Source of the DNA: an uncultured Prolixibacteraceae bacterium | GTDB lineage: Bacteria > Bacteroidota > Bacteroidia > Bacteroidales > FEN-979 | Length of the DNA: 64,000 nucleotides | NCBI GenBank assembly: GCA_964473485.1 | Contig: CAYYPH010000019.1 | Span: forward strand, 2,668-66,667 | Reading direction: 5' to 3' | Shown here: positions 1 through 64,000 of the stretch, in pieces | Layout: every line of letters begins with the position of its first letter | Numbering within the stretch: the stretch's first letter is position 1 | Translations under genes and position numbers: made by a program | The notes under the pieces: model-generated | The model's database searches: none | What the model was told of the DNA's origin: nothing | The model's input: the letters and a program-made list of their open reading frames with translations, nothing else

Positions 1-2
1 AC

Positions 3-977
3 CGGTGCCTCGCCACGATCTTTTCCGGGTTTGAAAAGGTCAGCGCCGGGCTTCCCCGGCCTGCCGACGCCATCAGCTTCGCCTTTCCGGGCCCGGCCGA
101 CTACGCCCTGGGGATCATCGGCGACCTCCCCAATTTCAGGGCCTTCAACGGCGGCGTTCCCCTGGGCCCCATGCTTGAAGAGCGTTTCGGGTTGCCGGTG
201 TTCATCAACAACGACGGGAACCTGTTCGCATACGGTGAAGCCCTGGCCGGTTTCCTTCCCGACCTGAACCGCCGGATCATCGAAAAAGGCGGCATCAAGC
301 AATTCCGCAACCTCGTCGGGCTCACCCTCGGCACAGGTTTCGGCTGCGGCATCGTGCTCAACAACATCCTGCTGGCCGGCGACAACTCGAACGACGCGGG
401 CATTCACAACACCTCCAACCTCTTCAACCCCGGCTGGAACGCCGAGGAGAGCGTCAGCACCCGTGCCATACAGCGGGTTTATTGCGAAGGTGCGATACTT
501 GATTCAACAACGCTGATGCCCAAAGACATTTACGATATCGCCAAAGGCGCCAAGGAAGGCAACCGCGAAGCAGCGCTCCGCTCCTTCAGGATTTTCGGTG
601 AAGCGCTGGGCAACTCGGTCGCCAACATGCTGACGCTGATCGACGGCATCGTGGTCATTGGCGGAGGACTGGCTGCGGCCTGGGACCTTTTTGCCCCCGC
701 CATGTTCAGGGAGATCGACAGGCAGTATGTGAATCCCGCCGGTGAAAAATTTTCAAGGGTCTCCGGGAAAGTATACAACCTGGAGGATGAACAGAACTTC
801 GGTGAATTTGCCCTCGGATCGGTCAGGTCGCTCCAACTCCCTTCATCCGGCAGGGTGATCGTTTACGATGAACTGCAGCGCAACGGGGTCGGGCTGTCGA
901 AACTCAGCGCCAGCCGGGCCATCGCCATAGGGGCAAACGCCTTTGCCGTTCAAAAACTGGGATCGGGAGGAAATTGA
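3..977 (+). CDS. ROK-family sugar kinase (glucokinase-like), 5' end cut by window edge
   Basis: Frame 3 is open from base 3. Translation ISFAFPGPADYALGIIGDLPNF...LPVFINNDGNLFAYGEA...GLTLGTGFGCGIV fits ROK kinases. Listed ORF 171..977 is only the part after an internal Met. Confidence 0.8.
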   Translation, partial: RCLATIFSGFEKVSAGLPRPADAISFAFPGPADYALGIIGDLPNFRAFNGGVPLGPMLEERFGLPVFINNDGNLFAYGEALAGFLPDLNRRIIEKGGIKQFRNLVGLTLGTGFGCGIVLNNILLAGDNSNDAGIHNTSNLFNPGWNAEESVSTRAIQRVYCEGAILDSTTLMPKDIYDIAKGAKEGNREAALRSFRIFGEALGNSVANMLTLIDGIVVIGGGLAAAWDLFAPAMFREIDRQYVNPAGEKFSRVSGKVYNLEDEQNFGEFALGSVRSLQLPSSGRVIVYDELQRNGVGLSKLSASRAIAIGANAFAVQKLGSGGN

Positions 978-1056
978 AAATTGAAAACGGAAAATTGAAA
1001 ACGGAATTTTGAATTTTGACATTTGACATTTGAATTTTGAATTTTGAATTTTGAAC
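972..1056. repeat. Mosaic tandem array: (GAAAATTGAAAACG)x2 then (TTTGAAT/TTTGACA)x7
   Basis: Read directly. It begins at the ROK stop codon (AAATTGA). It shares ATTGAAAATTGAAAACGGAAAA with 54931.. and TTTTGAATTTTGACATTTG with 35710.. and 60379... Confidence 0.9.
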
Positions 1057-1072
1057 TAATCCCCCAACGACC

Positions 1073-2200
1073 ATGACCGGAAAAATCCTTTTCACCTTCC
1101 TCCTGCTGCTGGCTGGCCTGTTTACAGATCCTGCCCTGGCCCAGGAGCCATCCCCTTCATCCAAAGTTCCTGAAGCGCCTTACGACCGAAAATTCATGAA
1201 GATGTTCGCACGCGACTGCTGCGGGGTGACCGGGGCCGACGGCGAATACTCCGTCCTCCTGCCCGACGGTCGCACGGTTTGGATCTTCGGCGATTCCTTC
1301 CTCGGGACTGTCAATCCCGACCGGTCGAGAGAAAAGAGAAAACCCTGGTTCATCCGTAACAGCATGGCCGTGCAGGAAGCCGACACCCTGCGTTCTCTGT
1401 ACCAGTTGATCGACGGGTGGGAATCCTCCCTGGTAATCCCTCCCAACGCCCCCAAAGGGAAGCAGTTCTCGGAGGATTCACTCTGGTACTGGCCTGGCGA
1501 CGGCTTTATCGAGGACGGCAAGCTAAAGGTCTTCATGACAGGATTTTACCAGGCCAAACCGGGCGACTGGGGATTTGCCTGGACCAGCGCCAACATCGCC
1601 ACATTTTCGCTACCGGAGATCAAACTCGAACGGATCGACCATTTCAATTACCCCGGTCAACTTGAAATCCACTGGGGGCATGCGGTGTGCGACGGTGACG
1701 AAAAACACACCTACATTTACGGCGCTGAAGATAAGAGCAAGAACCTTTACGTGGCCCGGGCCCCCAAGGGAAACATCCTCGCCCCCTGGGAATTCTTTGA
1801 CGGCCGTGAATGGGTCAAGGATTCAAAACTGTCAAAACCCATGTTAGCCATCCAGGGATCGGAACAATTCAGTGTCTTTAAATTGAACGACAAATATGTC
1901 CTGGTGGTCCAGGAAGGCGGCTTCATGACCGGTGAGGTGGTTTCCTACATCTCCGATTTGCCGTGGACCGGGTGGAAGAACCGCAAAATCCTCTGCCATA
2001 CACGCCTGCCGGATGATGTGGCATCCACGGCCAACCTTTTTGCCTATAACAGCCTGGCACACCCCCAGTTCATCGAAAACGGACAGCTGCTGATCTCTTC
2101 CTGCATCAACAGTTTTGTGGTCGAGGATGTCTTCAGGGATGCCAGCAAGTACCGGCCGGTTTTCCTGAGAGTGCCGGTCAGCAGGATTTTTACGGAATAA
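1073..2200 (+). CDS. Secreted DUF4185-like protein (putative glycoside hydrolase fold), no T9SS tail
   Basis: Signal peptide MTGKILFTFLLLLAGLFTDPALAQ. Motifs DGRTVWIFGDSFLG and YRPVFLRVPV are shared with the paralog at 3687..5102. The family name is recalled from motif only. Confidence 0.55.
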   Translation: MTGKILFTFLLLLAGLFTDPALAQEPSPSSKVPEAPYDRKFMKMFARDCCGVTGADGEYSVLLPDGRTVWIFGDSFLGTVNPDRSREKRKPWFIRNSMAVQEADTLRSLYQLIDGWESSLVIPPNAPKGKQFSEDSLWYWPGDGFIEDGKLKVFMTGFYQAKPGDWGFAWTSANIATFSLPEIKLERIDHFNYPGQLEIHWGHAVCDGDEKHTYIYGAEDKSKNLYVARAPKGNILAPWEFFDGREWVKDSKLSKPMLAIQGSEQFSVFKLNDKYVLVVQEGGFMTGEVVSYISDLPWTGWKNRKILCHTRLPDDVASTANLFAYNSLAHPQFIENGQLLISSCINSFVVEDVFRDASKYRPVFLRVPVSRIFTE

Positions 2201-2279
2201 CTATGTTATCAGAAATGTCAGGGATTGACGCCTCAGTTGAACCCGCCCGGTTCTCCATCGTCAAACACAACCTTTGGAA

Positions 2280-2768
2280 ATGATAATACCACTTCACATC
2301 AGCCTTCGAGGAGTTACCATTGTTTCCATAATAATTTTAGGATTGGGCATATTTGTAATTGTTAATAACTCGAGGGAAAAATCAGATTACAACAAGTCTG
2401 CAGGGACAATCGAGTATTTTGATCGAGAATTTCAGAATCTACCGACAAGGCACAAGGGAGACTTCAGATACCTGAAAATCGACAGTTACTCCTATATATT
2501 TGAAATATACAAGCCTAATAGCGAACATACAGACAAATCAATTGACGATTTAAAGGTTGGAGACTATATTGAAATTTACTATTATGAGACAGCAGATACA
2601 AAAAGTAGTGGTCTCAATCGGTTCATCCAATTCATTGACTGCAAGGGACAACCTTATTTCATCAGAAGTGGTTTTCAAAAGCAACTTGGTTTTGCGCTCA
2701 TAGGACTGTCCTTATTGATAATCCTGTTGGCTTACATACTCTGGAAAAAAGGCAAGTTGCGTTTCTAG
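2280..2768 (+). CDS. Small membrane protein with N- and C-terminal TM helices (DUF3592-like topology), orphan
   Basis: ORF track 2274..2768 begins at TTG; the first ATG is 2280. Hydrophobic segments VTIVSIIILGLGIFVIV and FALIGLSLLIILLAYILW. The gene sits in a markedly AT-rich islet. Confidence 0.5.
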   Translation: MIIPLHISLRGVTIVSIIILGLGIFVIVNNSREKSDYNKSAGTIEYFDREFQNLPTRHKGDFRYLKIDSYSYIFEIYKPNSEHTDKSIDDLKVGDYIEIYYYETADTKSSGLNRFIQFIDCKGQPYFIRSGFQKQLGFALIGLSLLIILLAYILWKKGKLRF

Positions 2769-2824
2769 AACAATAGTCTGTTCTTACTGAAGATTGAATA
2801 TTGACACCTTACGAAAATTATCCT

Positions 2825-3631
2825 ATGCCACGTTTTATTTACATTCTTGCGCTGCTGGTCACCATCAGCTCAAGTCCCAGGGCCCAGCAACAGCACGTCC
2901 TGAAGTCGACCCACCTTGCAGTCGCCGACACGGTGTGGGTTTTCACTCCGTCCGATTACGGCAAGGACCCGGCACAACGGTTTCCGCTGGTTTACCTGCT
3001 GCACGGCTGGATGGGATCCTATCACCAGTGGAACGACATCACCTCCTGCCAGTCGTTGGCCGACCAGTACGGGTTTATCCTTGCCTGTCCCGACGGGCTG
3101 ACCGACTCCTGGTATATCAACAGCCCGGCGATCCATGAAAGCCAGTATGCCGATTTCTTCTTTTTCGACCTGGTTCCCTTCATGGCAAAGAACTACCGCA
3201 CCGATCCGGACAATGTCTTCATCACCGGGCTGAGCATGGGAGGCCACGGCGCCCTCTACCTCTTTGCCCGGGAACCCGGCCTCTTCAGGAGTGCGGGAAG
3301 CCTCAGCGGGGTGACCGACCTTGGCTTCTGCTGGAACGAATACGGGATCAGCCGGCAGCTGGGGATCCGTGACAGGGAATCCGGAAGCCAGCTTTTGAAA
3401 ACTTTCTCGGTGACGGGGAACCTGGATAAAATTGCCGGATCGGGAAAGAAGATCTTTTTCTCCTGCGGCAGCTCCGACCGTTTTTATGAACTCAACAACC
3501 GGTTCAAACGCCTGTGCGACGAGCACAGGATCGATGCGACCTACCTCATCAGCCCGGGTGGCCACGATTATCCCTACTGGAGATCAGCCATCGGGGCTCA
3601 CCTCGACTTTTTCACGAAGATGGTCAAATAG
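2825..3631 (+). CDS. Putative esterase (esterase D / PF00756-like alpha/beta hydrolase)
   Basis: Signal peptide MPRFIYILALLVTISSSPRAQQ starts from the ATG at 2825. Has LLHGWMGSYHQW and the nucleophile elbow GLSMGGHGA. The longer antisense ORF 2870..3565 has no recognisable motifs. Confidence 0.75.
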   Translation: MPRFIYILALLVTISSSPRAQQQHVLKSTHLAVADTVWVFTPSDYGKDPAQRFPLVYLLHGWMGSYHQWNDITSCQSLADQYGFILACPDGLTDSWYINSPAIHESQYADFFFFDLVPFMAKNYRTDPDNVFITGLSMGGHGALYLFAREPGLFRSAGSLSGVTDLGFCWNEYGISRQLGIRDRESGSQLLKTFSVTGNLDKIAGSGKKIFFSCGSSDRFYELNNRFKRLCDEHRIDATYLISPGGHDYPYWRSAIGAHLDFFTKMVK

Positions 3632-3686
3632 CCAGGTCCATCCCGGATGATCCGGTCATAAAAACAGCATGCCGGGAGCCTGGTGA

Positions 3687-5102
3687 CTATTCGACCACCA
3701 GTTTGATCGCCTTGCTGCAGCCGGAATCACCGGTGAATTCAAGAAAATAGATGCCGCTCTGGAGTGGGGCGGTCAGATGCAGCGCACCATTCGCCGGCGG
3801 AAGGTCAAGCGCCCTGGCATCGAGGGTCCTTCCGGAAACATCCGTGATCCTGAGCTTACCCGTCCAGGCCCTTTCCGCATTCAACTCCACCCTGAAGGTA
3901 TCGCCCCGGCCAACCGGCTGCGGGACCATCCTTACATCCATGCAACCGCCGACAGGCTGGCTCTGTGACGGACCACCCGAGGTGATCAGCCCCACGGGGA
4001 CGCGGATGAACTTGGGCCGGTACGTGTCGGCATCGAGCCGGTCGGTCCAGATATCCTTGCATTGCGAAGGACAAACGTGAGGCGCCAGGGTATCCACCCG
4101 GTCGTTCACGTTATAGCAGACGAGAAGTTCATCGTTCTCAATATTCCAGGGATGAGCCTGGGCGTTGTAGGTGAGCAGGTATTCCCCGTTGAATTTGCTC
4201 TCCTCGGTGTAAAGCAGGGTTTTCCCGGTAAAGGGGCCCCACGGATGATCGCCGGAATAGGAATAGATCTCACGGCCAAGACCGCACTCCAGGTAGCCGT
4301 TCTCCTGGGTGACCAGGTAATACCTGCTGTTGCGCTTGAAAACACTGAAACCCGGCGATACCGGGTCGTTGCAGATCTTTTGGGCCTGTACCGGATTGGC
4401 CGACCACCCGGTGCCGGTATAAAATTCCCAGGGCAGGAACGGGTTGGAGAGGTCGCACCGGGCCAGCACCGGTTCCCATACGATCCAGTTCAGCTTGTTC
4501 CCGTAGATATAAAGCCGGTTCTCAGCGCTGTCGACCAGCACGGCCCGTCCCATGAAATGGTCGGTCCCCACCTGGATCACTTGCTGCATCGGCACCTGGT
4601 GCAGTTCAGGATAGGTAAGCCGGGCGATATAGCAACCCTCGTAATCGAGGTTTGAGCTTTTGTAGCGTTCCTGGAAAATGTAAACCGTGTCGTTGTAAAC
4701 ATAGCCGTGCCCGGGCCAGAAAATGGAGGTATCGTTCGGCCGCAGTTTGAAGGTGGTCCGGTTGACCCCGGTCTGGGTGGTGTCGAGGATGGTCCTGAAT
4801 ACGGCAGGGTTAACGGAATCCTGCACCATGAAACAGTTACGCACCTGGAACAGGCAGGGCAGGGTGTTGTTCGTGGTGTTCACGTTTACCGTGTAACTGT
4901 CGCCGAAAAGCCAAATCACCCGGCCGTCGGGCAGCGGCACCGAGATGGTTGCATCGCCGGCGGTCCATCCGCCGCTGTTGAGCCTGAAATAGCCGGTGTA
5001 CACGCTGTCGAACCGCGCTTCGCCCATGGGTTGTGCAAAACAGTTCAATGAGATCACCAGCAGGATGGTCAGTAATACGGGTAGCTTTTTCTGCATTTTC
5101 AT
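3687..5102 (-). CDS. DUF4185-like secreted protein with T9SS C-terminal sorting domain
   Basis: The start is trimmed to MKMQKKLPVLLTILLVISLNCFAQP (signal peptide). DGRVIWLFGDSYTV and YRPKFIRVPV are paralogous to 1073..2200. The C-terminus ...LQSGIYFLEFTGDSGCSKAIKLVVE is Por-tail-like. Confidence 0.6.
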   Translation of the reverse strand: MKMQKKLPVLLTILLVISLNCFAQPMGEARFDSVYTGYFRLNSGGWTAGDATISVPLPDGRVIWLFGDSYTVNVNTTNNTLPCLFQVRNCFMVQDSVNPAVFRTILDTTQTGVNRTTFKLRPNDTSIFWPGHGYVYNDTVYIFQERYKSSNLDYEGCYIARLTYPELHQVPMQQVIQVGTDHFMGRAVLVDSAENRLYIYGNKLNWIVWEPVLARCDLSNPFLPWEFYTGTGWSANPVQAQKICNDPVSPGFSVFKRNSRYYLVTQENGYLECGLGREIYSYSGDHPWGPFTGKTLLYTEESKFNGEYLLTYNAQAHPWNIENDELLVCYNVNDRVDTLAPHVCPSQCKDIWTDRLDADTYRPKFIRVPVGLITSGGPSQSQPVGGCMDVRMVPQPVGRGDTFRVELNAERAWTGKLRITDVSGRTLDARALDLPPANGALHLTAPLQSGIYFLEFTGDSGCSKAIKLVVE

Positions 5103-5143
5103 ACGTTGAGAAACAGGGGTTAAATGTACAAGTTCCATTGATT

Positions 5144-6304
5144 CTATTTGATAATCTTCCCTTCCCACAGTTCGGAAAGAAATTTCCGGTAAGGTATGAT
5201 CCGGATATGCTCATGGATTCTTTCCGTTCTTTCATTGCATACAACAATTGTTTTTGAGTTCGGAAACTCCTTTGCAAAAACTGAAAGGGGATAAAGATCC
5301 TTATTTTCCAAACGACTTGTTCCTTTGACCTCTATGGCAAGCTCTCCGTTTCCCAGTATAAAATCCACCTCAAGTCCCGATTTGGTTCTCCAGAAATTGA
5401 TATCATAATACAATTCCTGATAGGAGCTGTAAGCCATCAATTCCATCAATATAAAGTGCTCAAAAGCCTTTCCGAATAATTCACCCTTTTCTTCTGTAAG
5501 GTGCCTTTTTGTGATTGCGCCGGCAACCCCCACATCAAACAAATAAAATTTAGGTGACTTACTGATGACCTGCCTGTTTTGCCTTTTTTTAAAGGGTTCT
5601 ATCATCTTACCCATCAGTGTGTCAACAAGTATCTGATAATACTCCCTTACGGTCTTGGAGTCGACCCCGCAATCACGCGCAATATTTGAATAATTCACCA
5701 GTTCCCCGTGGGAATATCCCATGGCATCAAAAAATCTTGAAAATGCCGGGATGTTACGGATAATCCCCTCGGCAAAGACCTCTTCCTTCAGGTAATCCTG
5801 AGTGTACGCCCGCAACGAACGCGAATGGTTTTCATCGAGATAGTGGCTGGGTATCAATCCGCGGTTCAAAATTGTTAACAGGTCATAATCCTTCATTTCA
5901 GGAGTGGATAACGGGAACATTTCAAAGCGCCACGCACGTCCGCCCAAAAGGTTTGCACCTCCTCTTTTCAATTTCCTGGCGCTCGATCCGCATAAAATGA
6001 ACCTGATTCCCTTGTTTTCAATCAACCAGTGAACCTCATCCATGATCTGTGGAATTTTCTGAACTTCATCCAGTATGACCGGCTGAGACAACGATGTTTG
6101 ATCTTTGGCAAGCAGTTGCTCCCTTAGCAGGGAAGGTTTCTTGGAAAATTCCAAAAAAAGATCTGTTTCCAGAAAATCATAAATGATGCTACCCGGAAAC
6201 CTGGATCTCAAATAGGTAGTCTTCCCCGTTTTTCTTGGTCCCCATAAAAACGCAGACTGCTTTTCAGGCAACTCAAGGTTTAATAATCGTTTCAAAATTT
6301 GCAT
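5144..6304 (-). CDS. AAA-family ATPase with DUF4143 (AAA_14/DUF4143 type)
   Basis: Walker A GPRKTGKTT, Walker B-like VILDEVQ, and a C-terminal DUF4143-like region (YLFDVGVAG). The gene is AT-rich relative to its neighbours. Confidence 0.8.
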   Translation of the reverse strand: MQILKRLLNLELPEKQSAFLWGPRKTGKTTYLRSRFPGSIIYDFLETDLFLEFSKKPSLLREQLLAKDQTSLSQPVILDEVQKIPQIMDEVHWLIENKGIRFILCGSSARKLKRGGANLLGGRAWRFEMFPLSTPEMKDYDLLTILNRGLIPSHYLDENHSRSLRAYTQDYLKEEVFAEGIIRNIPAFSRFFDAMGYSHGELVNYSNIARDCGVDSKTVREYYQILVDTLMGKMIEPFKKRQNRQVISKSPKFYLFDVGVAGAITKRHLTEEKGELFGKAFEHFILMELMAYSSYQELYYDINFWRTKSGLEVDFILGNGELAIEVKGTSRLENKDLYPLSVFAKEFPNSKTIVVCNERTERIHEHIRIIPYRKFLSELWEGKIIK

Positions 6305-6477
6305 AACGCCCCAAATTAGTTTAACTTTTTCGGAATCATACGCAAAAATAGCAAAATTCTATTTGTTTTTTCCTGAACAAGAAACTTATTATCAACTGAC
6401 ATGGATAAGCATTATGACAAAGAGGTCTATGGTCTCTACAGTCCATGACATCTTGCGCTGACCGGAAGCATCTGCCT

Positions 6478-6530
6478 GTAAAATACGACGAAATGCGTAT
6501 TGACCGGCCAGTTAGAGGGTAATACCTTTG
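6478..6530 (+). promoter_or_regulatory. Box A operator-promoter, copy 1 (upstream of beta-helix/HK1)
   Basis: GTAAAATACGACGAAATGCGTATTGAC contains the dyad AATACG-N8-CGTATT. It is followed after 18 nt by TACCTTTG (TAnnTTTG -7 box) at 6523, with the ATG at 6556. Confidence 0.55.
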
Positions 6531-6555
6531 GTACAGAAATTAAATCACCTGATCC

Positions 6556-9417
6556 ATGAAAACCATTCTGATGGTTGCCGTTATTGGCCTGTTGGCCGCA
6601 GCAACACAGGCTCAGATCATCCACATTCCCGATGATTATCCCACCATCCAGCAAGGGATCGATGCTACAAATAATGGGGATACCGTTCTTGTATCACCCG
6701 GAACCTATGTTGAAGGCATCTCTTTTAACGGGAAGAATATTACCGTTGCCTCTCTGGTCCTGACTACCCAGGATACCTCATACATTTCCAGGACCATCAT
6801 CGACGGCAACCAGTATGGCTTTGTTGTTGCATTCTGGCAGGAGGAAGATATTACGGCAATCCTTTGCGGATTCACCATTAAAAATGGAAATGGCGGGATT
6901 TATTGTGACCATTCCAGCCCTACCCTGTGCAACCTGATCATCAGGGAAAATTCGACTCCTGTGGGTGGTTGGGGACCTTCGCCGGGTGGTGCAGGTATAA
7001 GTTGCATCAATGCAAATCCAGTGATTAAAGATGTCATCATTACAAATAATACGTGTTCGGTTTTCGGAGGTGGGATGTCCTGCAGGCAAAACTCCTATCC
7101 TTTTCTGTCAAACATAACCATCAAGCATAACACATCTCATTCACAGGGGGGAGGGATCTTTTGCAGTGGATCCGCCCCTGTTTTTGATACCCTGAACCGT
7201 TGCAATATTTTTAATAATAGCGCATTGGAAGGGAATGACCTCTATACCGACACGTTGCTGGCTGTTACTGTAGATACCTTTAGCGTTGGGAATCCCACCG
7301 ACTTCCATGCTGCCCCTATTGCCGACTTTTCGTTCAAAATCCTGCACGGAAGGTCGGTTCAGGTAAATGCCGACCTCTATGTATCGCCCGGAGGGGATGA
7401 CAATAACAGCGGCCTTACTGCTGCAGATCCACTTAAGTCGGTTCAGTATGCCTTTTCAATCATCCGGGCCGATAGCCTGAACCGGAACACGGTCCGCCTG
7501 CTCGAAGGAATATATACTCCTTTTTCCTGTCCCGGTCTTTTTCCTCTGGACGTTCCGGATTATATTGATTTGAAAGGTGTCTCCAGAACAGCAGTCATCC
7601 TTGATGCCAAAGACGCTTCAAGGGTTCTCCAGGTAATGGACAATACATCCAATCATATTTCAGGCATGACCATTACCGGAGGATATATTTTGGGTTGCGG
7701 CGGGGGTGGGATCCTCTGCGATCAATCAAAACCCGTTTTCGAAGATTTGATTATAACCGGGAATACGGCCCAGGCAGGAGGCATCGGGATGAATATTTGC
7801 GGTATAGGTGGAGGAGGGATTCTTTGCCTTGACTCCGATCCTATTTTCAAGGATGTGATCGTTACCGGGAATTATTCTTTCATGGAAGTTGATGGATCCA
7901 CCGGTTTATTTGGAGGCCATGGAGGAGGATTGTATTTTAAAAATTCAACCCCCTTATTGCAAAATGTAACAGTAACTGCCAATGGAGCCTCATATCATGG
8001 CGGGGGCATCAGTTTCATGGGATCAGAACCACGGTTCGACTCCATCAATCGTTGTAACATATACGGCAACGTGGCATCAGGTCATCCTGGTCAGTTTGGC
8101 GGCAGCGACCTCTATGCCGATACCTTCATTGAACTTGTTGTAGATACTTTTACAGTAAGCGTTCCCAATGCGTTTCATGCACTCCCGCTAAGCAACTTCT
8201 CCTTCGACATTATCCATGGGTTACATCAGCAAATCAGCGCCAACCTCTATATTTCACCCTGGGGAGATAACCGGAACAGCGGATTGACACCGGGTGAACC
8301 CCTCAGGAACATCCAATGCGCGTTCTCTTTCATGCAATCCGACAGTCTGAATCCGCGTACGATCCATCTGCTTGAAGGCACTTACAGCAGGATGAACAGC
8401 GGGGAATTTTACCCGCTCAGGCTCCCCGGATATACCAGTATCGAAGGGATCTCTCAACAATCGGTCATCCTGGATGCCGACAGTACAAAATATGAGGCCA
8501 TTCAACTTATAAACAGTCCGGGTGTTCGTATTACAGGGATAACAATTAATGGTGGGTCGCATCATATCGGAAGCTCCACGGGTATAACCTCTTACAATGC
8601 AAATCCTTCCATCCGGGATGTCATTTTTTCAAACAATACCCTTGGAATAAACTGCTTATTTTCAGATCTGGCCCTTGAAAACGTGATCATTTCCAGCGAT
8701 GATGCTTCAAACGGGGGAAGTGGTATTTATTGTGGCTATTTTCCTTCCTCAGATAAAATCAGCCTGAAAAATGTTACAATGGTCAATGCAAGGCCTACCA
8801 GCGGTTATGCCATTTCCGGTGCGGGAGCAAATACCATGATCGTGAATTCCATTCTCAGGAATCACATTCCCTATGAAATCATTGGAGGCACTCCTGTTGT
8901 CAATTATTCGAATGTAGAGGGAGGGTGGCCGGGAGAAGGCAATATAGATGCCGACCCTCTTTTTGATACAACTGGCATCTATCCATTGGCATTAAGAAAC
9001 GGGTCTCCCTGCATCAATGCCGGCACGCCTGATACAACAGGTTATAATTTCCCGCTTACTGACCTTGCAGGAAATCCAAGAATATGGGGAGGAAGAATTG
9101 ATATGGGGGCGTATGAGTGGAATAATGTGGGGAGTGCAGAAATTCGATTTCCGAATTATGAATTACAAGTAAAGAATTTTCCGAACCCAACAAGTCAATC
9201 AACCTCTATCTCTTATAACCTCAAAGAATCAGGGAATGTGACAATCCGGGTGTTCGACAGCTACGGACAGTTCGTTGAAAAACCTTTGAGCGCTCATCAG
9301 GCAAAGGGCGAGCAGCAAGTGCCCTGGGATGCCGGGAACCTGCCGGCAGGGATATATTTCTATCGGATACAGGCCGGGAGGGAAGTGGGAGGAGGAAAGA
9401 TACTGTTAGTGAAATGA
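6556..9417 (+). CDS. Secreted right-handed beta-helix repeat protein with T9SS C-terminal sorting domain
   Basis: Signal peptide MKTILMVAVIGLLAAATQAQ and repeated N-x-G-G-G-I beta-helix turns. Has the DADPLF...GSPCINAG...GNPR...DMGAYE module and the tail FPNPTSQSTSISY...LPAGIYFYRIQ...KILLVK. Confidence 0.75.
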   Translation: MKTILMVAVIGLLAAATQAQIIHIPDDYPTIQQGIDATNNGDTVLVSPGTYVEGISFNGKNITVASLVLTTQDTSYISRTIIDGNQYGFVVAFWQEEDITAILCGFTIKNGNGGIYCDHSSPTLCNLIIRENSTPVGGWGPSPGGAGISCINANPVIKDVIITNNTCSVFGGGMSCRQNSYPFLSNITIKHNTSHSQGGGIFCSGSAPVFDTLNRCNIFNNSALEGNDLYTDTLLAVTVDTFSVGNPTDFHAAPIADFSFKILHGRSVQVNADLYVSPGGDDNNSGLTAADPLKSVQYAFSIIRADSLNRNTVRLLEGIYTPFSCPGLFPLDVPDYIDLKGVSRTAVILDAKDASRVLQVMDNTSNHISGMTITGGYILGCGGGGILCDQSKPVFEDLIITGNTAQAGGIGMNICGIGGGGILCLDSDPIFKDVIVTGNYSFMEVDGSTGLFGGHGGGLYFKNSTPLLQNVTVTANGASYHGGGISFMGSEPRFDSINRCNIYGNVASGHPGQFGGSDLYADTFIELVVDTFTVSVPNAFHALPLSNFSFDIIHGLHQQISANLYISPWGDNRNSGLTPGEPLRNIQCAFSFMQSDSLNPRTIHLLEGTYSRMNSGEFYPLRLPGYTSIEGISQQSVILDADSTKYEAIQLINSPGVRITGITINGGSHHIGSSTGITSYNANPSIRDVIFSNNTLGINCLFSDLALENVIISSDDASNGGSGIYCGYFPSSDKISLKNVTMVNARPTSGYAISGAGANTMIVNSILRNHIPYEIIGGTPVVNYSNVEGGWPGEGNIDADPLFDTTGIYPLALRNGSPCINAGTPDTTGYNFPLTDLAGNPRIWGGRIDMGAYEWNNVGSAEIRFPNYELQVKNFPNPTSQSTSISYNLKESGNVTIRVFDSYGQFVEKPLSAHQAKGEQQVPWDAGNLPAGIYFYRIQAGREVGGGKILLVK

Positions 9418-9504
9418 GTTCCCAGTTTCATCAAGAAATTTTCTGACAGAAGGGTGACCGCCTCTAAAATCGACCTATCTTTATATCGCTATTCCCTTCT
9501 TTTC

Positions 9505-11817
9505 ATGACCACTTTGAAGCAAGCCATCGCGAGGATCCCTTTTTGGGCTTACTTGGTTGTACTTGTATCAATGTTTGTGAACACCGTGTACTTTGTATTT
9601 ACATACGCGGCAATCGTTGTTTATTCAGAATCTCCCGTCACTCCGGTGTTTTCCTGGGCGGTGTACCTTACAACCATTCTGTTTGGTACCGGCAGTCTCT
9701 ATCTTCTATACAAAAAGCCTGGTGATCGCCCGGTCAGGATTTTCTTTTTCTACGTACAGTTTTTTGTAATTATGATCAATGCAGGAAACCTTTTTGTGCT
9801 GAATCCTTTGATCAATATTGTGAATATTGTCTTCCATACAACCTGTTTTATTGGTTCAGTTCTAATCAGTTTCCATCTCGTATTTCCGAAAACGGTAAAA
9901 TATTACAACACATTAAGGAGCGTTTCATGGATCATCTATGTATTTACCACAATAGTTGTTAGTTGTTATTCAGCAAGTTATATTTACTCTGTTTATAATG
10001 AATTAACGCCTGACTCCTTTTTTTTCGTTGCTGAACGAATCGCTTTATGGTGGCTCACATTAACTTATATAGGTGCCTTGGCAATTGCTGTTTACCAGTA
10101 TGCTACTTTGAAAGACACACTCTTAAAAAACCAGGTGTTCATTGTCTGTATAGGATCTCTTTTCGGATTAATCACACCAATGTGCCTGGCTTTGTTCTAT
10201 GATTTTATCCTTCCTTTAACTTTTAAAAATCCCAATCCAATTGTTATTTCCCAAGGTATTTGCAGTTTAATCACCATCTGCTGCATCCTCACCGCCATCT
10301 TCCGTTACCGCATCTGGGATATCGAGGTCGTCATCCGGAAAGCCTTGCTGTACCTGGGAGCCACCGCCATCATCATCTTGTCGTACCTCTTCCTGGTCTG
10401 GCTCATTGATCAGTTCACGGCCGGAGCCACCGATCTGATCCGCTTTGCCGCCCTGGGCATTTCCGTAATCCTCTTCCTCGTTCTCCGCGACCGCATCCAG
10501 CGGCTGATCGACCGGATCTTTCACCGCGAGACCTACGACTCTGCCACGGTAGTATCCGATTTTGAAGCAAAACTGGCGGGGATTTACAGGTTTGATGAGT
10601 TGAAACAGAAAATTGTCCAGAGTCTTGATGAGATCTTCCATTTTAAATCCTTTGTTTTTAACCTGAAGAAAAACAACCAGATCTATGAACCCGCTTATGC
10701 TTTAGGGATCGATGATACGGACATTCCAGCAGAATATGAGATCTCCGCCGAAATTGAAGACAGACTCAGGAAATCAAAGGTCTTTTCCCCTCAAGAGTTG
10801 AATGTGACGTCCCCTGTGCTTGAAACGATCAAAGGAGACCTCATTGTTCCGATGGTATCCGAAGGTCAACCGGAAGGGTTTTTTATCTGCGGACAGAAAA
10901 AGTCGGAGCGGATCTATTCCCGGCAGGACATCAACGTGCTCTCATTGCTTGCGAGAAGAGTGGTTGCCATGCTTCATACCGCCAGCCTTTACCAGAAAGA
11001 TCTTGACCGCCAACTGATGCTTGAACGTGAACGCGCCCGCATCGCCCAGGACATGCACGACGACATCGGCGCGGGACTGACAAAAATCGCCATGATCAGC
11101 GAAGCGCCTGTTCAAGTTCCCGGTCAGCAGTCACTTACTGCAAACTTACTCTCAGATCGCTTGAAGAAGATTGCAACATCTTCCCGCGACATGATCTCCC
11201 GCCTGAACGTGATCGTCTGGGCGCTGAATCCCCGGTATGACAATCTTGAAAGCCTGGTCAGCTATCTTCGGAGATATTTCGGGGAATACCTTGAAAACTT
11301 CGGAATTCAATTCAGCACCGGATTTCTGGAAGAGGTACCCGAACGTGCCATCACACCCGACACCCGGCGTAACATCTTCTATATCATTCAGGAGGCCATT
11401 CACAATGCGGTCAAGCACAGCGGCTGCACAGAGATCGGCCTTGACATTGCATTCTACTCCGGGTCGCCGCACAATTCCACGGGCTTTAAACTTCAATCCC
11501 CCCTTGAAACCAATGACTGCACTTCCCTGCCACGCCATAATACCAATGACCTCATGCCACCACTGCATCACACGACCGGTGACTCCCTCACACTACAACC
11601 TCCTCGCCCTGAAGGAGAGGGGAAGAAGGAAAAGAGGCGCTATACCTTAACCTTCATCATCATCGACAACGGTAAGGGATTTGACCAGGTCAAAACCGGT
11701 TCCGGCGGAAACGGTCTGCTGAACATGAAAAAGCGGGCGGAGGAACTGTCGGGGACTTGCGAAGTTCAAAGTTCACCGGGGAAAGGGACCAAAATTACAG
11801 TACGGGTAAACATTTAA
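9505..11817 (+). CDS. Sensor histidine kinase HK1: multi-pass membrane, GAF-like, HisKA_3, HATPase_c (no PDZ)
   Basis: The start is trimmed to MTTLKQAIARIPFWAYL by analogy with the paralog N-termini. H-box ERERARIAQDMHDDIGAGL, N-box EAIHNAVKHS, G-box DNGKGFD...GNGLLNMKKR. Has a long insertion between the N and G1 boxes. Confidence 0.85.
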   Translation: MTTLKQAIARIPFWAYLVVLVSMFVNTVYFVFTYAAIVVYSESPVTPVFSWAVYLTTILFGTGSLYLLYKKPGDRPVRIFFFYVQFFVIMINAGNLFVLNPLINIVNIVFHTTCFIGSVLISFHLVFPKTVKYYNTLRSVSWIIYVFTTIVVSCYSASYIYSVYNELTPDSFFFVAERIALWWLTLTYIGALAIAVYQYATLKDTLLKNQVFIVCIGSLFGLITPMCLALFYDFILPLTFKNPNPIVISQGICSLITICCILTAIFRYRIWDIEVVIRKALLYLGATAIIILSYLFLVWLIDQFTAGATDLIRFAALGISVILFLVLRDRIQRLIDRIFHRETYDSATVVSDFEAKLAGIYRFDELKQKIVQSLDEIFHFKSFVFNLKKNNQIYEPAYALGIDDTDIPAEYEISAEIEDRLRKSKVFSPQELNVTSPVLETIKGDLIVPMVSEGQPEGFFICGQKKSERIYSRQDINVLSLLARRVVAMLHTASLYQKDLDRQLMLERERARIAQDMHDDIGAGLTKIAMISEAPVQVPGQQSLTANLLSDRLKKIATSSRDMISRLNVIVWALNPRYDNLESLVSYLRRYFGEYLENFGIQFSTGFLEEVPERAITPDTRRNIFYIIQEAIHNAVKHSGCTEIGLDIAFYSGSPHNSTGFKLQSPLETNDCTSLPRHNTNDLMPPLHHTTGDSLTLQPPRPEGEGKKEKRRYTLTFIIIDNGKGFDQVKTGSGGNGLLNMKKRAEELSGTCEVQSSPGKGTKITVRVNI

Positions 11818-11904
11818 TTTTTTTCGACTGTGTTCGAAATCAACTGTGATCGAAATGTTACCGTTAACTCCAAAGGGTTTGGCTTTGCCTGGTTGCCTCT
11901 TATT

Positions 11905-11957
11905 GTGAAATACGACGAAATGCGTATTGACGGAGACCTGCTTTCTTATTACTTTTG
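11905..11957 (+). promoter_or_regulatory. Box A operator-promoter, copy 2 (upstream of RR1)
   Basis: GTGAAATACGACGAAATGCGTATTGAC matches copy 1 at 26 of 27 nt. It is followed after 18 nt by TACTTTTG at 11950. The RR1 ATG is at 11962, so the mRNA is leaderless or uses the ATG at 11992. Confidence 0.55.
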
Positions 11958-11961
11958 AATC

Positions 11962-12603
11962 ATGCCAGGATCATCAGGTAAAATCAAAATCATGATCGTC
12001 GAAGACGACCGGGAGATGCGGGAAGGGCTGGAACTGATCGTCCGCTCAAATCCGGCCCTGGAATGCATTGGATCCTGTTCCTCGGGAGAGGAGGCGGTCG
12101 AAACCATTCCGGATCATGTACCCGACATTGTTCTGATGGACATTCACCTTCCCGGGCTCTCGGGAATTGATTGCGTAAAGCAGTTAAAACCACTCATGCC
12201 GTTCACACAGTTCATGATGTGCACGGTATACGAAGATAATGAAAACGTCTTTGATTCACTCTGCGCGGGAGCTACCGGCTACCTGTTGAAAAACAGCCCT
12301 CCGTCAAAAATAACGGAGGCCATCGTCGACCTCTACCAGGGCGGTTCTCCCATGTCTTCAGTCATCGCGCGGAAAGTGATCCAGACCTTTATTCCCGCCC
12401 CTGAAAAGAGCAGCGAAATTGAAAAACTGACCGTTCGGGAGCGGGAACTGCTCGACCTGCTTTCGAAAGGATATCGTTACAAAGAGATCGCCGACAGGCT
12501 TGGCATCAGCTTTGAGACCGTCCGCACACACATCCACAACATTTACGAGAAACTGCATGTACAGTCGAGGACCGAGGCGCTGAACAAGATCTATCCCAGA
12601 TAA
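11962..12603 (+). CDS. NarL/FixJ (LuxR-type HTH) response regulator RR1
   Basis: Receiver IMIVEDDREMREGL...[12 protein letters not shown] and HTH LTVRERELLDLLSKGYRYKEIADRLGISFETVRTHIHNIYEKL. The start could instead be the ATG at 11992 if the adjacent -7 box is the promoter. Confidence 0.9.
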   Translation: MPGSSGKIKIMIVEDDREMREGLELIVRSNPALECIGSCSSGEEAVETIPDHVPDIVLMDIHLPGLSGIDCVKQLKPLMPFTQFMMCTVYEDNENVFDSLCAGATGYLLKNSPPSKITEAIVDLYQGGSPMSSVIARKVIQTFIPAPEKSSEIEKLTVRERELLDLLSKGYRYKEIADRLGISFETVRTHIHNIYEKLHVQSRTEALNKIYPR

Positions 12604-12613
12604 AAACCATCCC

Positions 12614-12667
12614 CTACTGCCTACTGCAAACTGCCTACTGCAAACTACCAACTGCAAACTGCCAACT
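12614..12667. repeat. Heptamer array WACTGCM x ~7 (CTACTGCCTACTGCAAACTGCC...)
   Basis: Read directly. Lies between the RR1 stop and the HK2 start. Confidence 0.9.
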
Positions 12668-12706
12668 TCTTCATATCTTTACTCAACCTTTTTTCATACC
12701 CTCTCC

Positions 12707-15079
12707 ATGGGCAACCTGAGGCATTCGCTCCGCCGGATTCCCTATTGGGCCTACCTGCTCGTGCTGGCAGTTATCGGCATAAACACCGCCTGGCTGATTT
12801 ACCGGGGCAGGATACCGCTAGGAGGAGCGACCCTGAAGATGGAACAGGGATATTACATCCACGATTTTGTAAATCCACGGGGTTCAGTATACGAAGCGGG
12901 AATACGCCCCGGAGACACACTTGTTTCGATGGATGCTGTTGCCATTGAAAAATGGCAATATAACCTGAAGACAGGAGATACCGTGATTGCAGGGATTCTA
13001 AGGAATGGCAAAGAAACTGCAATGCCCGTGATCATAGATTCCATCCACTCATATGCCCCCTGGTTTTTCTGGTCCGTCTACATCATTGTGATACTTGTCA
13101 CCATCGGGAGCCTCTGGTTGCTGTATAAAAAACCAAATGATAAATCGGCAGTGTTATTTTTTATCGTTATTCAAATGTTCATGATTGTGATAAATGCAAT
13201 CAGTTATCAGGATAATGCTCCTTTGGGAATGATTGCCGTGTTTGCGTTTCATTTTAGCAGTTGCTTTATAGGTACGGCGCTGATCCATTTTCACCTGCTT
13301 TTCCCAAAACCTGCAACGTTTTTCAACCAGGGTAAAAGATGGCTTATTTTATTCTATATACTGAGCTTCATACTACTGACCGCTTATTTTACGTCCTATT
13401 ACTTTCTTCACTATCCTGGGTTTATGACCGGAAAATACTATGGGCTATTTGACAGGATCGTTGTGTCGTGGATGACGCTGACTTTCTTATTGGCGTTAGT
13501 TGTTGCCGTATTTCAATTCCGGACAATAAAAGACACCCTTTCGCGTAACCAGTTACGTCTCGTAATAACAGGTTCAGCGTTCGGCTTTATAGGCCCCGCG
13601 GCTTTTTCACTGTTTTATAAAAGTGTCGGCGATATTTCAGCGAAGTATCCCCTGATGGTGCCTGTTTCCCAGGGAACTGCGACCATGATCCTGATCTGCT
13701 GCATCCTGGTCGCCATCTTCCGTTACCGGATCTGGGATATTGAAATCTTTATCCGCAGGGCAATGCTTTACCTGGGAGCGACAATGGTCATCATGTTGTC
13801 GTATTTGTTGCTTCTTTACCTTGTCGATCTGTTTACGCTCCGTGAATCAAGTCTCACCCGATTTGTGATGCTGGCGCTTTCGGTCATCATTTTCCTGGCG
13901 GTCAGGGATTGGCTCCAGCGTATGTTAGAAAGAGTGTTTTTCAGGGAAAAGTATGATCCGACCACCGTTGTTTCCCGATTTGAAGAGAAGCTTGCCGGCA
14001 TATACAGGGCCGATGAGCTTAAATCAGGCATCGTAATGAGAATGGATGAGATATTTCATTTTTCGCACATCGCATTTCTCTTGAAAAAAAATGAACTTGT
14101 TTATGAAACGGTATTTTCGGCAGGACTTGATCATCAGAGAGTGAAAGGCGAATTTATGGTCACCCGGGAGCTGGAGAACAGGCTTCAGAAGCAGAAAGTA
14201 TTTACTCCGGGCGAAATGGAACAAATGCCTGTTTTCATTGAAGAAACCCATGCTGAACTGGTGGTTCCGGTGCTGAAAGATGAACACCCTTTCGGGTTTT
14301 TTCTTTGCGGACCAAAGAAATCGGAGAAACCCTATTCCATGCAGGACATCCGGCTCCTTTCGCTGATCGCCAGGCGGGTCAACGCATTGTTCCATACGGC
14401 GGCACTCTATCAGAAAGACCTCGACCGTCAGCTCATGCTCGAACGCGAACGAGCAAGGATTTCGCAGGACATGCACGACGATATCGGGGCCAGCCTTACC
14501 CGGATCTCTATGATGAGCGATCTGGTCAATAACAGGACCGATGTCGGGGATGGTGCCAGGCAATGGTTGGCGAAGATCAGCAACGCATCACGGGGATTGA
14601 TGGAAGAGATGAACCAGATCATCTGGGCACTGAATCCAAGGAACGATAACCTCGAAGGACTCGTAACATACATTCGTCGTTTCGCATTCGAATACCTGGA
14701 ACCTACAACGGTGGACTGTGTTTTCGATCTCCCGGCAGAGATGCCGCACCTGGCCCTGAGCGTGGAGGTACGCAGGAATGTTTACCTTGTATCCCGCGAA
14801 GCCGTTCACAACGTTGTGAAGCATTCAGGAGCCACCAAGGTGGTGATTACGTTCACCCCCCAAACCCCTCTCTGTGAAGGAGAAAGATGGGGGGAGGAAA
14901 GGTCGTTTAAAATCTCCATTCACGACAACGGGAAAGGATTTGATCCCGGGAAGTTCGAATTTCAGGGGAATGGGCTGATCAATATGAAGAAGAGAATGCA
15001 TGAAATAGGTGGAGCATTGGTGATTCACTCCATCATTGGCAGGGGAACGGAAATCGAACTGGAAGTGCCTGTGAGATAA
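12707..15079 (+). CDS. Sensor histidine kinase HK2: TM1, PDZ, ~9 TM, GAF-like, HisKA_3, HATPase_c
   Basis: PDZ-like GIRPGDTLVSMDAVAIEKW...GDTVIAGILRNGKE lies between TM1 and TM2. H-box ERERARISQDMHDDIGASL, EAVHNVVKHS, DNGKGFD...GNGLINMKKR. Confidence 0.85.
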   Translation: MGNLRHSLRRIPYWAYLLVLAVIGINTAWLIYRGRIPLGGATLKMEQGYYIHDFVNPRGSVYEAGIRPGDTLVSMDAVAIEKWQYNLKTGDTVIAGILRNGKETAMPVIIDSIHSYAPWFFWSVYIIVILVTIGSLWLLYKKPNDKSAVLFFIVIQMFMIVINAISYQDNAPLGMIAVFAFHFSSCFIGTALIHFHLLFPKPATFFNQGKRWLILFYILSFILLTAYFTSYYFLHYPGFMTGKYYGLFDRIVVSWMTLTFLLALVVAVFQFRTIKDTLSRNQLRLVITGSAFGFIGPAAFSLFYKSVGDISAKYPLMVPVSQGTATMILICCILVAIFRYRIWDIEIFIRRAMLYLGATMVIMLSYLLLLYLVDLFTLRESSLTRFVMLALSVIIFLAVRDWLQRMLERVFFREKYDPTTVVSRFEEKLAGIYRADELKSGIVMRMDEIFHFSHIAFLLKKNELVYETVFSAGLDHQRVKGEFMVTRELENRLQKQKVFTPGEMEQMPVFIEETHAELVVPVLKDEHPFGFFLCGPKKSEKPYSMQDIRLLSLIARRVNALFHTAALYQKDLDRQLMLERERARISQDMHDDIGASLTRISMMSDLVNNRTDVGDGARQWLAKISNASRGLMEEMNQIIWALNPRNDNLEGLVTYIRRFAFEYLEPTTVDCVFDLPAEMPHLALSVEVRRNVYLVSREAVHNVVKHSGATKVVITFTPQTPLCEGERWGEERSFKISIHDNGKGFDPGKFEFQGNGLINMKKRMHEIGGALVIHSIIGRGTEIELEVPVR

Positions 15080-15143
15080 CACTGCACCGCATTTCATGTG
15101 AATGGGCAGCCAGGCTCCCGGTAACCATTTCAGCACAATGTGA

Positions 15144-15190
15144 TAACACGAAAAGGGGATACCTTTTAGCAATTCTTCGTTGTACTTTAG
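15144..15190 (+). promoter_or_regulatory. Box C operator-promoter, copy 1 (upstream of RR2)
   Basis: TAACACGAAAAGGGGATACC, then TACTTTAG at 15183, 39 nt from the hexamer. The -7 box deviates at position 7. GATACCTTTT inside the box is an alternative -7. Confidence 0.4.
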
Positions 15191-15207
15191 CCGCTCATTA
15201 TCCATCG

Positions 15208-15861
15208 ATGTCAGAAACATTCAAATTACCCGGTAATCCCATCCGGATTGCGGTGGTGGAAGACGATAAAATGGTCAGGGAAGTGCTGGAGATTCTTCTC
15301 AGCGGTTCTCCCGGGTTTACGTGTGCCGCAGCCTATGAAGACGGTGAATCCGCTCTCGCCGGCCTCCCGGAAGTGAGTCCCAACGTTGTATTAATGGACA
15401 TCCACCTGCCGGGCATCAGCGGTATCGAATGCATAACAAGGCTTAAAGCGATGAATCTGTCAATGTTGTTCATCATGCTGACCATCTTTGAAGATTCCGA
15501 TGCCGTGTTTCATTCGCTGGCTGCAGGTGCATCCGGGTACCTGGTTAAACAAACCCCGCCGGCAAAATTGCTTGAAGCCATCCAGGATGTTTACCTTGGC
15601 GGTTCGCCCATGTCGCGGGAAATTGCCCGAAAAGTAGTTCAATCCTTCCAACACCCGGTTACAGCAGCCGATCCTGATATCAACCTGACCAAACGGGAAG
15701 ACGAAATCCTGTTATACCTTGTAAAAGGGATGCTGTACAAGGAGATAGCCGCTTTATTGTCCATCAGCGTGGAAACCGTCCGAACACACCTCCGTCATAT
15801 CTACGAAAAACTCCAGGTACGTACACGCAGCGAGGCCATCGTAAAGTATCTTACAAAATAA
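15208..15861 (+). CDS. NarL/FixJ (LuxR-type HTH) response regulator RR2
   Basis: [14 protein letters not shown]...[12 protein letters not shown]; [46 protein letters not shown]. Confidence 0.9.
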
Positions 15862-16036
15862 GTTTTAAGTTTTCAGTTCACAGTTTCCAGTTTAACCAAC
15901 TACCGACTGACATGCGGACTAGTGAGCAAGTGGACAAGCGGACAAGTTACCTTAACTGCAAACTGCCTAATGCCTACTGTCTATTGCCTACTGCCAATTG
16001 CCTATTGCCTATTGCCTATTGCCTTCTGCCTACTTG
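15862..16036. repeat. Mosaic array: (AGTTTTM)n, (GACAAGYG)n, (TGCCTAY)n
   Basis: Read directly. It starts at the RR2 stop codon (AAATAAGTTTTAAGTTTT) and ends with TGCCTATTGCCTATTGCCTATTGCCTTCTGCCTAC. Confidence 0.9.
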
Positions 16037-16084
16037 TAACACCAAATGGGGATTGACTTACTCGTTTCTGTAATCGTACATTTG
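16037..16084 (+). promoter_or_regulatory. Box C operator-promoter, copy 2 (upstream of Ycf48-like copy 1)
   Basis: TAACACCAAATGGGGATTGAC, then TACATTTG at 16077, 40 nt from the hexamer. Confidence 0.45.
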
Positions 16085-16177
16085 GAACAACAATGAGCAG
16101 GCGATAAGCACCAGGCAGTCAACGGTTAAATATTCTCGCCTAAACCCAACCTATAAATTATAGAAACGGAGGTTAAA

Positions 16178-18238
16178 ATGAAAAAAATCCATCTTGTAAT
16201 GTTAACCTTGATTATTGTAAACGGAACAATGGCCCAATGGACCTGGCAAAATCCTTTGCCAACAGGATACCGGCATAATTCCGTTTATTTCACCGATGTC
16301 AATACAGGGTATGCAGCAAGTTCATATGGGACCATTCTAAAGACAATTGACGGGGGCATAACCTGGAGCGCATTGTCAACTGGAACAACCCAGAAATTAA
16401 ATTCCATTTATTTCACGGATGCAAATACGGGCTATGCAGTTGGGGACAATGGAACAATCATAAAAACCTTAGATGGCGGTACAACGTGGACACTATTACC
16501 CAGCGGAAAGACTACTTATTTAACCTCAATTTACTTTCCCGATGCCAATACAGGGTATGTTGTGGGTGCATCCGATGGCAGTGGAATGGCAACCATTCTG
16601 AAAACTACCGATGGTGGCTCAAATTGGACTTCTTTTAATGGACCTGCCGGTTGGTTGTATTCGGTTTTTTTTCTCGATGCCAATACAGGCTATGCGGCAG
16701 GTAATAATGGGATCATCATTAAAACAATAAATGGTGGCGCAACATGGGGTGACATATCTTATGGAACGGGCAGCACGGTACATAATTCGATTTATTTCAC
16801 AGATACCTATACTGGTTATTCGGTAGGAACCGGCGGATTAGTTTTGAAAACCACCGATGGCGGTATAAACTGGACGCCACTATCAACCGGAGCGACCGGT
16901 GTTCTGTGTTCGATTTTCTTTAACAGTTCCAGCACCGGTTATATTGTCGGAGACGACGGAACCATTATAAAGACCATTGATGCCGGTACAACCTGGACGA
17001 CTTTGTCAAGCGGAACAACATATGATTTGTCTACGGTTCACTTTCCGGATGCCACAACCGGATACGCATTAGGCGCCCATGGAATCATAATAAAAACCAT
17101 AGATGGTGGCATGACCTGGTCTGAATTATCAAGCGGGTCATCGTATTTTTTTACATCTGTTTACTTTCCTGACAAAAATACGGGCTATGTGGCAGGTCGC
17201 GATGGAATCATTTTCAAAACCAATAACGGAGGTACACATTGGACTCCTTTATCAAGCGGAACGACCCAATGGTTGAATTCGGTTGCTTTTACCGATAGCC
17301 TGACCGGTTATGTAGTAGGTAATAATGGAACCATTTTAAAATCAATCGATGGCGGCATAAACTGGGTTCCTTTATCAAGCGGAACTACCAACTACATGAA
17401 TTCAGTCGACTTTCCCAATGCCAGCATCGGCTATGTTGTGGGATCCGGCGGAATCATTTTGAAAACCATTGATGGAGGCACAAATTGGAATACACTAACA
17501 AGCGGAACGACCGAATGGTTGAATTCAGTTTTTTTTATTGATGTCAATACAGGTTTTGCAGTGGGTAACATGGGAATCATCATTAAAACCATTAATGGAG
17601 GAACAACATGGAGTACTGTCTTTAGCGGCACACCGGGAGACTATTTAAATTCGGTTTACTTTCCCGATGCTAATACAGGTTATGCGGTCGGGAATGATCA
17701 TGTTGTTTTAAAAACCGTCGATGGAGGCACAAATTGGACTATTATTTACCTTGGTATGAACAGCGCTACATTTAACTCAGTTTACTTTACCGATGCTGAT
17801 AGTGGTTATATTGTTGGGGACGATGCCTTCCTCATGAAAACAACTGACGGAGGCATGACCTGGGAATGGCTGTATCTTGGAGCCAGTGAACTATATTCTA
17901 TTTTCTTTACTGATGCCAGCACTAGTTATATTGTTGGTTCTTTTGGTACTATAATGAAAACAACAAATGGAGGGGGCTACCCAGTATGGGTTAGTGAATA
18001 TTCTCATATACCATCCTCCTTGAAGATTTACCCGAATCCATCTTTCGATAAAATCACCATCGAAACATCTGCTGAAGGCCATCTATCGATTCAAAATCTA
18101 AGCTGCCAGGAACTTATTAACCAATACATAGCAAAAAAAGTCACTCAGATTGATATAACAACCTTACCTGCGGGGATTTATATAATACGGGTTACAAATA
18201 ATAAGTCAGTGCAGGTGGGGAAATTCATTAAACAATAA
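16178..18238 (+). CDS. Ycf48/BNR-like beta-propeller repeat protein (about 13-14 blades) with T9SS tail, copy 1
   Basis: Signal peptide, then a tandem ~45-aa unit ...GTIxKTxDGGxxWxxLxSGTTxxLNSIYFxDxNTGYxVG. Tail YPNPSFDKITIET...LPAGIYIIRV...GKFIKQ. AT-rich coding sequence. Confidence 0.75.
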   Translation: MKKIHLVMLTLIIVNGTMAQWTWQNPLPTGYRHNSVYFTDVNTGYAASSYGTILKTIDGGITWSALSTGTTQKLNSIYFTDANTGYAVGDNGTIIKTLDGGTTWTLLPSGKTTYLTSIYFPDANTGYVVGASDGSGMATILKTTDGGSNWTSFNGPAGWLYSVFFLDANTGYAAGNNGIIIKTINGGATWGDISYGTGSTVHNSIYFTDTYTGYSVGTGGLVLKTTDGGINWTPLSTGATGVLCSIFFNSSSTGYIVGDDGTIIKTIDAGTTWTTLSSGTTYDLSTVHFPDATTGYALGAHGIIIKTIDGGMTWSELSSGSSYFFTSVYFPDKNTGYVAGRDGIIFKTNNGGTHWTPLSSGTTQWLNSVAFTDSLTGYVVGNNGTILKSIDGGINWVPLSSGTTNYMNSVDFPNASIGYVVGSGGIILKTIDGGTNWNTLTSGTTEWLNSVFFIDVNTGFAVGNMGIIIKTINGGTTWSTVFSGTPGDYLNSVYFPDANTGYAVGNDHVVLKTVDGGTNWTIIYLGMNSATFNSVYFTDADSGYIVGDDAFLMKTTDGGMTWEWLYLGASELYSIFFTDASTSYIVGSFGTIMKTTNGGGYPVWVSEYSHIPSSLKIYPNPSFDKITIETSAEGHLSIQNLSCQELINQYIAKKVTQIDITTLPAGIYIIRVTNNKSVQVGKFIKQ

Positions 18239-18360
18239 TGCCCTGCCCCTTGAATATGAATTAATCAATGGGGGAGCATAAAGTAACCCATATACTGTCG
18301 ATAAACCTGTTCTTTTCCAATAAATAAACTATCTTTACCTGTCTGTTTTATGGCAGATCC

Positions 18361-20769
18361 ATGAAGAAAATACTGCCTGTTTTCCGCCGGATCACCTATT
18401 GGGCCTACCTCCTTGTGGCGCTCGTACTGGCGGCGAACACCATTAACCTGATTTATCAGTATAAAGCCGCTCGCAGCGGGGAACACTTCAGCCTGAACAA
18501 CGGTTTTTATATCATCGATTTTATCGGGGAGGATACGCCGGTTGGCCGGACAGAGATAAAAACGGGGGATACCATTGTTTCCTGCAACGGCATTTCGATT
18601 CCGGAATGGACATCGTTTTATCACGGCCAGGTGGCAGGCGATACGCTCATCTTCGGGATCCTAAGGAATAACGTGGAGATTGGGATCCCGGTGATCGAGG
18701 ATTCTTACTTTTCGGAAGGGGCCGGGTATATATGGGCCAGCTACCTTGTTTCAATCCTGGTCAGCATCGGGAGCCTGTATCTGCTGGTCAGGCGTCCGAA
18801 GGATAAGGAGGTCAAATTGTTTTTCATTTATCTGCTTTTAGTGGCGCTCATAAGCGCCCAGCCGAATTTTATACCTTTTCCGCTTCTTCTCCCTGTACTG
18901 GCCAAATCGTTATTCATCATGTTGGGTTCCTTGTATGGCGCCGTCCTGATCCACTTTCACCTTATCTTTCCGCGCCGGGCCTTGATCCTTCAGAAGTTCA
19001 GGCATCTTCCGGTGGTTTTTTACGGAACCGGTGTCGTTGGTTCGTTATTTTTCCTGGTCCGGTACATTCAATGGGTCTATTTTCCGTCCGGTGAAACAGA
19101 TGAACTTTTTTTGACGGCAATACGTATCTCGCTTTATTCCAATACCGCGTTTTTTACGATAGCGCTGGTCATTGCCATCTATCAGTATATCACAATAAAA
19201 AATACCCTTGCAAGGAATCAGCTTATGCTTCTGCTTACCGGATCTTTTTTCGTATTCCTGCCACTTTTCACGTTGGCATTTTTTTACAATTGGGTTACAA
19301 GCATCCCATGGCCTTTTACGGTTGACGTGGCTTCTGCTGCGGGTAACCTGATATTGGTCCTGTGTATCCTGATCGCCGTTTTCCGGTACCGGATCTGGAA
19401 CGTTGAAGTGGTGGTCAGGAAGGCACTGCTTTACCTGACAGCCACCGCAATGATCATCCTGGTCTATTTTTCATTGGTCTGGATCGTTGACCGTCTCCTG
19501 GTCCGTGAGAACAACCTTTCCCGTTTCCTGATACTGGCTGTTTCCGTTACGGCATTCCTGCTTCTCAGGGACCGGATGCAGCGGATGATCGACCGGATAT
19601 TTCACCGTGAAACCTATGATTCGGCCACCGTGGTTTCCGAGTTTGAATCTAAACTGGCGGGCATCTACCGGTTGGATGAACTTACCGCCAGGATCGTTCA
19701 ATCGCTTGACGAGATATTCCATTTCAGGAGCTTTGCCTTCAACCTGAGAAAAGAGGGGCTGGTCTACCGTACGGTCACTTTTCAGGGGACCGGGTATGTC
19801 CCCGACGGTCATGAATTCACCGTCACACGGGAGTTTGATGAAAAGCTGCGAAGATCCGGCGTATTTGCTCCTGCTGAACTCATTAACCCGCAAGAACTCC
19901 CAGGAATACGGGACGAGGAGCTGATCGTGCCGGTCACGAAGGATCATGACCCGCAGGGTTTCTTCCTGTGCGGCCCTAAAAAGTCGGAGCGAATCTATTC
20001 GCAGCAGGATATCCGGGTTCTGTCACTTCTTGCCCAAAGGGTGATCGCATTGCTTCACACCGCTTCGCTCTACCAGAAAGACCTGGACCGCCAGGTCATG
20101 CTGGAACGTGAACGCCATCGCATCTCGCAGGACATGCACGATGATGTCGGTGCAAGCCTTACCAGGATCTCGATTTTAAGCGAGCTGGCCAGGAACAGGC
20201 CGGATTTATCAGGTGAAACCCGTCAATGGCTGGGCCAGATCAGCGAGACCAGCAGGGAGGTGATGGAGGAGATGAGCCAGATCATCTGGGCGCTGAATCC
20301 GAAAAATGATACGTTGAACGGGCTGATCGCTTACATCCGGAGATTTGCCAACGAGTATTTCGAACCAACTTCCATCGCCTGCCGGTTCAACCTGCCTGAA
20401 TCCTTACCCGATTTTACGCTGACCGTCGAGGTCCGCCGAAACATCTACCTGGTCGTAAGGGAAGCCCTGCATAATGCGGTGAAGCATTCCGGGGCCGCTG
20501 AGGTGATGATTGAACTCACCCCCCAATACCTCGGAGCTTCATTGATCTCACCCCCCAACCCCATCTCCTTCAAGGAGAGGGGGAGTAAGGGAGAGAGGTC
20601 CTTCACCCTATCCATCCGCGACAACGGCAAAGGGTTCGATCCCTCCGCCCCGGAATTCCCCGGCAACGGGCTGGTCAACATGAAGAAGAGGATGGAGGAG
20701 ATCGACGGGAGGCTTGAGTTGAAGAGTGTACCAGGTGAAGGAACAATGGTAAAACTTGTGATTCCGTGA
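18361..20769 (+). CDS. Sensor histidine kinase HK3 (PDZ, multi-TM, GAF-like, HisKA_3, HATPase_c), no adjacent regulator
   Basis: PDZ-like IKTGDTIVSCNGISIPEW...GDTLIFGILRNNVE. H-box ERERHRISQDMHDDVGASL, EALHNAVKHS, DNGKGFD...GNGLVNMKKR. The next gene is a FISUMP protein, not a regulator. Confidence 0.85.
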   Translation: MKKILPVFRRITYWAYLLVALVLAANTINLIYQYKAARSGEHFSLNNGFYIIDFIGEDTPVGRTEIKTGDTIVSCNGISIPEWTSFYHGQVAGDTLIFGILRNNVEIGIPVIEDSYFSEGAGYIWASYLVSILVSIGSLYLLVRRPKDKEVKLFFIYLLLVALISAQPNFIPFPLLLPVLAKSLFIMLGSLYGAVLIHFHLIFPRRALILQKFRHLPVVFYGTGVVGSLFFLVRYIQWVYFPSGETDELFLTAIRISLYSNTAFFTIALVIAIYQYITIKNTLARNQLMLLLTGSFFVFLPLFTLAFFYNWVTSIPWPFTVDVASAAGNLILVLCILIAVFRYRIWNVEVVVRKALLYLTATAMIILVYFSLVWIVDRLLVRENNLSRFLILAVSVTAFLLLRDRMQRMIDRIFHRETYDSATVVSEFESKLAGIYRLDELTARIVQSLDEIFHFRSFAFNLRKEGLVYRTVTFQGTGYVPDGHEFTVTREFDEKLRRSGVFAPAELINPQELPGIRDEELIVPVTKDHDPQGFFLCGPKKSERIYSQQDIRVLSLLAQRVIALLHTASLYQKDLDRQVMLERERHRISQDMHDDVGASLTRISILSELARNRPDLSGETRQWLGQISETSREVMEEMSQIIWALNPKNDTLNGLIAYIRRFANEYFEPTSIACRFNLPESLPDFTLTVEVRRNIYLVVREALHNAVKHSGAAEVMIELTPQYLGASLISPPNPISFKERGSKGERSFTLSIRDNGKGFDPSAPEFPGNGLVNMKKRMEEIDGRLELKSVPGEGTMVKLVIP
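20547..20598 (+). repeat. In-frame G/C-rich palindromic element inside the HK3 ATPase domain
   Basis: CTCACCCCCCAACCCCATCTCCTTCAAGGAGAGGGGGAGTAAGGGAGAGAGG encodes ISPPNPISFKERGSKGER. Confidence 0.7.
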
Positions 20770-20796
20770 TATCTCCACCTTTCAGGTCATCCATGT

Positions 20797-20846
20797 AATT
20801 ACTACTTTTTGGTGATACCGCCTGCATTTTTCCCGGAATAACTTTG
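20797..20846 (+). promoter_or_regulatory. Box B operator-promoter, copy 1 (upstream of FISUMP gene)
   Basis: AATTACTACTTTTTGGTGATACC, then TAACTTTG at 20839, 39 nt from TACTAC. ATG at 20861. Confidence 0.55.
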
Positions 20847-20860
20847 ATGGAAAAAACGCC

Positions 20861-22198
20861 ATGAAAAAGACCGTTCTGTTTTCAGCGGTGATGATCCTGT
20901 TTATTCTTCATGTCCCAGGTCAGCGATCATCCCTTAATCTGACATTTACAGCCATCGACAGTGCTGCCTATACCGTTCTCGACCGTATTAAAGTAATGAA
21001 CCGGTCGGGCGGGGGCGATACCGTACTGAACTGGCCCGACACGGTTTTGTCGCTCATTCCGGTATCAATCAGAAATCTCACAAGAGAAAACGACCCGTTC
21101 AGGGTCTTTCAGAACTATCCGAATCCTGTCTTCGATCAGACAATTGTTTCCATTTACATCCCCGGCAAAGACCTTGTGGAGATAAAGATCATTGATCCGT
21201 CGGGCCGTGTTCTGTTAACGGATAAACGAGAACTTGATAAAGGGATCCACTCTTTCCGGTTTATTCCAGGAAGCGGATCCTTTTTTTTCTTCTCTGTCCG
21301 GTGGAGAGACCAACATGGGAGTATCAGGATGTTACGGACAACCGAAGGGTCTTCCGCAAAGACCTCGCTGCACTACCTGGGTCTAAAGGGTTCCAACCCT
21401 CGTTTCAAATCGGCTGCTGCAATTCAGCAATTTTGTTTCTACCCTGGCGATACTTTGCTTTGCATCGGATATGCCGGCGCTTTTGAGTCAGGGATCCTTC
21501 GTGCTCCGGCTACCTCCGAAACACTCACCTTCCGGTTTGCCTCAGGCATCCCCTGTCCGGGTATGCCCACGGTTATTTACGAAGGCCAGGTTTACAACAC
21601 CATCCAGGTGTTCAGCCAGTGCTGGCTGAAGGAGAACCTCAACGTAGGTGCCATGATCAGCGGTAACCAGAACCAGACCAACAACGGGATTATCGAAAAG
21701 TACTGTCACAACAACCAGCCCGACAGCTGCAGCAAATACGGCGGGTTGTACCAATGGGACGAAATGATGCAGTATGCTACGCAGCAGGGTTCACAGGGTA
21801 TCTGCCCCCCGGGCTGGCATATCCCGGCCGATGAGGAGTGGAAAGTGCTGGAAGGAGCCGTAGACAGCCAATACGGGATCGGTCACAGCGTTTGGAACAG
21901 CCAGGGCCTGCGAGGATCTGACGCCGGGAAAAACCTGAAGACCACAGTCGGCTGGAACAACAACGGCAACGGTACCGACCTTTTCGGATTTTCCGCGTTG
22001 CCGGCTGCTTACCGGCTTACCAATGGAACATTTGAGGTAACCGGGATCGAAGCGGTCTGGTGGAACTCCACTCCCTTCATTCCCGACTATGCGTGGTACC
22101 GTAATATCCACCATTTCTCGACGAAAGCCGGCCGTTTTGCCGACTCCTGGAGTTATAAGAATTACGGTTTCAGCGTGAGATGCCTGCGGAATGAATGA
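20861..22198 (+). CDS. Secreted FISUMP-domain (Fibrobacter succinogenes major paralogous domain) protein with an internal Por-tail-like domain
   Basis: Signal peptide MKKTVLFSAVMILFILHVPGQ. C-terminal half has YEGQVYNTIQVFSQCWLKENLNV...GGLYQWDEMM...CPPGWHIPADEEWKVLE...GFSALPAAYR...YGFSVRCL. Confidence 0.75.
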   Translation: MKKTVLFSAVMILFILHVPGQRSSLNLTFTAIDSAAYTVLDRIKVMNRSGGGDTVLNWPDTVLSLIPVSIRNLTRENDPFRVFQNYPNPVFDQTIVSIYIPGKDLVEIKIIDPSGRVLLTDKRELDKGIHSFRFIPGSGSFFFFSVRWRDQHGSIRMLRTTEGSSAKTSLHYLGLKGSNPRFKSAAAIQQFCFYPGDTLLCIGYAGAFESGILRAPATSETLTFRFASGIPCPGMPTVIYEGQVYNTIQVFSQCWLKENLNVGAMISGNQNQTNNGIIEKYCHNNQPDSCSKYGGLYQWDEMMQYATQQGSQGICPPGWHIPADEEWKVLEGAVDSQYGIGHSVWNSQGLRGSDAGKNLKTTVGWNNNGNGTDLFGFSALPAAYRLTNGTFEVTGIEAVWWNSTPFIPDYAWYRNIHHFSTKAGRFADSWSYKNYGFSVRCLRNE

Positions 22199-22207
22199 TT
22201 TCTGGTC

Positions 22208-22259
22208 AAATTACTACTTTTTGGTGATTGAATCCGGCAAGCGGTTGGTGATACCTTTG
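22208..22259 (+). promoter_or_regulatory. Box B operator-promoter, copy 2 (upstream of GH-like propeller/M28)
   Basis: AAATTACTACTTTTTGGTGATTGA, then TACCTTTG at 22252, 40 nt from TACTAC. ATG at 22280. Confidence 0.55.
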
Positions 22260-22279
22260 GTGGAAAAAAAGGAGGTCAT

Positions 22280-23602
22280 ATGAAAAACACATCTACAATT
22301 GTCACAACCTGTGCCTTACTCTGTATCATCATGGGATGGAACAGGGCCGGCGCACAGGATCCGCTTGAGTTCACCGGATCGATCTTCAATCCGGTCCTTG
22401 TACACGGTGGACCTGGTTCGTACGATGAAAACCTGCTCGTCGGATCCAATATTACCTGGTCAGACGGTATTTTCTACCTCTATTATGTGGGGATCGGAAT
22501 GAACGAGCAGGGTGTCTGTCTGGCCACCTCTGTTGATGGTTATATATTTGACAAATCAGAAGATAATCCGCTGCTTACCCCATCAGGCACGGGATTTGAT
22601 TCCCTGGGGGCAGGTAGCGGCCCTGTTGTAAAAGACGGGCAGACCTGGGTCATGTACTACAATGCACGTCAATATCCAGGATGGGGGCCCGGTGAATCTA
22701 CCGGCAGGGCGACCGCCCAGGATCTTACCGGTCCATGGCAGAGGTCGGCGGGGCCTGTGATCACAGTGGGAAGTCCCGGGGAATGGGATGCCGCATTGAT
22801 CAGCACCACTTCTGTTCTTCCCCTTGATACCGGAGGCTTCATCATGTATTACTATGCTTCTGATGACTTCAACAATGCGTGGCTGATGGGGATGGCGACC
22901 TCCCCTGACGGCATCACCTGGAACAAATACAATGACCCGAACACCACCGATCCCCCATATGCCGAAAGCGACCCCATCCTCCCGGCCGGTGCGGCGGGCG
23001 AATTTGATGAATGGGGGGTTGTGGGTTCAGGCGTTGTAAGAATGCACGGTTTTTATCATATGTATTATGCCGGATTGGGTCCGGGTCCCGGCGGATTTCG
23101 CACGGATGTCGGATATGCATACAGTACCGACGGTATCACCTGGGAGAAGTGGCCGGAGAATCCGGTCTATGTGCAGGAGAATGACCCTTACTTTGATCCC
23201 TCCACAATGATCTTCGAAAACAACGCGATCCTGGTCCATGGCGCCTACGTTTACATGTATTATGATTACGGGACAGTTGAGAACGCCATCGGGTTAGCCA
23301 CGGCGCCTAACATCTGGGAAGGCATCGGAGACAGAACGACGAATGACGGATTACGTATGACGAATTATCCCAACCCGGTCCGACAGTCAACCGTTTTCTG
23401 CTATTACCTTGATGAATACACCCATGTGAAACTCGAGGTTTTCGATGGTTACGGTAACAGGATTGCTATACCTGCGGATGAGAGCCAGACGGCCGGAGAA
23501 CAACGGATATTGTGGAATGCCCGCGATCTTCCAGCGGGAATATACAACTACAGGCTGACTGCTAAAGGAATACAGGAAACAGGGAAACTCATCAAACTCT
23601 AA
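22280..23602 (+). CDS. Five-bladed beta-propeller glycoside-hydrolase-like protein (GH43/GH130-type fold) with T9SS tail
   Basis: Signal peptide. Repeated W-x-MYY / DGxxW blade motifs (DGQTWVMYYNA, GGFIMYYYAS, SPDGITWNK, STDGITWEKW). Tail YPNPVRQSTVFCYYL...LPAGIYNYRL...GKLIKL. The exact GH family is not determinable by eye. Confidence 0.55.
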   Translation: MKNTSTIVTTCALLCIIMGWNRAGAQDPLEFTGSIFNPVLVHGGPGSYDENLLVGSNITWSDGIFYLYYVGIGMNEQGVCLATSVDGYIFDKSEDNPLLTPSGTGFDSLGAGSGPVVKDGQTWVMYYNARQYPGWGPGESTGRATAQDLTGPWQRSAGPVITVGSPGEWDAALISTTSVLPLDTGGFIMYYYASDDFNNAWLMGMATSPDGITWNKYNDPNTTDPPYAESDPILPAGAAGEFDEWGVVGSGVVRMHGFYHMYYAGLGPGPGGFRTDVGYAYSTDGITWEKWPENPVYVQENDPYFDPSTMIFENNAILVHGAYVYMYYDYGTVENAIGLATAPNIWEGIGDRTTNDGLRMTNYPNPVRQSTVFCYYLDEYTHVKLEVFDGYGNRIAIPADESQTAGEQRILWNARDLPAGIYNYRLTAKGIQETGKLIKL

Positions 23603-23634
23603 GTGTAGATACTTTGCCCAATTGCCTGAAACAC

Positions 23635-25785
23635 ATGAGATCAATCTTGTATATTATCCTTTTCTTTCCGTTACTGGCTGGTAAAGTTGAAGGCCAGAAT
23701 CCGGTGATTCAGGCTTGCCTGGCAGAGGTGAATGCCGACAGTATCAAGGCAACCATGCAGCGCCTGCAGGATTACGGAACACGTTACTTCATGGCAGGAA
23801 ACCGTAAGGAGATCGCCACCTGGATCATGAACAGGTTCATGGGTTACGGATACACGGCGGCGGCGCTGGATTCGGTACAGATGAAAAATTCCGATACTAC
23901 GCTCTGGCAATACAACGTGGTTTGTACTATTCCCGGCATTAGCGCGCCCGGTGAGATCACTGTCGTCGGAGGTCATTACGACTCTTTCAATACCATCGAC
24001 CCGATGGCCAGCGCCCCGGGAGCGGATGACAATGCTTCGGCCGTTGCGGCTACACTTGAAATGGCAAGGGTGATAAAGGTGACTGGTTACCAGCCCGTAT
24101 CCACCATCCGGTTCGTTCTCTTTGCAGCGGAAGAGTCCGGATTTGTAGGATCCTGGCATCAGGCCGGAAGGTCTGCCGATATGGGTGAAGACATACGGTT
24201 GATGTACAACATGGATATGATCGCCTTCGACACCGGTAACGTCAATACTGTTTTCCTGTTCAATTACAGGGGAGCTGAAAGTGCTTATAATCTGGCTTCC
24301 CGGGCTATTCAGCAATATACCGGACTCGATGTTCTTCCCGGACCCGCTGACCACCAGAACAGATCCGATTCCTATGTTTACCGGGAGAAAGGATACCAGG
24401 TAACCTGGGCGAGAGAAAAAGTATTCAACGTCCATTATCATTCATCTGAGGATATCGTGGCCAACTGCAACCTGTCCTATTGCGCGGAGGTGACCCGCGG
24501 AGTTCTTGCCGGTGTCCTGGAAATGCAGTACCGGCCCTTTCCACAGGGCATGGCTGCTGTCTCGTCTGAAAATGCCGTATCGGTTCACTGGAAACCCTGC
24601 CGCAACGGCAACCTGAAAGGCTTCAACATCTACCGGTCGGAAAACGACAGCAACGCTTTTCAGAGACTAAACACAACGATGGTCAGGGATACGTTTTTTG
24701 TGGATCATTCCGTTCATCTGTCAAGAGATTATTATTACTATGTAACGCTTGTTAACGATTCCATGCAGGAAAGCGTCCCTTCTCCAACGGTCAATGGGGC
24801 GCGGTTCAGATTCACCGACACACTTCTCGTGGTGGCCTGCCTGAAAGGTGAACAAAACACGCCCGATTCAATCCGGAACTTCTATGATTCCGTTCTCGAC
24901 AGCATCCCTCACCGGTGGTTCGAAATGAACAAAAGTTCGCACCTCACCCTGGCCACAATGTCACATTACCGGAATATGCTGTGGGTGATCAATTCCCTGG
25001 AATACGATAAGATTACCGTTCAGGTTGCACACGACCTTGAAGTCTTCTTCGCCAACCACGGAAACATGATGTTCGCTGGATTTTCATTTGCCCGGTTCAT
25101 GTTGGGCAACATTGGATTTCCGTCAAAGATCCCTGAAACTTCAATCCCTTTCCGATATTTCAGGGCCGACTCGGTCGATAAAAGGATCTACAGCTATATG
25201 TACCGGACTTACCCGGATGATGAGGACTATGATACCTTGTATGTGGACACCCTGAAGAGTTTCAAACCGGGTTTCCCCGGGGAACTTTACAATATTGAGG
25301 TCTGTACCCCTGCCTTCGGAGGAAATCCAATTTACCGGTTCGATTCGAAGTACGATCCAGGAACCACCCAGGGCGCCCAGCAGGGAAAGATTGTGGGAAT
25401 GGAATATATGGGCAATGACTTCCGTACGTTACTCCTTAGCTTCCCACTCTTTTACCTGGATACTTCCGATGCAAGGAGGCTGATGACCTACGTAGTAAGG
25501 AGCAGGTTTGCAAATCAAACGGGGGAACCAGAGGCCGGACGCCCGGCATGGTCATCCCTTCAAATCTATCCGAATCCCTCCCCTGATTTGATTACCATTG
25601 CCGGCAATGAAGTCAGTATCCGCGGAGAGTTGTCGGTGATCCATATGAGCGGCCGGTTGGCGCTCAGGCAGCCCATCGGCCCTGGCAGATCCACCCTGAA
25701 CATCGGTTCATTGCCGGCAGGTATCTATATCGTGAAGATCGTTTATGAAAATGGTTGTTTCGCAGGCAAATTCATCAAAAATTAG
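23635..25785 (+). CDS. M28-family metallopeptidase with extra domains and T9SS tail
   Basis: The start is trimmed to MRSILYIILFFPLLAGKVEGQ. Has GGHYDS, GADDNASAVAATLEMARV and FAAEESGFVGSW, then an FN3-like segment (VHWKPCRNGNLKGFNIYRS). Tail YPNPSPDLITIAG...LPAGIYIVKI...GKFIKN. Confidence 0.8.
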   Translation: MRSILYIILFFPLLAGKVEGQNPVIQACLAEVNADSIKATMQRLQDYGTRYFMAGNRKEIATWIMNRFMGYGYTAAALDSVQMKNSDTTLWQYNVVCTIPGISAPGEITVVGGHYDSFNTIDPMASAPGADDNASAVAATLEMARVIKVTGYQPVSTIRFVLFAAEESGFVGSWHQAGRSADMGEDIRLMYNMDMIAFDTGNVNTVFLFNYRGAESAYNLASRAIQQYTGLDVLPGPADHQNRSDSYVYREKGYQVTWAREKVFNVHYHSSEDIVANCNLSYCAEVTRGVLAGVLEMQYRPFPQGMAAVSSENAVSVHWKPCRNGNLKGFNIYRSENDSNAFQRLNTTMVRDTFFVDHSVHLSRDYYYYVTLVNDSMQESVPSPTVNGARFRFTDTLLVVACLKGEQNTPDSIRNFYDSVLDSIPHRWFEMNKSSHLTLATMSHYRNMLWVINSLEYDKITVQVAHDLEVFFANHGNMMFAGFSFARFMLGNIGFPSKIPETSIPFRYFRADSVDKRIYSYMYRTYPDDEDYDTLYVDTLKSFKPGFPGELYNIEVCTPAFGGNPIYRFDSKYDPGTTQGAQQGKIVGMEYMGNDFRTLLLSFPLFYLDTSDARRLMTYVVRSRFANQTGEPEAGRPAWSSLQIYPNPSPDLITIAGNEVSIRGELSVIHMSGRLALRQPIGPGRSTLNIGSLPAGIYIVKIVYENGCFAGKFIKN

Positions 25786-25803
25786 GCGGTAGAACTGTTC
25801 ACC

Positions 25804-25846
25804 GGCGAGGGGCAATTCAACAATTTGCCTCTCGCCACCTTTTTTC
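25804..25846 (+). terminator. Rho-independent terminator after the M28 peptidase gene
   Basis: GGCGAGGGGCAA / TTGCCTCTCGCC forms a 12-bp stem (one G-U) with an 8-nt loop, followed by ACCTTTTTTC. Confidence 0.7.
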
Positions 25847-25876
25847 ATACATTTACTACGGCCAACATCACCTTCC

Positions 25877-28276
25877 ATGTCGGTAATGTTCAGTTCTCTC
25901 CGCCTGATACCTTTCCGGGCATATCTGCTGGTATTCCTTGTCATTCTGGTCAATTCCATTTACTTCTGTTACAAAGGCAAATATCCGGACGACGGAATGA
26001 TCCTTCGATCAGAAAATGGCCGGTGGATCGCTGATCAATTCAGGCATGGCAGTCCTGCGTATAACGCGGGTGTCAGATCCGGTGACATCATACGTTCCAT
26101 TGGTGGAGGGTCGGTTGAAGCCTGGCTCAACAATAATTCAGGGCTGAAGGCCGGCGAAACAGTCATTTACCGGATTGAAAGAAACGGCCGTCCTCTCCAG
26201 ATAAGGGTTACAATGACTTCCTATTTTTCAGAGGCGGCCGGTTTTTTCTGGCTGATCCTTATTCTACCCACCATGTTCAGCATTGCATCGCTTTACCTGC
26301 TGTGGAAAAAACCGAAAGAAAAGGCCGCCTGGCTGTTTTTCATCTTTCTACAGTTGTTCGCGGTAAACACAAACGCATTATCCCTGCATTTTCCGGAATT
26401 TTTATCCATCCTGGCTTGCAATGTCTTTTTATTGTCCGGGACATTGCTTGGCCCTGTCCTGATCCATTTCCACCTGGTTTTCCCCAAACCTGCCAGCCTC
26501 CTCAGGCGCTTTACATGGCTCCCGCTCGTTTTCTACCTCGCGGGTATCCTGATTTTCATTCCCTATTCCATCATTCAATACCATTGGGCAATTTCTGATC
26601 TGCGCATCGGCACCATGTACGGTGATATGGACCGGATTGGTCTTACCTGGATGGCGCTGGCCTATACGATTGCTTTGCTTACAGCCATCTATCAGTTATT
26701 GACCAGCAGGGATACCTTGTCGCGGAATCAGCAACGAATGGTCATTATCGGTTCATTTTTTGGGTTTTTCACCCCGGTAGGATATGCCTTGTTCTATCAT
26801 TCGGTCAACCAACTGAACAATTATATCCTTTTCATCATGGTTCCCCATGGAACCGGGAGTCTGATCATGATCTGCTGCATCCTGGTGGCCATCTTTCGTT
26901 TCCACATCTGGGATATGGAGTTGATCATCCGCAAGGCCCTGCTCTACCTTGTTGCAACGGCATTCATCATCCTTTCTTATCTGCTGCTGATCTGGTTAGT
27001 GGATCTGATCGTCCTGAAGGAGTCGGATCTCAGCCGTTTTCTTGTTCTGGGCATTTCGGTGATCCTTTTCCTCGTACTGCGCGACCGGCTGCAGCGGTTT
27101 ACCGACCTGCTTTTTCACCGTGAAAGCTACGATTCAGCCACCGTCGTTTCCGGATTTGAAACCAGTCTCGCAGGGATATACCGCTTTGATGAACTGAAAG
27201 AAAAGATCGCACAAAGCATCGACGCGATCTTTCATTTCAAATCCTTTGCCTTTAATCTGAAGAAGAAAGGGCTGATCTATGACCCGGTATTTGTCCTCGG
27301 CGCCGGCAGTTCCGTCGAGGGGCAGGAATATGGGATAGACCGGGAGTTTGAAGACAGACTTCGGAAATCGAAGGTCTTTTCCCCGAAAGAAATAACCAAC
27401 AAACCTCAAATATTTGAAAAAATCAACGGCGAACTGGTCATTCCCATGGTGTCCGGCGGGCAACCGAACGGTTTCTTCATATGCGGGCAGAAGAGGTCGG
27501 AAAGGATCTACTCGAGACAGGACATCCAGTTGCTGCATCTGCTTGCACAGCGGGTGATTGCACTGCTGCATACGGCCGGTCTTTTTCAAAAAGACCTGGA
27601 CCGTCAGCTCATGCTTGAAAGGGAAAGGGCGAGGATCTCGCACGACATGCACGATGACGTAGGAGCCAGTCTTACCCGTATCTCCATCCTAAGCGAACTC
27701 GCAAAAAACAAGGCAGAAACAGACAAGGAGACCAGGCAATGGCTTGAACAGATCTCCTCCACGTCGCGCAGCGTCACCGAGGAGATGAGCCAGATCATCT
27801 GGGCGCTGAACCCGAAGAATGACACACTGGAAGGCCTGATCGCCTACATCCGGCGTTTCGTCGGCGAATACCTCGAACCGACCTCCGTTTCCTGCCGGTT
27901 CAACCTGCCTGATTGCCTGCCGGACCTGCCGCTGACCGTTGAAGTTCGCCGGAATATTTACCTGGTCGTCAGGGAGGCATTGCACAATGTGGTCAAGCAT
28001 TCAGAGGCGAGTGAGGTTGTCATAGGCCTCACCTCCGTTGGAGATTCTTTGACCTCACCCCCCAGCCCCCTCTCCTTCAAGGAGAGGGGGAGTAAGGGGG
28101 AGAAGTCATTTACTATCTCCATCTCCGACAACGGCAAAGGGTTCGATCCCTCCGCCCTGGAATTCCCAGGCAACGGGCTGGTCAACATGAAAAAGAGGAT
28201 GGAAGAAACCGGCGGGAGGCTTGACTTGAAGAGTGTACCAGGTGAAGGAACAATGGTAAAACTTGAGATTCCGTGA
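25877..28276 (+). CDS. Sensor histidine kinase HK4 (PDZ, multi-TM, GAF-like, HisKA_3, HATPase_c)
   Basis: PDZ-like GVRSGDIIRSIGGGSVEAW...GETVIYRIERNGRP. H-box ERERARISHDMHDDVGASL, EALHNVVKHS, DNGKGFD...GNGLVNMKKR. Confidence 0.85.
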   Translation: MSVMFSSLRLIPFRAYLLVFLVILVNSIYFCYKGKYPDDGMILRSENGRWIADQFRHGSPAYNAGVRSGDIIRSIGGGSVEAWLNNNSGLKAGETVIYRIERNGRPLQIRVTMTSYFSEAAGFFWLILILPTMFSIASLYLLWKKPKEKAAWLFFIFLQLFAVNTNALSLHFPEFLSILACNVFLLSGTLLGPVLIHFHLVFPKPASLLRRFTWLPLVFYLAGILIFIPYSIIQYHWAISDLRIGTMYGDMDRIGLTWMALAYTIALLTAIYQLLTSRDTLSRNQQRMVIIGSFFGFFTPVGYALFYHSVNQLNNYILFIMVPHGTGSLIMICCILVAIFRFHIWDMELIIRKALLYLVATAFIILSYLLLIWLVDLIVLKESDLSRFLVLGISVILFLVLRDRLQRFTDLLFHRESYDSATVVSGFETSLAGIYRFDELKEKIAQSIDAIFHFKSFAFNLKKKGLIYDPVFVLGAGSSVEGQEYGIDREFEDRLRKSKVFSPKEITNKPQIFEKINGELVIPMVSGGQPNGFFICGQKRSERIYSRQDIQLLHLLAQRVIALLHTAGLFQKDLDRQLMLERERARISHDMHDDVGASLTRISILSELAKNKAETDKETRQWLEQISSTSRSVTEEMSQIIWALNPKNDTLEGLIAYIRRFVGEYLEPTSVSCRFNLPDCLPDLPLTVEVRRNIYLVVREALHNVVKHSEASEVVIGLTSVGDSLTSPPSPLSFKERGSKGEKSFTISISDNGKGFDPSALEFPGNGLVNMKKRMEETGGRLDLKSVPGEGTMVKLEIP
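28054..28100 (+). repeat. In-frame G/C-rich palindromic element inside the HK4 ATPase domain
   Basis: A perfect 9-bp stem CCCCTCTCC-ttcaa-GGAGAGGGG (28067..28089) followed by GAGTAAG; encodes SPPSPLSFKERGSKGE. Confidence 0.75.
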
Positions 28277-28303
28277 TACACACCCTCTCAGGGTGCAGGT
28301 AAG

Positions 28304-28353
28304 AAATACTACTTTTTGGTGATACCTTTTCTCTTGCGATCATTGTAATTTAG
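28304..28353 (+). promoter_or_regulatory. Box B operator-promoter, copy 3 (upstream of RR3)
   Basis: AAATACTACTTTTTGGTGATACC, then TAATTTAG at 28346 (39 nt; an imperfect -7 box). ATG at 28371. Confidence 0.45.
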
Positions 28354-28370
28354 CTGTTAATTAATATCGG

Positions 28371-29024
28371 ATGAAATACACGGGAAATGAATATACAGAA
28401 CCTATCCGGATTGCCCTGGTAGAAGATGATAAAACCGTCAGGGAAGGATTGCAGATGCTCCTCAATGGCTCCCCCGGATTCACCTGCGTGGCTGCATACA
28501 ACAGCGGGGAAGATGCCCTTGCAGGGATTCCTGATATGCTGCCGGAAGTGACGCTTATGGACATCAACCTTCCCGGCATCAACGGTATCGAATGTATACT
28601 TAAGCTCAAGGAACAGCAATTACCCATTCTCTTCATCATGCTGACGGTTTTCGAAGACGCCGACGCCATCTTCCGGTCGCTTTCAGCAGGTGCATGCGGA
28701 TATTTACTCAAACATACCCCACCCGCAAAACTGCTGGAAGCCATCCAGGATGTCTACCGGGGCGGTTCTCCCATGTCGGGGGAGATCGCACGAAAGGTGG
28801 TTCAGTCATTTCAGCAGGTACCCGCAAAAAACCATGACCAGGCCAACCTGACGAAACGGGAAGAGGAGATCCTCAACCTCCTGTCGCAAGGATATTTTTA
28901 CAAAGAGATCGCCCATTCTCTTTCCATCAGCGTCGAAACCGTCCGCACCCACATTCGCAACATCTACGAAAAGCTACAGGTCAGGACCCGGACGGAGGCA
29001 ATTCTGAAGTACTTGGGAAAGTAG
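28371..29024 (+). CDS. NarL/FixJ (LuxR-type HTH) response regulator RR3
   Basis: IALVEDDKTVREGL...TLMDINLPGING; [46 protein letters not shown]. By eye about 70% identical to RR2. Confidence 0.9.
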   Translation: MKYTGNEYTEPIRIALVEDDKTVREGLQMLLNGSPGFTCVAAYNSGEDALAGIPDMLPEVTLMDINLPGINGIECILKLKEQQLPILFIMLTVFEDADAIFRSLSAGACGYLLKHTPPAKLLEAIQDVYRGGSPMSGEIARKVVQSFQQVPAKNHDQANLTKREEEILNLLSQGYFYKEIAHSLSISVETVRTHIRNIYEKLQVRTRTEAILKYLGK

Positions 29025-29064
29025 GCAGTAGGCAGTTTCAAGTTGGCAGTTGCCAGTTGGCAGT
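29021..29064. repeat. Heptamer array GTAGGCAG/AGTTGGCAG (reverse complement of the 12614 unit family)
   Basis: Read directly. The RR3 stop TAG is inside the first unit (AAGTAGGCAGTAGGCAG). Confidence 0.9.
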
Positions 29065-29096
29065 CGATCGTAAACGGGAGTCACCAGAAAAAATAT

Positions 29097-30449
29097 ATGG
29101 CCATGAAAACAAAATGTTCATTATTTGCGATTTTCCTTTTTGCCACCATTTTTACCATGGGGCAATGGACCACCACCTATTTTTCGCAGGCAGTCATTCG
29201 AACGGGTGGTGTGAAACTCGGCAACAAAGCTTGTTTCGCGGGGGGCTCGTCGGCCAACGCGGGAAACTGGTTTGATACCGACAATATCGAGATCTACGAC
29301 ATGGCAACCGGGACCTGGGAGATCGACCATCTGACCCAGGCACGAGCCTATGCCGTCGGGGTGACCTGCGGCGACAAGGCTTTTTTCGCCGGGGGGTTGA
29401 TGAGCTATCCTTTTCCTTCATCAAGAGTGGATATCATTACCACTGCAGGGATATGGGATTATTACGACCTCTCCATCCCCAGGTTTTCCCTTGCTGCGGT
29501 GGCCAACGACACCCTGGCATTGTTTGCAGGCGGTGTGGATATCAGCCTGAACCAGGTTTATGATGTGGTCGACATGTACCATGCGAACACAAATACCTGG
29601 ACGCTTTCAAACCTCTCGGTACCGCGGTGCGCAATGGGATTTGCGGCGGTCGGCGGCCGGGCCTTCTTTGCCGGGGGCATGAATGTCGACAACAGCATGG
29701 TTTACAACAGGGTCGACATCTACAATTTTTCCGACGGAACCTGGGACACGGCTTCCCTCTCGCAGGCAAGGGGCCATATCGGGACCACTGTGGTCGGCCA
29801 GAAGGTGATCTTTGCCGGGGGCAGCCTGGCAAACAGCGTGGTGAGCGACCGGGTCGACATCTTTGACCTGGGCACAGGCCAATGGAGCACTACGACCATG
29901 CCCGCGCCCAAGGCATTTTCCATCCATCAATCGGTTACCTTCGGCGATAAAGCCTGGTTCGTTGCAGGATCCGTCTTCAACAACGGCTGGGATACCGATT
30001 CGGATACCATCGACATCTTTGACCCGGCCGACAACACCTGGTCGGTTTTGATCATGCCGAGCCGGCTCAACGACCATACGGTGATTGTGATGGACACCTC
30101 GGTGCTGATCGGGGGCGGCTGGACATTCACAACCTACCCCTGGGGAAATCCACAGGACGAGATGTATATCTACAGTGATCCCTCCGTTGGCACCGGCCGC
30201 AACCATCCAAATAGCAAAGATATGGTGCTGTATCCCAATCCTGCCAGGGGAACGATTACGATCGAAACACGGAGGGTTCCGGCAGGAACAAGTCTAATCA
30301 TCTCCGGCATTCAGGGTCGCCCCCATATGGTTGTACCCATCACCCAGGGAAGAGCGACGGCCGACATCCGGGAGTTGCCGGCAGGCATCTATATTGTGCA
30401 GCTGACAACCGCAAACTCTTCATTGGTCGCAAAGTTTGTCAAGGAGTGA
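29097..30449 (+). CDS. Kelch-repeat (six-blade) protein with T9SS tail
   Basis: The start is trimmed to MAMKTKCSLFAIFLFATIFTMGQW. Six units of the form FFAGG...V(D)IY(D)...G(T)W. Tail YPNPARGTITIET...LPAGIYIVQL...AKFVKE. Confidence 0.75.
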   Translation: MAMKTKCSLFAIFLFATIFTMGQWTTTYFSQAVIRTGGVKLGNKACFAGGSSANAGNWFDTDNIEIYDMATGTWEIDHLTQARAYAVGVTCGDKAFFAGGLMSYPFPSSRVDIITTAGIWDYYDLSIPRFSLAAVANDTLALFAGGVDISLNQVYDVVDMYHANTNTWTLSNLSVPRCAMGFAAVGGRAFFAGGMNVDNSMVYNRVDIYNFSDGTWDTASLSQARGHIGTTVVGQKVIFAGGSLANSVVSDRVDIFDLGTGQWSTTTMPAPKAFSIHQSVTFGDKAWFVAGSVFNNGWDTDSDTIDIFDPADNTWSVLIMPSRLNDHTVIVMDTSVLIGGGWTFTTYPWGNPQDEMYIYSDPSVGTGRNHPNSKDMVLYPNPARGTITIETRRVPAGTSLIISGIQGRPHMVVPITQGRATADIRELPAGIYIVQLTTANSSLVAKFVKE

Positions 30450-30463
30450 CCGGCCATACCCAG

Positions 30464-30513
30464 AAATACTACTAATTGGTGATTGATTCCCCCTCGTCAC
30501 AAAAGTAACTTTG
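30464..30513 (+). promoter_or_regulatory. Box B operator-promoter, copy 4 (upstream of Ycf48-like copy 2)
   Basis: AAATACTACTAATTGGTGATTGA, then TAACTTTG at 30506, 39 nt from TACTAC. Confidence 0.5.
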
Positions 30514-30669
30514 TTCGTCGGTTATCAACTGCACTGCCCGGATACCTGATAAGACTGATCATCCACCGGACACCGCGCTGATCGATATTCCCCAATGGCG
30601 ACAGGACATCATTTGTCAAAATTTCATAAGACCATGAAAAATATTGGTTCGAAGAAACACAAACCGAAT

Positions 30670-32736
30670 ATGAAAAGAATTAACCTCCTGATGATGGCAC
30701 TCTGGCTGACCGGGGTGAATGCCATCGCCCAATGGCAAACGGTCAATCCGCTGCCGACCGGGCAAAGTTTATACGGCCAATGCTTTACGGATGAAAACAC
30801 CGGGTACCTGGTTGGTTACAACGGGGTTATCTTTAAAACTGTGGATGGTGGCGACAGTTGGAAAAGCAAGGAATCAGCAACCACCGAAGTGCTCTGCAGT
30901 GTCTCCTTCCCCGATGCACTCAACGGCTACGCAGCCGGCGAGCACGGAACCATCGTAAAAACGACCGATGGCGGGAATACCTGGGTTTCGCTTAACACGG
31001 GTTCATACGTCGATCTTTCATCCATATGTTTTACGGATGCAACTACCGGTTATGCAGCCGGGTTTGGAGGGACCATCCTGAAAACCACCGACGGGGGCGT
31101 CACCTGGCTGTCCAAACAGGCCGGGACCACGCGGTGGCTCCGTTCCGTTTGCTTTCCTACCGCGTCGACTGGCTATGCAGTGGGCGACAGCGGAACCATC
31201 CTCAAGACCGTCAACGGAGGAAACAGCTGGAATCTGCTCTCTTCCAACACCACGCATCGCCTGTATTCTGTTGACTTTGTGGATGAAATCCGGGGATTTG
31301 CAGTGGGGGGCACCGAGGCGGCCGCATTGCAGGGGGTCATCCTCCGGACCACGGATGGCGGGCAGTCGTGGGGAATCTATCCAACGTCATTCAACCAGGT
31401 ACTGACATCGGTCTCCTTTCCTTCTGCAAATACCGCTTATGCCGTCGGTTTCAACGGTAAAATGGTCAGAACCACCGATGCTGGAGTGACCTGGAATGCC
31501 GTTTCCACCGGGAATCCGAATCAGTTGAACTCAGTCTTATTCACCAGCGCATCAAACGGCAGGATTATTGGCAATGACGGTACCATAATCTATACAGCCA
31601 ACGGCGGAGATGCATGGACACGGCAAGGAGCTGTCACCGCAAAGGGACTCCGGGATCTCTGCTTCCCCACTCCATCGGTGGGGTATACCGCCGGCCTTTC
31701 GGGAACCATTCTTAAAACGACCGATGGCGGAAACAGCTGGAACCGCCTGGAGTCGGGCACTCCGGCCGACTTCTTTGCCATCGATTTCCCGGAACCGGGC
31801 GTTGGGTATGTTACAGGCTGGAGTGGCAGGATCTTAAAAACCACCGACGGAGGATTAACGTGGGTCTCATTGCCCGTTGGGCCTCAGCCGCCCCTGTTTT
31901 GCGTCCGTTTCCAGGATGTTAACACCGGTTATGCCGCCGGGATGAATGGAGTCATCCTGAAGACCACGAATGGAGGGACGAGCTGGACCCCACTGGCCAC
32001 CGGGGTCACGGAATGGATCTTCACCCTCTGTTTCCCTGATCCGGCCACCGGGTATGCCTTTACCTATGATGGATCGGTACTAAAGACGACCGATAGCGGC
32101 GTAACCTGGAGCAAGATCTACGCTTCCGAAGACCTGAGCCTGATCTCGGCAGATTTCACCGATACCGCCACCGGTTGTGCGGTGGGCACCAACGGTACCA
32201 TCCTCAGGACCACCGACGGAGGTGCGACCTGGACCAGCATACCATCGGGAACCAATTACAGGCTGATGGATGTGCAGTTCCTGGATGACGACCGGGGTTT
32301 TATCTCGGGTGATCACGGAATGATCTTAAAGACTGTGAACGGAGGACTATCCTGGTCAAGCCAGAACTCAGGAACCAGCTATGATCTTCCGGCTGTTTGT
32401 TTTTATGATGCCAACCACGGATGTGCCGTGGGTGACTTTGGCACGATCCTGACCGGGCTGGATTACGGGGTCGGCAATTACGAGAATGCGCAACAGGCCG
32501 GTCTTTTCATCTTCCCCAATCCTGCCACTGATTGGGTATCCATCGGAGCCCCGGATGCATCCGTTTCATTCCCGGCTGAAGTATCCATTTTCGGGATCGA
32601 CGGGAAGGAAGTGATCCGATGGGAAACCAGTAAAAGGACCGTTAAAACCGATGTCCGGACATTACCCCCCGGGCTTTATTTCGTTCGATACCGGGCTGAT
32701 GACAGGGCCTTTACGGGAAAATTCGTCAGGCCTTGA
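30670..32736 (+). CDS. Ycf48/BNR-like beta-propeller repeat protein with T9SS tail, copy 2
   Basis: The start is trimmed to MKRINLLMMALWLTGVNAIAQW (ATGs at 30595 and 30634 are also possible). Same GTIxKTTDGGxxW repeat as 16178..18238 but GC-rich. Tail FPNPATDWVSIG...LPPGLYFVRY...GKFVRP. Confidence 0.75.
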   Translation: MKRINLLMMALWLTGVNAIAQWQTVNPLPTGQSLYGQCFTDENTGYLVGYNGVIFKTVDGGDSWKSKESATTEVLCSVSFPDALNGYAAGEHGTIVKTTDGGNTWVSLNTGSYVDLSSICFTDATTGYAAGFGGTILKTTDGGVTWLSKQAGTTRWLRSVCFPTASTGYAVGDSGTILKTVNGGNSWNLLSSNTTHRLYSVDFVDEIRGFAVGGTEAAALQGVILRTTDGGQSWGIYPTSFNQVLTSVSFPSANTAYAVGFNGKMVRTTDAGVTWNAVSTGNPNQLNSVLFTSASNGRIIGNDGTIIYTANGGDAWTRQGAVTAKGLRDLCFPTPSVGYTAGLSGTILKTTDGGNSWNRLESGTPADFFAIDFPEPGVGYVTGWSGRILKTTDGGLTWVSLPVGPQPPLFCVRFQDVNTGYAAGMNGVILKTTNGGTSWTPLATGVTEWIFTLCFPDPATGYAFTYDGSVLKTTDSGVTWSKIYASEDLSLISADFTDTATGCAVGTNGTILRTTDGGATWTSIPSGTNYRLMDVQFLDDDRGFISGDHGMILKTVNGGLSWSSQNSGTSYDLPAVCFYDANHGCAVGDFGTILTGLDYGVGNYENAQQAGLFIFPNPATDWVSIGAPDASVSFPAEVSIFGIDGKEVIRWETSKRTVKTDVRTLPPGLYFVRYRADDRAFTGKFVRP

Positions 32737-32867
32737 ATCGGATCCGTGCCCGGCAGTTCAGGATGATTTTGAACACGGGAGAATTCCGGCATGTTGGAAC
32801 AAGCATCAGACCAAGCATCAACGACTGAATCAAAACAAGACAAAATGAAATAATAATTCCCCTTGCC

Positions 32868-34541
32868 ATGAAAAAGAACATCATCGCTATAATGCCCGGC
32901 CTCCTCGTGGTTCTTCTGTTGATGCCGGCATCCGCCCTAACGCAAGTCTTAAACAACGCCGCTGACAAGATTATCGTGAAATTCATTGAACCGATTGATC
33001 CGGTTATTTCCAGGAACAGTGACCAGGTCATCCGGTTTAACCTTCCGGAGGTAGATGAATTGAATACCCGGTATGGTTGTCAGGAAGCACGCAGGCTGCT
33101 CCAGGGGCCGAAGAGTATGAACCGGTCCCGAATCTGGTTACTGAGGTTCAGGGGCGCACCCGATATTGCCACATTAATCCGTGAATACCAGGCAACCGGC
33201 CATTTCCGTTATGTAGAACCTGACTGGACCGGCACGTTGGCCGGGACCCATTCACCGGATGATCCACCCAGCGACCTCTATTTTTACCGCCAATGGTCTT
33301 TGTTTAACGACGGGACCTTCCCATACATGCCCGCCAAAATCGGGGCGGATATCGACATGCTGCCGGCGTGGGAGATTGAAGAAGGCGACTCCGCCCTCAT
33401 AGCCGGCATCCTCGACACCGGGTGCAAACTGGATCATCCCGAGTTTTCAGGCAGGATCTGGACAAACGATGGCGAAATTCCGGGTAACGGGATCGATGAT
33501 GACAACAATGGTTTCATTGACGACGTGCATGGGTGGAACTTCGCCTATGGGAACAATGATCCTACCGACGACAACGGGCACGGGACCTGTGTTGCCGGTG
33601 TCCTGGGTGCGAATGGAAACAACGGGATGGGTTACGCCGGCGTGAACTGGCACTGCAAGCTGCTGAATATGAAAGTGCAGGACAATATGGGCTACGGCTA
33701 TTACTCCGCCTGGATCGATGCCATTCACTACTGCGTTGAAAACGGTGCCAGGGTGCTGAACATGTCGCTCGGCGGAACCCAGAACTCAAATGCGCTGCAC
33801 GATGCCATCGATTATGCCTTGTCGCACAACGTGGCCATCGTGGCGGCCATGGGGAACAACAACACGGTTTTGCCGTTGTATCCGGCCGCATACCCGGGTG
33901 TGATCGCAGCCGGGTCAACCGATCCCGACGACACCCGGTCCTTGCCATTTGTTGGTGGAGAGGCAGGCAGCAATTATGGTCAGCACATCTCGGTGGTCGC
34001 CCCCGGAAACTATATTTTCGGCCTCGATTACCTCCATGACTATGAATATTACTGGGCGTGGTCAGGTACCTCGTTTGCCACGCCGCATATTGCCGGGGTA
34101 GCCTCCCTCCTGTTCTCCCAGGATCCAGGCAGGACGCCCGCCGCGGTCAAGTCCATCATGGAAAATACCGCCGATGACCTGGTGGGCAATCCCTACGAAG
34201 ATACACCGGGCTGGGACCAGTATTATGGCTATGGACGGCTCAATGCCTTCCAGGCTTTATCGGGGGATAAATCGTTAAGGATGCATGCGTTGGCTGTGGA
34301 GCCGATACTCATCTTCCCAAACCCAACCAGCGGACCCGTGACCATCACACAAAGGACTTCTTCACCCGGATTGCCTTCCGAGATCATCATCACCGACATC
34401 CTGGGCAGGGAACATTCCCGAACACCTGCGTCTACCGCGTCAACGCACCTAAACCTGGGTTCTGAGCCCGCGGGGATCTACCAGGTGACCGTTACCGACG
34501 GTAAAAAGATCTGGAGGGGGAACGTGGCAGTGGTCAGGTAA
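32868..34541 (+). CDS. Subtilisin-like S8 serine peptidase with T9SS tail
   Basis: Catalytic triad contexts ILDTGCKLDHPEF, HGTCVAGVLGA, GTSFATPHIAGVASLL. Tail FPNPTSGPVTIT...EPAGIYQVTV. Confidence 0.9.
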   Translation: MKKNIIAIMPGLLVVLLLMPASALTQVLNNAADKIIVKFIEPIDPVISRNSDQVIRFNLPEVDELNTRYGCQEARRLLQGPKSMNRSRIWLLRFRGAPDIATLIREYQATGHFRYVEPDWTGTLAGTHSPDDPPSDLYFYRQWSLFNDGTFPYMPAKIGADIDMLPAWEIEEGDSALIAGILDTGCKLDHPEFSGRIWTNDGEIPGNGIDDDNNGFIDDVHGWNFAYGNNDPTDDNGHGTCVAGVLGANGNNGMGYAGVNWHCKLLNMKVQDNMGYGYYSAWIDAIHYCVENGARVLNMSLGGTQNSNALHDAIDYALSHNVAIVAAMGNNNTVLPLYPAAYPGVIAAGSTDPDDTRSLPFVGGEAGSNYGQHISVVAPGNYIFGLDYLHDYEYYWAWSGTSFATPHIAGVASLLFSQDPGRTPAAVKSIMENTADDLVGNPYEDTPGWDQYYGYGRLNAFQALSGDKSLRMHALAVEPILIFPNPTSGPVTITQRTSSPGLPSEIIITDILGREHSRTPASTASTHLNLGSEPAGIYQVTVTDGKKIWRGNVAVVR

Positions 34542-34734
34542 TGCCCGTCCAGCTTAGTCCGCTGGTCTGTATAGTCGGCGACGGGGAGGCAACAGGAGTG
34601 ACACCGGAGATCGTTGCAATACGATGGGCATACCCGATCCTGTCGTCCTCGTTGTTAACGGTCCCTGGAAACTGGCCACCCAAAAATCCGCGGTATTTCA
34701 AAAAAAATCGGACCTTTGTATAAAAGTTTCGATC

Positions 34735-35511
34735 ATGCCCGGCTTTCTCTTTCACGACATCATATTCGGCCCTGTGCGCAGCAGGCGCCTCGGCCTTTCA
34801 TTAGGCATCAACCTGCTGCCCACCCATACAAAACTTTGCTCCTTCAATTGCATCTATTGTGAATGCGGCTGGACCCCGGAACAGACAGGAGATCATCATC
34901 TGCCATCCAGGGAGGAGATCGCCTCATTCCTTGAAATGCGCCTTCGCGAACTGGCTGCTGAATCCTACTTTCCTGACGCGCTGACCTACGCCGGCAATGG
35001 CGAACCAACGCTCCATCCCGACTTTGAAGGGATCGTGGATGACACCATCGCACTGCGCGACCGCTACACCCCCGGGTCAAAAGTCTCCGTGCTTTCAAAT
35101 TCAAGCAGGATCCATAAAGAAGATGTATTCCGCGCCCTGCTTAAACTCGATAACAACATTTTAAAGCTGGATGCGGGCAGTCCCGAAATGTTCCGGTTGA
35201 TCAACCAGCCCGCTGCCTCGGTCGACTTTGAACAGATGATCGGCAACCTTTGCAGGTTCAACGGAAAACTGATCATTCAAAGCCTGTTCCTGAGGGGTAG
35301 CTACAACGGCCAAAAGGTCGACAATACCATGCCGGAAGAGGTAGACCTGTGGATCGGCCATCTGTTGAAGATACGCCCACAACTGGTTATGATCTACCCC
35401 ATCGCCCGCGAAACGCCGGCACACGACCTGGAAAAGATCCCGCTGGATGAGTTGAACCACATCGCCGCACAAGTCGAAGCCGCTGGGATCAGGGCACAGG
35501 TATATCCGTGA
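34735..35511 (+). CDS. Radical SAM protein
   Basis: The start is trimmed to the ATG at 34735 (MPGFLFHDIIFGPVRSRRLG). Has the CxxxCxxC cluster CSFNCIYC. The subfamily is not assignable by eye. Confidence 0.8.
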   Translation: MPGFLFHDIIFGPVRSRRLGLSLGINLLPTHTKLCSFNCIYCECGWTPEQTGDHHLPSREEIASFLEMRLRELAAESYFPDALTYAGNGEPTLHPDFEGIVDDTIALRDRYTPGSKVSVLSNSSRIHKEDVFRALLKLDNNILKLDAGSPEMFRLINQPAASVDFEQMIGNLCRFNGKLIIQSLFLRGSYNGQKVDNTMPEEVDLWIGHLLKIRPQLVMIYPIARETPAHDLEKIPLDELNHIAAQVEAAGIRAQVYP

Positions 35512-35747
35512 CGCGGGACGCGTGACTGGTGACGAAATCGTGACGCGTGACGCGTGACAGGGGATAAAATCGTGACGGGTGACGAAATCGTGACAGGTGA
35601 CGCGTGACTGGTGACGGGAAAAGGATTGACTGAATGATTGAATGATTGATTGATTGATTGATTGGCTGAATCTTTTCCCTATTGCCTATTGCCTAATGCC
35701 TATTACCTGATTTTGAATTTTGACATTTGAACTTTGAATTTTGACTT
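35507..35747. repeat. 240-bp mosaic array: (GTGACGC/GTGACGG)n, (GATTGAAT/GATT)n, (TGCCTAT)n, (TTTGAAT/TTTGACA)n
   Basis: Read directly. The radical SAM stop TGA is part of the first GTGACGC unit. The array ends 3 nt before the ATG of 35751. Confidence 0.95.
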
Positions 35748-35750
35748 CCC

Positions 35751-36155
35751 ATGGACGGTCTCTATTACCCGGCAAAAATCTGGCTGGCCTTTGGTGAGGC
35801 GGTGAACGGAAATACCGAAATCACCGGCTGGCTGCTGAAAAACAGCTACCCTGAAGTGGCAGCCCTGGCGCATGCCATCAGGGGAAGCGAGGAGGCCACC
35901 ACGTGGCTGTTTGCCAATAAATTCTTCCATCTTGCAGCACTCGATGCCGCCATCGATGAGAACATGCAGGCCTATGAATGGCTAAACCGGCACAACCATC
36001 CATTCCTGATCGTATTTGCCGATGCCTGCCGGGGAAAAGAAGCAGCCATCCGCTGGTTCCTGCAGAATAACCTGGAGACTTTTGTCGTCATCGCGAAAAG
36101 AATCAAGTACCTGCGCGACAACACGACATTCGATTATCACAAGAAGCATTTCTAG
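35751..36155 (+). CDS. Hypothetical protein (134 aa) with an internal A-x-x-WL repeat
   Basis: An ATG-initiated ORF directly after a tandem-repeat array. Repeated segments EITGWLLKNSYPEVAALAHAIRGSEEATTWL and QAYEWL...GKEAAIRWFL. No recognisable family. Confidence 0.5.
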   Translation: MDGLYYPAKIWLAFGEAVNGNTEITGWLLKNSYPEVAALAHAIRGSEEATTWLFANKFFHLAALDAAIDENMQAYEWLNRHNHPFLIVFADACRGKEAAIRWFLQNNLETFVVIAKRIKYLRDNTTFDYHKKHF

Positions 36156-36245
36156 TGAATTCAGCACAGCTCAAAGGGCGCTGATAACCTGACCCTGCTG
36201 TTCCTGACTGCTGAACACAATGGCGAGGTCGCCATCAATGCCTGA

Positions 36246-38918
36246 TTAACCGCACTTGGAATACCCGCAGCTCTTGCACACCAGGCATCCTTCCTGGTAA
36301 ACCAGGCCGTTCTGGTCGTTGCACTTGGGACAGGCATGTTCGGCTGCCTTCGTGCCATCGGGGATGAACTTCTTTAGCGCCCGCTCCACGCCGTTCTTCC
36401 AGGTGTTGATCGAGTCAACCTCGAAATGGAGCTTCGAAATGATGTTGACAACAAAGGGGAGCGGCATCCCGTGACGCAGAATTCCTGAGATCAGCTTGGC
36501 ATAATTCCAGTACTCCTTGTTGAATGACCGCGACAAACCTTCGATGGTAATCTTGTAACCCTGGCGGTCCTGGAACTGGAAATCGTAGCGCGACGAAACG
36601 CCGTCGGGCCGCGACTTCACGATCCACCCTTTCTGCACCCACGAAGGAATCCAGAAATCTTCGGCCACCCCGGTGAATATTTCGTATGGTCTACCGTTGA
36701 GAATACCCACCACGGCCACCCATTTTTCATGGTCATTCTGGAATCGCACGATGTCGGCTTCCAGACGGTCGGGCCTGTGCGGGGCACGGGTTTCGCGGAA
36801 TTCGTCGGCATCTTCCTTCTTCTTCTCCTTCTTATCATTGTTCACGAGTACCCCCGCCCTGGAGCCATCGCGGTAAACGGTCATCCCTTTGCATCCAACT
36901 TTCCAGGCGGTTTCATAAATGGTGCCGATAAGCTCCTCCTTAGTGTCGTTGGGAACATTCACCGTAACACTGATCGAATGGTCGACCCATTTCTGGACCG
37001 CCCCTTGCATCTTCACCTTGGCAACCCAGTCGACATCGTTGGCGGTCGCTTTGAAGAAGGGCGACTTGCGGATGATGTTCTTCAGGTCCTTCTCATCCAT
37101 CCGCGACACTTCGTCAACATCGTAACCGTTAACAGTCAGCCAGGTTACGAATTTATGATGAAAGACGTTATACTCCTCCCAGGTATCTCCGACCTCGTCC
37201 TTGAAAGTGATCCTCACATTCTTGTCGTTGGGATTCACTTTCCTGCGCCGTTTGTACGAAACCGCGAAGACCGGCTCAAGCCCCGAGGTGGTCTGGGTAA
37301 GGATGCTCACCGATCCGGTGGGAGCAATGGTTAACATGGCCACATTCCTGCGGCCGTATTTCGCCATATCCTCATACACATCGGGCGCCGCCTCTTTCAT
37401 CCGCATGATGAAGGGATTGTTCTTCTCTCTTTCAGTGGTATAAAGAGGAAAAGGTCCCCTTTCTCGGGCCATAGTAACTGACGAACGGTAGGCTTCGATG
37501 GTCAGTATCTTGTGAACCTCCACCGAGAAATCGGTGGCTTCATCCGATCCGTAACGGGTGCCCAGCGCAGCCAGCATGTCACCTTCGGCGGTGATGCCAA
37601 AACCGGTGCGCCTTCCCTGGATAGCCTTCTTCTTGATATTCAGCCACATATTGCGTTCGCGCGCCTTGATCTCTTCATTCTCGGGATCCGAATCGATCTT
37701 TGCCAGGATCCGGTCGATCTTTTCCAGCTCGAGGTCGATAATGTCGTCCATGATCCGCTGGGCCTTGTGAACATGCTTGATAAAGAGCGCCGAATCAAAA
37801 CTTGCCTCGGCGGTAAAGGGTCTGTCAACGTAATTGTAAAGGTTGATGGCCAGCAGGCGGCAACTGTCGTAGGTGCACAGTGGGATTTCACCGCAGGGAT
37901 TGGTGGAAACGGTGCGGAATCCCAGGTCGGCATAACAATCGGGGATCGACTCTCGGATGATGGTATCCCAGAAAAGGATGCCCGGCTCGGCCGATTTCCA
38001 GGCGTTATGTACGATCTTGCTCCATAGATCACGCGCCCTGATCGGCTTCTTAACGGCGGGATCATCCGAATCGATGGGATAATGCTGTACATACTCACCG
38101 TCATTGATCACCGCCTGCATGAATTCGTCGGTAATCTTCACCGAGATGTTGGCGCCGGTCACCTTGCCCGCCTCCAGTTTGGCATCAATGAAGTGTTCGG
38201 CATCGGGATGCACCACCGAAATGCTGAGCATCAGCGCTCCCCGTCGGCCCTCCTGGGCCACCTCCCGGGTCGAATTCGAATAACGCTCCATGAAGGGAAC
38301 AATGCCTGTCGAAGTGAGCGCCGAATTCTTTACCATGCTGTTCTTTGGCCTGATGTGCGAAAGGTCGTGACCAACCCCCCCACGGCGTTTCATCAACTGA
38401 ACCTGCTCCTCGTCGGTCTTCATGATGGCGCCGTACGAATCCGACGGGCCTTCATTGCCGATCACGAAACAGTTCGACAACGACCCGATCTGGAAATCAT
38501 TACCGATCCCGGCCATCGGACTACCCTGCGGCACAATGTACCGGAAATCGCGCATGAGTTCGAAGAGCTCTTCCTCGCTCATGGGATTGGGATACTTCTT
38601 CTCAATCCTCGCAATCTCCCGGGCAATCCTGCGATGCATGTCATCGGGGGTAAGCTCGAAAAACTGGCCGTCAGAATTTTTCAGGGCATATTTGTTGGCC
38701 CATACATTGGCAGCCAGGCTGTCACCCTTGAAATATTCGGTCGACTTTGCAATTACTTCATCATAGGTATATACCGGACGGTCTTTCTCCGTTGTGTTCA
38801 TCTCCTTCATTTCGTATTCTTCAATCGCAATTTTCGGCCGGATCCTTTTGGCAAGAACCGATTGATAATAATCGGTTTTCGAATCCGTTTCTGTGACTGT
38901 AACCGGATTTTTTTCCAT
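36246..38918 (-). CDS. nrdJ: Class II (adenosylcobalamin-dependent) ribonucleotide reductase
   Basis: About 890 aa with the active-site STNPCGEIPL, ALMLSISVVHPD and TIAPTGSVS. C-terminal Cys-rich tail CPKCNDQNGLVYQEGCLVCKSCGYSKCG. The start may be an internal Met (MKEMNTTEK). Confidence 0.9.
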   Translation of the reverse strand: MEKNPVTVTETDSKTDYYQSVLAKRIRPKIAIEEYEMKEMNTTEKDRPVYTYDEVIAKSTEYFKGDSLAANVWANKYALKNSDGQFFELTPDDMHRRIAREIARIEKKYPNPMSEEELFELMRDFRYIVPQGSPMAGIGNDFQIGSLSNCFVIGNEGPSDSYGAIMKTDEEQVQLMKRRGGVGHDLSHIRPKNSMVKNSALTSTGIVPFMERYSNSTREVAQEGRRGALMLSISVVHPDAEHFIDAKLEAGKVTGANISVKITDEFMQAVINDGEYVQHYPIDSDDPAVKKPIRARDLWSKIVHNAWKSAEPGILFWDTIIRESIPDCYADLGFRTVSTNPCGEIPLCTYDSCRLLAINLYNYVDRPFTAEASFDSALFIKHVHKAQRIMDDIIDLELEKIDRILAKIDSDPENEEIKARERNMWLNIKKKAIQGRRTGFGITAEGDMLAALGTRYGSDEATDFSVEVHKILTIEAYRSSVTMARERGPFPLYTTEREKNNPFIMRMKEAAPDVYEDMAKYGRRNVAMLTIAPTGSVSILTQTTSGLEPVFAVSYKRRRKVNPNDKNVRITFKDEVGDTWEEYNVFHHKFVTWLTVNGYDVDEVSRMDEKDLKNIIRKSPFFKATANDVDWVAKVKMQGAVQKWVDHSISVTVNVPNDTKEELIGTIYETAWKVGCKGMTVYRDGSRAGVLVNNDKKEKKKEDADEFRETRAPHRPDRLEADIVRFQNDHEKWVAVVGILNGRPYEIFTGVAEDFWIPSWVQKGWIVKSRPDGVSSRYDFQFQDRQGYKITIEGLSRSFNKEYWNYAKLISGILRHGMPLPFVVNIISKLHFEVDSINTWKNGVERALKKFIPDGTKAAEHACPKCNDQNGLVYQEGCLVCKSCGYSKCG

Positions 38919-39147
38919 GCAAGAACAGGGTTACGTGATTAATTGCTACTTTTATAAAATCTTGATTATGAATTCTTCCTGAAAAAAAAGCTGGAAGAAA
39001 TTTGGAAGAGCAATTTACAACGAAGTCTGGCGTAACCTCAATTTAGTTATTAACACGGCAAGTGTCTGTCCGGTTAATTTGCTGACTTAAAAAAACATAT
39101 ACCTTAATAATTCAGGGATCAGGCTTCAATGCTGGATTTTCAGTTAC

Positions 39148-39585
39148 CTATGACGGCCAGTGCAGTTTTTTTCCAAAACCGAGACGGTTGTCAGTGAATT
39201 TCAGAACCGAAGGAACGAGCAGCCAGAGATGCAGTTCAGGAGCCAGGCGGGCTATGGGAAACCTTTTATAATAAACTTTTGTATACCTCGACACCTGATC
39301 GGTCGAGACCTTTGAAAGGAGCCCCTGAAACTGAATCCCCCTAATCTTCCCGACCAGCCTTGTTTCAAGCGCAATCGCCCCTGCCACCAGGTTCTGCCCC
39401 CCTTCTTCCACATCCCGGATGTGACGGGTCTCAGGGCCTGAAGTGAATAAAAACCGGTTCTCATCCTGCAGGTAAACATAATAACAGGTGGCGCACCAGG
39501 GAACGTTATCCCTGCAAACGGCCAGGGTGAGAATATGGTGATCGAGAATGAACTCAACCATTCGCTGATCGGGTGATTCCATCAT
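39148..39585 (-). CDS. Pyridoxamine 5'-phosphate oxidase-like (YhbP/general stress 26-like) FMN-binding family protein
   Basis: 145 aa; HILTLAVCRDNVPWCATCYYV...FLFTSGPETRHI resembles the split-barrel PNPOx fold family. Its start overlaps the upstream stop (TAATG). Confidence 0.55.
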   Translation of the reverse strand: MMESPDQRMVEFILDHHILTLAVCRDNVPWCATCYYVYLQDENRFLFTSGPETRHIRDVEEGGQNLVAGAIALETRLVGKIRGIQFQGLLSKVSTDQVSRYTKVYYKRFPIARLAPELHLWLLVPSVLKFTDNRLGFGKKLHWPS

Positions 39586-42500
39586 TAAAAATCAAGACTT
39601 AAGGAAAAATAAAAAACCGGCTTCCTGATCCGCCCATCTTCCACTCCCCAGGCCAGGTCACCCCTGAGAAAATAACCGAACAGCCGGGTACGGGCGCCGA
39701 ACCCGAACCCCTCCACAATGGGATCCTTGATCATCTCCACCTTGATGAATAAAGGATTCCTGTAAATGTACCGGGTAAAAAGCTGGTTATCTTCCGACCA
39801 GGGCGAGGTGCCGGTCCACGCCGTGCCGACATCCCCGAAAGCCACGATCTGGAAATTGTTGATAAAGTCGCTCCTTATCGGTCGGTTGAAGAGATAACGA
39901 AATACCGGCCACCTTATCTCGGTATTGAAAACAAAGAAGCTGTTCCCGTTGCGGATATTCTGACTGAACCCGCGCATGTTGGTGGCAAGCGTCTGGAAGG
40001 CATAATTCTGGTCAAAGGCAACCGGAGTGTTGGCATCGAACGAGGGTATCAACCAGTTGTCGACACCGCCCAGGTAATACAGCAGTTTGTTGCTGCCCCA
40101 CGAAGTGCTGATGGCGAAACGGTTCGCCCATATCAGCATCCGGTGCAACCGCTGGTAGTTCCTGAAATCGGCACCCACCACGGTCACGTTGTTCCCACGG
40201 CTGTTCACCATCTGGTAATACTCCCCGAAGATCTTGTAACGGGTTCCCTTGAAGAGATTGACGCCGAGACTCCTGGTGTTATCGTAGGTCAGCTCTCCCT
40301 TTATGCTTCCCCATACATTGTGAATGTCAGGCTGTTCCAGATTCACCGGATCGGTCGAAAGATAAACGGCCCTATCGTACCTTACCGATGCCGTTCCTTT
40401 GATGTTCAAAACAGGGTTGAACGGGTAGGTGGCCACATAGTATAATTCATGTATCCGGTGCCGGATCAGCGAATAATAACCCGTCTCCTCCACCGATTTG
40501 CGGTGAAATACGATCTGGTGGTCGAGCCGTCTCTTGTAATTTCCATAACTGAACAGGTATTCGTTATTGATGAGGCTGATGTTTAACCGCACCCCGCCAC
40601 TGATCCTGTGATCCTCCATCAGGTCGGTGACCCCGATCATAAAGAGCGCATTCAGACCGGGATTCACGAATACCGGGGTAGCGCTTCCCGTGAATGGCTG
40701 GTAGGCAAAGTTCAGGTAGGTAAAATCGATCTGGGTGACCATCTGGTCGATATAATATTCCACATTGTAATTCAGCTGTTTGGCATTCCGGTATTTGTTG
40801 GCAGTATCCTTGGAAGCCTCACCTCCCTTGCGTGGTTGCGGGAAAAATATCTGGTACCGGTTAAGAAGTGTACGTCCGGTGCTGTCATCAGTCAGCTCCT
40901 CCAGGGTAAAGGTGCTGTCGCGGCCAACCCCGCTCGTATCAAGCTGTGCCATGATCTGGTTGACCACATCGCTCCGTCTTACAATATAAAAATGTCTTTT
41001 GCCCGATGTACGGAATGGTTCAGCCAGCTTAAGCGGTTGTTCTGGTACTGAATCCTGAATGATAATACCCGGTGCAGGAACAGCCGCAGGTTTCATTGGC
41101 CTCACCGGGGGGAGGTCAACCTTCTGAACATGTTTCGGCCTCACCAGGTCGTCGGTGAACATCCGGTAATTGCCACCGGTGAAAATAATCTCGCCCATCC
41201 GTCCGGCCTTGACCGAGACATCCTGCTCAAGGATATTCCGGTTGTAATTCGTCACAGGGAAGGTAGTGGTGAAATACCTGTAATGGGTCGTGGTGTCAAT
41301 ATAGGCAATGGTGCTGTCGTACCTCCCCAGGTAACGCGAAATAATGCCCGACTGATCGCTGAGGAAGGTGAAATAATTCTCTCCGTATGGCATGGGCTGG
41401 ATCTCATGCACCCCTGCAGTGGCGGTCAAACGCTGAAGAGTGGGTCGCCGGGCGGCGTAATGGTATATGAAGAGATCGTGGTCGTACCGCAATGAGTCGA
41501 TCCGGTAAGGTTCATTGAAACGGATGGTGTCGCCAGGGCGGTTGGAGGAAAAAATAATGTCAGCCGAATGATTGAAAAACCTGGGATTCAGATCATTGTA
41601 AATATCTTTGGTGATCTGTTCGTGAGATCCGGATGCGATGTTGTAAACAAATATGTCCGACTGCCCTTGCTGCACTGCCGACATTACCAGGCGGGTCCCG
41701 TCATCGGAATAGGAGATGTCGAGCACCTTCTGGAAATTGACGAGCAACTGGTACTCCTTCGACTTGTCTTCGAGGCTGTAAAATCCCAGCCACACGCCGC
41801 CCTTTCGTTCAATGATATAAGCCAGGGCCCTGCCCGACGGATGCCATGCCAGCAGGGGATAACTGTAATCGGGGCGGTCGGCCAGGCGGTATCCGCCCCT
41901 GTACACCCGCTTCTTTTTCCCGGTTTCGGCATCCTGTATGAATATTTTATAGATGCCCAGGTTGTGTACGGCATACGCTATCTTCTCACCCGCCGGATCG
42001 ATCTTCAGAGAGTGATAGACCCGGTCGGGCTTGTTTCGTTTATTCACCGGCGTACCCTGCCTTTGCATCCTCACCGAATCTTGGTAAGCATAATGCTGGC
42101 GGTAATAATTCATCCATTCCTGCAAAAGGTTTGCAAAACTGATACCCAGCACAGCCTGGAACCCCTTCTCCACATTCCTGCTCAGCCGCGCCATATATAC
42201 AATATTGGGGATGGTCTGGGCCCCGTAATTCTTTTCCACATAATTCCACAGGCTGTGACCGGCATTCGTGGCATCCATCCCGCTGAGGCTGTTGAATTTG
42301 TCGTACTTCCGGCTCACGATGGCGTCATGTACATAGTTCTCGATGTCGGCATCCCATTTCCGCGAGATAAAGGATATCAGTCCGTAAAGATACCAGTCGG
42401 GAACCGTGAACAAGGCGGTATTCTTGATCTGCGACCCGATACCGGTGCCGTAGATCATGTTGTTGAGGATCACCTGGGCAATTCCTGCTCTGATCTGCTG

Positions 42501-42944
42501 GTCGAAATGTTCGTAATTGCCGTCGAAAAATAGCAACACCCGTCCGCCGATGATCCTCGTCACTCCGCCGGTGTTATAATACTCCCAGTCGCCAAACAGG
42601 CCGATATTGCTCTGCTTCAGGTCCGACAACGAATTGAAGATGATGAACTGCACCTTCTCCTCAAGGTTCGATTGCAGCGACAATTCAATCTCCCGGATAT
42701 GCTTGTCGGCATATTCGGCCGTGTACAGGGCCAGTTCACGGCCATTCAGATAATAATAGGTGTCGAATTTGTCGAACCTGAAGTGAAGCCATAGAAAATT
42801 GTTGTACTGTACCCGGCTTTTCCCGAACGTGAGCTGCGAACCATTGTAAAACTGAGCAAATGAGGGGACATTGAAGAGCAGCATCAAAAAAAATCCTGCA
42901 ACTATCCATTTTCTGATATGCAGCAACCCCGTGCGGTTCGTCAT
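39585..42944 (-). CDS. Large outer-membrane protein: N-terminal domain, TolB-like PD40 propeller repeats and C-terminal Omp85-type beta-barrel
   Basis: Signal peptide ...LLFNVPSFAQ. PD40-like LAWHPSGRALAYIIERKGG, ISYSDDGTRLVMSAVQQGQSDIFVYN and NPRFFNHSADIIFSSNR. The C-terminal third has alternating beta pattern and ends ...FYFSLSLDF (terminal Phe). Confidence 0.55.
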   Translation of the reverse strand: MTNRTGLLHIRKWIVAGFFLMLLFNVPSFAQFYNGSQLTFGKSRVQYNNFLWLHFRFDKFDTYYYLNGRELALYTAEYADKHIREIELSLQSNLEEKVQFIIFNSLSDLKQSNIGLFGDWEYYNTGGVTRIIGGRVLLFFDGNYEHFDQQIRAGIAQVILNNMIYGTGIGSQIKNTALFTVPDWYLYGLISFISRKWDADIENYVHDAIVSRKYDKFNSLSGMDATNAGHSLWNYVEKNYGAQTIPNIVYMARLSRNVEKGFQAVLGISFANLLQEWMNYYRQHYAYQDSVRMQRQGTPVNKRNKPDRVYHSLKIDPAGEKIAYAVHNLGIYKIFIQDAETGKKKRVYRGGYRLADRPDYSYPLLAWHPSGRALAYIIERKGGVWLGFYSLEDKSKEYQLLVNFQKVLDISYSDDGTRLVMSAVQQGQSDIFVYNIASGSHEQITKDIYNDLNPRFFNHSADIIFSSNRPGDTIRFNEPYRIDSLRYDHDLFIYHYAARRPTLQRLTATAGVHEIQPMPYGENYFTFLSDQSGIISRYLGRYDSTIAYIDTTTHYRYFTTTFPVTNYNRNILEQDVSVKAGRMGEIIFTGGNYRMFTDDLVRPKHVQKVDLPPVRPMKPAAVPAPGIIIQDSVPEQPLKLAEPFRTSGKRHFYIVRRSDVVNQIMAQLDTSGVGRDSTFTLEELTDDSTGRTLLNRYQIFFPQPRKGGEASKDTANKYRNAKQLNYNVEYYIDQMVTQIDFTYLNFAYQPFTGSATPVFVNPGLNALFMIGVTDLMEDHRISGGVRLNISLINNEYLFSYGNYKRRLDHQIVFHRKSVEETGYYSLIRHRIHELYYVATYPFNPVLNIKGTASVRYDRAVYLSTDPVNLEQPDIHNVWGSIKGELTYDNTRSLGVNLFKGTRYKIFGEYYQMVNSRGNNVTVVGADFRNYQRLHRMLIWANRFAISTSWGSNKLLYYLGGVDNWLIPSFDANTPVAFDQNYAFQTLATNMRGFSQNIRNGNSFFVFNTEIRWPVFRYLFNRPIRSDFINNFQIVAFGDVGTAWTGTSPWSEDNQLFTRYIYRNPLFIKVEMIKDPIVEGFGFGARTRLFGYFLRGDLAWGVEDGRIRKPVFYFSLSLDF

Positions 42945-43102
42945 GGTTCGTTTAGAAAAGCTGGAAAAAATGACGCCGTAAAAGTAAAGAAAATAAGGGT
43001 ACGGTAGAAATATCTATTTTTGCAGGGCCGTGTCAGGTGGGTCAGTTAGCCAGGAATAGGCTGCCGGCTCCTGAACCGGTGCACGCTCAGAAATACCCGC
43101 CT

Positions 43103-43741
43103 ATGATAAGCATTAAAAGATTCACCTTCAACACCTTCATGGTCAACACCTATCTTTTGTGGGATGAAACCAAACAGTGCATTGTGATCGATGCAGCTTG
43201 TTACGACCCGGGAGAACAGGCCGAACTGGCCGCTTTCATCCGCAACGAGGGATTGATCCTGAAAAGGAACCTCAACACGCACTGCCACATCGACCACGTG
43301 CTTGGTAACGGATTTATCCACCATGAATTTGGCATCGCTCCCGAATACCATGCCGGTTCCGTTCCCTTTTTCGAGACTGCCCTTGAGATAGGGTACTCCT
43401 TTGGTTTCCGCATCGACTCAATCCCATCACCCGCCCGGTTCCTGGCCGACGGGGAAACGGTTTCATGGGGGAATTCAACGCTCACGGTGCTGTACACCCC
43501 CGGTCACGCCGAAGGAAGTGTCTGTTTTTACAGTGCCGGCGATGGATTCGTCATTACAGGCGATGTCCTTTTCAAAGATACCATTGGCAGGACTGACCTG
43601 CCGTCGGGCGACTTCGACCAGCTGATGAACAGTATCAGGACCAGGCTCTTCACCCTGCCCCCCGAAACCATTGTTTATCCGGGTCACGGTCCCGAAACGA
43701 CCATCGGTTACGAGATGGCCAACAACCCCTTCATCCGGTGA
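43103..43741 (+). CDS. MBL-fold metallo-hydrolase (glyoxalase II-like)
   Basis: The start is trimmed to MISIKRFTFNTF. HxHxDH motif NTHCHIDHVLG; also TPGHAEGS and GDVLF. Confidence 0.85.
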   Translation: MISIKRFTFNTFMVNTYLLWDETKQCIVIDAACYDPGEQAELAAFIRNEGLILKRNLNTHCHIDHVLGNGFIHHEFGIAPEYHAGSVPFFETALEIGYSFGFRIDSIPSPARFLADGETVSWGNSTLTVLYTPGHAEGSVCFYSAGDGFVITGDVLFKDTIGRTDLPSGDFDQLMNSIRTRLFTLPPETIVYPGHGPETTIGYEMANNPFIR

Positions 43742-44751
43742 AACCTGCCGTCAGAAAAGTCCTCATCATCCGCCTGAGTTCCATTGGCGATATTGTTCTC
43801 ACCACACCGGTGGTACGGTGCATCCGGAAGCAATTCCCCTCTGCCGAGATTCACTACCTTACCAAAAGCCGGTATGCCATGCTTATCGAAGCCAATCCTT
43901 ACATCGACAGGATCTGGCGGTTTAATGATAATCTCGGTGAACTGATCGCGCTGCTGAAAAAAGAAAAGTTCAGTTTCATCGTCGACCTGCACCGGAACCT
44001 CCGGTCGCACTACCTGCGGTTAATGATCGCGGCACCGGGGGCAACCTTTCCCAAACTGAATCTTCTGAAATGGCTGATCGTTAACCTGAAGATCAACCGG
44101 CTGCCGGAGGTACACATCGTCGACCGTTACTTCAGGGCCTGCGCTCCCCTCAGAGTAAAAAACGACGGCCAGGGGCTCGATTACTTTATCCCGGCGGGCA
44201 GCGAAGTAAAACCTGAAGAACTGCCTCCCGCTCACCGCGAAGGCTTTGTTGCTGTGGTTACAGGAGGAAAACATGGTACCAAGATCTTTCCGGCCGGCAA
44301 GATCATTGAAGTGTGCCGGGAACTTAAACGCCCCGTTGTCATCCTCGGCGGACCCGAAGACCGCCACCGTGGCGAGGAGGTTGCAGCTTCCCTTGGACCC
44401 ATGATCTTCAACGCATGCGGCAAATTCGACCTGAACCAGTCTGCATCATTGATCCGGCAATCACTCGCAGTGCTCACGAACGACACCGGACTGATGCACA
44501 TAGCAGCCGCCTTCCGTAAACCCATCGTGTCGGTATGGGGAAATACCATACCGGCGTTCGGAATGTACCCGTATATGCCCGGAAAATCCGCCGGTTCTTA
44601 CCTTGCCGAAGTCAGCGGCCTTGGCTGCCGGCCATGCAGCAAACTGGGATATGAACGGTGTCCCAGGCAACACTTTCGCTGCATGAATGATATCGGCAGC
44701 CATGAAATCGCCATTACGCTTCAACGGATGATAAACAAGCAAACAGGCTGA
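43738..44751 (+). CDS. Glycosyltransferase family 9 (LPS heptosyltransferase-like)
   Basis: KVLIIRLSSIGDIVLTTPVVRCIRKQFP...NDTGLMHIAAAFRKPIVSVWG. The GTG start overlaps the upstream stop (GTGA). Confidence 0.8.
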   Translation: MKPAVRKVLIIRLSSIGDIVLTTPVVRCIRKQFPSAEIHYLTKSRYAMLIEANPYIDRIWRFNDNLGELIALLKKEKFSFIVDLHRNLRSHYLRLMIAAPGATFPKLNLLKWLIVNLKINRLPEVHIVDRYFRACAPLRVKNDGQGLDYFIPAGSEVKPEELPPAHREGFVAVVTGGKHGTKIFPAGKIIEVCRELKRPVVILGGPEDRHRGEEVAASLGPMIFNACGKFDLNQSASLIRQSLAVLTNDTGLMHIAAAFRKPIVSVWGNTIPAFGMYPYMPGKSAGSYLAEVSGLGCRPCSKLGYERCPRQHFRCMNDIGSHEIAITLQRMINKQTG

Positions 44752-45530
44752 TGACATTCACCGATACCCATAACCACTGTTATGCCGGGGAGTTCGACGC
44801 CGACCGTCCGGCAATGATCCGGCGGGCCATTGATGCTGGCGTGTCATACATGTTCCTGCCGGCCATCGATTCGGGGCATACCGACAGGCTACTCGAAATG
44901 GCAGGAAATTATCCGCAACATTGTTTTCCGATGATGGGGCTGCATCCGACCTCGGTCAGGGAGAATTACCCTGAAGAGCTGGCTCACGTGGAAGAAATGC
45001 TTGCAAAACCAGGTGTTATTTTTTACGCCATCGGCGAGATCGGCATTGATCTTTACTGGGACCGGACCTTTGAACAACAGCAGGTGGAGGTCTTCAGGCG
45101 ACAGCTCAAACTTGCGGTTGAATACGACCTTCCGGTGGTCATCCACACCCGGAATTCGATGGATATCGCCCTGCAGATCGTCAGCGAGTGGCCGGGAAAT
45201 CCGCTCCGGGGTATTTTTCATTGCTTCAGCGGCAATGCGGTTCAGGCAGCACAGGCCATCAGGCTGGGGTTTAAGCTGGGCATCGGGGGGGTTATCACCT
45301 ACAGGAATTCCGGGCTCCAGAAGGTGGTCGAACACACCCCGGTCGAACATCTTGTCCTCGAAACCGATGCACCGTGGCTTCCCCCGGTTCCCCACCGGGG
45401 CGAAAGGAACGAACCTTCCTATATCCCGCTCATAGCTCAGAAGATCGCGGAAATTAAAAACCTATCTCTGGAGACGGTCGCAGAGATCACAACAAATAAT
45501 GCTGTTGACCTTTTCAGGATCGACCGGTAA
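44751..45530 (+). CDS. tatD: TatD-family metal-dependent hydrolase/DNase
   Basis: DTHNHCY, GEIGIDLYW, VVIHTRNS, HCFSG, LETDAPWL. The start overlaps the upstream stop (ATGA). Confidence 0.9.
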   Translation: MTFTDTHNHCYAGEFDADRPAMIRRAIDAGVSYMFLPAIDSGHTDRLLEMAGNYPQHCFPMMGLHPTSVRENYPEELAHVEEMLAKPGVIFYAIGEIGIDLYWDRTFEQQQVEVFRRQLKLAVEYDLPVVIHTRNSMDIALQIVSEWPGNPLRGIFHCFSGNAVQAAQAIRLGFKLGIGGVITYRNSGLQKVVEHTPVEHLVLETDAPWLPPVPHRGERNEPSYIPLIAQKIAEIKNLSLETVAEITTNNAVDLFRIDR

Positions 45531-45534
45531 CTTT

Positions 45535-46200
45535 CTATAAAAGGTCCGGAATCCTTGCGATCACACCCTCGTGGTCATTGACGGGCGAATTGACCAGCTT
45601 CGATATGGGCCAGGCCTCCATCAGTTCTGCGGGAAATGGTTGCAGCAGTCCGGTCAGGTTGTCGTCAGGACCGGCCTGTATCCAGCGCGATTCCTCGCTG
45701 CGTGGCAGAATTACAGGCATGCGGTCGTGAATGGCAGCCATCAGTCTGTTGGGAACGGTGGTGAGGATGGTGAAAGAATGTACAGGTATACCCCCGGGGT
45801 CGTTCCACGTATCCCACAACCCGGCAAATGCAAACGGATCGCCGCTTTTCAGCCGGATGTTATAAGGGGTCTTTTCACTGTTGCGCTTCCACTCATAAAA
45901 GCCGGTTGCCGGCACAAGGCATCTCCTGCTCCTGAAGGAATTACGAAATGAGGGTTTTTCGGTCACGGTCTCCGCCCTGGCATTGATCATCTTGTTACCG
46001 ATGGCAGCCTCTTTGGCCCAGGCGGGTATCAGCCCCCACCGGAAGAACTGAAGCGTTTCCGGTTCCCGGTTTGTGATCACCGCCAGATTCTGGGTCGGCG
46101 CACAGTTGTATCGCGCTTTGTATATGGCAGTTCTTACCCTGATCCCGAACCGCTCCTGGATCAGGGCATCCTCCATCACAAATGAAAAACGTCCGCACAT
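45535..46200 (-). CDS. SOS response-associated peptidase (SRAP/YedK family)
   Basis: N-terminal MCGRFS with catalytic Cys2; also APTQ, RWGLIPAW, NARAET, FYEW. Confidence 0.9.
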   Translation of the reverse strand: MCGRFSFVMEDALIQERFGIRVRTAIYKARYNCAPTQNLAVITNREPETLQFFRWGLIPAWAKEAAIGNKMINARAETVTEKPSFRNSFRSRRCLVPATGFYEWKRNSEKTPYNIRLKSGDPFAFAGLWDTWNDPGGIPVHSFTILTTVPNRLMAAIHDRMPVILPRSEESRWIQAGPDDNLTGLLQPFPAELMEAWPISKLVNSPVNDHEGVIARIPDLL

Positions 46201-46296
46201 AGATAAAAAATTTATGGTAAAGATACGTGTACTGATTTTTTTTTACTCTTTTGTTGAATTTACTGTTTTTTGTTATATTTTTGAGAAAAAAATTCA

Positions 46297-46590
46297 ATGT
46301 CACCGGTCAAGCATCTAAATATTACCCTAACAGGCAAAGTACAGCAGGTCGGGTTCCGCTTCACTGCGATGGAGGTCGCCCACCGGCATGATATCAGGGG
46401 AATCGTTATGAACTCCGGCAGTAACATGGTCTACATTGAGGCAGAGGGCAAACCGGACGACCTTGATATGTTCCTTAAATGGTGTGCCCGGGGACCGCTC
46501 GGTGCAAGGGTCGACAAGGTGGAGGTGGCGGAAGCCGGGCTGAAGGATTATACCCGTTTTGATATAATGAGCCGGTCTGCTGCGCTCTAA
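46297..46590 (+). CDS. acyP: Acylphosphatase
   Basis: 97 aa; ITLTGKVQQVGFRFTAMEVA...GIVMNSGSNMVYIEAEG...FLKWCARGP. Confidence 0.85.
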   Translation: MSPVKHLNITLTGKVQQVGFRFTAMEVAHRHDIRGIVMNSGSNMVYIEAEGKPDDLDMFLKWCARGPLGARVDKVEVAEAGLKDYTRFDIMSRSAAL

Positions 46591-46595
46591 GTTGT

Positions 46596-47282
46596 TCATG
46601 GCTCTGTGCAGCCTGCAACAATGATTACGATTTCACCTTTCACGGTCTTGCTCCTAAAGTGTGTTAACAGTTCCTCTATTGTTCCGCGCACAGTCTCTTC
46701 ATGGATCTTGGAAATTTCCCTGCACACACAGGCTGCTCTTTCGGTACCGAAATATTCCGACATTTGTTCCAAAGTTCTGGTCAGCCGGTGCGGTGACTCG
46801 TAAAAAACCATCGTCCTCGGTTCATTCTGCAGCGAGAGCAACCTGGAGTGCCGGCCCTTCTTGTGGGGCAGGAATCCTTCGAAAATGAACCGTTCGCACG
46901 GGAGTCCTGAATCGACCAGCGCCGGTACGAAGGCGGTGGGTCCGGGCAGACATTCCACTGCTATTTCCGACCTGATGCATTCCCTCACCAGTAGGAATCC
47001 CGGATCGCTGATAGCCGGGGTTCCGGCATCGGAGACCAGGGCACAGGTTTCACCTGCAAGGATCCGGTCAACCACCCACCGCAGGGTTTTGTGCTCATTG
47101 AACTGGTGATGGGCCCAAAGCTTTTTTTCAATGTTATAGTGCCTGAGCAGGTTGCCGGTTGTCCGGGTGTCCTCGGCAAGAATAAAATCTGCCTCTTTCA
47201 ACAACCGCAAGGCCCTGAAAGTTATGTCTTCAAGGTTACCCACCGGGGTGGGGACAACATATAGTTTCCCTGTGGCACTCAT
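46596..47282 (-). CDS. rsmI: 16S rRNA (cytidine1402-2'-O)-methyltransferase
   Basis: LYVVPTPVGNLEDITFRALRLLKEADFILAEDTRTT...SDAGTPAISDPG...YESPHR. Its start overlaps the stop of the upstream regulator gene. Confidence 0.9.
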   Translation of the reverse strand: MSATGKLYVVPTPVGNLEDITFRALRLLKEADFILAEDTRTTGNLLRHYNIEKKLWAHHQFNEHKTLRWVVDRILAGETCALVSDAGTPAISDPGFLLVRECIRSEIAVECLPGPTAFVPALVDSGLPCERFIFEGFLPHKKGRHSRLLSLQNEPRTMVFYESPHRLTRTLEQMSEYFGTERAACVCREISKIHEETVRGTIEELLTHFRSKTVKGEIVIIVAGCTEP

Positions 47283-47980
47283 GTATTCATCACCAGTTTG
47301 AACCCGATACCGTGAACATTGATCAGCTCCACCCTCGGATCGTGCTTAAGATATTTCCTGAGTTTGACTATATATACATCCATGCTCCGGGCATTGAAAT
47401 AACTATCGTCATTCCATATCTCCTTCAGCGCAGTCTTCCGGTCGAGCACCTCGTTGGGCCGCTGGCAAAGCAGTTTCAGCAGGCTGGCCTCCTTCGACGT
47501 GAGCTTCTGTTCCTTGTTACGGTAAGTGAGCGTCTGCCGGTTGTAGTCGAAGACATACCCCCCAAGCGAGAACACATTCTCCGACCCTCCCTGCTTTTCC
47601 CTGCCATCAGTCCTCCTGAGAATGGCCTGCATCCGCATCAGCAACTCCTCCATACTGAAAGGCTTGGTTAGATAATCATCGGCCCCGGCCTCAAAGCCCT
47701 TCAGCTTGTCTTCCTGCATCGACCGGGCTGTCAGAAAAAGCACCGGCACTTTCTTATCCAACGCACGGATCTCGCTTGCTGCCTCAAAACCATCCTTCAC
47801 CGGCATCATAATATCCAGTATGCAAAAATCAAACTCTTTCATCTGGAACATGTCGACAGCCTCCTGCCCGTTGACAGCCATGGTGGTATTGTATCCTTTG
47901 GCCTCCAGGTAATTCTTCAGGATGTTGCCCAGGTTACGGTCATCCTCGGCAAGCAGCACCCTCACCTGTTCTTTCTCCAT
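47279..47980 (-). CDS. OmpR/PhoB-type response regulator (RprY-like)
   Basis: VLLAEDDRNLGNIL...ILDIMMPVKDGFE...LTAR. Winged-helix C-terminus LTSKEASLLKLL...VHGIGFKL. Confidence 0.9.
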   Translation of the reverse strand: MEKEQVRVLLAEDDRNLGNILKNYLEAKGYNTTMAVNGQEAVDMFQMKEFDFCILDIMMPVKDGFEAASEIRALDKKVPVLFLTARSMQEDKLKGFEAGADDYLTKPFSMEELLMRMQAILRRTDGREKQGGSENVFSLGGYVFDYNRQTLTYRNKEQKLTSKEASLLKLLCQRPNEVLDRKTALKEIWNDDSYFNARSMDVYIVKLRKYLKHDPRVELINVHGIGFKLVMNT

Positions 47981-48004
47981 ACATCATAAATTAGCAACAA
48001 GTTT

Positions 48005-49288
48005 TTACTCCGTGAGTATAAAAGGCAGGAACACCCTGAACCGTGAACCCTTGCCGACCTCGCTCTCCAGCGTGATCCTGCCCTTATGTTGATTGACAAT
48101 CGCCTTCACATAACTGAGCCCCAGTCCGAAGCCCCTCACCTCGTGTATGTTCCCGGTCGGCACCCGATACAGTTTGTCAAAGATCTTCTTCTGTTCATGT
48201 TTGCCGATTCCGATCCCGTTGTCTTCGATGGTCATGACGATCCCGTTGCTTACGTTATCGGTCACAATCCTGATGAGGGGTTTCTTCGGGGTATATTTAT
48301 TGGCATTGTCAAGCAGGTTATAAACCAGGTTGGTGATGTGCACACGGTCGCCTTCAATGGTGGTCATCCGGGCATTCAGATCGGTAACGATCACACCATC
48401 CTTGATCTCCACCTGTATCCGGATATTTTTAGCCACATCCCTGATGATTTCATGAAGATCAATGGTCTGTACATTCATTTTCAGATGACCCTTGTCGATA
48501 ACCGCGGTTTGCAGGATCTTTTCCGACATCACGGCCAGACGCCTGTTCTCCTCCCTGATCATCTCCAGGTAACTATCGACCATCCCCTCCGTCCTCCGCA
48601 GATCCTTGTCGGTAAGTGCCTCGCACGCGAGACTGATGGTAGAGATCGGCGTTTTGAACTCATGGGTCATGTTGTTGATGAAATCGTTCTTCATCTCCGC
48701 GAAGCGTCGCTGCCTGAATACCGTGGCAATGGTGTAGGTGAACGAATACACGATGACAATGATGAGAATTATGGAAATCAACAGCATACCCCAGATCTCG
48801 GTGAGCAGGAACTGCTTCTCGTACGGAAAAAAGATCAACAGGTACTCCGGGCTTGAGTAAATATCGGCCTGGAAAAGTATAAAAGCATTTCCCTTTTCGA
48901 TCAGCTCCTTCCTGTGATTGGGCGATTGTTCGATGATAAATTGCTGGTTCTCGGGTTTGTATACACAGAACACGAAACGGGTGTCTACCCCCCTGATATT
49001 CAATTCAAGCCTGATCATCGAATCAAGCTCTTCGCCTTTCAGGAAACTGTCTATCGGAAGATGCCGGGTAATCAGGATGTTCTGACCCTGGTTCATCAGC
49101 ATCGATTTGGTCTTCTCAAGCCTCTCGACCTTGGCTACCACGCGGGCCATGGCCTCGTTGACACTCCGCCTGAAGTTGGCCTCCTTGATCGACGAAGCGC
49201 TCTGTATCCAGTATATCTGAATGACCATAAGCCCGATAAGGGCAATGGTCATGGCCACGATGGTAATAAGTATGATCCTGCGGTTCAT
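48005..49288 (-). CDS. Sensor histidine kinase (HisKA/HATPase_c, RprX-like)
   Basis: Two TM segments. H-box NNMTHEFKTPISTI, N-box LLDNANKYT, DNGIGI, GFGLGLSYV. Confidence 0.85.
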   Translation of the reverse strand: MNRRIILITIVAMTIALIGLMVIQIYWIQSASSIKEANFRRSVNEAMARVVAKVERLEKTKSMLMNQGQNILITRHLPIDSFLKGEELDSMIRLELNIRGVDTRFVFCVYKPENQQFIIEQSPNHRKELIEKGNAFILFQADIYSSPEYLLIFFPYEKQFLLTEIWGMLLISIILIIVIVYSFTYTIATVFRQRRFAEMKNDFINNMTHEFKTPISTISLACEALTDKDLRRTEGMVDSYLEMIREENRRLAVMSEKILQTAVIDKGHLKMNVQTIDLHEIIRDVAKNIRIQVEIKDGVIVTDLNARMTTIEGDRVHITNLVYNLLDNANKYTPKKPLIRIVTDNVSNGIVMTIEDNGIGIGKHEQKKIFDKLYRVPTGNIHEVRGFGLGLSYVKAIVNQHKGRITLESEVGKGSRFRVFLPFILTE

Positions 49289-49546
49289 CGTGACAAAAAT
49301 ACCGAAAATGCAGGTACCTGTTTAACAATTTTTAACGTATATTAATAAACCTTAACATTTTCCGCGATTATATCGCGCTATCTTTGCAATGCAAGTTTTC
49401 AAACCCGCTTCTTATATACGGGCCAGACGGATTTTAACCTGCAAAGGTTATCTATCGATTTCTGAAAATGTGTCGCCTGCGGCGGCACATTTTTTTTTGC
49501 AGGCAATGCCAATTCTGGTAACTTCGTAATCGAAAAAAATAAAGCC

Positions 49547-50890
49547 ATGATACAACTGAAGATTGATACCAGTAAAACAAGTCCGTTTGTTGGTGAAAAA
49601 TGCCTGCCCCGCTTCCAGGAAGAAATCAGCAAATGCCATCATGCCTTGGTGGCTGGCAATGGAAAAGGCAATGATTTTCTCGGGTGGAGAGACCTTCCGG
49701 TCATGATCGGCGGGGACCTGCTCCAAAGAATCATCAGCGATGCAGAAAAAATCAGGAAACAAGCCGAAATATTTGTTGTGATCGGCATCGGTGGCTCATA
49801 CCTGGGAGCCCGCGCCGTGATCGACGCCCTGTCGGATCCGTTTGAACATGTGCACCATGCGAACACAGGTCCGCTGATCGTTTATGCGGGCGAAAATTTG
49901 AGCGAGGATTATCATGCACGACTGATGACCCTGCTCGATAAAAAAGATTATGCCGTCGCCGTCATTTCCAAGTCAGGCACCACCACCGAACCTGCCGTGG
50001 CCTTCAGGCTCATCCGCAACCACATCGAATCAAAATACGGTAAAGAGGGGGCCCGCCAAAGAATCTACGCCGTTACCGATGCCCGCCGGGGAGCGCTGAA
50101 GACCCTTGCCGATACCGAGGGTTATTCCACCTACGTGATCCCCGATGATGTCGGTGGCAGGTATTCTGTTCTTACCCCGGTCGGACTGCTGCCGATCGCC
50201 GTGGCAGGCTTCGACATCCGGTCGCTGATCGAAGGCGCGCGCGCCATGCGCGAAGTCGCCATGTCAACGGACGACTGTGAGAAAAATCCCTGTACCCTCT
50301 ATGCAGCCGTAAGGAATATCCTTTACCGCAACGGCAAATTCGTCGAGATCATGGTCTCATACGAACCCGGGATGCTCTATTTCATCGAATGGTGGAAACA
50401 GCTTTACGGCGAAAGTGAAGGCAAAGAAAAGATGGGGATCTTTCCTGCAGGTGTCACCTTTACCAGCGATCTTCATTCTATGGGACAGTACATCCAGGAG
50501 GGTTCCCGCATTCTCTTCGAAACCGTTGTCTCGGTAAGCAATCCCAGGCATGAACTGACCATCCCGGTGGATCCTGAAAATCTCGACGGACTTAATTTCC
50601 TCTCTGGAAAACGGATGAGTGAAGTAAACCTGCAGGCTGAGCTCGGAACCTTGCTGGCCCATGTCGACGGCGGAGTTCCCAACATCCGGATATCCATCCC
50701 GGCCATCAATGAACGCAGCCTCGGCGAACTGATCTATTTTTACGAATTTTCCTGCGCAATAAGCGGATATGCCCTGGGGGTCAACCCGTTCGATCAGCCG
50801 GGTGTGGAAGCATACAAGAAAAATATGTTCGCCCTTCTCGGAAAACCTGGGTTCGAAAAAGAGACGGAAATTTTACGCGGAAGGCTTTGA
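49547..50890 (+). CDS. pgi: Glucose-6-phosphate isomerase
   Basis: GIGGSYLGARAV, ISKSGTTTEP, GGRYSVLT, ESEGK, NPFDQPGVE. Confidence 0.9.
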   Translation: MIQLKIDTSKTSPFVGEKCLPRFQEEISKCHHALVAGNGKGNDFLGWRDLPVMIGGDLLQRIISDAEKIRKQAEIFVVIGIGGSYLGARAVIDALSDPFEHVHHANTGPLIVYAGENLSEDYHARLMTLLDKKDYAVAVISKSGTTTEPAVAFRLIRNHIESKYGKEGARQRIYAVTDARRGALKTLADTEGYSTYVIPDDVGGRYSVLTPVGLLPIAVAGFDIRSLIEGARAMREVAMSTDDCEKNPCTLYAAVRNILYRNGKFVEIMVSYEPGMLYFIEWWKQLYGESEGKEKMGIFPAGVTFTSDLHSMGQYIQEGSRILFETVVSVSNPRHELTIPVDPENLDGLNFLSGKRMSEVNLQAELGTLLAHVDGGVPNIRISIPAINERSLGELIYFYEFSCAISGYALGVNPFDQPGVEAYKKNMFALLGKPGFEKETEILRGRL

Positions 50891-50891
50891 T

Positions 50892-51485
50892 CTAAGCAGG
50901 GATATCCCCCTCTGTCTTTTTTCCCAGGACCAGCTGTTCAATAACCACGGGGAAATGCCGGTACTCGAGCTGGTGTATCCTGCCGGCCAGCGTCTCAGCG
51001 GTGTCTCCCTGCAATACGGGGCAACGGGCCTGAAAAACAACGGATCCTTCGTCGTACCGTTCATTCACATGGTGGATGGTAATTCCTGATTCATGGTCGC
51101 CTGAATCAAGAACGGCCTGGTGAACTTTCATTCCGTACATCCCCTTTCCTCCGTATCTGGGAAGGAGTGCCGGATGGATATTGACGATACGCCCTGCGAA
51201 ATGATGCAGAATATTGGCAGGTACCAGCCAGAGAAACCCTGCCAGGATAATGTAGCTTACATTCTGCACCGTCAGCAGGTCAAGCACATAATCGGTATCG
51301 TATAACTCCTCACGCGAAAACACCACGTGGGGTATGTGAAGTTTTTGTGCCCTTTCGAGGACTAACGCGCCTGGATTGTTACTTAATATCAGGTCAACCC
51401 TGATCCGGGGATGATCCCTGAAATACTCGGCGATACGCTGTGCGTTGGTTCCGCTCCCGGAGGCGAAGATGGCAAGTCGGTGCAT
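50892..51485 (-). CDS. purN: Phosphoribosylglycinamide formyltransferase
   Basis: IFASGSGTNAQ...AGFLWLVP...NIHPALLPRYGGKGMYG...HESGITIH. Confidence 0.9.
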   Translation of the reverse strand: MHRLAIFASGSGTNAQRIAEYFRDHPRIRVDLILSNNPGALVLERAQKLHIPHVVFSREELYDTDYVLDLLTVQNVSYIILAGFLWLVPANILHHFAGRIVNIHPALLPRYGGKGMYGMKVHQAVLDSGDHESGITIHHVNERYDEGSVVFQARCPVLQGDTAETLAGRIHQLEYRHFPVVIEQLVLGKKTEGDIPA

Positions 51486-51668
51486 GATGGGCGTGTTGAT
51501 GATCTGTTATGGGCCTGGCAAGATACAAAAAGTAAATGACAGGCAGATAGTCATTTCTGAACATTGCTTACCCATACAAGCCGAACTGTTAAAAATTCTT
51601 AAATTTTATTGCTGAGATAAAATATATTCTTTTCTTTGCATTCCGTTTAACCAAAAAAGAAATTTAAC

Positions 51669-51905
51669 ATGTCTGACATTGCAGCAAAAGTAAAAGCTAT
51701 CATCGTTGATAAGCTTGGCGTTGACGAAAGTGAAGTTACCAACGAAGCCAGCTTCACCAATGATCTTGGTGCTGATTCTCTTGATACGGTCGAACTGATC
51801 ATGGAATTCGAAAAGGAATTCGACATTGCCATCCCCGACGATCAGGCCGAAAAAATCAGTACTGTTGGAGAAGCCATTGCTTACATCGAGAACAACACCA
51901 AATAA
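51669..51905 (+). CDS. acpP: Acyl carrier protein
   Basis: 78 aa with the phosphopantetheine site [16 protein letters not shown]. Confidence 0.95.
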
Positions 51906-51968
51906 GTACGCCTCATCAATGGTGAAGCCCTTATTGGAAGTTTTCACAAAAAATTTTTAGCTTAATTT

Positions 51969-51989
51969 AACCCCGCCCCCGGCGGGGTT
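51969..51989 (+). terminator. GC-rich hairpin between acpP and fabF (possible attenuator)
   Basis: AACCCCGCC-ccc-GGCGGGGTT forms a 9-bp stem, but no clear T-tract follows. Confidence 0.35.
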
Positions 51990-52022
51990 ATCCGTTAAAC
52001 GATGAACCTAAATCTATAGCAC

Positions 52023-53273
52023 GTGGAATTAAGGCGAGTTGTCATTACCGGTCTGGGGGCACTTACCCCGATTGGTAACTCACACCAGGAGTACTGGAAA
52101 AACCTGATAAGCGGGGCCAATGGCGCAGGACCCATCACCCGTTTCGATGCCTCACGTTTCAAATCACAGTTTGCCTGTGAGGTTAAAAACTTTAACCCCG
52201 AAAATTATTTCGACCGCAAAGAGGTCAGGAAATACGACCGTTGTTCGCATTTCGGGATTGTTTGTGCCGATGAAGCCGTTAAGGACGCAGGTTTCGATCC
52301 GGCTGCAATAAATTACGATAAAGTAGGCGTGATCTGGGCCTCCGGCATAGGAGGCCTGGAGACCTTCCTGACCGAAGTTGCAGCCTATGCAACAGGTGAT
52401 GGTACGCCCCGGTTCAACCCCTTCTTTATTCCCAAAATGATCTCCGACATCACGGCCGGACATATTTCAATGAAACATGGCTTCAGGGGGCCCAATTTTG
52501 CCACGGTTTCCGCATGTGCCTCCTCCGCCAATGCCCTCGTTGACGCCTTCAACTATATCCGGCTTGGAAAAGCCGTTGCCATGGTTGCAGGCGGTTCCGA
52601 AGCTGCCATTACTCCGGTGGGCGTCGGCGGATTCAACGCCATGCACGCAATCTCCACCCGGAACGATGATCCTGCCACCGGGTCAAGGCCTTTCGACAAA
52701 GACCGAGACGGTTTTGTGATGGGCGAAGGAGCCGGTGCCCTGATCCTCGAAGATCTTGAACATGCCCTGGCAAGAGGCGCCAGGATCTACGGAGAATTCG
52801 TGGGAGGCGGCTTGTCAGCCGATGCCCACCATATGACCTCCCCTCACCCCGATGGACTCGGCGCCGTTCTTTCAATGCGTTCGGCCCTTGAAGACGCCGG
52901 GATCCCCCTGGAGATGATCGACCATATCAACACCCACGGCACTTCCACCCCTGCTGGCGATATCGCCGAACCCAAGGCCATTGTGACCCTCTTCGGCGAC
53001 CATGCCTACAAGATCAGTATCAACTCGACCAAATCAATGACCGGTCACCTGCTGGGAGCCGCCGGCGCCATCGAAGCCATCGCAACCCTTTATGCTGTGA
53101 TGAACGATGCTATTCCGCCTACCATAAACCACTTCACCGACGATCCCGACATCGCCCCGCTCGATTTCACTTTCAACCAGCCCCGTCAACGGGTGGTTAA
53201 CTACGCCCTGAGCAACACCTTCGGCTTCGGTGGTCATAACGCTTCACTCATTTTTACGAAATACAAGCCATAA
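52023..53273 (+). CDS. fabF: Beta-ketoacyl-ACP synthase II
   Basis: RRVVITGLG, active-site ACASS, HGTSTP, GHLLGAAG, FGFGGHNASL. GTG start. Confidence 0.95.
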   Translation: MELRRVVITGLGALTPIGNSHQEYWKNLISGANGAGPITRFDASRFKSQFACEVKNFNPENYFDRKEVRKYDRCSHFGIVCADEAVKDAGFDPAAINYDKVGVIWASGIGGLETFLTEVAAYATGDGTPRFNPFFIPKMISDITAGHISMKHGFRGPNFATVSACASSANALVDAFNYIRLGKAVAMVAGGSEAAITPVGVGGFNAMHAISTRNDDPATGSRPFDKDRDGFVMGEGAGALILEDLEHALARGARIYGEFVGGGLSADAHHMTSPHPDGLGAVLSMRSALEDAGIPLEMIDHINTHGTSTPAGDIAEPKAIVTLFGDHAYKISINSTKSMTGHLLGAAGAIEAIATLYAVMNDAIPPTINHFTDDPDIAPLDFTFNQPRQRVVNYALSNTFGFGGHNASLIFTKYKP

Positions 53274-53279
53274 AAAGCT

Positions 53280-54026
53280 TTGAGGATCAGACCAGCAAAA
53301 CCGGTCGTTTCTGAATACTTTTCCGATAAAACTCTCAGACAGGCCATAAAAAGTATTTTCGGGTACAAACCCGGAAATATCTTTTTGTACCACCAGGCCT
53401 TCCTGCACCGCTCAGCCAGCCAGGAATCTGGTAACGGCATCAGGATCAACAACGAACGTCTTGAATTCCTTGGCGACGCCATCCTCGATGCCGTTTCAGC
53501 CGACTACCTCTTCAAAACCTTCCCAACGCGCGACGAAGGATTCCTGACCGAGATGCGGTCGAAGATCGTCAGCCGCAACATGCTGAACAAACTCAGCCAG
53601 AAACTTGGCATCGATAAGCTGGTGCTGGTCGACAACGCCTCATCCGGAGCCTTCAAGTCGTTCAGAGGCGATGCCTTCGAAGCCCTCATCGGGGCGATGT
53701 ACCTCGACAAGGGGTATGAATTCACCCGCAAGGTCCTGCTTGAACGAATCATCCGCCAGTATTTCGACATGGATGACCTTGTAAACCAGGAGGTCAATTT
53801 TAAAAGCCGTATCATCGAATGGGCCCAGCGCGAAAAAAAACAGGTGCAGTTCATCGTGGCCGAAGAGGTGGGATCAGGGTACAAAAAACAGTATATCGTC
53901 GACCTGGTGGTCGACGGAACCACCATTGCCTCCGGCAGGGATTACTCCATCAAAGGAGCGGAACAAAACAGCAGTGAAAAAGCCTGGCAAAAAATAAATG
54001 GAGAAACCATTGACCTTAAAGGCTAA
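53280..54026 (+). CDS. rnc: Ribonuclease III
   Basis: Signature ERLEFLGDAIL and a C-terminal dsRBD-like region. The start is TTG per the ORF track and there is no upstream in-frame ATG. Confidence 0.9.
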   Translation: MRIRPAKPVVSEYFSDKTLRQAIKSIFGYKPGNIFLYHQAFLHRSASQESGNGIRINNERLEFLGDAILDAVSADYLFKTFPTRDEGFLTEMRSKIVSRNMLNKLSQKLGIDKLVLVDNASSGAFKSFRGDAFEALIGAMYLDKGYEFTRKVLLERIIRQYFDMDDLVNQEVNFKSRIIEWAQREKKQVQFIVAEEVGSGYKKQYIVDLVVDGTTIASGRDYSIKGAEQNSSEKAWQKINGETIDLKG

Positions 54027-54065
54027 AACGCTTATCTTTGTTAAAATGAACAAAGATTTTGCACC

Positions 54066-54536
54066 ATGCCCAGGAAGTTCATCCACTCCTCTTCACCCGA
54101 TTCCCCATCCTATACCATTTTGGGGATCTCCTGTCACCTGAAAGATTACCGGCTTTCGTTTATGCTCAACAGGCAGGCGGGTTTCGAACTCTCGAAGCTG
54201 GATGATTTCAATGGATTTTCGTTCTATTCCTGCCGGGATGACGATACATTCAACACCTATTTCCTTCTTGCAAACCGGAATACCGAGGGGGTGCTCCTGC
54301 CCGAACTCAAACAAACCGACTACATGCTGATTGTGGAAGGGCCATACAAGAAAACCCGGAAAGAGAAACTACTCGAGAATATCCGCGCAATCCAGAACAT
54401 TCTCACTGCCTTCGAAATCCGCTTCGAAACCATCCGTAACTGGGAGACTCTCCTTAACGACCTTGAACTGCATTATATAAAATTAAACAAAGAAGCAAAA
54501 ACCACATTTTCTCACCTTAAAAAACAGGAGGATTAA
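54066..54536 (+). CDS. Probable IPExxxVDY-family protein (Bacteroidota-specific small protein)
   Basis: 156 aa immediately after rnc and contains LPELKQTDY, matching the [IL]PExxx[VT]DY pattern. The family is recalled from memory only. Confidence 0.45.
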   Translation: MPRKFIHSSSPDSPSYTILGISCHLKDYRLSFMLNRQAGFELSKLDDFNGFSFYSCRDDDTFNTYFLLANRNTEGVLLPELKQTDYMLIVEGPYKKTRKEKLLENIRAIQNILTAFEIRFETIRNWETLLNDLELHYIKLNKEAKTTFSHLKKQED

Positions 54537-54538
54537 CC

Positions 54539-54889
54539 ATGCTCGAAGAATTGAAAAAATCAATCGACAAAGGTCTTGACTATGCATTCATGACCGGCGA
54601 AAAACTGGCCCAGGCCGCCAAAGACATGGCCAAGGAAAACAAGCTTACCAAGGAAGAAGCGAAAAAACTGCTGGACCACCTGAAGGCCAAATCGGATGAA
54701 ACCCGCAAAAACATTGAAAACGAACTCCAGGAAGCCATCAGGAACACCCTGAAAAAGATGAATGTCGCCACCCTCGAGGACCTGAAAAAAATGGAAGCCC
54801 GCATTAAAAAACTGGAAAGCGCCAAAAAACCACCCGCAAAGCCAAAAGCGAAACCGGCGGGAGCACCTGTGGCCAAGGTGAAGAAGTAG
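54539..54889 (+). CDS. Coiled-coil, Lys-rich small protein (phasin-like)
   Basis: 116 aa, predicted helical/charged (KEEAKKLLDHLKAKSDETRKNIENELQE), with tail AKKPPAKPKAKPAGAPVAKVKK. Its stop codon is the first base triplet of a tandem-repeat array. Confidence 0.5.
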   Translation: MLEELKKSIDKGLDYAFMTGEKLAQAAKDMAKENKLTKEEAKKLLDHLKAKSDETRKNIENELQEAIRNTLKKMNVATLEDLKKMEARIKKLESAKKPPAKPKAKPAGAPVAKVKK

Positions 54890-55090
54890 GAGAAGGGAGA
54901 AGGGAGAAGGGAGAAGGGAGAAGGGAGAATTGAAAATTGAAAACGGAAAACGAATTGACAATTGACAATTGACAATGGACAATTGAAAATGAATTGAAAA
55001 TTGAAAATTCACTCATTCACTCATTCACTCACTCTTTTATTTCACGCGTCACGCGTCACGATTTTTTCCCCGTCACGCGTCACGATTTTC
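54887..55090. repeat. Mosaic array, left arm of the inverted pair flanking the ubiB-like gene
   Basis: (GGAGAAG)x5, GAAAATTGAAAACGG, (ATTGACA)x4, GAAAATT, (TTCACTCA)x3, CTCTTTTATTTCAC, (GCGTCAC)n. Confidence 0.95.
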
Positions 55091-55128
55091 TCTTCGCCGT
55101 ATAGTTTTTTAACGTTTATCTGCCTGCC

Positions 55129-56778
55129 ATGAAAAAGTCCAGGATCGGTCTCGCGGTTCATGAAATCGGCCGTGCCCGCGAGATTGTCGGAATTGTTGTG
55201 AAATACGGCCTCAGCGAATGGGTGACCAGTTCCGGGTTCGGGAAGCTTTTTGTGTCGAAGAAGCGTTTGATGCGTCTTGAACAATACAACCAGTGGGAAC
55301 GCATCAGGATGGCCATCGAAGAGTTGGGGCCTACTTTCATCAAATTCGGCCAGATACTGGCCGACCGGCCCGATATTATCCCCGAGGGGTTACGTGAGGA
55401 GCTGAAAAAGTTGCAGGATGAGGCCCAGCCCATGGCCGATGAACTCGCCATTGCCGAAATCGAAAAGGAACTTGGCCGGCCGGTTAGTGAAGTATTCAGG
55501 GAATTCGACAAAAACCGCATCGCGTCGGCCTCAATCGCACAGACGTATAAGGCGGTGCTCCTCAACGGCGAAGCGGTTTGCGTCAAGATCCAGCGCCCGG
55601 GTATCGAGAAAAAGATCGAACTGGACCTGAACCTGATGAGCTTCTTTGCGAACAGGATGCAGCACAACAATCCCGAAATAGAAGCCATCAACCTGAAAGG
55701 CGTGGTCAGGGAATTCGGCAAAACCATCCGAAAAGAGATCGATTTCCACAATGAGGCGGCCAATGTGATCAGGTTTTTACACAACTTCGCGAACGATCCC
55801 GATATCCGCGTTCCAAAGGTGTATACCAATTACACCACCCGCAGAATCCTCATCGAAGAGTGGATCCAGGGCATCAAGGTTCGGGATCTTGAAAGCCTGC
55901 TACGGTCAGGGAACGATCCGAAAATACTTGCGAAAAAGGGAATGAGGCTGGTCTTCGAACAGATTTTCAACCACGGGTTCTTCCATGCCGATCCGCACCC
56001 GGGGAATATCTTCGTGCTGGAAAATAACGTGGTCTCATTTATCGACTTCGGTATGATGGGAACCCTTCGACCCGATCACCTGCGCTTTATCGGGAAATAT
56101 GTACTGGGATACCTCGACCGCGACGCCTACGCCATGAGTGAAGCGCTCGTCATGATGTCGGGCAAGCGCAATTTCCATGGCTTTAAAGACCTCGAATTCA
56201 GGATCGGCGACATGCTCGCCCAATATAAATTTCTCAGCATTGAGGAGATGGATTTCTCAAGGATCCTGAACGAATCGATCGACATTCTGGTGCATTACGG
56301 TTTACGAATCCCTTCGGATATTTACCTGTTGCTGAAGGCGCTGATGGCGATCGAACGGGTGGCCGTCATGCTCGATCCGCACATCGATTTTGCGCTTGAA
56401 ATGAGACCCTACGCCATCGACCTGATCGCCAAACAATTCAGTCCGAAGTTTATCGCCCGCGAAATTTTCGAATCCCTGAAAGAATACTATAAACTGATCC
56501 GCGAACTCCCCTCCGATCTTAATGAGATCATTTACGACATCAAGGATGGAAGGTTCAAGACCCAGATCGAAGTAAAGGGACTTGAACCCCTGATCAACCA
56601 TATCGACAGCGCCAGCAACCGCATGGCCGTCGCCGTTGTACTGGCCGCCCTGATCATCGGCGGCTCCATCATCTCACAATGGGATCAGACCAGGCTCGTC
56701 GGAGCGATTGTTTTCGGCCTGGCAGGAATCCTCGGTTTTTATCTGCTCATCACCCTTTTCAGAAGAAACAAGTTCTGA
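55129..56778 (+). CDS. ABC1/UbiB-family atypical kinase
   Basis: FIKFGQILADRPD, ASIAQTYKA, HADPHPGNIF, IDFGMMG, and two C-terminal TM helices. Confidence 0.85.
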   Translation: MKKSRIGLAVHEIGRAREIVGIVVKYGLSEWVTSSGFGKLFVSKKRLMRLEQYNQWERIRMAIEELGPTFIKFGQILADRPDIIPEGLREELKKLQDEAQPMADELAIAEIEKELGRPVSEVFREFDKNRIASASIAQTYKAVLLNGEAVCVKIQRPGIEKKIELDLNLMSFFANRMQHNNPEIEAINLKGVVREFGKTIRKEIDFHNEAANVIRFLHNFANDPDIRVPKVYTNYTTRRILIEEWIQGIKVRDLESLLRSGNDPKILAKKGMRLVFEQIFNHGFFHADPHPGNIFVLENNVVSFIDFGMMGTLRPDHLRFIGKYVLGYLDRDAYAMSEALVMMSGKRNFHGFKDLEFRIGDMLAQYKFLSIEEMDFSRILNESIDILVHYGLRIPSDIYLLLKALMAIERVAVMLDPHIDFALEMRPYAIDLIAKQFSPKFIAREIFESLKEYYKLIRELPSDLNEIIYDIKDGRFKTQIEVKGLEPLINHIDSASNRMAVAVVLAALIIGGSIISQWDQTRLVGAIVFGLAGILGFYLLITLFRRNKF

Positions 56779-56783
56779 AAAAC

Positions 56784-56916
56784 CGTGACAAAATCGTGAC
56801 GGGTGAAGCGTGACGCGTGACGGGTGAAATAAAAGAGTGAGTGAATGAGTGAATGAGTGAATTTTCCGTTTTCAATTTTCAATTGTCAATTGTCAATTGT
56901 CAATTGTCAATTGTTA
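56784..56916. repeat. Mosaic array, right arm (reverse complement of the left arm)
   Basis: (GTGACNN)n, GTGAAATAAAAGAG, (TGAGTGAA)x3, TTTTCCGTTTTCAATTTTC, (AATTGTC)x5. 56824..56865 is the exact reverse complement of 55004..55045. Confidence 0.95.
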
Positions 56917-56933
56917 ATTTTTCTTTCCCGGCG

Positions 56934-57974
56934 CTAAAGTGCTCCTGTAAACTGGCGGAGAAACCTTACGTCGTTCTCAAAGAACAGCCTCAGGTCGCGG
57001 ATCTGGTATTTCAGCATCGTGATGCGTTCGATGCCCATACCGAAGGCATAACCGGTGTACTTCCGGCTGTCGATCCCGCAATTCTCAAGCACATTGGGAT
57101 CAACCATACCGCATCCCAGGATCTCGACCCAGCCGGTGTTCTTGCAGATGTTGCACCCCTTGCCACCGCATATATTACAGCTCACATCCATCTCGCCCGA
57201 TGGCTCGGTGAAGGGGAAATAACTGGGCCGCAGCCGGATCTGCGTCTGCTCCCCGAACATCTCACGGGCAAAATGCAATAGGGTCTGCTTCAGGTCGGCA
57301 AACGACACTTCCCGGTCGATATAGAGCCCTTCCACCTGGTGAAAGATGCAGTGGGCCCGGGCCGAAATGGCCTCGTTGCGGAAAACGCGACCGGGAAAGA
57401 TCTTCCGGATCGGGGGTTGGCTCCTCTCCATGGTGCGTATCTGCACAGAAGATGTGTGTGTACGTAAAAGTATTTCAGGATCCGTGGAGATGAAAAAGGT
57501 GTCCTGCATGTCGCGCGCCGGGTGGTCGTGGGCAAAGTTGAGGGCCGTGAAATTATGCCAGTCGTCTTCGATCTCGGGACCCTCCTCCACAGTAAACCCG
57601 ATCCGCCCGAATATGTCGATGATCTCGTTGCGGACGATCGAAAGGGGATGACGGGATCCTGGCTGCATGTGATCGCTCGGCCTCGTCAGGTCGGCCATCC
57701 CTGAACCCTCTTCCGCTTTCCTTTCAAACTGTTGCTTCAGGCTGCCGATCTTCTCCTGTGCCTGGTTCTTAAGGTCATTCAGCAACAGGCCGATCTCGCG
57801 CTTCTGATCATTCGGCACCGACTTGAAATCATCGAACAGCGCCGGAATCACCCCCTTCTTGCTAAGATAACGTATCCGGAGTTGCTCCACCTCCTCTGCG
57901 TGCTGCGCAGTGAGGCGGCCGATCTCCTCCAGCAGGTCAAGAATCCTCGATTTCATTGATTTGAAATTGGCCAA
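56934..57974 (-). CDS. pheS: Phenylalanine--tRNA ligase alpha subunit
   Basis: HPARDMQDTFF, FRNE, FHQVEG, FPFTEPSGEMDV, GMGIERITML. The track start is TTG at 57974; the ATG at 57956 is an alternative. Confidence 0.95.
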   Translation of the reverse strand: MANFKSMKSRILDLLEEIGRLTAQHAEEVEQLRIRYLSKKGVIPALFDDFKSVPNDQKREIGLLLNDLKNQAQEKIGSLKQQFERKAEEGSGMADLTRPSDHMQPGSRHPLSIVRNEIIDIFGRIGFTVEEGPEIEDDWHNFTALNFAHDHPARDMQDTFFISTDPEILLRTHTSSVQIRTMERSQPPIRKIFPGRVFRNEAISARAHCIFHQVEGLYIDREVSFADLKQTLLHFAREMFGEQTQIRLRPSYFPFTEPSGEMDVSCNICGGKGCNICKNTGWVEILGCGMVDPNVLENCGIDSRKYTGYAFGMGIERITMLKYQIRDLRLFFENDVRFLRQFTGAL

Positions 57975-58078
57975 GCCACCTGCGCGCTATCGTGGGGAAC
58001 ACGCTACGCGATCAGGCGGACCGGCAGATAATAAATACGGTTGATTTTCACGGTTGAATGGCAACCTCCACTCAGGCT

Positions 58079-58729
58079 TTATTCAACGATCCTGATCGTC
58101 ATTTTGATATCCTTTGCCGGACGGTCGCCGGGACCCTTTTCACAGGCAGCGATCTTGTCGATCACATCGAGACCCTCGGTGATCTCGCCGTAAACGGTGT
58201 ATTGGTTATCCAGAAAAGGGGTTCCGCCGACCGTCTCATAGATCTTCTTCTGCTCCGGGGTGTAATTGCCGGTAAGCTGGGCGGCACTCATCTTTTTACC
58301 CTGGACAATGTAAAACTGCGATCCCGAGGAAGCCTTGGCCGGGTTTACCTGGTCGCCCTGGCGGGCTGCTGCAAGCGCACCTTTCTTGTGAATGAACTTC
58401 GTATTGAATTCGGCAGGAACCGTATATCCCGGACCTCCCACTCCCAATTGCTGACCGGGTTTCGCATTTTTCGAATCGGGGTCGCCGCCCTGGATCATGA
58501 AACCGCTGATAACGCGGTGAAACAGGAGGCCATCGTAAAAGCCTGATTTGGCAAGCTTCACAAAATTATCACGGTGCTTCGGGGTCTCGTTGTAAAGGAT
58601 CCCCGTCATGTCGCCATAATCGGTATGAATGACAAATTTTACCACTTTTTGTTCTGATTTGGTCTGTGACATCAAGGTAAGATTAAAAATGAAAACTGTT
58701 GCAAGTAAGGTTAATGCGATTCTTTTCAT
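58079..58729 (-). CDS. Cyclophilin-type peptidyl-prolyl cis-trans isomerase, secreted
   Basis: Signal peptide MKRIALTLLATVFIFNLTLMSQ. FHRVISGFMIQGGDP...GSQFYIV. Confidence 0.9.
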   Translation of the reverse strand: MKRIALTLLATVFIFNLTLMSQTKSEQKVVKFVIHTDYGDMTGILYNETPKHRDNFVKLAKSGFYDGLLFHRVISGFMIQGGDPDSKNAKPGQQLGVGGPGYTVPAEFNTKFIHKKGALAAARQGDQVNPAKASSGSQFYIVQGKKMSAAQLTGNYTPEQKKIYETVGGTPFLDNQYTVYGEITEGLDVIDKIAACEKGPGDRPAKDIKMTIRIVE

Positions 58730-59022
58730 GGTTAATGGTTTTGGTCGTGCAAAAGTACGGAATTTCTTTCACCCGGCAGGCTCGTTCACCGGGAATTCTC
58801 CAATTTTCGTCTGGCCTGAACGCCTTCCGGTCGACTTCCACTCAACAAATCCCTTCTCCTGCCATAATTTTGCCGCCCGAACGTCAAAATAGCACCTTAG
58901 CCCCATGTTTTGGCAGGTTTTGAAATGATCTGATTTAATTTATGCTATGGGTGAGTACCCGTACTGACAAGCTTCCTGATAACTGAAAGTTCATTTATTG
59001 AGGAATTAAAAAGTGAAAAAAG

Positions 59023-59589
59023 ATGAAAAACGCAATGTATGGAAATGACATGGACCGGATGCCCGACTGGGCATTCAAAACCATGGCCTTCTTGTTCCGG
59101 GTCACCGACCTGTTCAAATCACCGGCCGGGAAACTCAATCCCTTTAACATTCAAAAGGGCCAGACCGTGGTCGATTACGGTTCGGGAACCGGCAGGTACC
59201 TGGAACAGGCAGCGATGCTGGTCGGTCCGGGCGGAGTCGTGTACGCAGTTGACATTCAACCACTCGCAGTTGAAGCGGCAAAAAAAGTGGCCGTAAACTG
59301 CTCACTTCCCAACATCAGGCCGGTCCTCACCGACGGAAAATCTGTGAACATCCCGGATGGTTCTGCCGACATAATCTATGCCCTCGACATGTTCCACATG
59401 GTCAGTGACCACAAGGGATTCCTGGGCGAACTTAACAGGATCGCCAGACCTGGCGGCCTGTTGTTTCTTGAAGATGGTCACCAGCCGCGCGAAAGATCAA
59501 GAGAAAAAGTCGTAAATTCGGGCCAATGGGAAATCGTGGAAGAGACCAAGGGGTTTATGAAGTGCAGGAAAATCAAAATGAAAAGTTAA
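59023..59589 (+). CDS. Class I SAM-dependent methyltransferase
   Basis: Motif I VVDYGSGTGRY and DIIYALDMFH. The C-terminal codons (KIKMKS) already belong to an A-rich tandem array. Confidence 0.8.
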   Translation: MKNAMYGNDMDRMPDWAFKTMAFLFRVTDLFKSPAGKLNPFNIQKGQTVVDYGSGTGRYLEQAAMLVGPGGVVYAVDIQPLAVEAAKKVAVNCSLPNIRPVLTDGKSVNIPDGSADIIYALDMFHMVSDHKGFLGELNRIARPGGLLFLEDGHQPRERSREKVVNSGQWEIVEETKGFMKCRKIKMKS

Positions 59590-59640
59590 AAAGCAAAGTG
59601 AAAAGTCGAAAATCAAAATCAAAAATCAAAATACAAAACC
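59568..59640. repeat. A-rich degenerate tandem array (AAAATCA / GAAAAGT units)
   Basis: Read directly. It spans the last codons and the stop of the methyltransferase gene. Confidence 0.75.
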
Positions 59641-59641
59641 T

Positions 59642-60280
59642 ATGAAAATTTTGATTCTGGGGGCCACAGGGCGCACAGGCGGCAGGATCGCCACAATGGC
59701 TAACAACTCCGGCCATAAAGTAACAGCCATCGTCAGAAACCTTCAGAAAGCCACGCTGCCGTTTGTGGAGTATATGGAAGGTGCACCTGCCGACGGTGCC
59801 CTGCTCACCCGAACATTGACCGGCATCGACGCCGTGGTGGTTGCGCTGAATATCAACCGGGTATCCGATAATCCATGGGCAAAAGTAGCCTCCCCGCTCA
59901 CCCTGATCTCTGACACCGTCAGCGCGCTCATCCCGGCCATGGAACAGAACGGTGTGAAGCGGATCGTGACCATCAGCGCATCGGGGGTGGGAGATTCGTG
60001 GAGCGATATGCCGTTGGCCGGCAAACTCTTCATCCGGTATTCGAATATCTGGAAAGCCTACCTTGATCACGACCGCCAGGAGAAACTGCTTCGCTCGTCC
60101 GGCCTCGACTGGACCATCGCCCGTCCCGTCATGCTGAATGACAAACCTTCGGAAAACTACCGGACCGCAACAGGAAAAGCGCTTTCACCCTCCATCCCGC
60201 GCAATGCCGTGGCAAAATTCGTGGTCGACACACTGGAGCAGCGAACGCACATCAGGGAGATAGTGGCATTGTTTGAATGA
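59642..60280 (+). CDS. NAD(P)H-binding (atypical SDR / NmrA-like) protein
   Basis: N-terminal Rossmann motif MKILILGATGRTGGRI. The stop TGA is part of the first unit of a repeat array. Confidence 0.8.
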   Translation: MKILILGATGRTGGRIATMANNSGHKVTAIVRNLQKATLPFVEYMEGAPADGALLTRTLTGIDAVVVALNINRVSDNPWAKVASPLTLISDTVSALIPAMEQNGVKRIVTISASGVGDSWSDMPLAGKLFIRYSNIWKAYLDHDRQEKLLRSSGLDWTIARPVMLNDKPSENYRTATGKALSPSIPRNAVAKFVVDTLEQRTHIREIVALFE

Positions 60281-60416
60281 GTGATTGAGTGAATGAGTGA
60301 ATGAAAAATTGATTGAATGATTGATTGATTGATTGATCTATTTTTCCCTAATCGCTAATCCCTAATCCCCAATCCCTAATTTTGAATTTTGACATTTGCA
60401 TTTTGAATTTTGAATT
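60275..60416. repeat. Mosaic array: (GAGTGAAT)n, (GATTGAAT/GATT)n, (CCTAATC)n, (TTTGAAT/TTTGACA)n
   Basis: Read directly. It lies between the convergent SDR and tdk genes, and its module order parallels 35624..35747. Confidence 0.95.
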
Positions 60417-60420
60417 ATCT

Positions 60421-61005
60421 TCATCCCTCCTCTTCCCTCCTTTTTTCAGTGTAGCATCTGCGGCAAAGCGGTTCATAGGTGTCGGTGGCGCCGAGCATCA
60501 CCAGGTGGTCGTCGTGGATCTTGCGGTGGGTGTATTGGGCCAGGTCGCCGCAGTTCATGCAGATGGCGTGCACCTTGGTCACATCCTCGGCGATGGCGAT
60601 CAGCTCGGGCATGGGGCCGAAGGGTTTTCCGAGGTAGTCCATGTCAAGGCCCGCCACGATGACGCGGATTCCATTGGCGGCAAGGGTATTGCAAACTGCG
60701 GGCAATTCGCTGTCGAAAAACTGCGCCTCATCGATCCCCACCACGTTGACATCATTGGTAAGCAGCAGGATTTGGGAAGCCGACTGGACAGGCGTCGACA
60801 GGATCGCATTTTCATCATGCGACACCACGTTCAGCTCATCGTACCGCTTATCCACCTCCGGCTTGAAAATCTCCACCTTCTGGCGGGCTATCCTGGCACG
60901 TTTCAGCCGCCGTATCAGCTCCTCGGTCTTGCCCGAGAACATCGAACCGCAGATCACCTCGATCCATCCCAGGCGGTCTACCTGATTATTTTTCTCAATC
61001 TGCAT
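60421..61005 (-). CDS. tdk: Thymidine kinase
   Basis: P-loop [24 protein letters not shown], and zinc ribbon CMNCG...CRRCY. Confidence 0.95.
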
Positions 61006-61094
61006 CCGGCAGGGGTAAAAATTGTAATTTTATGGCTGTTTTGAGACAAAGATACAACTTTTAGCGGTTCTGTAGATCGAACGGGCAGGAATGG

Positions 61095-61160
61095 GGTGAA
61101 CAGGTGAGCAGGTGAACAGGTGAACAGGTAAGCAGGTGAACAGGTGAGCGGGTGAGCAGG
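61095..61160. repeat. Octamer array (CAGGTGAA/CAGGTGAG) x ~8
   Basis: Read directly. It lies in the divergent region between tdk and 61168. Confidence 0.9.
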
Positions 61161-61167
61161 GAAACGG

Positions 61168-62364
61168 ATGGACAGAATTTTGGTTAAAACTTCGAATCAG
61201 GCCACTGGCCGTGATATCCATATCAAAATGAACAAACTGATCATCAAGGAAGAGCTGAAATGGCTCATCGAGGCCATCAATGAACAGTTCGCGACCGTCC
61301 GCGAGTACGAGGACCGGATCCCGCAGATCGAATTTGACATCCTGATGGAAAATGTCAGGAAGTTCTATGACGATCTTCGTAAACTGCAGCGGATCAACGA
61401 TATGCACCTGTTGCCGGAACCCGGGGAAAGCCACGGTTCGCACAAGGTCTTTGCCGGTCCCGGGGGTTCCGTTGTAAAGGCTGAACCGCCTTCGCCGAAG
61501 CCCTTCGCGGGATCCGGGAACGTTCAGCCTTCCCGGTCATCCGTTCAGGGACCCCAGGCAGGCCAGGCCGGTTTTTCGCCCGAAAAAACCAACCCCGGTT
61601 CAGCCCACAACACCGTATCAACCTCCCGGCCCACAACCATTGCCGGCACGGAACGCCCGCATGGCCATGCCGGTGAAACCATGGCTGCACCGGGTGTCAG
61701 TGCATCCGCATTGCCCCCTGATTCACATTACTACCCGCAGCAAACGGATGACGCCAATTCGCCACCTGGCACGAAGGGGCACATTCATGCACTGAAGTAC
61801 GACAGGGAAGAGTGGAATGAGTCGCGGAAATTGCAAAAGGAAGGACCAGGCAGCGACATTCCGCCGCAGCCGGCATCCGGGAACCTGGTGCCGGAACCTG
61901 AAGCCGGAACCTTTTTAGCACCTGATAACCTGGAGACCGGAACGCCATCCGAACCATATCCATCTTTCAAAGTGACATTCGAGCCTCCGTCCCGTCAACC
62001 GAAAGAACAGCTGACTGCGCCGAAGAAACCGAAAAAACAGCCCGAAATTGACCTGTTTGCCGCTGCAGAGCCCGAATTCAGCATCAAACTGAAGGAGGCG
62101 CGCGAAAAGACGCTGCCGAAAGGCGGTTCCGCCCGGATCGACAACCTCAAAAGTGCCATCACCATCAACGACAAGTTCATGTTCATCAACGAACTGTTCG
62201 ACGGCAACCTGCGCGAGTACAACGAGACCATCGAGACGCTGAACGGCTTCAAGACCCTCGACCAGGCGGGCGATTACCTCGACCTGATGCGCCGTAAAAA
62301 CTTCTGGGACACCGGCTCGAACGCGTTTAAAAAACTCCAGGAGCTGGTGGAGAAAAAGTTCTGA
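61168..62364 (+). CDS. Hypothetical protein with helical ends and a long Pro/Ser/Gly-rich low-complexity linker
   Basis: 398-aa ORF. N-terminal LIIKEELKWLIEAINEQF, a central ~230 aa that are P/S/G/A rich, and a conserved-looking C-terminus ITINDKFMFINELFDGNLREYNETIETLN. The start is uncertain (the Met at MNKLII is also possible). Confidence 0.5.
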   Translation: MDRILVKTSNQATGRDIHIKMNKLIIKEELKWLIEAINEQFATVREYEDRIPQIEFDILMENVRKFYDDLRKLQRINDMHLLPEPGESHGSHKVFAGPGGSVVKAEPPSPKPFAGSGNVQPSRSSVQGPQAGQAGFSPEKTNPGSAHNTVSTSRPTTIAGTERPHGHAGETMAAPGVSASALPPDSHYYPQQTDDANSPPGTKGHIHALKYDREEWNESRKLQKEGPGSDIPPQPASGNLVPEPEAGTFLAPDNLETGTPSEPYPSFKVTFEPPSRQPKEQLTAPKKPKKQPEIDLFAAAEPEFSIKLKEAREKTLPKGGSARIDNLKSAITINDKFMFINELFDGNLREYNETIETLNGFKTLDQAGDYLDLMRRKNFWDTGSNAFKKLQELVEKKF

Positions 62365-62374
62365 AGCGGGAATG

Positions 62375-62412
62375 GCCCCCTCCCAACCTCCCCCAATCGG
62401 GGGAGGAGTAAG
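62375..62412. repeat. G/C-rich hairpin element L (probable terminator of 61168..62364)
   Basis: CCTCCCCC-aatc-GGGGGAGG (62387..62406) followed by AGTAAG. Confidence 0.7.
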
Positions 62413-62469
62413 CGCTCTGAAATGAAATGGTTTAAGACAGGTTATATTGACATACAAGAATCTTTGAAT

Positions 62470-62514
62470 CCCATCTCCCTTCCCCCGACTTGGGGGAAGG
62501 GCCGGGGATGGGGG
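62470..62514. repeat. G/C-rich hairpin element R, inverted copy of L (probable terminator of dusB)
   Basis: CCCTTCCCCC-gactt-GGGGGAAGGG (62477..62501), nested in CCCATC...GATGGG. Its reverse complement aligns with element L. Confidence 0.7.
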
Positions 62515-63501
62515 CTAATCAAGCTCTGAAAGTATGCTCTCCACCTCCTCCAGACTTCCGGCCGTCACCAGCCGCATCCGGTGTTTCCTGAAATCGGGAA
62601 CTCCCCTGAAATAGCCGCTGTACATCTTCCGGATCTCGAGCAGCGTGGCCCGTTCGCCTTTGTAGGGGATCGATGTGCCCAGGTGTTCGCGCAACACCGC
62701 GATGCGTTCGTGCAGACCGGGCGGATCAGCCGGGGGATTGCCGGCCAACGCATTTTTGATCTCACGGAATATCCATGGGTTGCCGGTGGCCGCGCGGCCG
62801 ACAAGGATGCCGTCGACGCCCCAGCGGTTCTTCATCTCCACGGCCTTCGCCCCCGAATCGATGTCGCCGTTGCCGAACACCGGGATCTTCATCCGGGGAT
62901 TGTCCTTCACCGCGCCGATCAGGGTCCAGTCGGCCACTCCGCCGTAAAGCTGGGCGCGGGTGCGTCCGTGAATGGCCAGGGCGCTTATACCAACATCCTG
63001 CAGATGTTCGGCAATGGTCACGATCTCTTTGTGCTCCTCATCCCACCCCAGGCGGGTTTTGGCAGTCACCGGCAGGCGGGTCGACCTGACCACCGCCTCC
63101 GCAATCCCGATCATCTTCGGGATGTCCTGCAAAAGGGCCGCCCCACCGCCCTTCATGACGATCTTGCGGACCGGGCATCCGAAGTTGAGGTCGATGTAAT
63201 CTGGATTGGCCTCCTGGGCCACTTCGGCCGCCTGCATCATGGTTTCGGCCGAACTCCCGAAGATCTGGATCCCCACCGGCCGTTCCTCCGGTTCGAACTG
63301 CAGCTTGATGCGGCTCTTCCAGGCGTCGCGGATCAGGCCGTCGGCCGAAATGAATTCAGTGACCACCACATCGGCGCCAAACCGCCTGCAGATGCGCCGG
63401 AAAGGCGAATCGGTGACATCCTCCATGGGCGCCAGGATCACGGGGAACTCCCCGGCTTCAACGTTTCCGATCCTTACCAAAATATCGTAATTTAGCCGCA
63501 A
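62515..63501 (-). CDS. dusB: tRNA-dihydrouridine synthase
   Basis: VILAPMEDVTD, DLNFGCP, HGRT. The track start is TTG only 15 nt from the divergent downstream ORF, so the true start may be internal. Confidence 0.9.
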   Translation of the reverse strand: MRLNYDILVRIGNVEAGEFPVILAPMEDVTDSPFRRICRRFGADVVVTEFISADGLIRDAWKSRIKLQFEPEERPVGIQIFGSSAETMMQAAEVAQEANPDYIDLNFGCPVRKIVMKGGGAALLQDIPKMIGIAEAVVRSTRLPVTAKTRLGWDEEHKEIVTIAEHLQDVGISALAIHGRTRAQLYGGVADWTLIGAVKDNPRMKIPVFGNGDIDSGAKAVEMKNRWGVDGILVGRAATGNPWIFREIKNALAGNPPADPPGLHERIAVLREHLGTSIPYKGERATLLEIRKMYSGYFRGVPDFRKHRMRLVTAGSLEEVESILSELD

Positions 63502-63516
63502 AAATAGCCAATTTCC

Positions 63517-64000
63517 GTGTACCTTCCCAAACCGCCGCTGCTCGACAGCCTGACCCCCTTTGCCCGGATTCTCTTTGCCATTTTGCTGATCATCAGCTGT
63601 TTTTCCATTTCCTTTCTGGCAGGGCTCCTACTGGTCCAACCGCTCTTCGGATTTTCGGTGAGCGACGTGATGCATTCCCTTGCCAATTATGACGATCCTG
63701 CAACCCTACGGGTGCTCGAGTTTTTCCAGGTCCTCCAGACCATCGGACTGTTCATCCTTCCTCCCCTGCTGGCCTCGTACTGTTTCGGCGCCGGCATCCC
63801 CTCCTACCTGAAGCTCGGCAAACCCTCCAAACCGCTCGTTTACCTGCTCACGGTTTTCCTGCTTTTTGCCTCCCTCCCGGCGATCAACTGGCTGATCGAC
63901 CTCAACGAAGCCATCCGACTGCCCGGTTTCCTGGGCGGCGTGGAAGCCTGGATGAAACAGACGGAGGAAGAGGCTGCGCGGCTTACCGAAGCATTCATGC
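63517..64000 (+). CDS. Partial membrane protein, possibly CPBP-family intramembrane protease (3' end beyond window)
   Basis: An open frame from GTG 63517 to the window end, absent from the ORF track because it has no stop. Translation VYLPKPPLLDSLTPFARILFAILLIISCFSISFLAGLLLV...LQTIGLFILPPLLASY...LLTVFLLFASLPAINWL is multi-TM. The family guess is weak. Confidence 0.4.
   Translation, partial: MYLPKPPLLDSLTPFARILFAILLIISCFSISFLAGLLLVQPLFGFSVSDVMHSLANYDDPATLRVLEFFQVLQTIGLFILPPLLASYCFGAGIPSYLKLGKPSKPLVYLLTVFLLFASLPAINWLIDLNEAIRLPGFLGGVEAWMKQTEEEAARLTEAFM

Follow-up and report, generated by a model that had tools for sequence, protein, structure and literature searches.

What reads the short motif that recurs ahead of secreted-protein genes in the 64-kb stretch of DNA analysed here (the window), and to what effect? 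As we read the sequence, the motif, box B, is probably the operator of the response regulator RR3, which would activate its own gene and a small group of genes for secreted proteins on input from the kinases HK4 and HK3, in insulation from paralogous systems. A preliminary description had already tied this regulon to RR3, a link that now finds support in silico from the phasing of the box, its association with RR3-like genes, its covariation with the recognition helix and its low abundance.

The 17-mer TACTACTTTTTGGTGAT occurs exactly at 20800-20816, 22212-22228 and 28307-28323, and a fourth copy, TACTACTAATTGGTGAT at 30467-30483, departs from it by two mismatches, both within the A/T-rich central spacer. 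This agrees with the core as first described, identical in three copies and changed twice in the fourth, whereas the positions first given (20797, 22208, 28304 and 30464) were 1-2 nt too low: counted from the A(A/T) prefix, copies 1-4 begin at 20798, 22210, 28305 and 30465 (Table). All four copies lie on the plus strand in intergenic DNA, shortly past the preceding stop codon as had been noted, with gaps of 28, 11, 28 and 15 nt for copies 1-4. The chance expectation is 0.15 matches at up to three mismatches, and four copies were reached in none of 100 shuffles.

Each copy is followed by a −7 box at a nearly constant distance of 22, 23, 22 and 22 nt from the last T of its ...GAT, a more regular spacing than the roughly 30 nt proposed earlier for the same boxes. 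Three of the boxes match the Bacteroidota consensus TAnnTTTG exactly (TAACTTTG twice and TACCTTTG), while TAATTTAG deviates once. Measured from these predicted −7 boxes, box B would extend from about −50 to −34, directly upstream of −33, and would be centred at around −42 to −44. The junction GAT-TGA of copies 2 and 4 provides a −33-like TTG that precedes the −7 box by 19-21 nt; copies 1 and 3 (GAT-ACC) are without it, as expected of activator-dependent promoters. When both strands of the window were scanned generically for TA[ACT]NAC preceding TAnnTT[TA]G by 36-42 nt, exactly eight sites were returned, namely the four B boxes and two boxes each of the related types A and C, all at 39-40 nt. 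A sigma-70-type promoter scan of the four box-bearing intergenic regions yielded nothing, and no terminator-like hairpin was found in them; since Rfam likewise gave no match at E ≤ 1 between 18000 and 36000, readings of the motif as an RNA element or a terminator were dropped.

Table. Positions in the window of the boxes, their predicted promoters and the neighbouring genes
Feature	Sequence	Position	Strand	Remark
Box A	TACGACGAAATGCGTAT	6484-6500	+	ahead of cargo gene at 6556 and HK1
Box A, second copy		11911-11927		ahead of RR1
Box C	TAACACGAAAAGGGGAT	15144-15160	+	ahead of RR2
Box C, second copy	TAACACCAAATGGGGAT	16037-16053		ahead of Ycf48-like cargo #1
HK3		18361-20769	+	orphan paralogous kinase
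Box B copy 1	ATTACTACTTTTTGGTGAT	20798-20816	+	then ACC; predicted promoter of the FISUMP gene
−7 box	TAACTTTG	20839-20846	+	22 nt past copy 1
Target 1, secreted protein with FISUMP domain		20861-22198	+	no T9SS C-terminal domain above threshold
Box B copy 2	ATTACTACTTTTTGGTGAT	22210-22228	+	then TGA, giving −33-like TTG; predicted promoter of GH130-like propeller cargo and M28 peptidase
−7 box	TACCTTTG	22252-22259	+	23 nt past copy 2
Target unit 2, GH130/GH43-like propeller T9SS cargo		22280-23602	+	
Target unit 2, M28 peptidase T9SS cargo		23614-25785	+	unit spans 22280-25785
HK4		25877-28276	+	multi-pass membrane HisKA_3 histidine kinase, PDZ-like periplasmic loop
Box B copy 3	AATACTACTTTTTGGTGAT	28305-28323	+	then ACC; predicted RR3 promoter
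−7-like box	TAATTTAG	28346-28353	+	22 nt past copy 3
RR3, response regulator		28371-29024	+	REC + GerE/LuxR HTH; recognition helix ETVRTHIRNIYEKL
Kelch-repeat T9SS cargo		29043-30449	+	18 nt past RR3
Box B copy 4	AATACTACTAATTGGTGAT	30465-30483	+	then TGA; predicted promoter of Ycf48-like cargo #2
−7 box	TAACTTTG	30506-30513	+	22 nt past copy 4
Target 4, Ycf48/BNR-like T9SS cargo #2		30595-32736	+	
S8 protease		32868-34541		has C-terminal T9SS sorting domain; may belong to the unit of target 4

Three of the units behind box B had been described as T9SS cargo. A C-terminal T9SS sorting domain is present in the propeller, the M28 peptidase, the Kelch protein, which is presumably co-transcribed with RR3, the second Ycf48-like protein and the S8 protease; the FISUMP protein, with no sorting domain above threshold, is not demonstrable as T9SS cargo from its sequence.

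RR3 combines a receiver with a GerE-type DNA-binding domain (Pfam Response_reg, 7e-22; GerE, 1.5e-17). Its best match among solved structures is NarL (PDB 1a04, E 5.8e-31), as it is in NCBIfam (E 3e-41), but its score of 141 bits lies far under the NarL equivalog cut-off of 250 bits, so that it is not a NarL ortholog. Directly upstream of RR3 lies HK4 (HisKA_3 and HATPase_c), which we propose as its cognate kinase, and further upstream HK3, which is 81% identical to HK4 in the transmitter and only 46% in the sensor; judged by these identities, HK3 is probably a second input to RR3. In the mechanism we envisage, HK4 would phosphorylate RR3, as HK3 with its near-identical transmitter probably would too, and an RR3 dimer would bind the 17-bp box B at about −50 to −34, abutting the −33 position of four promoters of the Bacteroidota sigma-A type with TAnnTTTG −7 boxes. 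From this class-II-like placing, which resembles that of NarL at yeaR, RR3 would aid RNA polymerase in starting transcription. The set so controlled would comprise the FISUMP gene, the propeller and M28 genes, the second Ycf48-like gene, and RR3 itself with the Kelch gene, copy 3 in the promoter of RR3 suggesting positive autoregulation. RR1 and RR2 would each use a variant box in the same register, A and C respectively, and the three tandem paralogous systems would thereby be mutually insulated.

The association of box B with regulators of this kind extends across Bacteroidota. A motif-only scan with AWTACTACTWWTTGGTGAT of 185,579 species genomes, the source genome not being among them, gave 59 matches, 32 of them in Bacteroidota. 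In 15 of the 59, a −7 box stands in the same phase as in box B; the strict TAnnTTTG was found at offset 22 in ten matches and at offset 21 in one, against two for the other 58 offsets together. These 15 were picked by the exact motif and are thus uninformative on variability inside the box. Ten of the 59 matches lie 2-215 nt downstream of a LuxR-type regulator gene on the same strand whose product is 50-67% identical to RR3 and, in all ten cases, shares its helix motif THIRN; a HisKA_3 kinase is paired with the regulator in nine of these loci, the tenth (L014) being cut inside the regulator gene. Downstream of the box, the loci encode proteins with signal peptides or lipoproteins, and T9SS cargo; at L014, where the adjoining regulator is 67% identical to RR3, the gene behind the box is a homologue of the propeller. 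In the literature that we searched, non-exhaustively, we found no description of the motif or of the regulator family in Bacteroidota.

Boxes A and C keep the same register to the −7 box as box B, and the cluster thus contains three candidate types of paralogous operator. Their regulators differ in the recognition helix, which reads THIRN in RR3, THIHN in RR1 and THLRH in RR2, the variable residues aligning with Val191, Lys192 and His193 of NarL. We compared helices and boxes in the window, at the ten genome loci and at protein-selected loci; the latter came from a metagenome scan that returned 80 loci, mostly of other phyla with different helices and of use as a contrast, about 12 loci being informative. 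THIRN and THLRN go with TACTAC, THIRH and THLRH with TAAYAC...GGGGAT, and THIHN with TACGAC. An RR3 ortholog (81% identity, locus L065) carries box B without a mismatch, 64 nt ahead of its start and followed by ACC, together with TAATTTAG; the RR2 orthologs of L066 and L080, with helix THIRH, have box C; and the regulator of L131, 53% identical to both RR1 and RR3 and with helix THIHN, has a box A-like TACGAC site. In these sequences the type of box varies together with two residues of the helix, though some of the pairs are orthologs and so not independent events; the pattern is what one would see if residues of the helix set the sequence of the site.

The closest characterised relative of RR3 is NarL of E. 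coli; NarX/NarL likewise pairs a HisKA_3 kinase with a REC-GerE regulator. At yeaR, NarL acts as an activator from a 7-2-7 site at −43.5, immediately ahead of the −35 element, with the alpha-CTD in the minor groove between the monomers; at ogt it has a site at −44.5, and its base-specific contacts are made by Lys188, Val189 and Lys192 (PMC10853779). The predicted centre of box B, directly upstream of the −35-equivalent element, would correspond to this placing, and its A/T-rich spacer to the position of the alpha-CTD. Its left heptamer, TACTACT, matches the NarL heptamer TACYYMT in six of seven positions. However, the right half, TTGGTGA(T), fails to match the second heptamer of the NarL site TACYYMT-NN-AKRRGTA, so that box B lacks the 7-2-7 inverted heptamers and only its left one fits. 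Box A (TACGACG-AA-ATGCGTA) is a true 7-2-7 inverted repeat, and the T1 sites before regulator genes in Flavobacteriia-type loci (TACYACT-NN-AGTRGTA) are perfect palindromes, whose left heptamer that of box B also resembles; for the right half of box B, TGGTGAT, there is no symmetric register. Of the palindromic registers tried for box B (7-2-7, 7-3-7, 7-4-7 and 7-5-7), the last alone (ATYACYA-N5-TRGTRAT, 4-5 of 7 positions) was partly symmetric, and it was dropped as absent from related sites. The system further differs from NarX/NarL in that the promoters are of the Bacteroidota −33/−7 type, the kinases have about 10 TM segments and a PDZ-like loop where NarX is a nitrate sensor, and the candidate targets are secreted and T9SS proteins rather than respiratory genes.

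The same position could also serve repression. RR3 bound to box B would then block the −33 region of the four promoters and regulate its own gene negatively, and there is precedent, since NarL-family regulators can repress from promoter-overlapping sites; moreover, box B directly adjoins the −33 TTG of copies 2 and 4 and takes its place in copies 1 and 3. We nevertheless consider this unlikely. Box B stays clear of the −7 box and of the predicted start, its placing fits the activating NarL sites at yeaR and ogt (PMC10853779), and the lack of a −33 element, in copies 1 and 3 as in the regulator promoters of L065, L066 and L080, is typical of promoters in need of an activator.

Distinctly less probable than repression is that RR3-like genes are mere neighbours of a box read by another transcription factor or, as an extended −35 element, by an alternative sigma factor. 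What speaks for it is the right half, TGGTGAT, which is unlike the left and equals the half-site of palindromes by more distant regulators; with such unlike halves, two recognition events on one box are possible. Yet both halves shift with the helix of the adjoining regulator across types A, B and C while remaining constant within each type, and RR3 homologues turned up at 10 of the 59 matches of a search made with the motif only. The −7 boxes, besides, are of the standard housekeeping type TAnnTTTG, and no sigma-factor gene was seen among those genes of the cluster and its surroundings that were examined. Finally, that segmental duplication left the four copies behind, or that they are a small dispersed repeat, in either case with no regulatory role, is very improbable and largely refuted: copies 1 and 3 do trail the 3′ ends of HK3 and HK4, with their 81% identical transmitters, and public short-read assemblies do break at that place, but the sequence from stop codon to box and from box to −7 box is fully diverged around an identical 17-mer, copies 2 and 4 stand in unrelated contexts, the same box recurs in the same phasing in distant Bacteroidota, every matching stretch of the species scan holds one exact copy and none more, and instead of many copies irrespective of gene context the window contains four only, each in a predicted promoter.

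With box B as the likely operator of RR3, two other systems invite comparison. The lux box of the quorum-sensing regulator LuxR is a 20-bp palindrome centred at −42.5, and RR3 shares with LuxR the type of HTH domain, a site some 20 bp long that overlaps or adjoins the −35 region and, as proposed here, the logic of class-II-like activation with positive autoregulation. It differs in having a phospho-receiver rather than an autoinducer-binding domain and an asymmetric site; among the genes that were examined, none for an acyl-homoserine lactone synthase was seen. PorX/PorY, which together with SigP make up the known cascade regulating the T9SS of Porphyromonas and Flavobacterium, are likewise a Bacteroidota two-component system affecting T9SS-related genes (PMC4800418). 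PorX is reported to be a protein of the PglZ family that acts via an ECF sigma factor and binding to PorL and controls genes of the secretion machinery, whereas here a DNA-binding regulator of the NarL type appears to act on the cargo genes directly.

Whether the arrangement is general is a more tentative matter. It is possible, if clearly less probable than the local reading, that we are looking at an operator code used throughout Bacteroidota by NarL-like two-component systems, a large family as yet undescribed, for the control of secreted and T9SS cargo. In such a code, the helix residues at the positions of NarL Lys192 and His193 may reprogram heptamer positions 3-4 and the proximal half-site and so insulate tandem paralogues; the asymmetric box, with a distal NarL-like heptamer and a proximal TGGTGAT at −33, may reflect a geometry of binding or activation specific to the Bacteroidota sigma-A promoter; and the kinases might use their PDZ-like periplasmic loop to detect C-terminal peptides from secreted cargo.

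To our knowledge, little is known of T9SS regulation at the level of cargo beyond PorXY-SigP, and a NarL-type family now appears to exert such control directly. If confirmed, our results supply this widespread, uncharacterised family with an operator ready for use and with a small regulon, and the three tandem paralogues, with in-register operators of their own and helices 2-3 residues apart, form a compact natural system for the study of pathway insulation. The box B set itself remains a classical two-component regulon, so that the conceptual surprise is modest. As a minor observation, four of the five short Logan contigs that encode RR3 in the same organism begin 74 nt upstream of the gene.

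What does the arrangement of box B tell us about its function? The cluster containing it, encoded on a single strand, comprises four paralogous HisKA_3 histidine kinases (HK1-HK4) and three NarL/LuxR-type response regulators (RR1-RR3), with genes for secreted proteins interleaved among them (see table). The preliminary description, by which three cores are identical and the fourth varies, each lying just past a stop codon, is borne out: the 17-mer occurs three times exactly and once as a variant, 11-28 nt after the preceding stop, and all four copies are intergenic, in regions of 81-145 nt. Only the starts, counted with the A(A/T) prefix, had to be moved 1-2 nt downstream, to 20798, 22210, 28305 and 30465. 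At up to three mismatches 0.15 matches are expected, and four copies arose in none of 100 shuffles. Judging from sequence, we consider box B quite likely to be an operator linked to RR3.

Features of the window (box B positions are 17-mer starts, + strand)
Feature	Position	Sequence	Context
Box B copy 1	20800	TACTACTTTTTGGTGAT	-7 box TAACTTTG
Box B copy 2	22212	TACTACTTTTTGGTGAT	-7 box TACCTTTG
Box B copy 3	28307	TACTACTTTTTGGTGAT	-7 box TAATTTAG
Box B copy 4	30467	TACTACTAATTGGTGAT	-7 box TAACTTTG
Box A	6484-6500	TACGACGAAATGCGTAT	before cargo gene at 6556 (with HK1)
Box A, second site	11911-11927	TACGACGAAATGCGTAT	before RR1
Box C	15144-15160	TAACACSAAAWGGGGAT	before RR2
Box C, second site	16037-16053	TAACACSAAAWGGGGAT	before Ycf48-like cargo #1
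HK1	9454-11817		
HK2	12707-15079		
HK3	18361-20769		
HK4	25877-28276		
RR1	11962-12603		
RR2	15208-15861		
RR3	28371-29024		
FISUMP gene	20861-22198		unit behind box B
GH130-like propeller cargo and M28 peptidase	22280-25785		unit behind box B
RR3 and Kelch cargo	28371-30449		unit behind box B
Ycf48-like cargo #2	30595-32736		unit behind box B
Tandem-repeat arrays	971-1055, 12616-12667, 15964-16032, 29019-29064, 35507-35744, 54889-55031, 56795-56921, 59569-59638, 60268-60416, 61095-61160		

In all four copies a Bacteroidota -7 box lies 22-23 nt past the final T of ...GAT. A scan of both strands of the entire window for TA[ACT]NAC preceding TAnnTT[TA]G by 36-42 nt returned exactly eight sites, every one at 39-40 nt: the four B boxes and two each of boxes A and C, the operator-like variants paired with RR1 and RR2, respectively. 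In an alignment of the eight promoters, TA..AC, G, AT and the -7 positions are invariant; the right half differs among the box types, is constant inside each, and therefore carries specificity. Taken together, boxes A, B and C suggest three insulated paralogous regulons. If the -7 box is located as in Bacteroides and Flavobacterium promoters, box B would cover approximately -50 to -34, immediately upstream of -33. Copies 2 and 4 run on into TGA, giving a -33-like TTG; in copies 1 and 3 the next bases are ACC, and a -33 element is lacking. Repression by RR3 from box B is disfavoured by these missing -33 elements and by a box position that is NarL-like and activating.

NarL is the best match of RR3 both among solved structures and in NCBIfam, with a score far under the equivalog cut-off, so that RR3 is a family member and not a NarL ortholog. 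NarL sites are '7-2-7' inverted heptamers, and at yeaR activation needs no more than one of them, centred at -43.5 directly before the -35 element, the alpha-CTD occupying the minor groove between the two NarL monomers (PMC10853779). Box B resembles a NarL site in its left heptamer TACTACT and its A/T-rich centre, and the yeaR site in its position abutting -33. These three likenesses lead us to propose that phosphorylated RR3 would bind box B as a dimer and activate the four box B promoters, including its own. Box B and RR3 would then form a two-component regulator with an operator and an autoregulated local regulon, a well-known kind of system and a different one from PorXY-SigP, the known T9SS regulators; the added point would be that three paralogous operator types, insulated from each other, stand in tandem. 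In the literature searched, we found no description of the box B motif or of the regulon of RR3-type regulators in Bacteroidota.

A search with the motif alone (AWTACTACTWWTTGGTGAT) through one genome per species, in a collection of 185,579 species that does not include the source genome, gave 59 single matches, about the chance expectation, 32 of them in Bacteroidota. In ten matches a strict TAnnTTTG stands at offset 22, and in one at offset 21, the remaining 58 offsets tested accounting for only two; three additional matches have a near-consensus -7 box at offset 22. In 10 matches the box is preceded on its own strand, at a distance of 2-215 nt, by the end of a gene pair encoding a HisKA_3 kinase and a LuxR-type regulator that shares 50-67% identity with RR3; the sequence-only search therefore rediscovered the regulator family. 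Genes downstream of the box in these matches code for T9SS cargo, lipoproteins and proteins with a signal peptide, one of them (L014) homologous to the window's propeller cargo at 22280 (E 1e-27).

In all 10 adjoining regulators the helix reads ETVRTHIRNIYEKL, just as in RR3; RR1 has THIHN at this place and RR2 THLRH. Metagenome loci picked by protein similarity alone repeat this pairing: an RR3 ortholog (L065, 81%) has THIRN, and 64 nt ahead of its start lies an exact box B, together with ACC and TAATTTAG; RR2 orthologs (L066, L080; 78%) have THIRH and box C; a regulator 53% identical to both RR1 and RR3 (L131) has THIHN and TACGACGAAAGTTGTAT. More distant regulators pair THLRN with TACTAC boxes (L068, L069, L078; about 59% to RR3) and THARH with TAACAC / TACCAC...TGTGAT (L143). 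The variable residues align to NarL Val191, Lys192 and His193; NarL makes base-specific contacts through Lys188, Val189 and Lys192 (PMC10853779). This covariation of helix and box, together with synteny, disfavours a factor other than RR3 at box B. We found no evidence of an RNA element (Rfam, 18000-36000) or a terminator (scan of the four intergenic regions) at box B. Inert duplication remnants are excluded because the flanks of the identical 17-mer have wholly diverged and the box is conserved across species; a dispersed repeat is rejected, as each match in the scanned genomes is single.

Box B is asymmetric, and its right half, TGGTGAT, is the half-site of ATCRCCA-N4-TGGYGAT palindromes. 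These 18-bp palindromes, followed by TGG, occur on GC-rich non-Bacteroidota contigs (L071-L076, L096, L103, L119, L122, L124, L141) upstream of more distant homologous regulators with the helix YATVHTHIRH, and probably serve a sister family in other phyla as its operator. In Flavobacteriia-type loci, perfect 16-bp palindromes TACYAC-N4-GTRGTA, equal to a NarL-like 7-2-7 of TACYACT, precede the regulator gene, between kinase and regulator (L027:1488, L039:5029, L043:3984, L052:2912, L053:4549, L062:2694, L091:496, L116:3161), in most cases with a -7 box 21-22 nt beyond; in these loci the target gene behind the regulator carries box B or a similar site. The L027 regulator beside box B (oriented coordinates 1544-2164) is interrupted by an in-frame stop codon (…SEREQ*ILQ…) and may be a pseudogene or reflect a sequencing error. 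On L065, the nearest related contig, a cargo gene and a kinase stand behind a box A promoter (L065:74), and the RR3 ortholog behind the exact box B (L065:3526). One locus thus combines operator types from different modules, a hint of cross-regulation among the paralogous systems.

Since the HK3 and HK4 transmitters are 81% identical, their sensors 46%, and HK3 has no adjacent regulator of its own, we infer that two sensory inputs may feed into RR3. The kinases are unusually built: TM1 leads into a PDZ-like loop at about aa 40-115, which in HK4 gives weak matches to PDZ, DegP and RseP, and about 9 more TM helices and a linker separate this loop from HisKA_3 with HATPase; the loop is present in HK2, HK3 and HK4 but missing from HK1. 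Speculatively, a PDZ sensor could bind C-terminal peptides in a system controlling secreted cargo. The last ~60 nt of the HK3 and HK4 coding sequences are nearly identical in DNA. Four short-read assemblies made independently from the same organism (Logan contigs L002-L005) all begin at one point, 74 nt before RR3 and a little ahead of box B copy 3; this break is likely caused by the repeated HK3/HK4 3' end together with box B.

The three box B units besides that of RR3 had been described as T9SS cargo; a T9SS C-terminal domain is carried by the Kelch, M28 and S8 proteins and by the other first genes behind box B, whereas in the FISUMP protein none above threshold was found. Behind the M28 peptidase gene, a GC-rich hairpin and T-run at 25786-25876 (GGCGAGGGGCAA…TTGCCTCTCGCC ACCTTTTTT), absent from the list of the simple terminator scan, probably marks the end of the copy 2 transcription unit ahead of HK4. 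Short repeats arrayed in tandem with period 7 (4, 8 and 14 also occur), such as TGCCTAT x10 and GAATTTT x7, fill many intergenic regions of the window and sit immediately 3' of the RR1, RR2 and RR3 stops; similar arrays lie behind the regulator stops of L065, L066 and L080.

Follow-up and report, generated by a model that had tools for sequence, protein, structure and literature searches.

A BoxC/triplex-motif-like palindrome read in frame in paralogous histidine kinases and its probable relation to DUF559 cassettes

BoxC/PIT/triplex-motif repeats have been known since the 1990s, and to our knowledge no function, partner or means of spread has been assigned to them. REPs are extragenic, and the activity of RAYTs on REPs has experimental support. 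Elements of this kind have also been presented as a switch between G-quadruplex, hairpin and duplex, termed HPGQ (Holder et al. 2015, PMC4666352; Kaplan et al. 2016, PMC5100583; Hoyne and Maher 2000 and 2002, cited therein). The E. coli copies are described as "always located intergenically", with "none within" ORFs (PMC4666352, PMC5100583), and the former report summarises PIT elements in E. coli as being without promoter or terminator activity (Hoyne and Maher 2002, summarised in PMC4666352). Rickettsia palindromic elements (RPEs; reviewed in PMC10969869) are AT-rich, ca. 100–150 bp long and confined to one genus, and each family has a conserved peptide.

The 64,000-nt stretch of DNA analysed here (hereafter, the window) comes from an uncultured Prolixibacteraceae bacterium and encodes four paralogous histidine kinases, HK1–HK4. 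The palindromes in HK3 and HK4 resemble E. coli BoxC/PIT/TMECO elements in their three blocks, a loop of 3–6 nt and the triads G.G:C, A.A:T and T.A:T; the likeness extends to the dispersal of copies in both orientations, sometimes as inverted pairs, and to high variability around the element. They differ in stem register (C5-T-C-T-C2 in HK vs. C3-T-C-N-C3 in TMECO), with a loop 2 of 5 nt on the + strand, and, unlike the E. coli copies, have termini on both sides of one hairpin. The main difference from E. coli BoxC/TMECO is that the HK element is translated, in two frames. As with RPEs, short palindromes occur in frame in unrelated genes as well as intergenically, and their translation adds peptide segments that the host fold accommodates. 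Read-through of one repeat family in several unrelated genes was also found here (kinases, an oxidoreductase, UbiD_C and CN_hydrolase), whereas the conserved peptide of each RPE family was not, the same DNA giving SPLSFKERG and PPLLQGEGE. In contrast to RPEs, the HK element is ca. 45–56 nt long, GC-rich and part of a family spanning many phyla, and changes of reading frame leave it without a conserved peptide; a kinship in sequence between the two is not expected. The element shares with the REP/REPIN-RAYT system a hairpin with many solo copies and the bracketing, by inverted copies, of a single-copy gene suspected to be the mover. However, the gene in the DUF559 cassettes described below encodes a PD-(D/E)xK, Vsr-like protein rather than a Y1 (IS200-like) transposase, and the GTAG or CGTC tag was absent from every copy of the element. 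Heptamer satellite arrays in the same genome fill intergenic gaps like the triplex motif, although they consist of tandem 7–8-nt direct repeats rather than a single folded unit. One motif remnant (C32:8738) sits between GGGAGAA-type and GTCACCC-type arrays.

The palindrome in the kinase genes

A preliminary description of the window, made from the sequence, had reported an in-frame G/C palindrome at a common loop of the kinases, with a perfect hairpin in HK4 and degenerate versions in HK2 and HK1. The in-frame position was borne out for HK4 and HK3 (Table 1), in both of which the element lies in a HisKA_3/HATPase_c kinase between the N-box (HNVVKHS) and the G1 box (DNGKGF); the Pfam domains of HK4 were matched with E-values of 1.4e-12 (HisKA_3) and 4.8e-9 (HATPase_c). 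From 28051 to 28105, the HK4 element reads GACCTCACCCCCC-AG-CCCCCTCTCC-TTCAA-GGAGAGGGGG-AGTAA-GGGGGAGAAG, and its hairpin is indeed perfect, all 10 positions of the inner stem being paired. The HK3 element (20544..20598) reads GATCTCACCCCCC-AA-CCCCATCTCC-TTCAA-GGAGAGGGGG-AGTAA-GGGAGAGAGG, with the same TTCAA loop and 9/10 inner-stem positions paired, and an additional copy of its head string, CTCACCCCCCAA, is found at 20515..20526. In the kinase copy, both outer termini (ACCTCACCCCCC ... GGGGGAGAAGT) enclose a single hairpin. It is the third, mirror-repeat block, absent from the preliminary description, that distinguishes a BoxC/triplex-motif element such as this one from a plain hairpin. The degenerate version proposed for HK2 was recovered by an independent profile (E 1.7e-4), whereas that in HK1 gave only a weak match (E 0.3). 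The putative HK1 remnant forms the end of a 60-residue expanded loop with further head-like strings, and another member of the HK1 group, L004_5538, has an intact triplex motif in the corresponding loop.

Table 1. Host kinases, element parts and related motifs in the window
Feature	Position	Strand	Description
HK4	25877..28276	+	Membrane histidine kinase hosting the element (ORF list): PDZ, multi-TM, GAF-like, HisKA_3, HATPase_c
HK4 element	28051..28106	+	56-nt nested palindrome, in frame; translated (L)TSPPSPLSFKERGSKGEK
HK4 left terminus (head), GACCTCACCCCCC	28051..28063	+	Complement of the third-strand block for the − strand triplex
HK4 C-stem, CCCCCTCTCC	28066..28075	+	10/10 Watson-Crick pairs with 28081..28090
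HK4 G-stem 1, GGAGAGGGGG	28081..28090	+	
HK4 loop 2, AGTAA	28091..28095	+	
HK4 G-stem 2, GGGGGAGAAG	28096..28105	+	Mirror repeat of G-stem 1, 9/10 allowed triads; also right terminus of the element
HK3	18361..20769	+	Kinase paralogous to HK4, second host
HK3 element	20544..20601	+	Near-identical to the HK4 element, in frame; cassette-end (TIR) profile E 1e-4
HK3 head	20544..20556	+	
HK3 C-stem	20559..20568	+	
HK3 G-stem	20574..20583	+	
HK3 mirror block	20589..20598	+	
HK2 degenerate copy, TTCACCCCCCAAACCCCTCTCTGTGAAGGAGAAAGATGGGGGGAGG	14852..14900	+	Loop corresponding to that of HK3/HK4; TIR profile E 1.7e-4 at 14852..14886
HK1 putative decayed remnant	11586..11628	+	CCTCGCCCTGAAGGAGAGGGG at 11602..11622; weak nhmmer match, E 0.3
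IG1 intergenic triplex motif	62376..62406	−	CCTCCCCC-GATT-GGGGGAGG-TTG-GGAGGGGG; all 8 triads allowed; triplex finder
IG2 intergenic triplex motif	62477..62514	+	CCCTTCCCCC-GACTT-GGGGGAAGGG-CC-GGGGATGGGGG; TIR profile E 4.4e-4; fold z −2.7

Within the ATPase domain, a beta-hairpin separates the N-box helix from the G1 box, and the insert occupies its turn. The kinase family as a whole is not characterised by this insert. A fixed 17-residue beta-hairpin stands at this position in approximately 100 of 120 homologues, and extra residues occur in ca. 17 of the 120, ca. 14 of which are Pro/Gly/Glu-rich like the HK inserts. Among these homologues, inserts were confined to the nearest relatives of the HK kinases, and HMMER alignments to DesK and DevS were interrupted exactly at the insert. 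In an AlphaFold model (pLDDT 83.5), the insert is a low-confidence coil (52–62) flanked by two strands; it is translated as a surface loop rich in P/S/G/E/K that is predicted to be disordered and leaves the catalytic motifs intact. Insert lengths ranged from +7 to +60 residues among insert-bearing kinases. These kinases formed at least five clades interleaved with insert-free kinases in trees that are indicative only (ca. 215 columns, weakly resolved in places; IQ-TREE without HK3, HK4 and others, FastTree with all rows). Such interleaving calls for conversion among paralogues or for more than one hit on the same loop, and this weighs against our preferred explanation given below. The insert-free positional orthologue of HK1 (L006_319; 56% identity) is too diverged for defining junctions.

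The kinase palindrome is more than a product of chance. The HK4 element folded at −34.9 kcal/mol (z −3.8 on the + strand and −4.4 on the − strand), and none of 200 shuffles was equally stable. Synonymous recoding of the same peptide was as stable as the native sequence in 0 of 2000 trials for HK4 and in 2 of 2000 for HK3. A strict triplex-motif finder returned six matches in the 5-Mb genome and none in the reversed genome, and four of the six were HK3, HK4 and both 62.4-kb hairpins. The hairpin had also been called terminator-like, a reading that was rejected: no T-run lies 3′ of it, HK3 and HK4 continuing with AGTAAGGGGGAG and the 62.4-kb copy with AGTAAGCGCTC, and PIT elements lacked terminator activity in E. 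coli (Hoyne and Maher 2002, summarised in PMC4666352).

Conservation is at the level of the nucleotides and not of the peptide, because the same DNA is read in two frames in different orthologues. The core CCCCCTCTCC-TTCAA-GGAGAGGGGG encodes SPLSFKERG in HK3, HK4 and L001 and PPLLQ/EGEG in L002 and L003; one-mismatch versions in L005 and L006 are read in the second frame (PPLLQ/EGEG type), and the sister lineages P0006 and P0007 yield PPLLQGEGE from the same nucleotides. Over the 25-nt core, HK4 was identical to L003 (25/25) and differed at one position (24/25) from HK3, L001, L002 and L006. Mean third-codon identity in the flanks of the core was 0.43, and kinases with a near-identical core were only 54–67% identical over their full length. 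Such a core in kinases this divergent is hard to reconcile with a purely neutral passenger. The core is maintained by something, whether gene conversion, a palindrome that corrects itself, or selection acting on the structure of the DNA or RNA.

Affiliation with dispersed triplex-motif repeats

The kinase palindrome belongs to the BoxC/PIT/TMECO intrastrand-triplex family, whose members pair a C-rich stem with a G-rich complement across a loop and, beyond a further short loop, carry another G-rich block that mirrors the G-rich stem. By the sequence rules, which ask for a homopyrimidine stem of 8–10 nt and allow at most one mismatched triad, HK3 and HK4 have this layout on both strands, with 9/10 allowed triads each on the + strand and a match of the strict finder to each on the − strand, where the third block is GGGGGGTGAG. 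The literal TMECO consensus, CCCTCNCCC-N3-6-GGGNGAGGG-N3-GGGNGAGGG, was not found in the HK elements, whose register is CCCCCTCTCC / GGAGAGGGGG with a loop 2 of 5 nt (+) or 2–3 nt (−), and they represent a variant subfamily. Copies in congeners and type B TMECOs of E. coli have the pattern CCTCTCC..GGAGAGGG..GGGGTGAGG in common (PMC4666352 Table 1). Triplex formation in vivo in E. coli was not detected (PMC4666352), which counts against our preferred explanation given below.

Of 24 congeners, 13 contained the hairpin (≤ 2 mismatches), a single genome giving as many as 13 strand-hits and the reversed-pattern control none. Nearly all examined congener copies were intergenic, in both orientations, and carried the same one-sided tail, (CC)GGGGGTGAGGTC. 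The composite motif was found at more than 120 loci in many bacterial phyla. Within its own genome, copies outside the kinases lie at C32:8738, C1:716724 and 62.4 kb of the window; the whole-genome nhmmer search with the kinase element as a single-sequence query returned HK3, C32:8738 and otherwise weak matches only. A high-copy REP was rejected as an identity for the element, there being only ca. 10 C-rich pyrimidine/purine hairpins in the genome. An Rfam E-value scan of five motif-bearing loci gave no family for the element, the matches being C4 antisense RNAs elsewhere and chance miRNA models.

The intergenic hairpin at 62375..62412 had been put forward as a match to the kinase hairpins. 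The two have a common architecture and the string GGGGGAGTAAG, which is possibly meaningful, but they are not alignable. No significant similarity to the kinase elements was obtained with nhmmer (E above 10), the hairpin as a query found no matches in the genome, and direct sequence similarity was rejected on these grounds. It is the neighbouring motif at 62477..62514 (IG2) that showed a significant match, to the cassette-end profile (E 4.4e-4); IG2 is a solo copy of the cassette end found in L175 (G008). The wider proposal of the preliminary description, a dispersed REP/MITE-like repeat captured in frame and common to the paralogues, is upheld by the copies elsewhere, the restricted occurrence of the loop and the reading in two frames.

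DUF559 cassettes and in-frame copies in other genes

Congeners and members of other phyla contain a DUF559 nuclease cassette of ca. 0.5 kb flanked by inverted copies of the repeat. The 517–518-bp unit was 80–94% identical across five congeners, and in several cassette pairs the similarity ended at ACCTCAACCCCC...GGGGGTTGAGGT, beyond which the flanks differed; the flanks of three cassettes were inverted repeats. Inverted hairpins of this kind bracketed 20 of 30 DUF559 loci in relatives, and in 836 kb of motif-bearing loci, selected as such, all six DUF559 genes lay within 175 nt of a motif. In the DUF559 cassettes L184 and L161, the left end carries exactly the HK4 terminus ACCTCACCCCCC (the last 12 nt of the head) together with the stem CCCCCTCTCC. 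A profile built solely from cassette ends had just four targets in the window, HK4, HK3, HK2 and IG2, with E-values for HK4 of 1e-6 (− strand) and 3.3e-4 (+ strand).

Since the termini and hairpin of the kinase copies are the inverted ends of this cassette in related genomes, they can be read as a nuclease-less, MITE-like derivative. The kinase palindrome is a BoxC/PIT/TMECO-type copy and probably a nuclease-less derivative of a DUF559 cassette, tolerated in a disordered loop. Insertion, or conversion from one paralogue to another, would have brought the element in, as opposed to growth in place, and it would be neutral for the kinase; the DUF559 nuclease is a candidate for moving it. Because the kinase copies showed neither a target-site duplication nor a flanking direct repeat, and no clean pair of empty and filled sites turned up for them, we infer rather than observe their insertion.

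DUF559 was present in 19 of 24 congeners, and no DUF559 gene was found in the present genome (G000; 93.7% complete). The lack of a current mobiliser and the few motif copies in this genome, yet with a perfect hairpin in HK4, count against this explanation, as does the consideration that the nuclease may travel with the repeat and not move it. We know of no action of DUF559 proteins on such repeats. DUF559 is not mentioned in two papers on the repeat (PMC4666352, PMC5100583) or in a 2024 MITE review, and it is absent from the titles and abstracts of the 22 papers listed as mentioning it. At E. coli ycjD, the association is present but untidy: the 5′ side lacks a motif, one TMECO follows ca. 170 nt downstream, and part of the ycjD 3′ end is duplicated.

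Capture in frame is a general property of the BoxC/triplex-motif family. A Fer4_20/Pyr_redox_2 oxidoreductase (two species), a UbiD-family protein (UbiD_C) and a CN_hydrolase protein contain solo copies in frame, and entire DUF559 cassettes are likewise read within LeuRS (four cases), MetRS and a Type ISP restriction-modification enzyme. The element also bears marks of local instability. Head strings are duplicated two or three times in HK3, HK4 and L001, L012 has three partial copies in tandem, and the frames over the core vary between orthologues, with compensating indels. Slippage at structured, homopolymer-rich DNA could generate such length variation, partial tandem duplications and frame switches.

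Alternative explanations and implications

The strong conservation of the core could also mean that the hairpin is kept for a function in the kinase mRNA, through ribosome pausing between the N-box helix and the G1 box, protection or cleavage of the transcript, or attenuation of the downstream regulator. Conservation far above that of synonymous sites, in two reading frames, a very stable RNA fold (z −3.8) and an HK4 stability never reached by synonymous recoding are all consistent with such a role. We nevertheless consider it unlikely, given that the same element is intergenic in both orientations in congeners and occurs in unrelated proteins, that the HK1 and HK2 genes are intact despite decayed hairpins, and that PIT elements had neither promoter nor terminator activity in E. 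coli (PMC4666352). A selected docking or regulatory peptide, with the palindromy a by-product of a Pro/Ser and then Gly/Glu/Lys composition, is highly improbable. Although the loop has one structural position in all four paralogues and SPPxPxSFKERGSKGE is common to HK3, HK4 and L001, the same nucleotides yield PPLLQGEGE in P0006 and P0007, recoded versions do not fold, the loop is predicted to be disordered and is absent from ca. 100 of 120 homologues, and the same DNA is intergenic; a peptide function was rejected, largely on the two-frame reading and the recoding.

The instability around the element raises the further alternative of a local mutator or contingency locus, in which indels in the C6/G5 runs would frameshift the kinase before the G1/G2 boxes or vary the loop. 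Insert lengths varying from 7 to 60 residues, core frames that differ among orthologues with compensating indels, tandem partial duplications and, as stated in PMC4666352, unusually variable TMECO loci among E. coli strains would fit this role. However, the four kinases of the window and all relatives compared are in frame, and runs of 5–6 bases are short for classical phase variation, making it quite unlikely. The derivation of the kinase palindrome from a DUF559 cassette, set out above, can also be extended to the whole family, a bolder proposal that we regard as conceivable but doubtful. BoxC repeats in general would then be the ends and nuclease-less offspring of a mobile DUF559 cassette of many phyla that integrates at the apices of hairpins or palindromes, and stop-poor ends would permit in-frame persistence. 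Instead of simply decaying, the kinase copies would be actively maintained at the level of the DNA, through repair or conversion directed by its structure or through selection for a function of the folded form, and the repeated occupation of one loop would reflect a real target preference.

The present findings show that the BoxC/triplex-motif family, strictly intergenic in the E. coli reports, is able to reside inside genes and be translated. The exact termini common to the kinase copies and DUF559 cassettes provide a concrete, testable candidate for the spread of the repeat. For genome annotation, translated copies of the repeat explain one class of the odd "low-complexity loops", rich in Pro/Gly, of bacterial proteins. 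Finally, the four paralogues and their orthologues with and without the insert form a natural system for asking whether folded intragenic DNA is neutral, mutagenic or functional.

A translated palindrome in one loop of the kinase ATPase domain

The membrane histidine kinases HK1–HK4 are paralogues of one another, and genome-wide these four, all carrying an insert, are the only close paralogues. A LuxR-type response regulator gene lies close downstream of HK1, HK2 and HK4 each, and a secreted-protein gene downstream of HK3. In HK3 and HK4, as the preliminary description had it, a palindrome is read in frame in one loop of the ATPase domain, after the N-box (HNVVKHS) and ahead of the G1 box (DNGKGF). 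The HK4 element comprises a head, C-stem, loop, G-stem, loop 2 and mirror G-block (GACCTCACCCCCC-AG-CCCCCTCTCC-TTCAA-GGAGAGGGGG-AGTAA-GGGGGAGAAG); HK3 has the same layout with one stem mismatch. The degenerate versions described for HK2 and HK1 were also seen, that of HK1 being hardly recognisable and lying at the end of a loop with 60 extra residues. The insert leaves all four motifs (H, N, G1 and G2) intact. Upstream of the remnant, the HK1 loop (11449..11600) has about 50 more residues with head-like strings (NDLMPPL, GDSLTLQPP) resembling those preceding the hairpin in HK4 and in three relatives (L002, L003 and L006); this loop looks like the product of repeated partial duplication and subsequent decay.

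Location of kinases, elements, related motifs and cassettes (window positions, or contig or locus where named)
Feature	Location	Strand	Remarks
HK1, membrane histidine kinase	9454..11817
HK2, membrane histidine kinase	12707..15079		cassette-end profile match, E 1.7e-4
HK3, membrane histidine kinase	18361..20769		strict triplex motif; cassette-end profile match, E 1e-4
HK3 element	20544..20598
HK4, membrane histidine kinase	25877..28276		strict triplex motif; cassette-end profile match, E 1e-6
HK4 element	28051..28105
62.4-kb hairpins, both	first: 62376..62406	first: −	strict triplex motifs
Hairpin	62475..62517		cassette-end profile match, E 4.4e-4
Source genome, other contigs	C1:716724; C9:13474		strict triplex motifs
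DUF559 cassettes (examples)	L155:1440-1953; L158:1364-1879; L184:1449-1953		bracketed by inverted hairpins
In-frame whole DUF559 domain	L057; L182; L172; L145		in LeuRS
In-frame whole DUF559 domain	L045		in MetRS
In-frame whole DUF559 domain	L131		in Type ISP restriction-modification enzyme
Solo in-frame copy	L012:1-3021	−	Fer4_20/Pyr_redox_2 oxidoreductase
Solo in-frame copy	L019:3-3023	+	Fer4_20/Pyr_redox_2 oxidoreductase, second species
Solo in-frame copy	L022:1-936	+	UbiD-family protein
Solo in-frame copy	L039:1862-2716	−	CN_hydrolase

The loop is not universally conserved as a peptide. When the 120 best catalytic-half homologues were compared, about 100 lacked the insert and had a fixed 17-residue segment at the site (e.g., VFVSMKMNEHGFRITIK), and about 17 had extra residues, which in about 14 are Pro/Gly/Glu-rich like the inserts in the window. 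In HMMER alignments, the match to the solved ATP-binding domains of DesK and DevS is interrupted exactly at the insert, which an AlphaFold model of the kinase fragment (mean pLDDT 83.5) predicts as coil (pLDDT 52–62) between strands 154–162 and 185–192. The element is this insert, with the DNA as its conserved part.

A comparison with the DNA of seven relatives' contigs (L001–L007) found a strong hairpin of this type in all insert-bearing kinases except L002_12375. The 25-nt core occurred with at most one change in HK3, HK4, L001, L003 and L006; the L002 core differed in the loop only, that of L005 had a single G-stem mismatch, and L004 and L007 had unchanged stems with shorter loops. The core is translated as S-P-L-S-F-K-E-R-G in HK3, HK4 and L001 and as P-P-L-L-Q/E-G-E-G in L002 and L003, the second frame also being used by L005 and L006 on one-mismatch versions, and the frame is regained through G- and C-run length differences of one or ten nucleotides. 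Since the lineages using the two frames lie within one clade of the catalytic-domain tree, the frame shifted while the nucleotides stayed. HK4 is identical to L003 at 25/25 core positions and to HK3, L001, L002 and L006 at 24/25, against a mean flank third-codon identity of 43% (47% for HK4 vs. L003, 56% for HK4 vs. L005) and a full-length protein identity of 54–67%. A selected peptide as the cause is therefore ruled out, both by the two-frame reading and by core identity far above that of flanking third codons.

The predicted RNA fold of the HK4 element reached −34.9 kcal/mol on the + strand (z −3.8) and −40.7 on the − strand (z −4.4). When the peptide was held constant and recoded synonymously with the codon usage of genes in the window (n = 2000), 0/2000 HK4 sequences were as stable as observed, and two of 2000 reached the observed stability for HK3. 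The hairpin structure is neither a chance nor a composition effect.

Assignment to a known repeat family

The element class is already known as BoxC/PIT/TMECO, an "intrastrand triplex motif" with a C-stem, a G-stem and a second G-block mirroring the first (Holder et al. 2015, PMC4666352; Kaplan et al. 2016, PMC5100583), alternatively described as a G-quadruplex-hairpin switch (PMC4666352; PMC5100583). On the + strand of HK4, the mirror block GGGGGAGAAG follows the loop AGTAA with 9/10 allowed triads, and the head serves as a perfect third block for the − strand. A strict triplex finder returned six motifs in the 5-Mb genome vs. none in the reversed genome. On these sequence criteria, the two 62.4-kb hairpins belong to the same structural class as the kinase elements. 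The match to these hairpins proposed in the preliminary description thus holds at the level of triplex class, and the sequence of the first hairpin does not align with the kinase copies. The idea of a REP/MITE-like repeat captured in frame and common to the paralogues was supported, without its "terminator-like" character. Because the window copies fit the triplex rules, the "AGTAAG tail" is better read as loop 2 together with the beginning of the third strand. It may be a genuinely conserved feature of some subfamilies, as GGGGGAGTAAG recurs across them, with hairpin-adjacent occurrences in the congeners L163 and L183. The string lies directly 3′ of the G-stem at L163:1335-1365, at the left end of L183 and at 62399..62412 and 28086..28096, in different subfamilies.

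With at most two mismatches, the hairpin occurred in 13/24 same-genus genomes (up to 13 strand-hits in one) and in just one of the 16 genomes sampled from other families of the order; searching with the reversed pattern as a control gave no match. Congener copies lie almost all between genes and carry a one-sided tail, (CC)GGGGGTGAGGTC, the complement of the HK4 head. Scanning one genome per species across phyla with CCTCTCC-N3-6-GGAGAGGG-N2-5-GGGGTGAGG yielded at least 120 loci, and the matches listed include Pseudomonas, Xanthomonas, Enterobacter, Acinetobacter, Acidobacteriota, Planctomycetota, Chloroflexota, Verrucomicrobiota and Bacteroidota, among others. One locus (L014:1040-1290, G023:C226) has three copies in tandem, repeating about every 75 nt and each preceded by a CTGGTACAACGCCAGCCAAGCAC string; the CTGGTACAA string of these copies also flanks the copy in L028. 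Outside the window, contig C32 of the source genome (8738-8791) holds a degenerate non-kinase copy, one frame of which reads SSPPGSLAFKERGSM*, flanked by GGGAGAA-type and GTCACCC-type heptamer satellite arrays.

DUF559 cassettes and copies within other proteins

DUF559, a nuclease domain, was not found in the source genome and was present in 19/24 congeners. Inverted hairpins of the triplex-motif type lay within 250 nt on both sides at 20/30 fetched DUF559 loci and on one side at five more. A 517–518-bp unit is 80–94% identical among five congeners, and in several cassette pairs (e.g., G020 vs. G017 or G014) similarity stops at ACCTCAACCCCC ... GGGGGTTGAGGT, with unmatched flanks. In the cross-phylum motif loci (836 kb), all six DUF559 genes were within 175 nt of a motif and four were bracketed by inverted copies. 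A cassette-end profile containing no kinase sequence gave only four matches in the 64-kb window, and the cassette end of L184 and L161 is identical to HK4 over a 12-nt terminus and a 10-nt stem. Judging from these matches, the kinase insert looks like two cassette termini collapsed around one hairpin, and would then be a nuclease-less, MITE-like copy. We infer only tentatively that the repeat is moved by its own DUF559 nuclease.

Inverted repeats, differing in sequence in each case, lie immediately outside three cassettes (L155:1405-1990, L184:1430-1975, L158:1340-1900), and the L155 cassette occupies the loop of a further, split hairpin of the triplex-motif type. The sequences suggest that cassettes may insert at palindrome apices rather than with direct target duplication. 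In Escherichia coli K-12, TMECO #9 lies just downstream of the DUF559 gene ycjD, as does a duplicated fragment of this gene; in the fabI-ycjD spacer (L185:1700-1925), the stretch from TMECO #9 to the ycjD stop codon contains a degenerate hairpin and a second, incomplete copy of the ycjD 3′ end. No motif was found on the 5′ side, where an unrelated AT-rich palindrome lies, and the arrangement fits the cassette pattern, if untidily. DUF559 is not mentioned in PMC4666352, PMC5100583 or a 2024 MITE review, and no link to the repeat appears in the titles or abstracts of those papers searched that mention DUF559.

Long ORFs in the cross-phylum sample also contained motifs. Several flank a DUF559 domain, confirmed by Pfam, that lies within LeuRS, MetRS or a restriction-modification enzyme. 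These in-frame hosts are essential or large enzymes, and in L045, L131 and L145 motif-encoded Pro/Gly-rich linkers lie on both sides of the domain. The solo copies in the oxidoreductase of two species sit in the linker immediately before the GAGPAG motif, and the L012 enzyme, unrelated to the kinases, has three tandem partial copies.

Spread and persistence of the insert

In catalytic-domain trees, the insert-bearing kinases appear to be scattered over five or more groups, with insert-free kinases interspersed. L006_319, of the HK1 group, is syntenic with and 56% identical to HK1 and has the plain 17-residue hairpin; orthologues without the element therefore exist, and the HK1-lineage insert is either independent of the others or copied from a paralogue. 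HK3 and L006_8134 share the stem mismatch CCCCATCTCC, yet belong to different kinase groups. Element relationships thus do not simply track gene relationships, a pattern compatible with either recurrent insertion at this loop or conversion of short tracts among the tandem paralogues. Between 7 and 60 residues are added by the inserts, HK3, HK4 and L001 each have the head string in two or three copies, and L012 has its three tandem partial copies; local instability is evident.

The element is most likely a selfish or neutral DNA repeat, tolerated for its location and sequence: it lies in an exposed turn of the kinase that is predicted to be disordered, its sequence is stop-poor (three of six frames are open), and replication slippage would then reshape it. 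The weak point of this neutral account is the near-perfect core in a genome without a DUF559 gene, which is not expected from neutral decay. It might be explained by selection on the structure of the DNA or RNA, by template switching through which the palindrome corrects itself, or by conversion from other copies; the main rivals to a tolerated repeat are a function of the hairpin in the kinase mRNA and a mutator function of the element. The E. coli motif was reported as "always located intergenically" (PMC4666352 / PMC5100583), whereas the kinase copies in the window are translated and so fall outside what these studies describe. What is new relative to them is the presence of translated, in-frame copies, read in two frames and recurrent at a single loop within a kinase family.

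Follow-up and report, generated by a model that had tools for sequence, protein, structure and literature searches.

Short tandemly repeated repetitive (STRR) heptanucleotides are reportedly a cyanobacterial class of repeats, described by Mazel in 1990. Among other dispersed intergenic elements, pneumococcal BOX elements are built as boxA-(boxB)n-boxC, and the modules of BOX and BIME are 35-60 nt long and form stem-loops. Heptamer repeats have been known from cyanobacteria since 1990 and later from Beggiatoaceae, Xanthomonas and a few Bacteroidetes. Heptamers are the commonest class of long SSRs in most genomes, with slippage as the proposed origin (Mrazek 2007, as related in PMC4679880). The TAACTGA repeats that MacGregor (2015, PMC4679880) described from Beggiatoaceae, Cyanobacteria and five Bacteroidetes are intergenic tandem heptamers that lie mostly in forward (sense) orientation and often only a few nt from start codons, and in Bacteroidetes mixed heptamer assemblages, contigs ending in repeats and forward orientation before start codons have been described (PMC4679880). 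Bacteroidia initiate translation without Shine-Dalgarno sequences, and initiation is tuned by mRNA structure and upstream nucleotides (PMC6847099).

Here, we analysed a stretch of 64,000 nt ("the window") from a host recognised as a member of the Bacteroidota by T9SS sorting domains in its proteins (Pfam). The arrays in its spacers are intergenic heptamer repeats of a class already known (STRR, long SSRs, and TAACTGA repeats): 7-nt units occur beyond chance, they are intergenic and dispersed over the 64-kb window, and they are length-polymorphic. A preliminary description of this DNA had recognised no described counterpart, which has to be corrected, as heptamer long SSRs, STRR and TAACTGA repeats were already described (PMC4679880, PMC4692102). 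As far as STRR and long SSRs are characterised in these two articles, the likeness covers period 7, intergenic and dispersed placement, variable length in close relatives, and slippage. Unlike for STRR, which in the strict sense are those of heterocystous cyanobacteria, the host is not a cyanobacterium, and an array strings together several different units, in conserved order, rather than repeating a single one. The STRR/long-SSR units CCCCAGT, TTGGTCA, CAACAGT, GGGAATC and GGGGATT were not present in the window, nor were tandem dimers of STRR1-3 (CCCCAGT, TTGGTCA, CAACAGT) in any rotation on either strand.

The TAACTGA repeats, which mix with other heptamers in Gramella, Aequorivita and Elizabethkingia, resemble the present, likewise mixed, arrays. 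In both, close relatives have shorter repeat-free spacers and contigs end inside the repeats, and the forward placement near start codons has a parallel in an A-rich module that is sense in 17 cases against 3 and in four window arrays that lie 3-7 nt from a gene. In contrast, no TAACTGA tandem is present in the window, the units are others, octamer and tetramer blocks occur, and a multi-block order extends across loci and species, of which we found no description in PMC4679880. With BOX and E. coli BIME/REP the arrays share intergenic dispersal, fixed module order, variable internal copies, a mobilising mechanism that may act in trans and, presumably, co-transcription. In the arrays, however, a module is a run of 7-8-nt units, none of them palindromic, and folding gave no consistent signal. 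Phase-variable contingency loci, which are SSRs in promoters or ORFs, are similarly slippage-prone and differ in copy number between strains. Unlike contingency loci, which are those of host-adapted pathogens, the arrays lie outside ORFs except for the last codons of the upstream gene, follow no evident on/off frame or promoter-spacing logic, and flank housekeeping genes such as pheS, thymidine kinase, and ABC1 kinase. They are not CRISPR arrays either, being contiguous 7-8-mers with no spacers as opposed to 25-40-nt repeats with unique spacers. Rfam 15 gave 0 matches in the window at gathering score, and a literature search with the unit strings returned only unrelated matches, among them a binding site for Fis and constructs with 2A peptides.

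Tandem arrays in the spacers of the window

Tandem Repeats Finder (TRF) reported period 7, 8, or multiples thereof at all ten sites for which the preliminary description had claimed tandem units of period 7-8, and every unit listed there was present in the sequence. The arrays are as follows, with composition taken from TRF and, where marked, from the sequence:

971-1055, plus strand: ROK-DUF5005 array, (ATTGAAA)2-ACGGAAA-ATTGAAA-ACGGAA, then about 7 units TTTTGAA/TTTGACA (TRF span 971-1055; also sequence)
12614-12667, plus strand: array 12614, ACTGCCT/ACTGCAA alternating, 7.4 copies (TRF period 7 and 14, span 12616-12667)
15859-16032, plus strand: array 15859, TAAGTTT x3, CAGTTYN, (GGACAAGY)4, (TGCCTAY)10 (TRF span 15859-16032; also sequence)
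29019-29066, minus strand: array 29019, (GTAGGCA/GTTGGCA)6, the reverse complement of the TGCCTAC class (TRF span 29019-29064)
35507-35746, plus strand: focal array, about 14 GTGACGC-type units with GAAATC/AAAATC interruptions, then GGGAAAAG, (GATTGAAT/GATT)n, TCTTTTCC, (CTATTGC)4, (TTTTGAA/TTTGACA)5 (TRF span 35507-35744)
54887-55085, plus strand: array 54887, (GGAGAAG)6 and then ATTGAAA/ACGGAAA/ATTGACA/ATGGACA blocks, (ATTCACTC)3, linker ACTCTTTTATTTCAC, (GCGTCAC)n-GATTTT (TRF span 54889-55060; also sequence)
56779-56925, minus strand: array 56784, in minus-strand reading (ATTGACA)5-(ATTGAAA)2-ACGGAAA-(ATTCACTC)3-linker-(SCGTCAC)4 (TRF span 56779-56921; also sequence)
59569-59638, plus strand: A-rich array 59568, AAAATCA / AAAGTGA / AAAAGTC variants (TRF span 59569-59638)
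60268-60416, plus strand: array 60275, (GAATGAGT/GATTGAAT/GATT)n, ATCTATTTTTCC, (CTAATCC)5, (TTTTGAA/TTTGACA/TTTGCAT)5 (TRF span 60268-60416; also sequence)
61092-61165, plus strand: octamer array 61095, (GGTGAACA/GGTGAGCA)8 (TRF period 8 and 24, span 61095-61160)

Each array is a chain of blocks, and each block consists of 2-10 head-to-tail copies of one unit. Adjacent blocks are often only 1-2 substitutions apart (e.g., ATGGACA > ATTGACA > ATTGAAA > ACGGAAA). The overall range of units is very heterogeneous, from GC-rich GTGACGC to AAAATCA. Octamer and tetramer blocks, one of them 4-nt (GATT)n, join the heptamers. At a score of at least 40, TRF returned 18 period-7/8 rows in the window versus 0 in 20 Markov-1 simulated windows. 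The window is 91% coding, and 84% of the TRF repeat bp fell in the remaining 9%; TRF matches in coding DNA amounted to 200 bp and were mainly longer-period repeats, not period-7/8 arrays. The arrays make up 1,018 of 5,129 intergenic bp (20%); among the 31 spacers that measure 52 nt or more, 10 hold an array. They sit both in a strain-specific island (5136-34695) and in the conserved housekeeping part, as had been stated for the two halves of the window, and the edges of this 29.5-kb island (about 5136 and 34695) coincide with no array.

An array usually sets in at the upstream stop codon and continues almost to the next start codon. The onset lay at or before the stop codon in eight of nine cases, and four arrays ended 3-7 nt from the neighbouring gene. 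Seven arrays separate co-directional genes, two separate convergent genes and one lies in a divergent spacer; the earlier claim of a divergent site thus stands, while placement mostly at 3' ends or between convergent genes does not. Separately, an array can provide the upstream gene with its stop codon or displace that codon.

Within the array at 971, the ROK-family stop codon (975-977) falls in the opening unit, and 17 nt separate the end of the array from the DUF5005 ATG (1073). Three arrays follow paralogous response-regulator genes: array 12614 comes after a LuxR-type gene (11962-12603, Pfam), array 15859 after the gene at 15208-15861, with the stop TAA (15859-15861) in its first unit, and array 29019 after the third (28371-29024), with the stop TAG (29022-29024) in its first unit. 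The units of array 12614 are common to 15955-16046 (family D14) and, inverted, to 29020-29050; 12616-12646 and array 29019 form an inverted pair with 84% complementarity (I9). The focal array fills a 239-nt spacer between a radical-SAM gene and a 134-aa gene, with the stop TGA (35509-35511) in its first unit and its end 4-6 nt before the ATG at 35751. Array 54887 lies between a phasin-like gene and the ABC1-kinase gene, and array 56784 between the convergent ABC1-kinase and pheS genes. Array 59568 separates a methyltransferase gene from an NAD(P)-binding protein gene. The upstream ORF reaches 21 nt into this array, which itself ends 3 nt before the ATG at 59642. Array 60275 is found where the NAD(P)-binding protein and thymidine kinase genes converge, and array 61095 where thymidine kinase (minus strand) and a 398-aa gene diverge; the latter array ends 7 nt before the ATG of the 398-aa gene (61168).

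Shared segments and block order across loci and species

Exact segments recur between loci. The 22-mer ATTGAAAATTGAAAACGGAAAA is found at 973(+), 54929(+) and 56862(-), and the 19-mer TTTTGAATTTTGACATTTG at 1007, 35711 and 60380, so that the array at 971 holds both; about 0 such matches are expected by chance. The three copies of each had been reported in the preliminary description, at coordinates that were off by 1-4 nt. Longer segments are a 72-nt inverted pair with 94% complementarity (54992-55063 and 56806-56877, I1) that flanks the ABC1-kinase gene, and a 75-nt segment of two blocks plus linker, 83% identical between 35673-35747 and 60342-60416. The block order of array 60275 is that of the second half of the focal array (D7, D18), and the dispersed-unit families within the 64-kb window are D7, D9, D14, D16 and D18.

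The exact 22-mer was also present in 71 metagenome stretches, representing 58 non-redundant contexts. Units of the ATGGACA/ATTGACA/GGACGAAGA type lay 5' of it in 49 cases versus 4, and all 157 units of the other eight classes lay 3' of it. Counted by array, the order was 22:2 on the 5' side (p=4e-5) and 41:0 on the 3' side (p=9e-13). The fixed block order holds across 21 arrays, each with a variable subset of modules. One metagenome locus (L136) has a ROK orthologue of 82.5% identity and is therefore from another species, and the unit vocabulary and the exact 22-mer are shared with species of only about 80% orthologous-protein identity. For comparison, other period-7/8 arrays occurred in 8 of 80 loci of a background set obtained by a PheS search of genome contigs. 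The top PheS match in this search, from a Bacteroidota MAG, was only 76% identical, with Marinilabiliaceae/Prolixibacteraceae as the closest named groups (about 70-74%), and exact-protein searches with PheS and with the 295-aa radical-SAM ORF gave no match.

Multi-block segments with their linkers, standing in fixed order at unrelated spacers, indicate copying as segments and not re-invention at each site. The sequence comparisons thereby support the view, already put forward in the preliminary description, that the ten sites are copies of one repeat family and not independently slipped microsatellites. A fixed block order shared with other species appears to be absent from the heptamer-repeat papers that we found, and so does the sense-strand placement of A-rich blocks.

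Variation between strains and orientation to genes

Conspecific assemblies had 94-99.6% nucleotide identity. Arrays 35507, 56784, 59568, 60275 and 61095 recurred in ENA and JGI assemblies that were made independently, from different samples, for the same species, which answers the concern that the arrays might be assembly artefacts. Samples that contain the species include ERZ15185028, JGI 3300022663 and SRR12133403, the last with the long allele of array 54887. The suggested check for length polymorphism was likewise positive: at five arrays, independent assemblies of the species differed by indels of whole units. The differences were mostly multiples of 4, 7 or 8 nt, with one of 13 nt, between near-identical flanks. 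The focal array was found in four independent assemblies, with GATT/GATTGAAT as its sole variable block (+8, +4, -4 nt). Array 56784 varied in ATTGTCA (x5/x4/x2), TTTTCAA (x2/x6) and GAGTGAAT (x3/x4). The 13-nt difference was a deletion in array 59568 of contig L081, array 60275 showed +/-8 and +/-4 nt indels and a unit replacement in L082, and array 61095 lacked 24 nt, or 3 units, in L082. Logan short-read contigs broke inside two of the arrays (12 contigs), six ending inside array 56784 and six starting within the last block of the focal array.

At array 54887, about 170 nt constitute a within-species presence/absence polymorphism. The phasin-ABC1 spacer measures 239 nt in the window but only 71 nt in nine of the ten conspecific contigs; L090 matches the window allele over the 113 nt of this spacer that it covers. 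The flanks of the polymorphism differ by 0-5 mismatches per 200 nt. In the filled/empty pair about 35 nt are replaced by about 200 nt, and the candidate donor of the gain is only 94% identical. In other species, the ABC1-pheS spacer is 1 nt long (L094/L095), contains inverted octamers of an unrelated kind (L091), or carries the unit family of array 56784 in opposite orientation (L092/L093).

The A-rich strand of ATTGAAA/ACGGAAA was sense for co-directional neighbours in 17 cases versus 3 (p=0.003), and its gene contacts were 61 sense versus 15 antisense. Array blocks other than the A-rich module occur in both orientations; the TGCCTAC class, for instance, is direct after two of the paralogous regulator genes and inverted after the third. 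Lone 22-mers at metagenome loci and several arrays end 0-7 nt before a start codon. The orientation bias could stem from the replication strand instead of transcription.

Three further explanations were considered and set aside. An all-frame stop pad was rejected because the excess of sense-strand stops is weak (62 vs 42 stop codons, or 7.2 vs 4.9 per 100 nt, p=0.06) and driven by two arrays. Bacteroidota have a promoter consensus that differs from sigma-70; sigma-70-like matches arise in (ATTGACA)n by construction, with TTGACA every 7 nt, and several arrays end too near the ATG to contain a promoter. A phage link was dismissed, as four 19-mer matches to viral contigs were chance matches within AT-rich coding DNA, not arrays.

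Origin and maintenance of the arrays

We consider that the arrays are probably a self-propagating, slippage-prone, hypermutable satellite that is co-transcribed with its neighbours, filtered in its orientation by selection and devoid of locus-specific function. The gain and loss of whole units between conspecific populations is what would be expected from slipped-strand mispairing. New arrays may be seeded from existing ones by ectopic recombination or template switching rather than by a transposase, after which slippage would keep changing them at their site. As the arrays fill spacers from stop to start, they are, judging by position, probably part of transcripts, be it as 3' UTR, as intercistronic RNA or as 5' leader, and selection on this RNA would decide which orientation survives. 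An A-rich, low-complexity leader would be compatible with the Shine-Dalgarno-independent initiation of Bacteroidia, and the satellite may incidentally alter the spacer length and leaders of neighbouring genes. At orthologous spacers the arrays are gained, lost, replaced or flipped, so no particular gene needs one, and the comparison of these spacers indicates no locus-specific function. Some observations count against the satellite. The vocabulary is kept at about 80% protein identity, where neutral spacers should be scrambled; this calls for some constraint or active drive, neither of which would come from plain slippage with occasional recombination. The candidate donor of the single gain event is only 94% identical, the orientation bias may stem from the replication strand, and the excess of sense-strand stops is weak.

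Alternatively, the arrays would be functional cis elements acting as RNA or ssDNA, a binding platform that an abundant single-strand-binding protein reads 7 nt at a time; a cold-shock-domain, S1-like or RRM protein would be a candidate. The reader would govern how the flanking cistrons are translated or how stable they are, in a phylum that does without Shine-Dalgarno recognition, and copy number would tune the effect. The sense polarity of the A-rich module, the position of several arrays and lone 22-mers just before start codons, and the vocabulary kept across species agree with this explanation, as do MacGregor's proposal for TAACTGA repeats with the finding that CspB binds one heptamer per protein (PMC4679880) and the dependence of Bacteroidia initiation on leader structure and upstream nucleotides (PMC6847099). 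It is nevertheless unlikely, considering the presence/absence between near-identical strains, the loss, replacement and flipping at orthologous spacers, the non-A-rich blocks in both orientations (e.g., the TGCCTAC class after paralogous regulators) and the arrays between convergent genes. Units from GTGACGC to AAAATCA are hard to reconcile with one reader protein, and the arrays showed no consistent low-structure signature relative to shuffles. We give a comparably low weight to the idea of a "heptamer mosaic element", an unrecognised, modular element spanning lineages of Bacteroidota, with polarity fixed to transcription and a dedicated process that would keep its vocabulary constant across species. 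Its conserved grammar would read GGACGAAGAG > ATGGACA/ATTGACA > ATTGAAA > ACGGAAA > ATTTGAG/ATGTGCT > YTTGARC > TTTTCCC > CTAATSS/TGCCTAT > TTTTGAA, with the alternative arms TCAGTCA/TCACTCA > GCGTCAC. The process might rest on an enzyme that copies 7-nt units, by writing or propagating them, or, alternatively, on a protein that reads the units on RNA and controls Shine-Dalgarno-less translation. The mobility suggested in the preliminary description, here a non-autonomous BOX/BIME-like element with A-to-K module order and its enzyme encoded elsewhere in the genome, is less probable still. Module order and polarity fixed at unrelated loci of different species, a mosaic of about 170 nt present or absent in a near-identical background, a module family flipped at the orthologous ABC1-pheS spacer, and vocabulary conservation above neutral expectation would all fit mobility. 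A classical transposon, however, is not supported: the 45-nt ends of each array contain no terminal inverted repeats (longest exact inverted match, 6 nt), the one filled/empty pair (54887, n=1) has no target-site duplication and replaced flanking bases instead of a clean insertion, and no transposase, recombinase or reverse transcriptase was found among the window genes scanned against Pfam. In addition, array ends are ragged, usually merging into the stop codon, and module subsets vary between arrays.

Transcription terminators or insulators between neighbouring genes, another candidate of the preliminary description, are very improbable. Arrays do lie at gene ends and between convergent genes, the inverted octamers of the L091 ABC1-pheS spacer could form a long hairpin, and a GCGTCAC block followed by GATTTTT scores as terminator-like (55044). 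This last weak match is the only one within an array, though, and a hairpin-plus-T scan found no excess of terminator-like sites over shuffles. Folding z-scores were about 0 (-2 to +2) on both strands for nine of ten arrays, the focal array alone reaching z = -4.2 through ACGCGT palindromes, and direct repeats cannot form hairpins. Arrays also stand immediately upstream of start codons and in the divergent spacer, and, on direct reading of the units, Rho-utilisation-like sense strands (C-rich, G-poor) were inconsistent between arrays. Copy-number variation does show slippage at work, and short-read assemblers break at the arrays, but independent microsatellites slipping at each spacer, or assembly artefacts, are already refuted by exact 19-22-mers that span different units, 72-75-nt segments with linkers common to several loci, a block order constant in 21 arrays, and the five arrays found in independent ENA and JGI assemblies of different samples.

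Strand polarity relative to the flanking genes is measurable, and near-identical strains provide natural alleles (the mosaic of about 170 nt, present or absent, and five arrays with whole-unit differences) that are usable for expression or reporter comparison. The arrays break short-read metagenome assemblies, and differences in array length could be used to mark strains in metagenomes. If true, the heptamer mosaic element would bear on the recurrence of heptamer repeats in Cyanobacteria, Beggiatoaceae and Bacteroidota. The grammar and the exact 22-mer, kept where neutral spacers should scramble, point to constraint or molecular drive.

Tandem arrays in the gene spacers of the window

All ten spacers that the preliminary description had taken for tandem arrays gave period 7, 8 or multiples in Tandem Repeats Finder, and every unit it listed was found on reading the sequence. 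At scores of at least 40, the real window gave 18 period-7/8 rows versus 0 in twenty Markov-1 simulations. Exact sharing of multi-unit stretches between sites also held, as a 22-mer (ATTGAAAATTGAAAACGGAAAA, an A-rich ATTGAAA/ACGGAAA module) and a 19-mer (TTTTGAATTTTGACATTTG) each recur at three sites, with essentially no matches expected by chance:

973(+), 54929(+), 56862(-): exact 22-mer
1007, 35711, 60380: exact 19-mer
54992-55063 and 56806-56877: 72-nt pair, 94% complementary, on both sides of the ABC1-kinase gene
35673-35747 and 60342-60416: 75-nt segment (linker plus two blocks), 83% identity

On one transcript the 72-nt arms would pair as a long duplex of the kind that RNase III typically cleaves; its gene, rnc, lies at 53280-54026, ~1 kb upstream, which may be coincidence. 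The 123-nt-period repeats in genes 16178-18238 and 30595-32736 are ordinary coding sequence for BNR/YCF48-like propeller blades of T9SS-tailed proteins and have no relation to the arrays.

The T9SS C-terminal sorting domains of several window proteins place the host in Bacteroidota. The nearest named relatives of its PheS belong to Marinilabiliaceae and Prolixibacteraceae (~70-74% identity), with the best match overall in a Bacteroidota MAG (76%). By a curated gene map the window is 91% coding, and arrays occupy 1,018 of 5,129 intergenic bp. Among the 31 spacers that reach 52 nt or more, 10 contain arrays, whose flanking genes are co-directional (7), convergent (2), or divergent (1). A location mostly at 3' ends, as initially described, understates their extent: of the nine arrays following a gene's 3' end, eight start at or before the stop codon, and 3-7 nt separate the end of four arrays from the neighboring gene. 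Arrays therefore span spacers from stop to start. Examples of stop codons within array units are as follows:

35509: TGA inside GTGACGC
975: TGA inside ATTGAAA
29022: TAG inside GTAGGCA

Stop triplet counts (62 vs 42, p = 0.06) give weak support to arrays acting as all-frame stop pads.

The window also carries a ~29.5-kb strain-specific island (5136-34695), lacking in conspecific contigs L171 and L172, where the homologue of 3677-5135 is joined directly to 34696. Its first gene encodes an AAA_14/DUF4143 ATPase; the island also encodes three LuxR-type response regulators and four HisKA_3 kinases, paralogues of ~790 aa each, plus T9SS-tailed proteins of the BNR, Kelch, subtilase, and M28 types. 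A 23-nt motif, AATTACTACTTTTTGGTGATACC (74-96% identity), possibly a promoter or operator that the paralogous cassettes share, lies ~50-110 nt upstream of gene starts inside the island in four copies:

20797-20819, 22209-22231, 28304-28326, 30464-30486: 23-nt motif

Block order and strand polarity across loci

Scanning metagenomes with the 22-mer as an anchor returned 71 stretches in 58 non-redundant contexts, many of them full mosaics occupying the whole spacer. These followed a single block order: GGACGAAGAG > ATGGACA/ATTGACA > ATTGAAA > ACGGAAA > ATTTGAG/ATGTGCT > YTTGARC > TTTTCCC > CTAATSS/TGCCTAT > TTTTGAA/TTTGACA, or with the alternative tail > TCAGTCA/TCACTCA > GCGTCAC. The first three unit classes lay 5' of the anchor (49 vs 4 units; 22:2 by array, p = 4e-5) and the other eight 3' of it (157/157 units; 41:0 by array, p = 9e-13). 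This recurrence of multi-block segments in conserved order at different spacers bears out the proposal of a repeat family. One such locus, L136, belongs to another species, because its ROK gene is 82.5% identical to that of the window; GTCACGC runs were also seen in contigs L091 and L094.

With the A-rich strand of the 22-mer taken as plus, its co-directional neighbors numbered 17 in sense and 3 in antisense (p = 0.003), and all gene contacts 61 versus 15; either transcription or replication strand may be the cause of this bias. It matches the "forward orientation" of TAACTGA repeats (PMC4679880). Lone 22-mers often stood immediately past a stop codon or 0-10 nt ahead of an ATG. Those in metagenome contigs L097, L101, L114, L117, L137, and L156 (JAEEG*/JAEIGA*) adjoin another dispersed repeat, made of GTAGAGACGCG...CGCGTCTC(TAC) hairpins, apparently a distinct REP-like family carried by other genomes, presumably of Bacteroidota.

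Of 80 unrelated Bacteroidota loci, 8 carried period-7/8 arrays with other units. Such arrays are sporadic yet widespread within the phylum; their units include (TCCGAAAA)24, which runs up to the pheS start, (GAAGATT/AATTGAG)n, and, at each of two loci, (TGGATAAC)n. Positions in such MAGs include:

L022, 9810-10004
L076, 4083-4283
L011, 4853-4941
L023, 12740-12793 and 16799-16852

Length variation, gain, loss, and flipping

At least 15 contigs, drawn from independent assemblies in ENA, JGI, and Logan, encode exactly the same ABC1-kinase protein, and their DNA is 94-99.5% identical to that of the window. Arrays 56784, 59568, 60275, and 61095 (named by start position) were present in spanning conspecific contigs with whole-unit differences, and focal array 35507 was recovered in four assemblies, varying only in its GATT/GATTGAAT block (+8, +4, or -4 nt). 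Recurrence of these five arrays in independent assemblies rules out assembly artefact as their source. Conspecific variants were:

ATTGTCA: x5, x4, or x2
TTTTCAA: x2 or x6
GAGTGAAT: x3 or x4
Array 61095: 24-nt deletion (3 units)
Array 60275: +/-8 and +/-4 nt
Array 59568: 13-nt deletion

Twelve short-read (Logan) contigs (L084-L090, L173-L180) begin or terminate inside arrays 56784 and 35507, making these systematic breakpoints for short-read metagenome assembly, as noted for repeats in Elizabethkingia (MacGregor, PMC4679880).

In 9 of 10 conspecific contigs the phasin-ABC1 spacer measures 71 nt and consists of (GGAGAAG)3 plus unique sequence, versus 239 nt in the window; as far as it reaches (113 nt), contig L090 agrees with the long form. 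The background of the extra ~170-nt mosaic is near-identical, with 0-5 mismatches per 200 nt in either flank, and the mosaic's best window match is the inverted array lying 1.7 kb downstream (94%). Its gain displaced ~35 nt and was not a clean insertion, with no target duplication in this single filled/empty comparison. Across species, gene order is kept and the ABC1-pheS spacer is not:

L094/L095 (78% protein identity): 1 nt
L091 (84%, for ABC1): unrelated pair of inverted octamer arrays
L092/L093 (80%): ATTGACA/ATTGAAA/ACGGAAA...TCAGTCA family, orientation opposite to the window

The L091 pair (11649-11765) consists of (GGTAGCGA)3 and, beyond a ~60-nt core, its inverse (CTACCTCG)3, and could form a long hairpin between the convergent genes; inverted heptamer arrays occur on this contig at 1282-1317 and 1354-1403 too.

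A TGCCTAC/ACTGCAA unit class is common to arrays after three paralogous LuxR-type regulator genes (12616-12646, 15955-16046, and 29020-29050), the last inverted relative to the others though its gene keeps the same orientation. This array and L092 show that arrays flip in place. Because arrays are gained, lost, replaced, and flipped at orthologous spacers, no particular gene depends on its own array.

Origin and maintenance of the arrays

Intergenic heptamer arrays as such are of a known kind. Heptamers are the most abundant class of long SSR in most prokaryotic genomes, for which slippage was proposed (Mrazek 2007, as cited in PMC4679880); cyanobacterial STRR heptamers and G-rich heptamers of Xanthomonas and Nostoc differ among close relatives (PMC4692102), and TAACTGA repeats and mixed heptamer assemblages were described in five Bacteroidetes, with relatives lacking them (MacGregor 2015, PMC4679880). 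None of the published units STRR1-3, TAACTGA, GGGAATC, and GGGGATT occurs in the window. In a limited literature search, we found no description of blocks that keep their order and polarity from locus to locus and between species, nor a documented case of within-species presence/absence in a near-identical background.

Terminators, an early candidate, fared poorly: terminator-like sites were not enriched in a window scan, and folding energy did not differ from dinucleotide shuffles on either strand in 9 of 10 arrays, the exception being the GTGACGC part of array 35507 (z = -4.2), with ACGCGT palindromes. Rfam had no matches in the window. Sigma-70 promoters in (ATTGACA)n were rejected, as TTGACA returns every 7 nt by construction, and so was a phage link, as phage contigs were without arrays.

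New arrays are probably seeded from existing ones by ectopic recombination or template switching, and would be transcribed along with flanking genes, in which case selection on array RNA would set the orientation that survives. A low-complexity A-rich leader would be compatible with translation initiation in Bacteroidia, which dispenses with Shine-Dalgarno pairing; the structure of the leader and the upstream nucleotides tune it (PMC6847099). The main difficulty is that a vocabulary including the exact 22-mer is common to species at ~80% protein identity, a distance over which it should not have survived neutral drift. Such sharing keeps two rivals alive. A reader protein acting on array RNA seems unlikely, and a modular element mobilized in trans somewhat more so; terminal inverted repeats were not found on the arrays, and the window genes scanned had no Pfam match to a transposase, recombinase, or reverse transcriptase.

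The arrays constitute a dispersed family of slippage-prone 7-8-nt satellites, whose multi-block segments are copied between spacers with conserved order and strand bias, and which turn over fast and are dispensable at any single locus.
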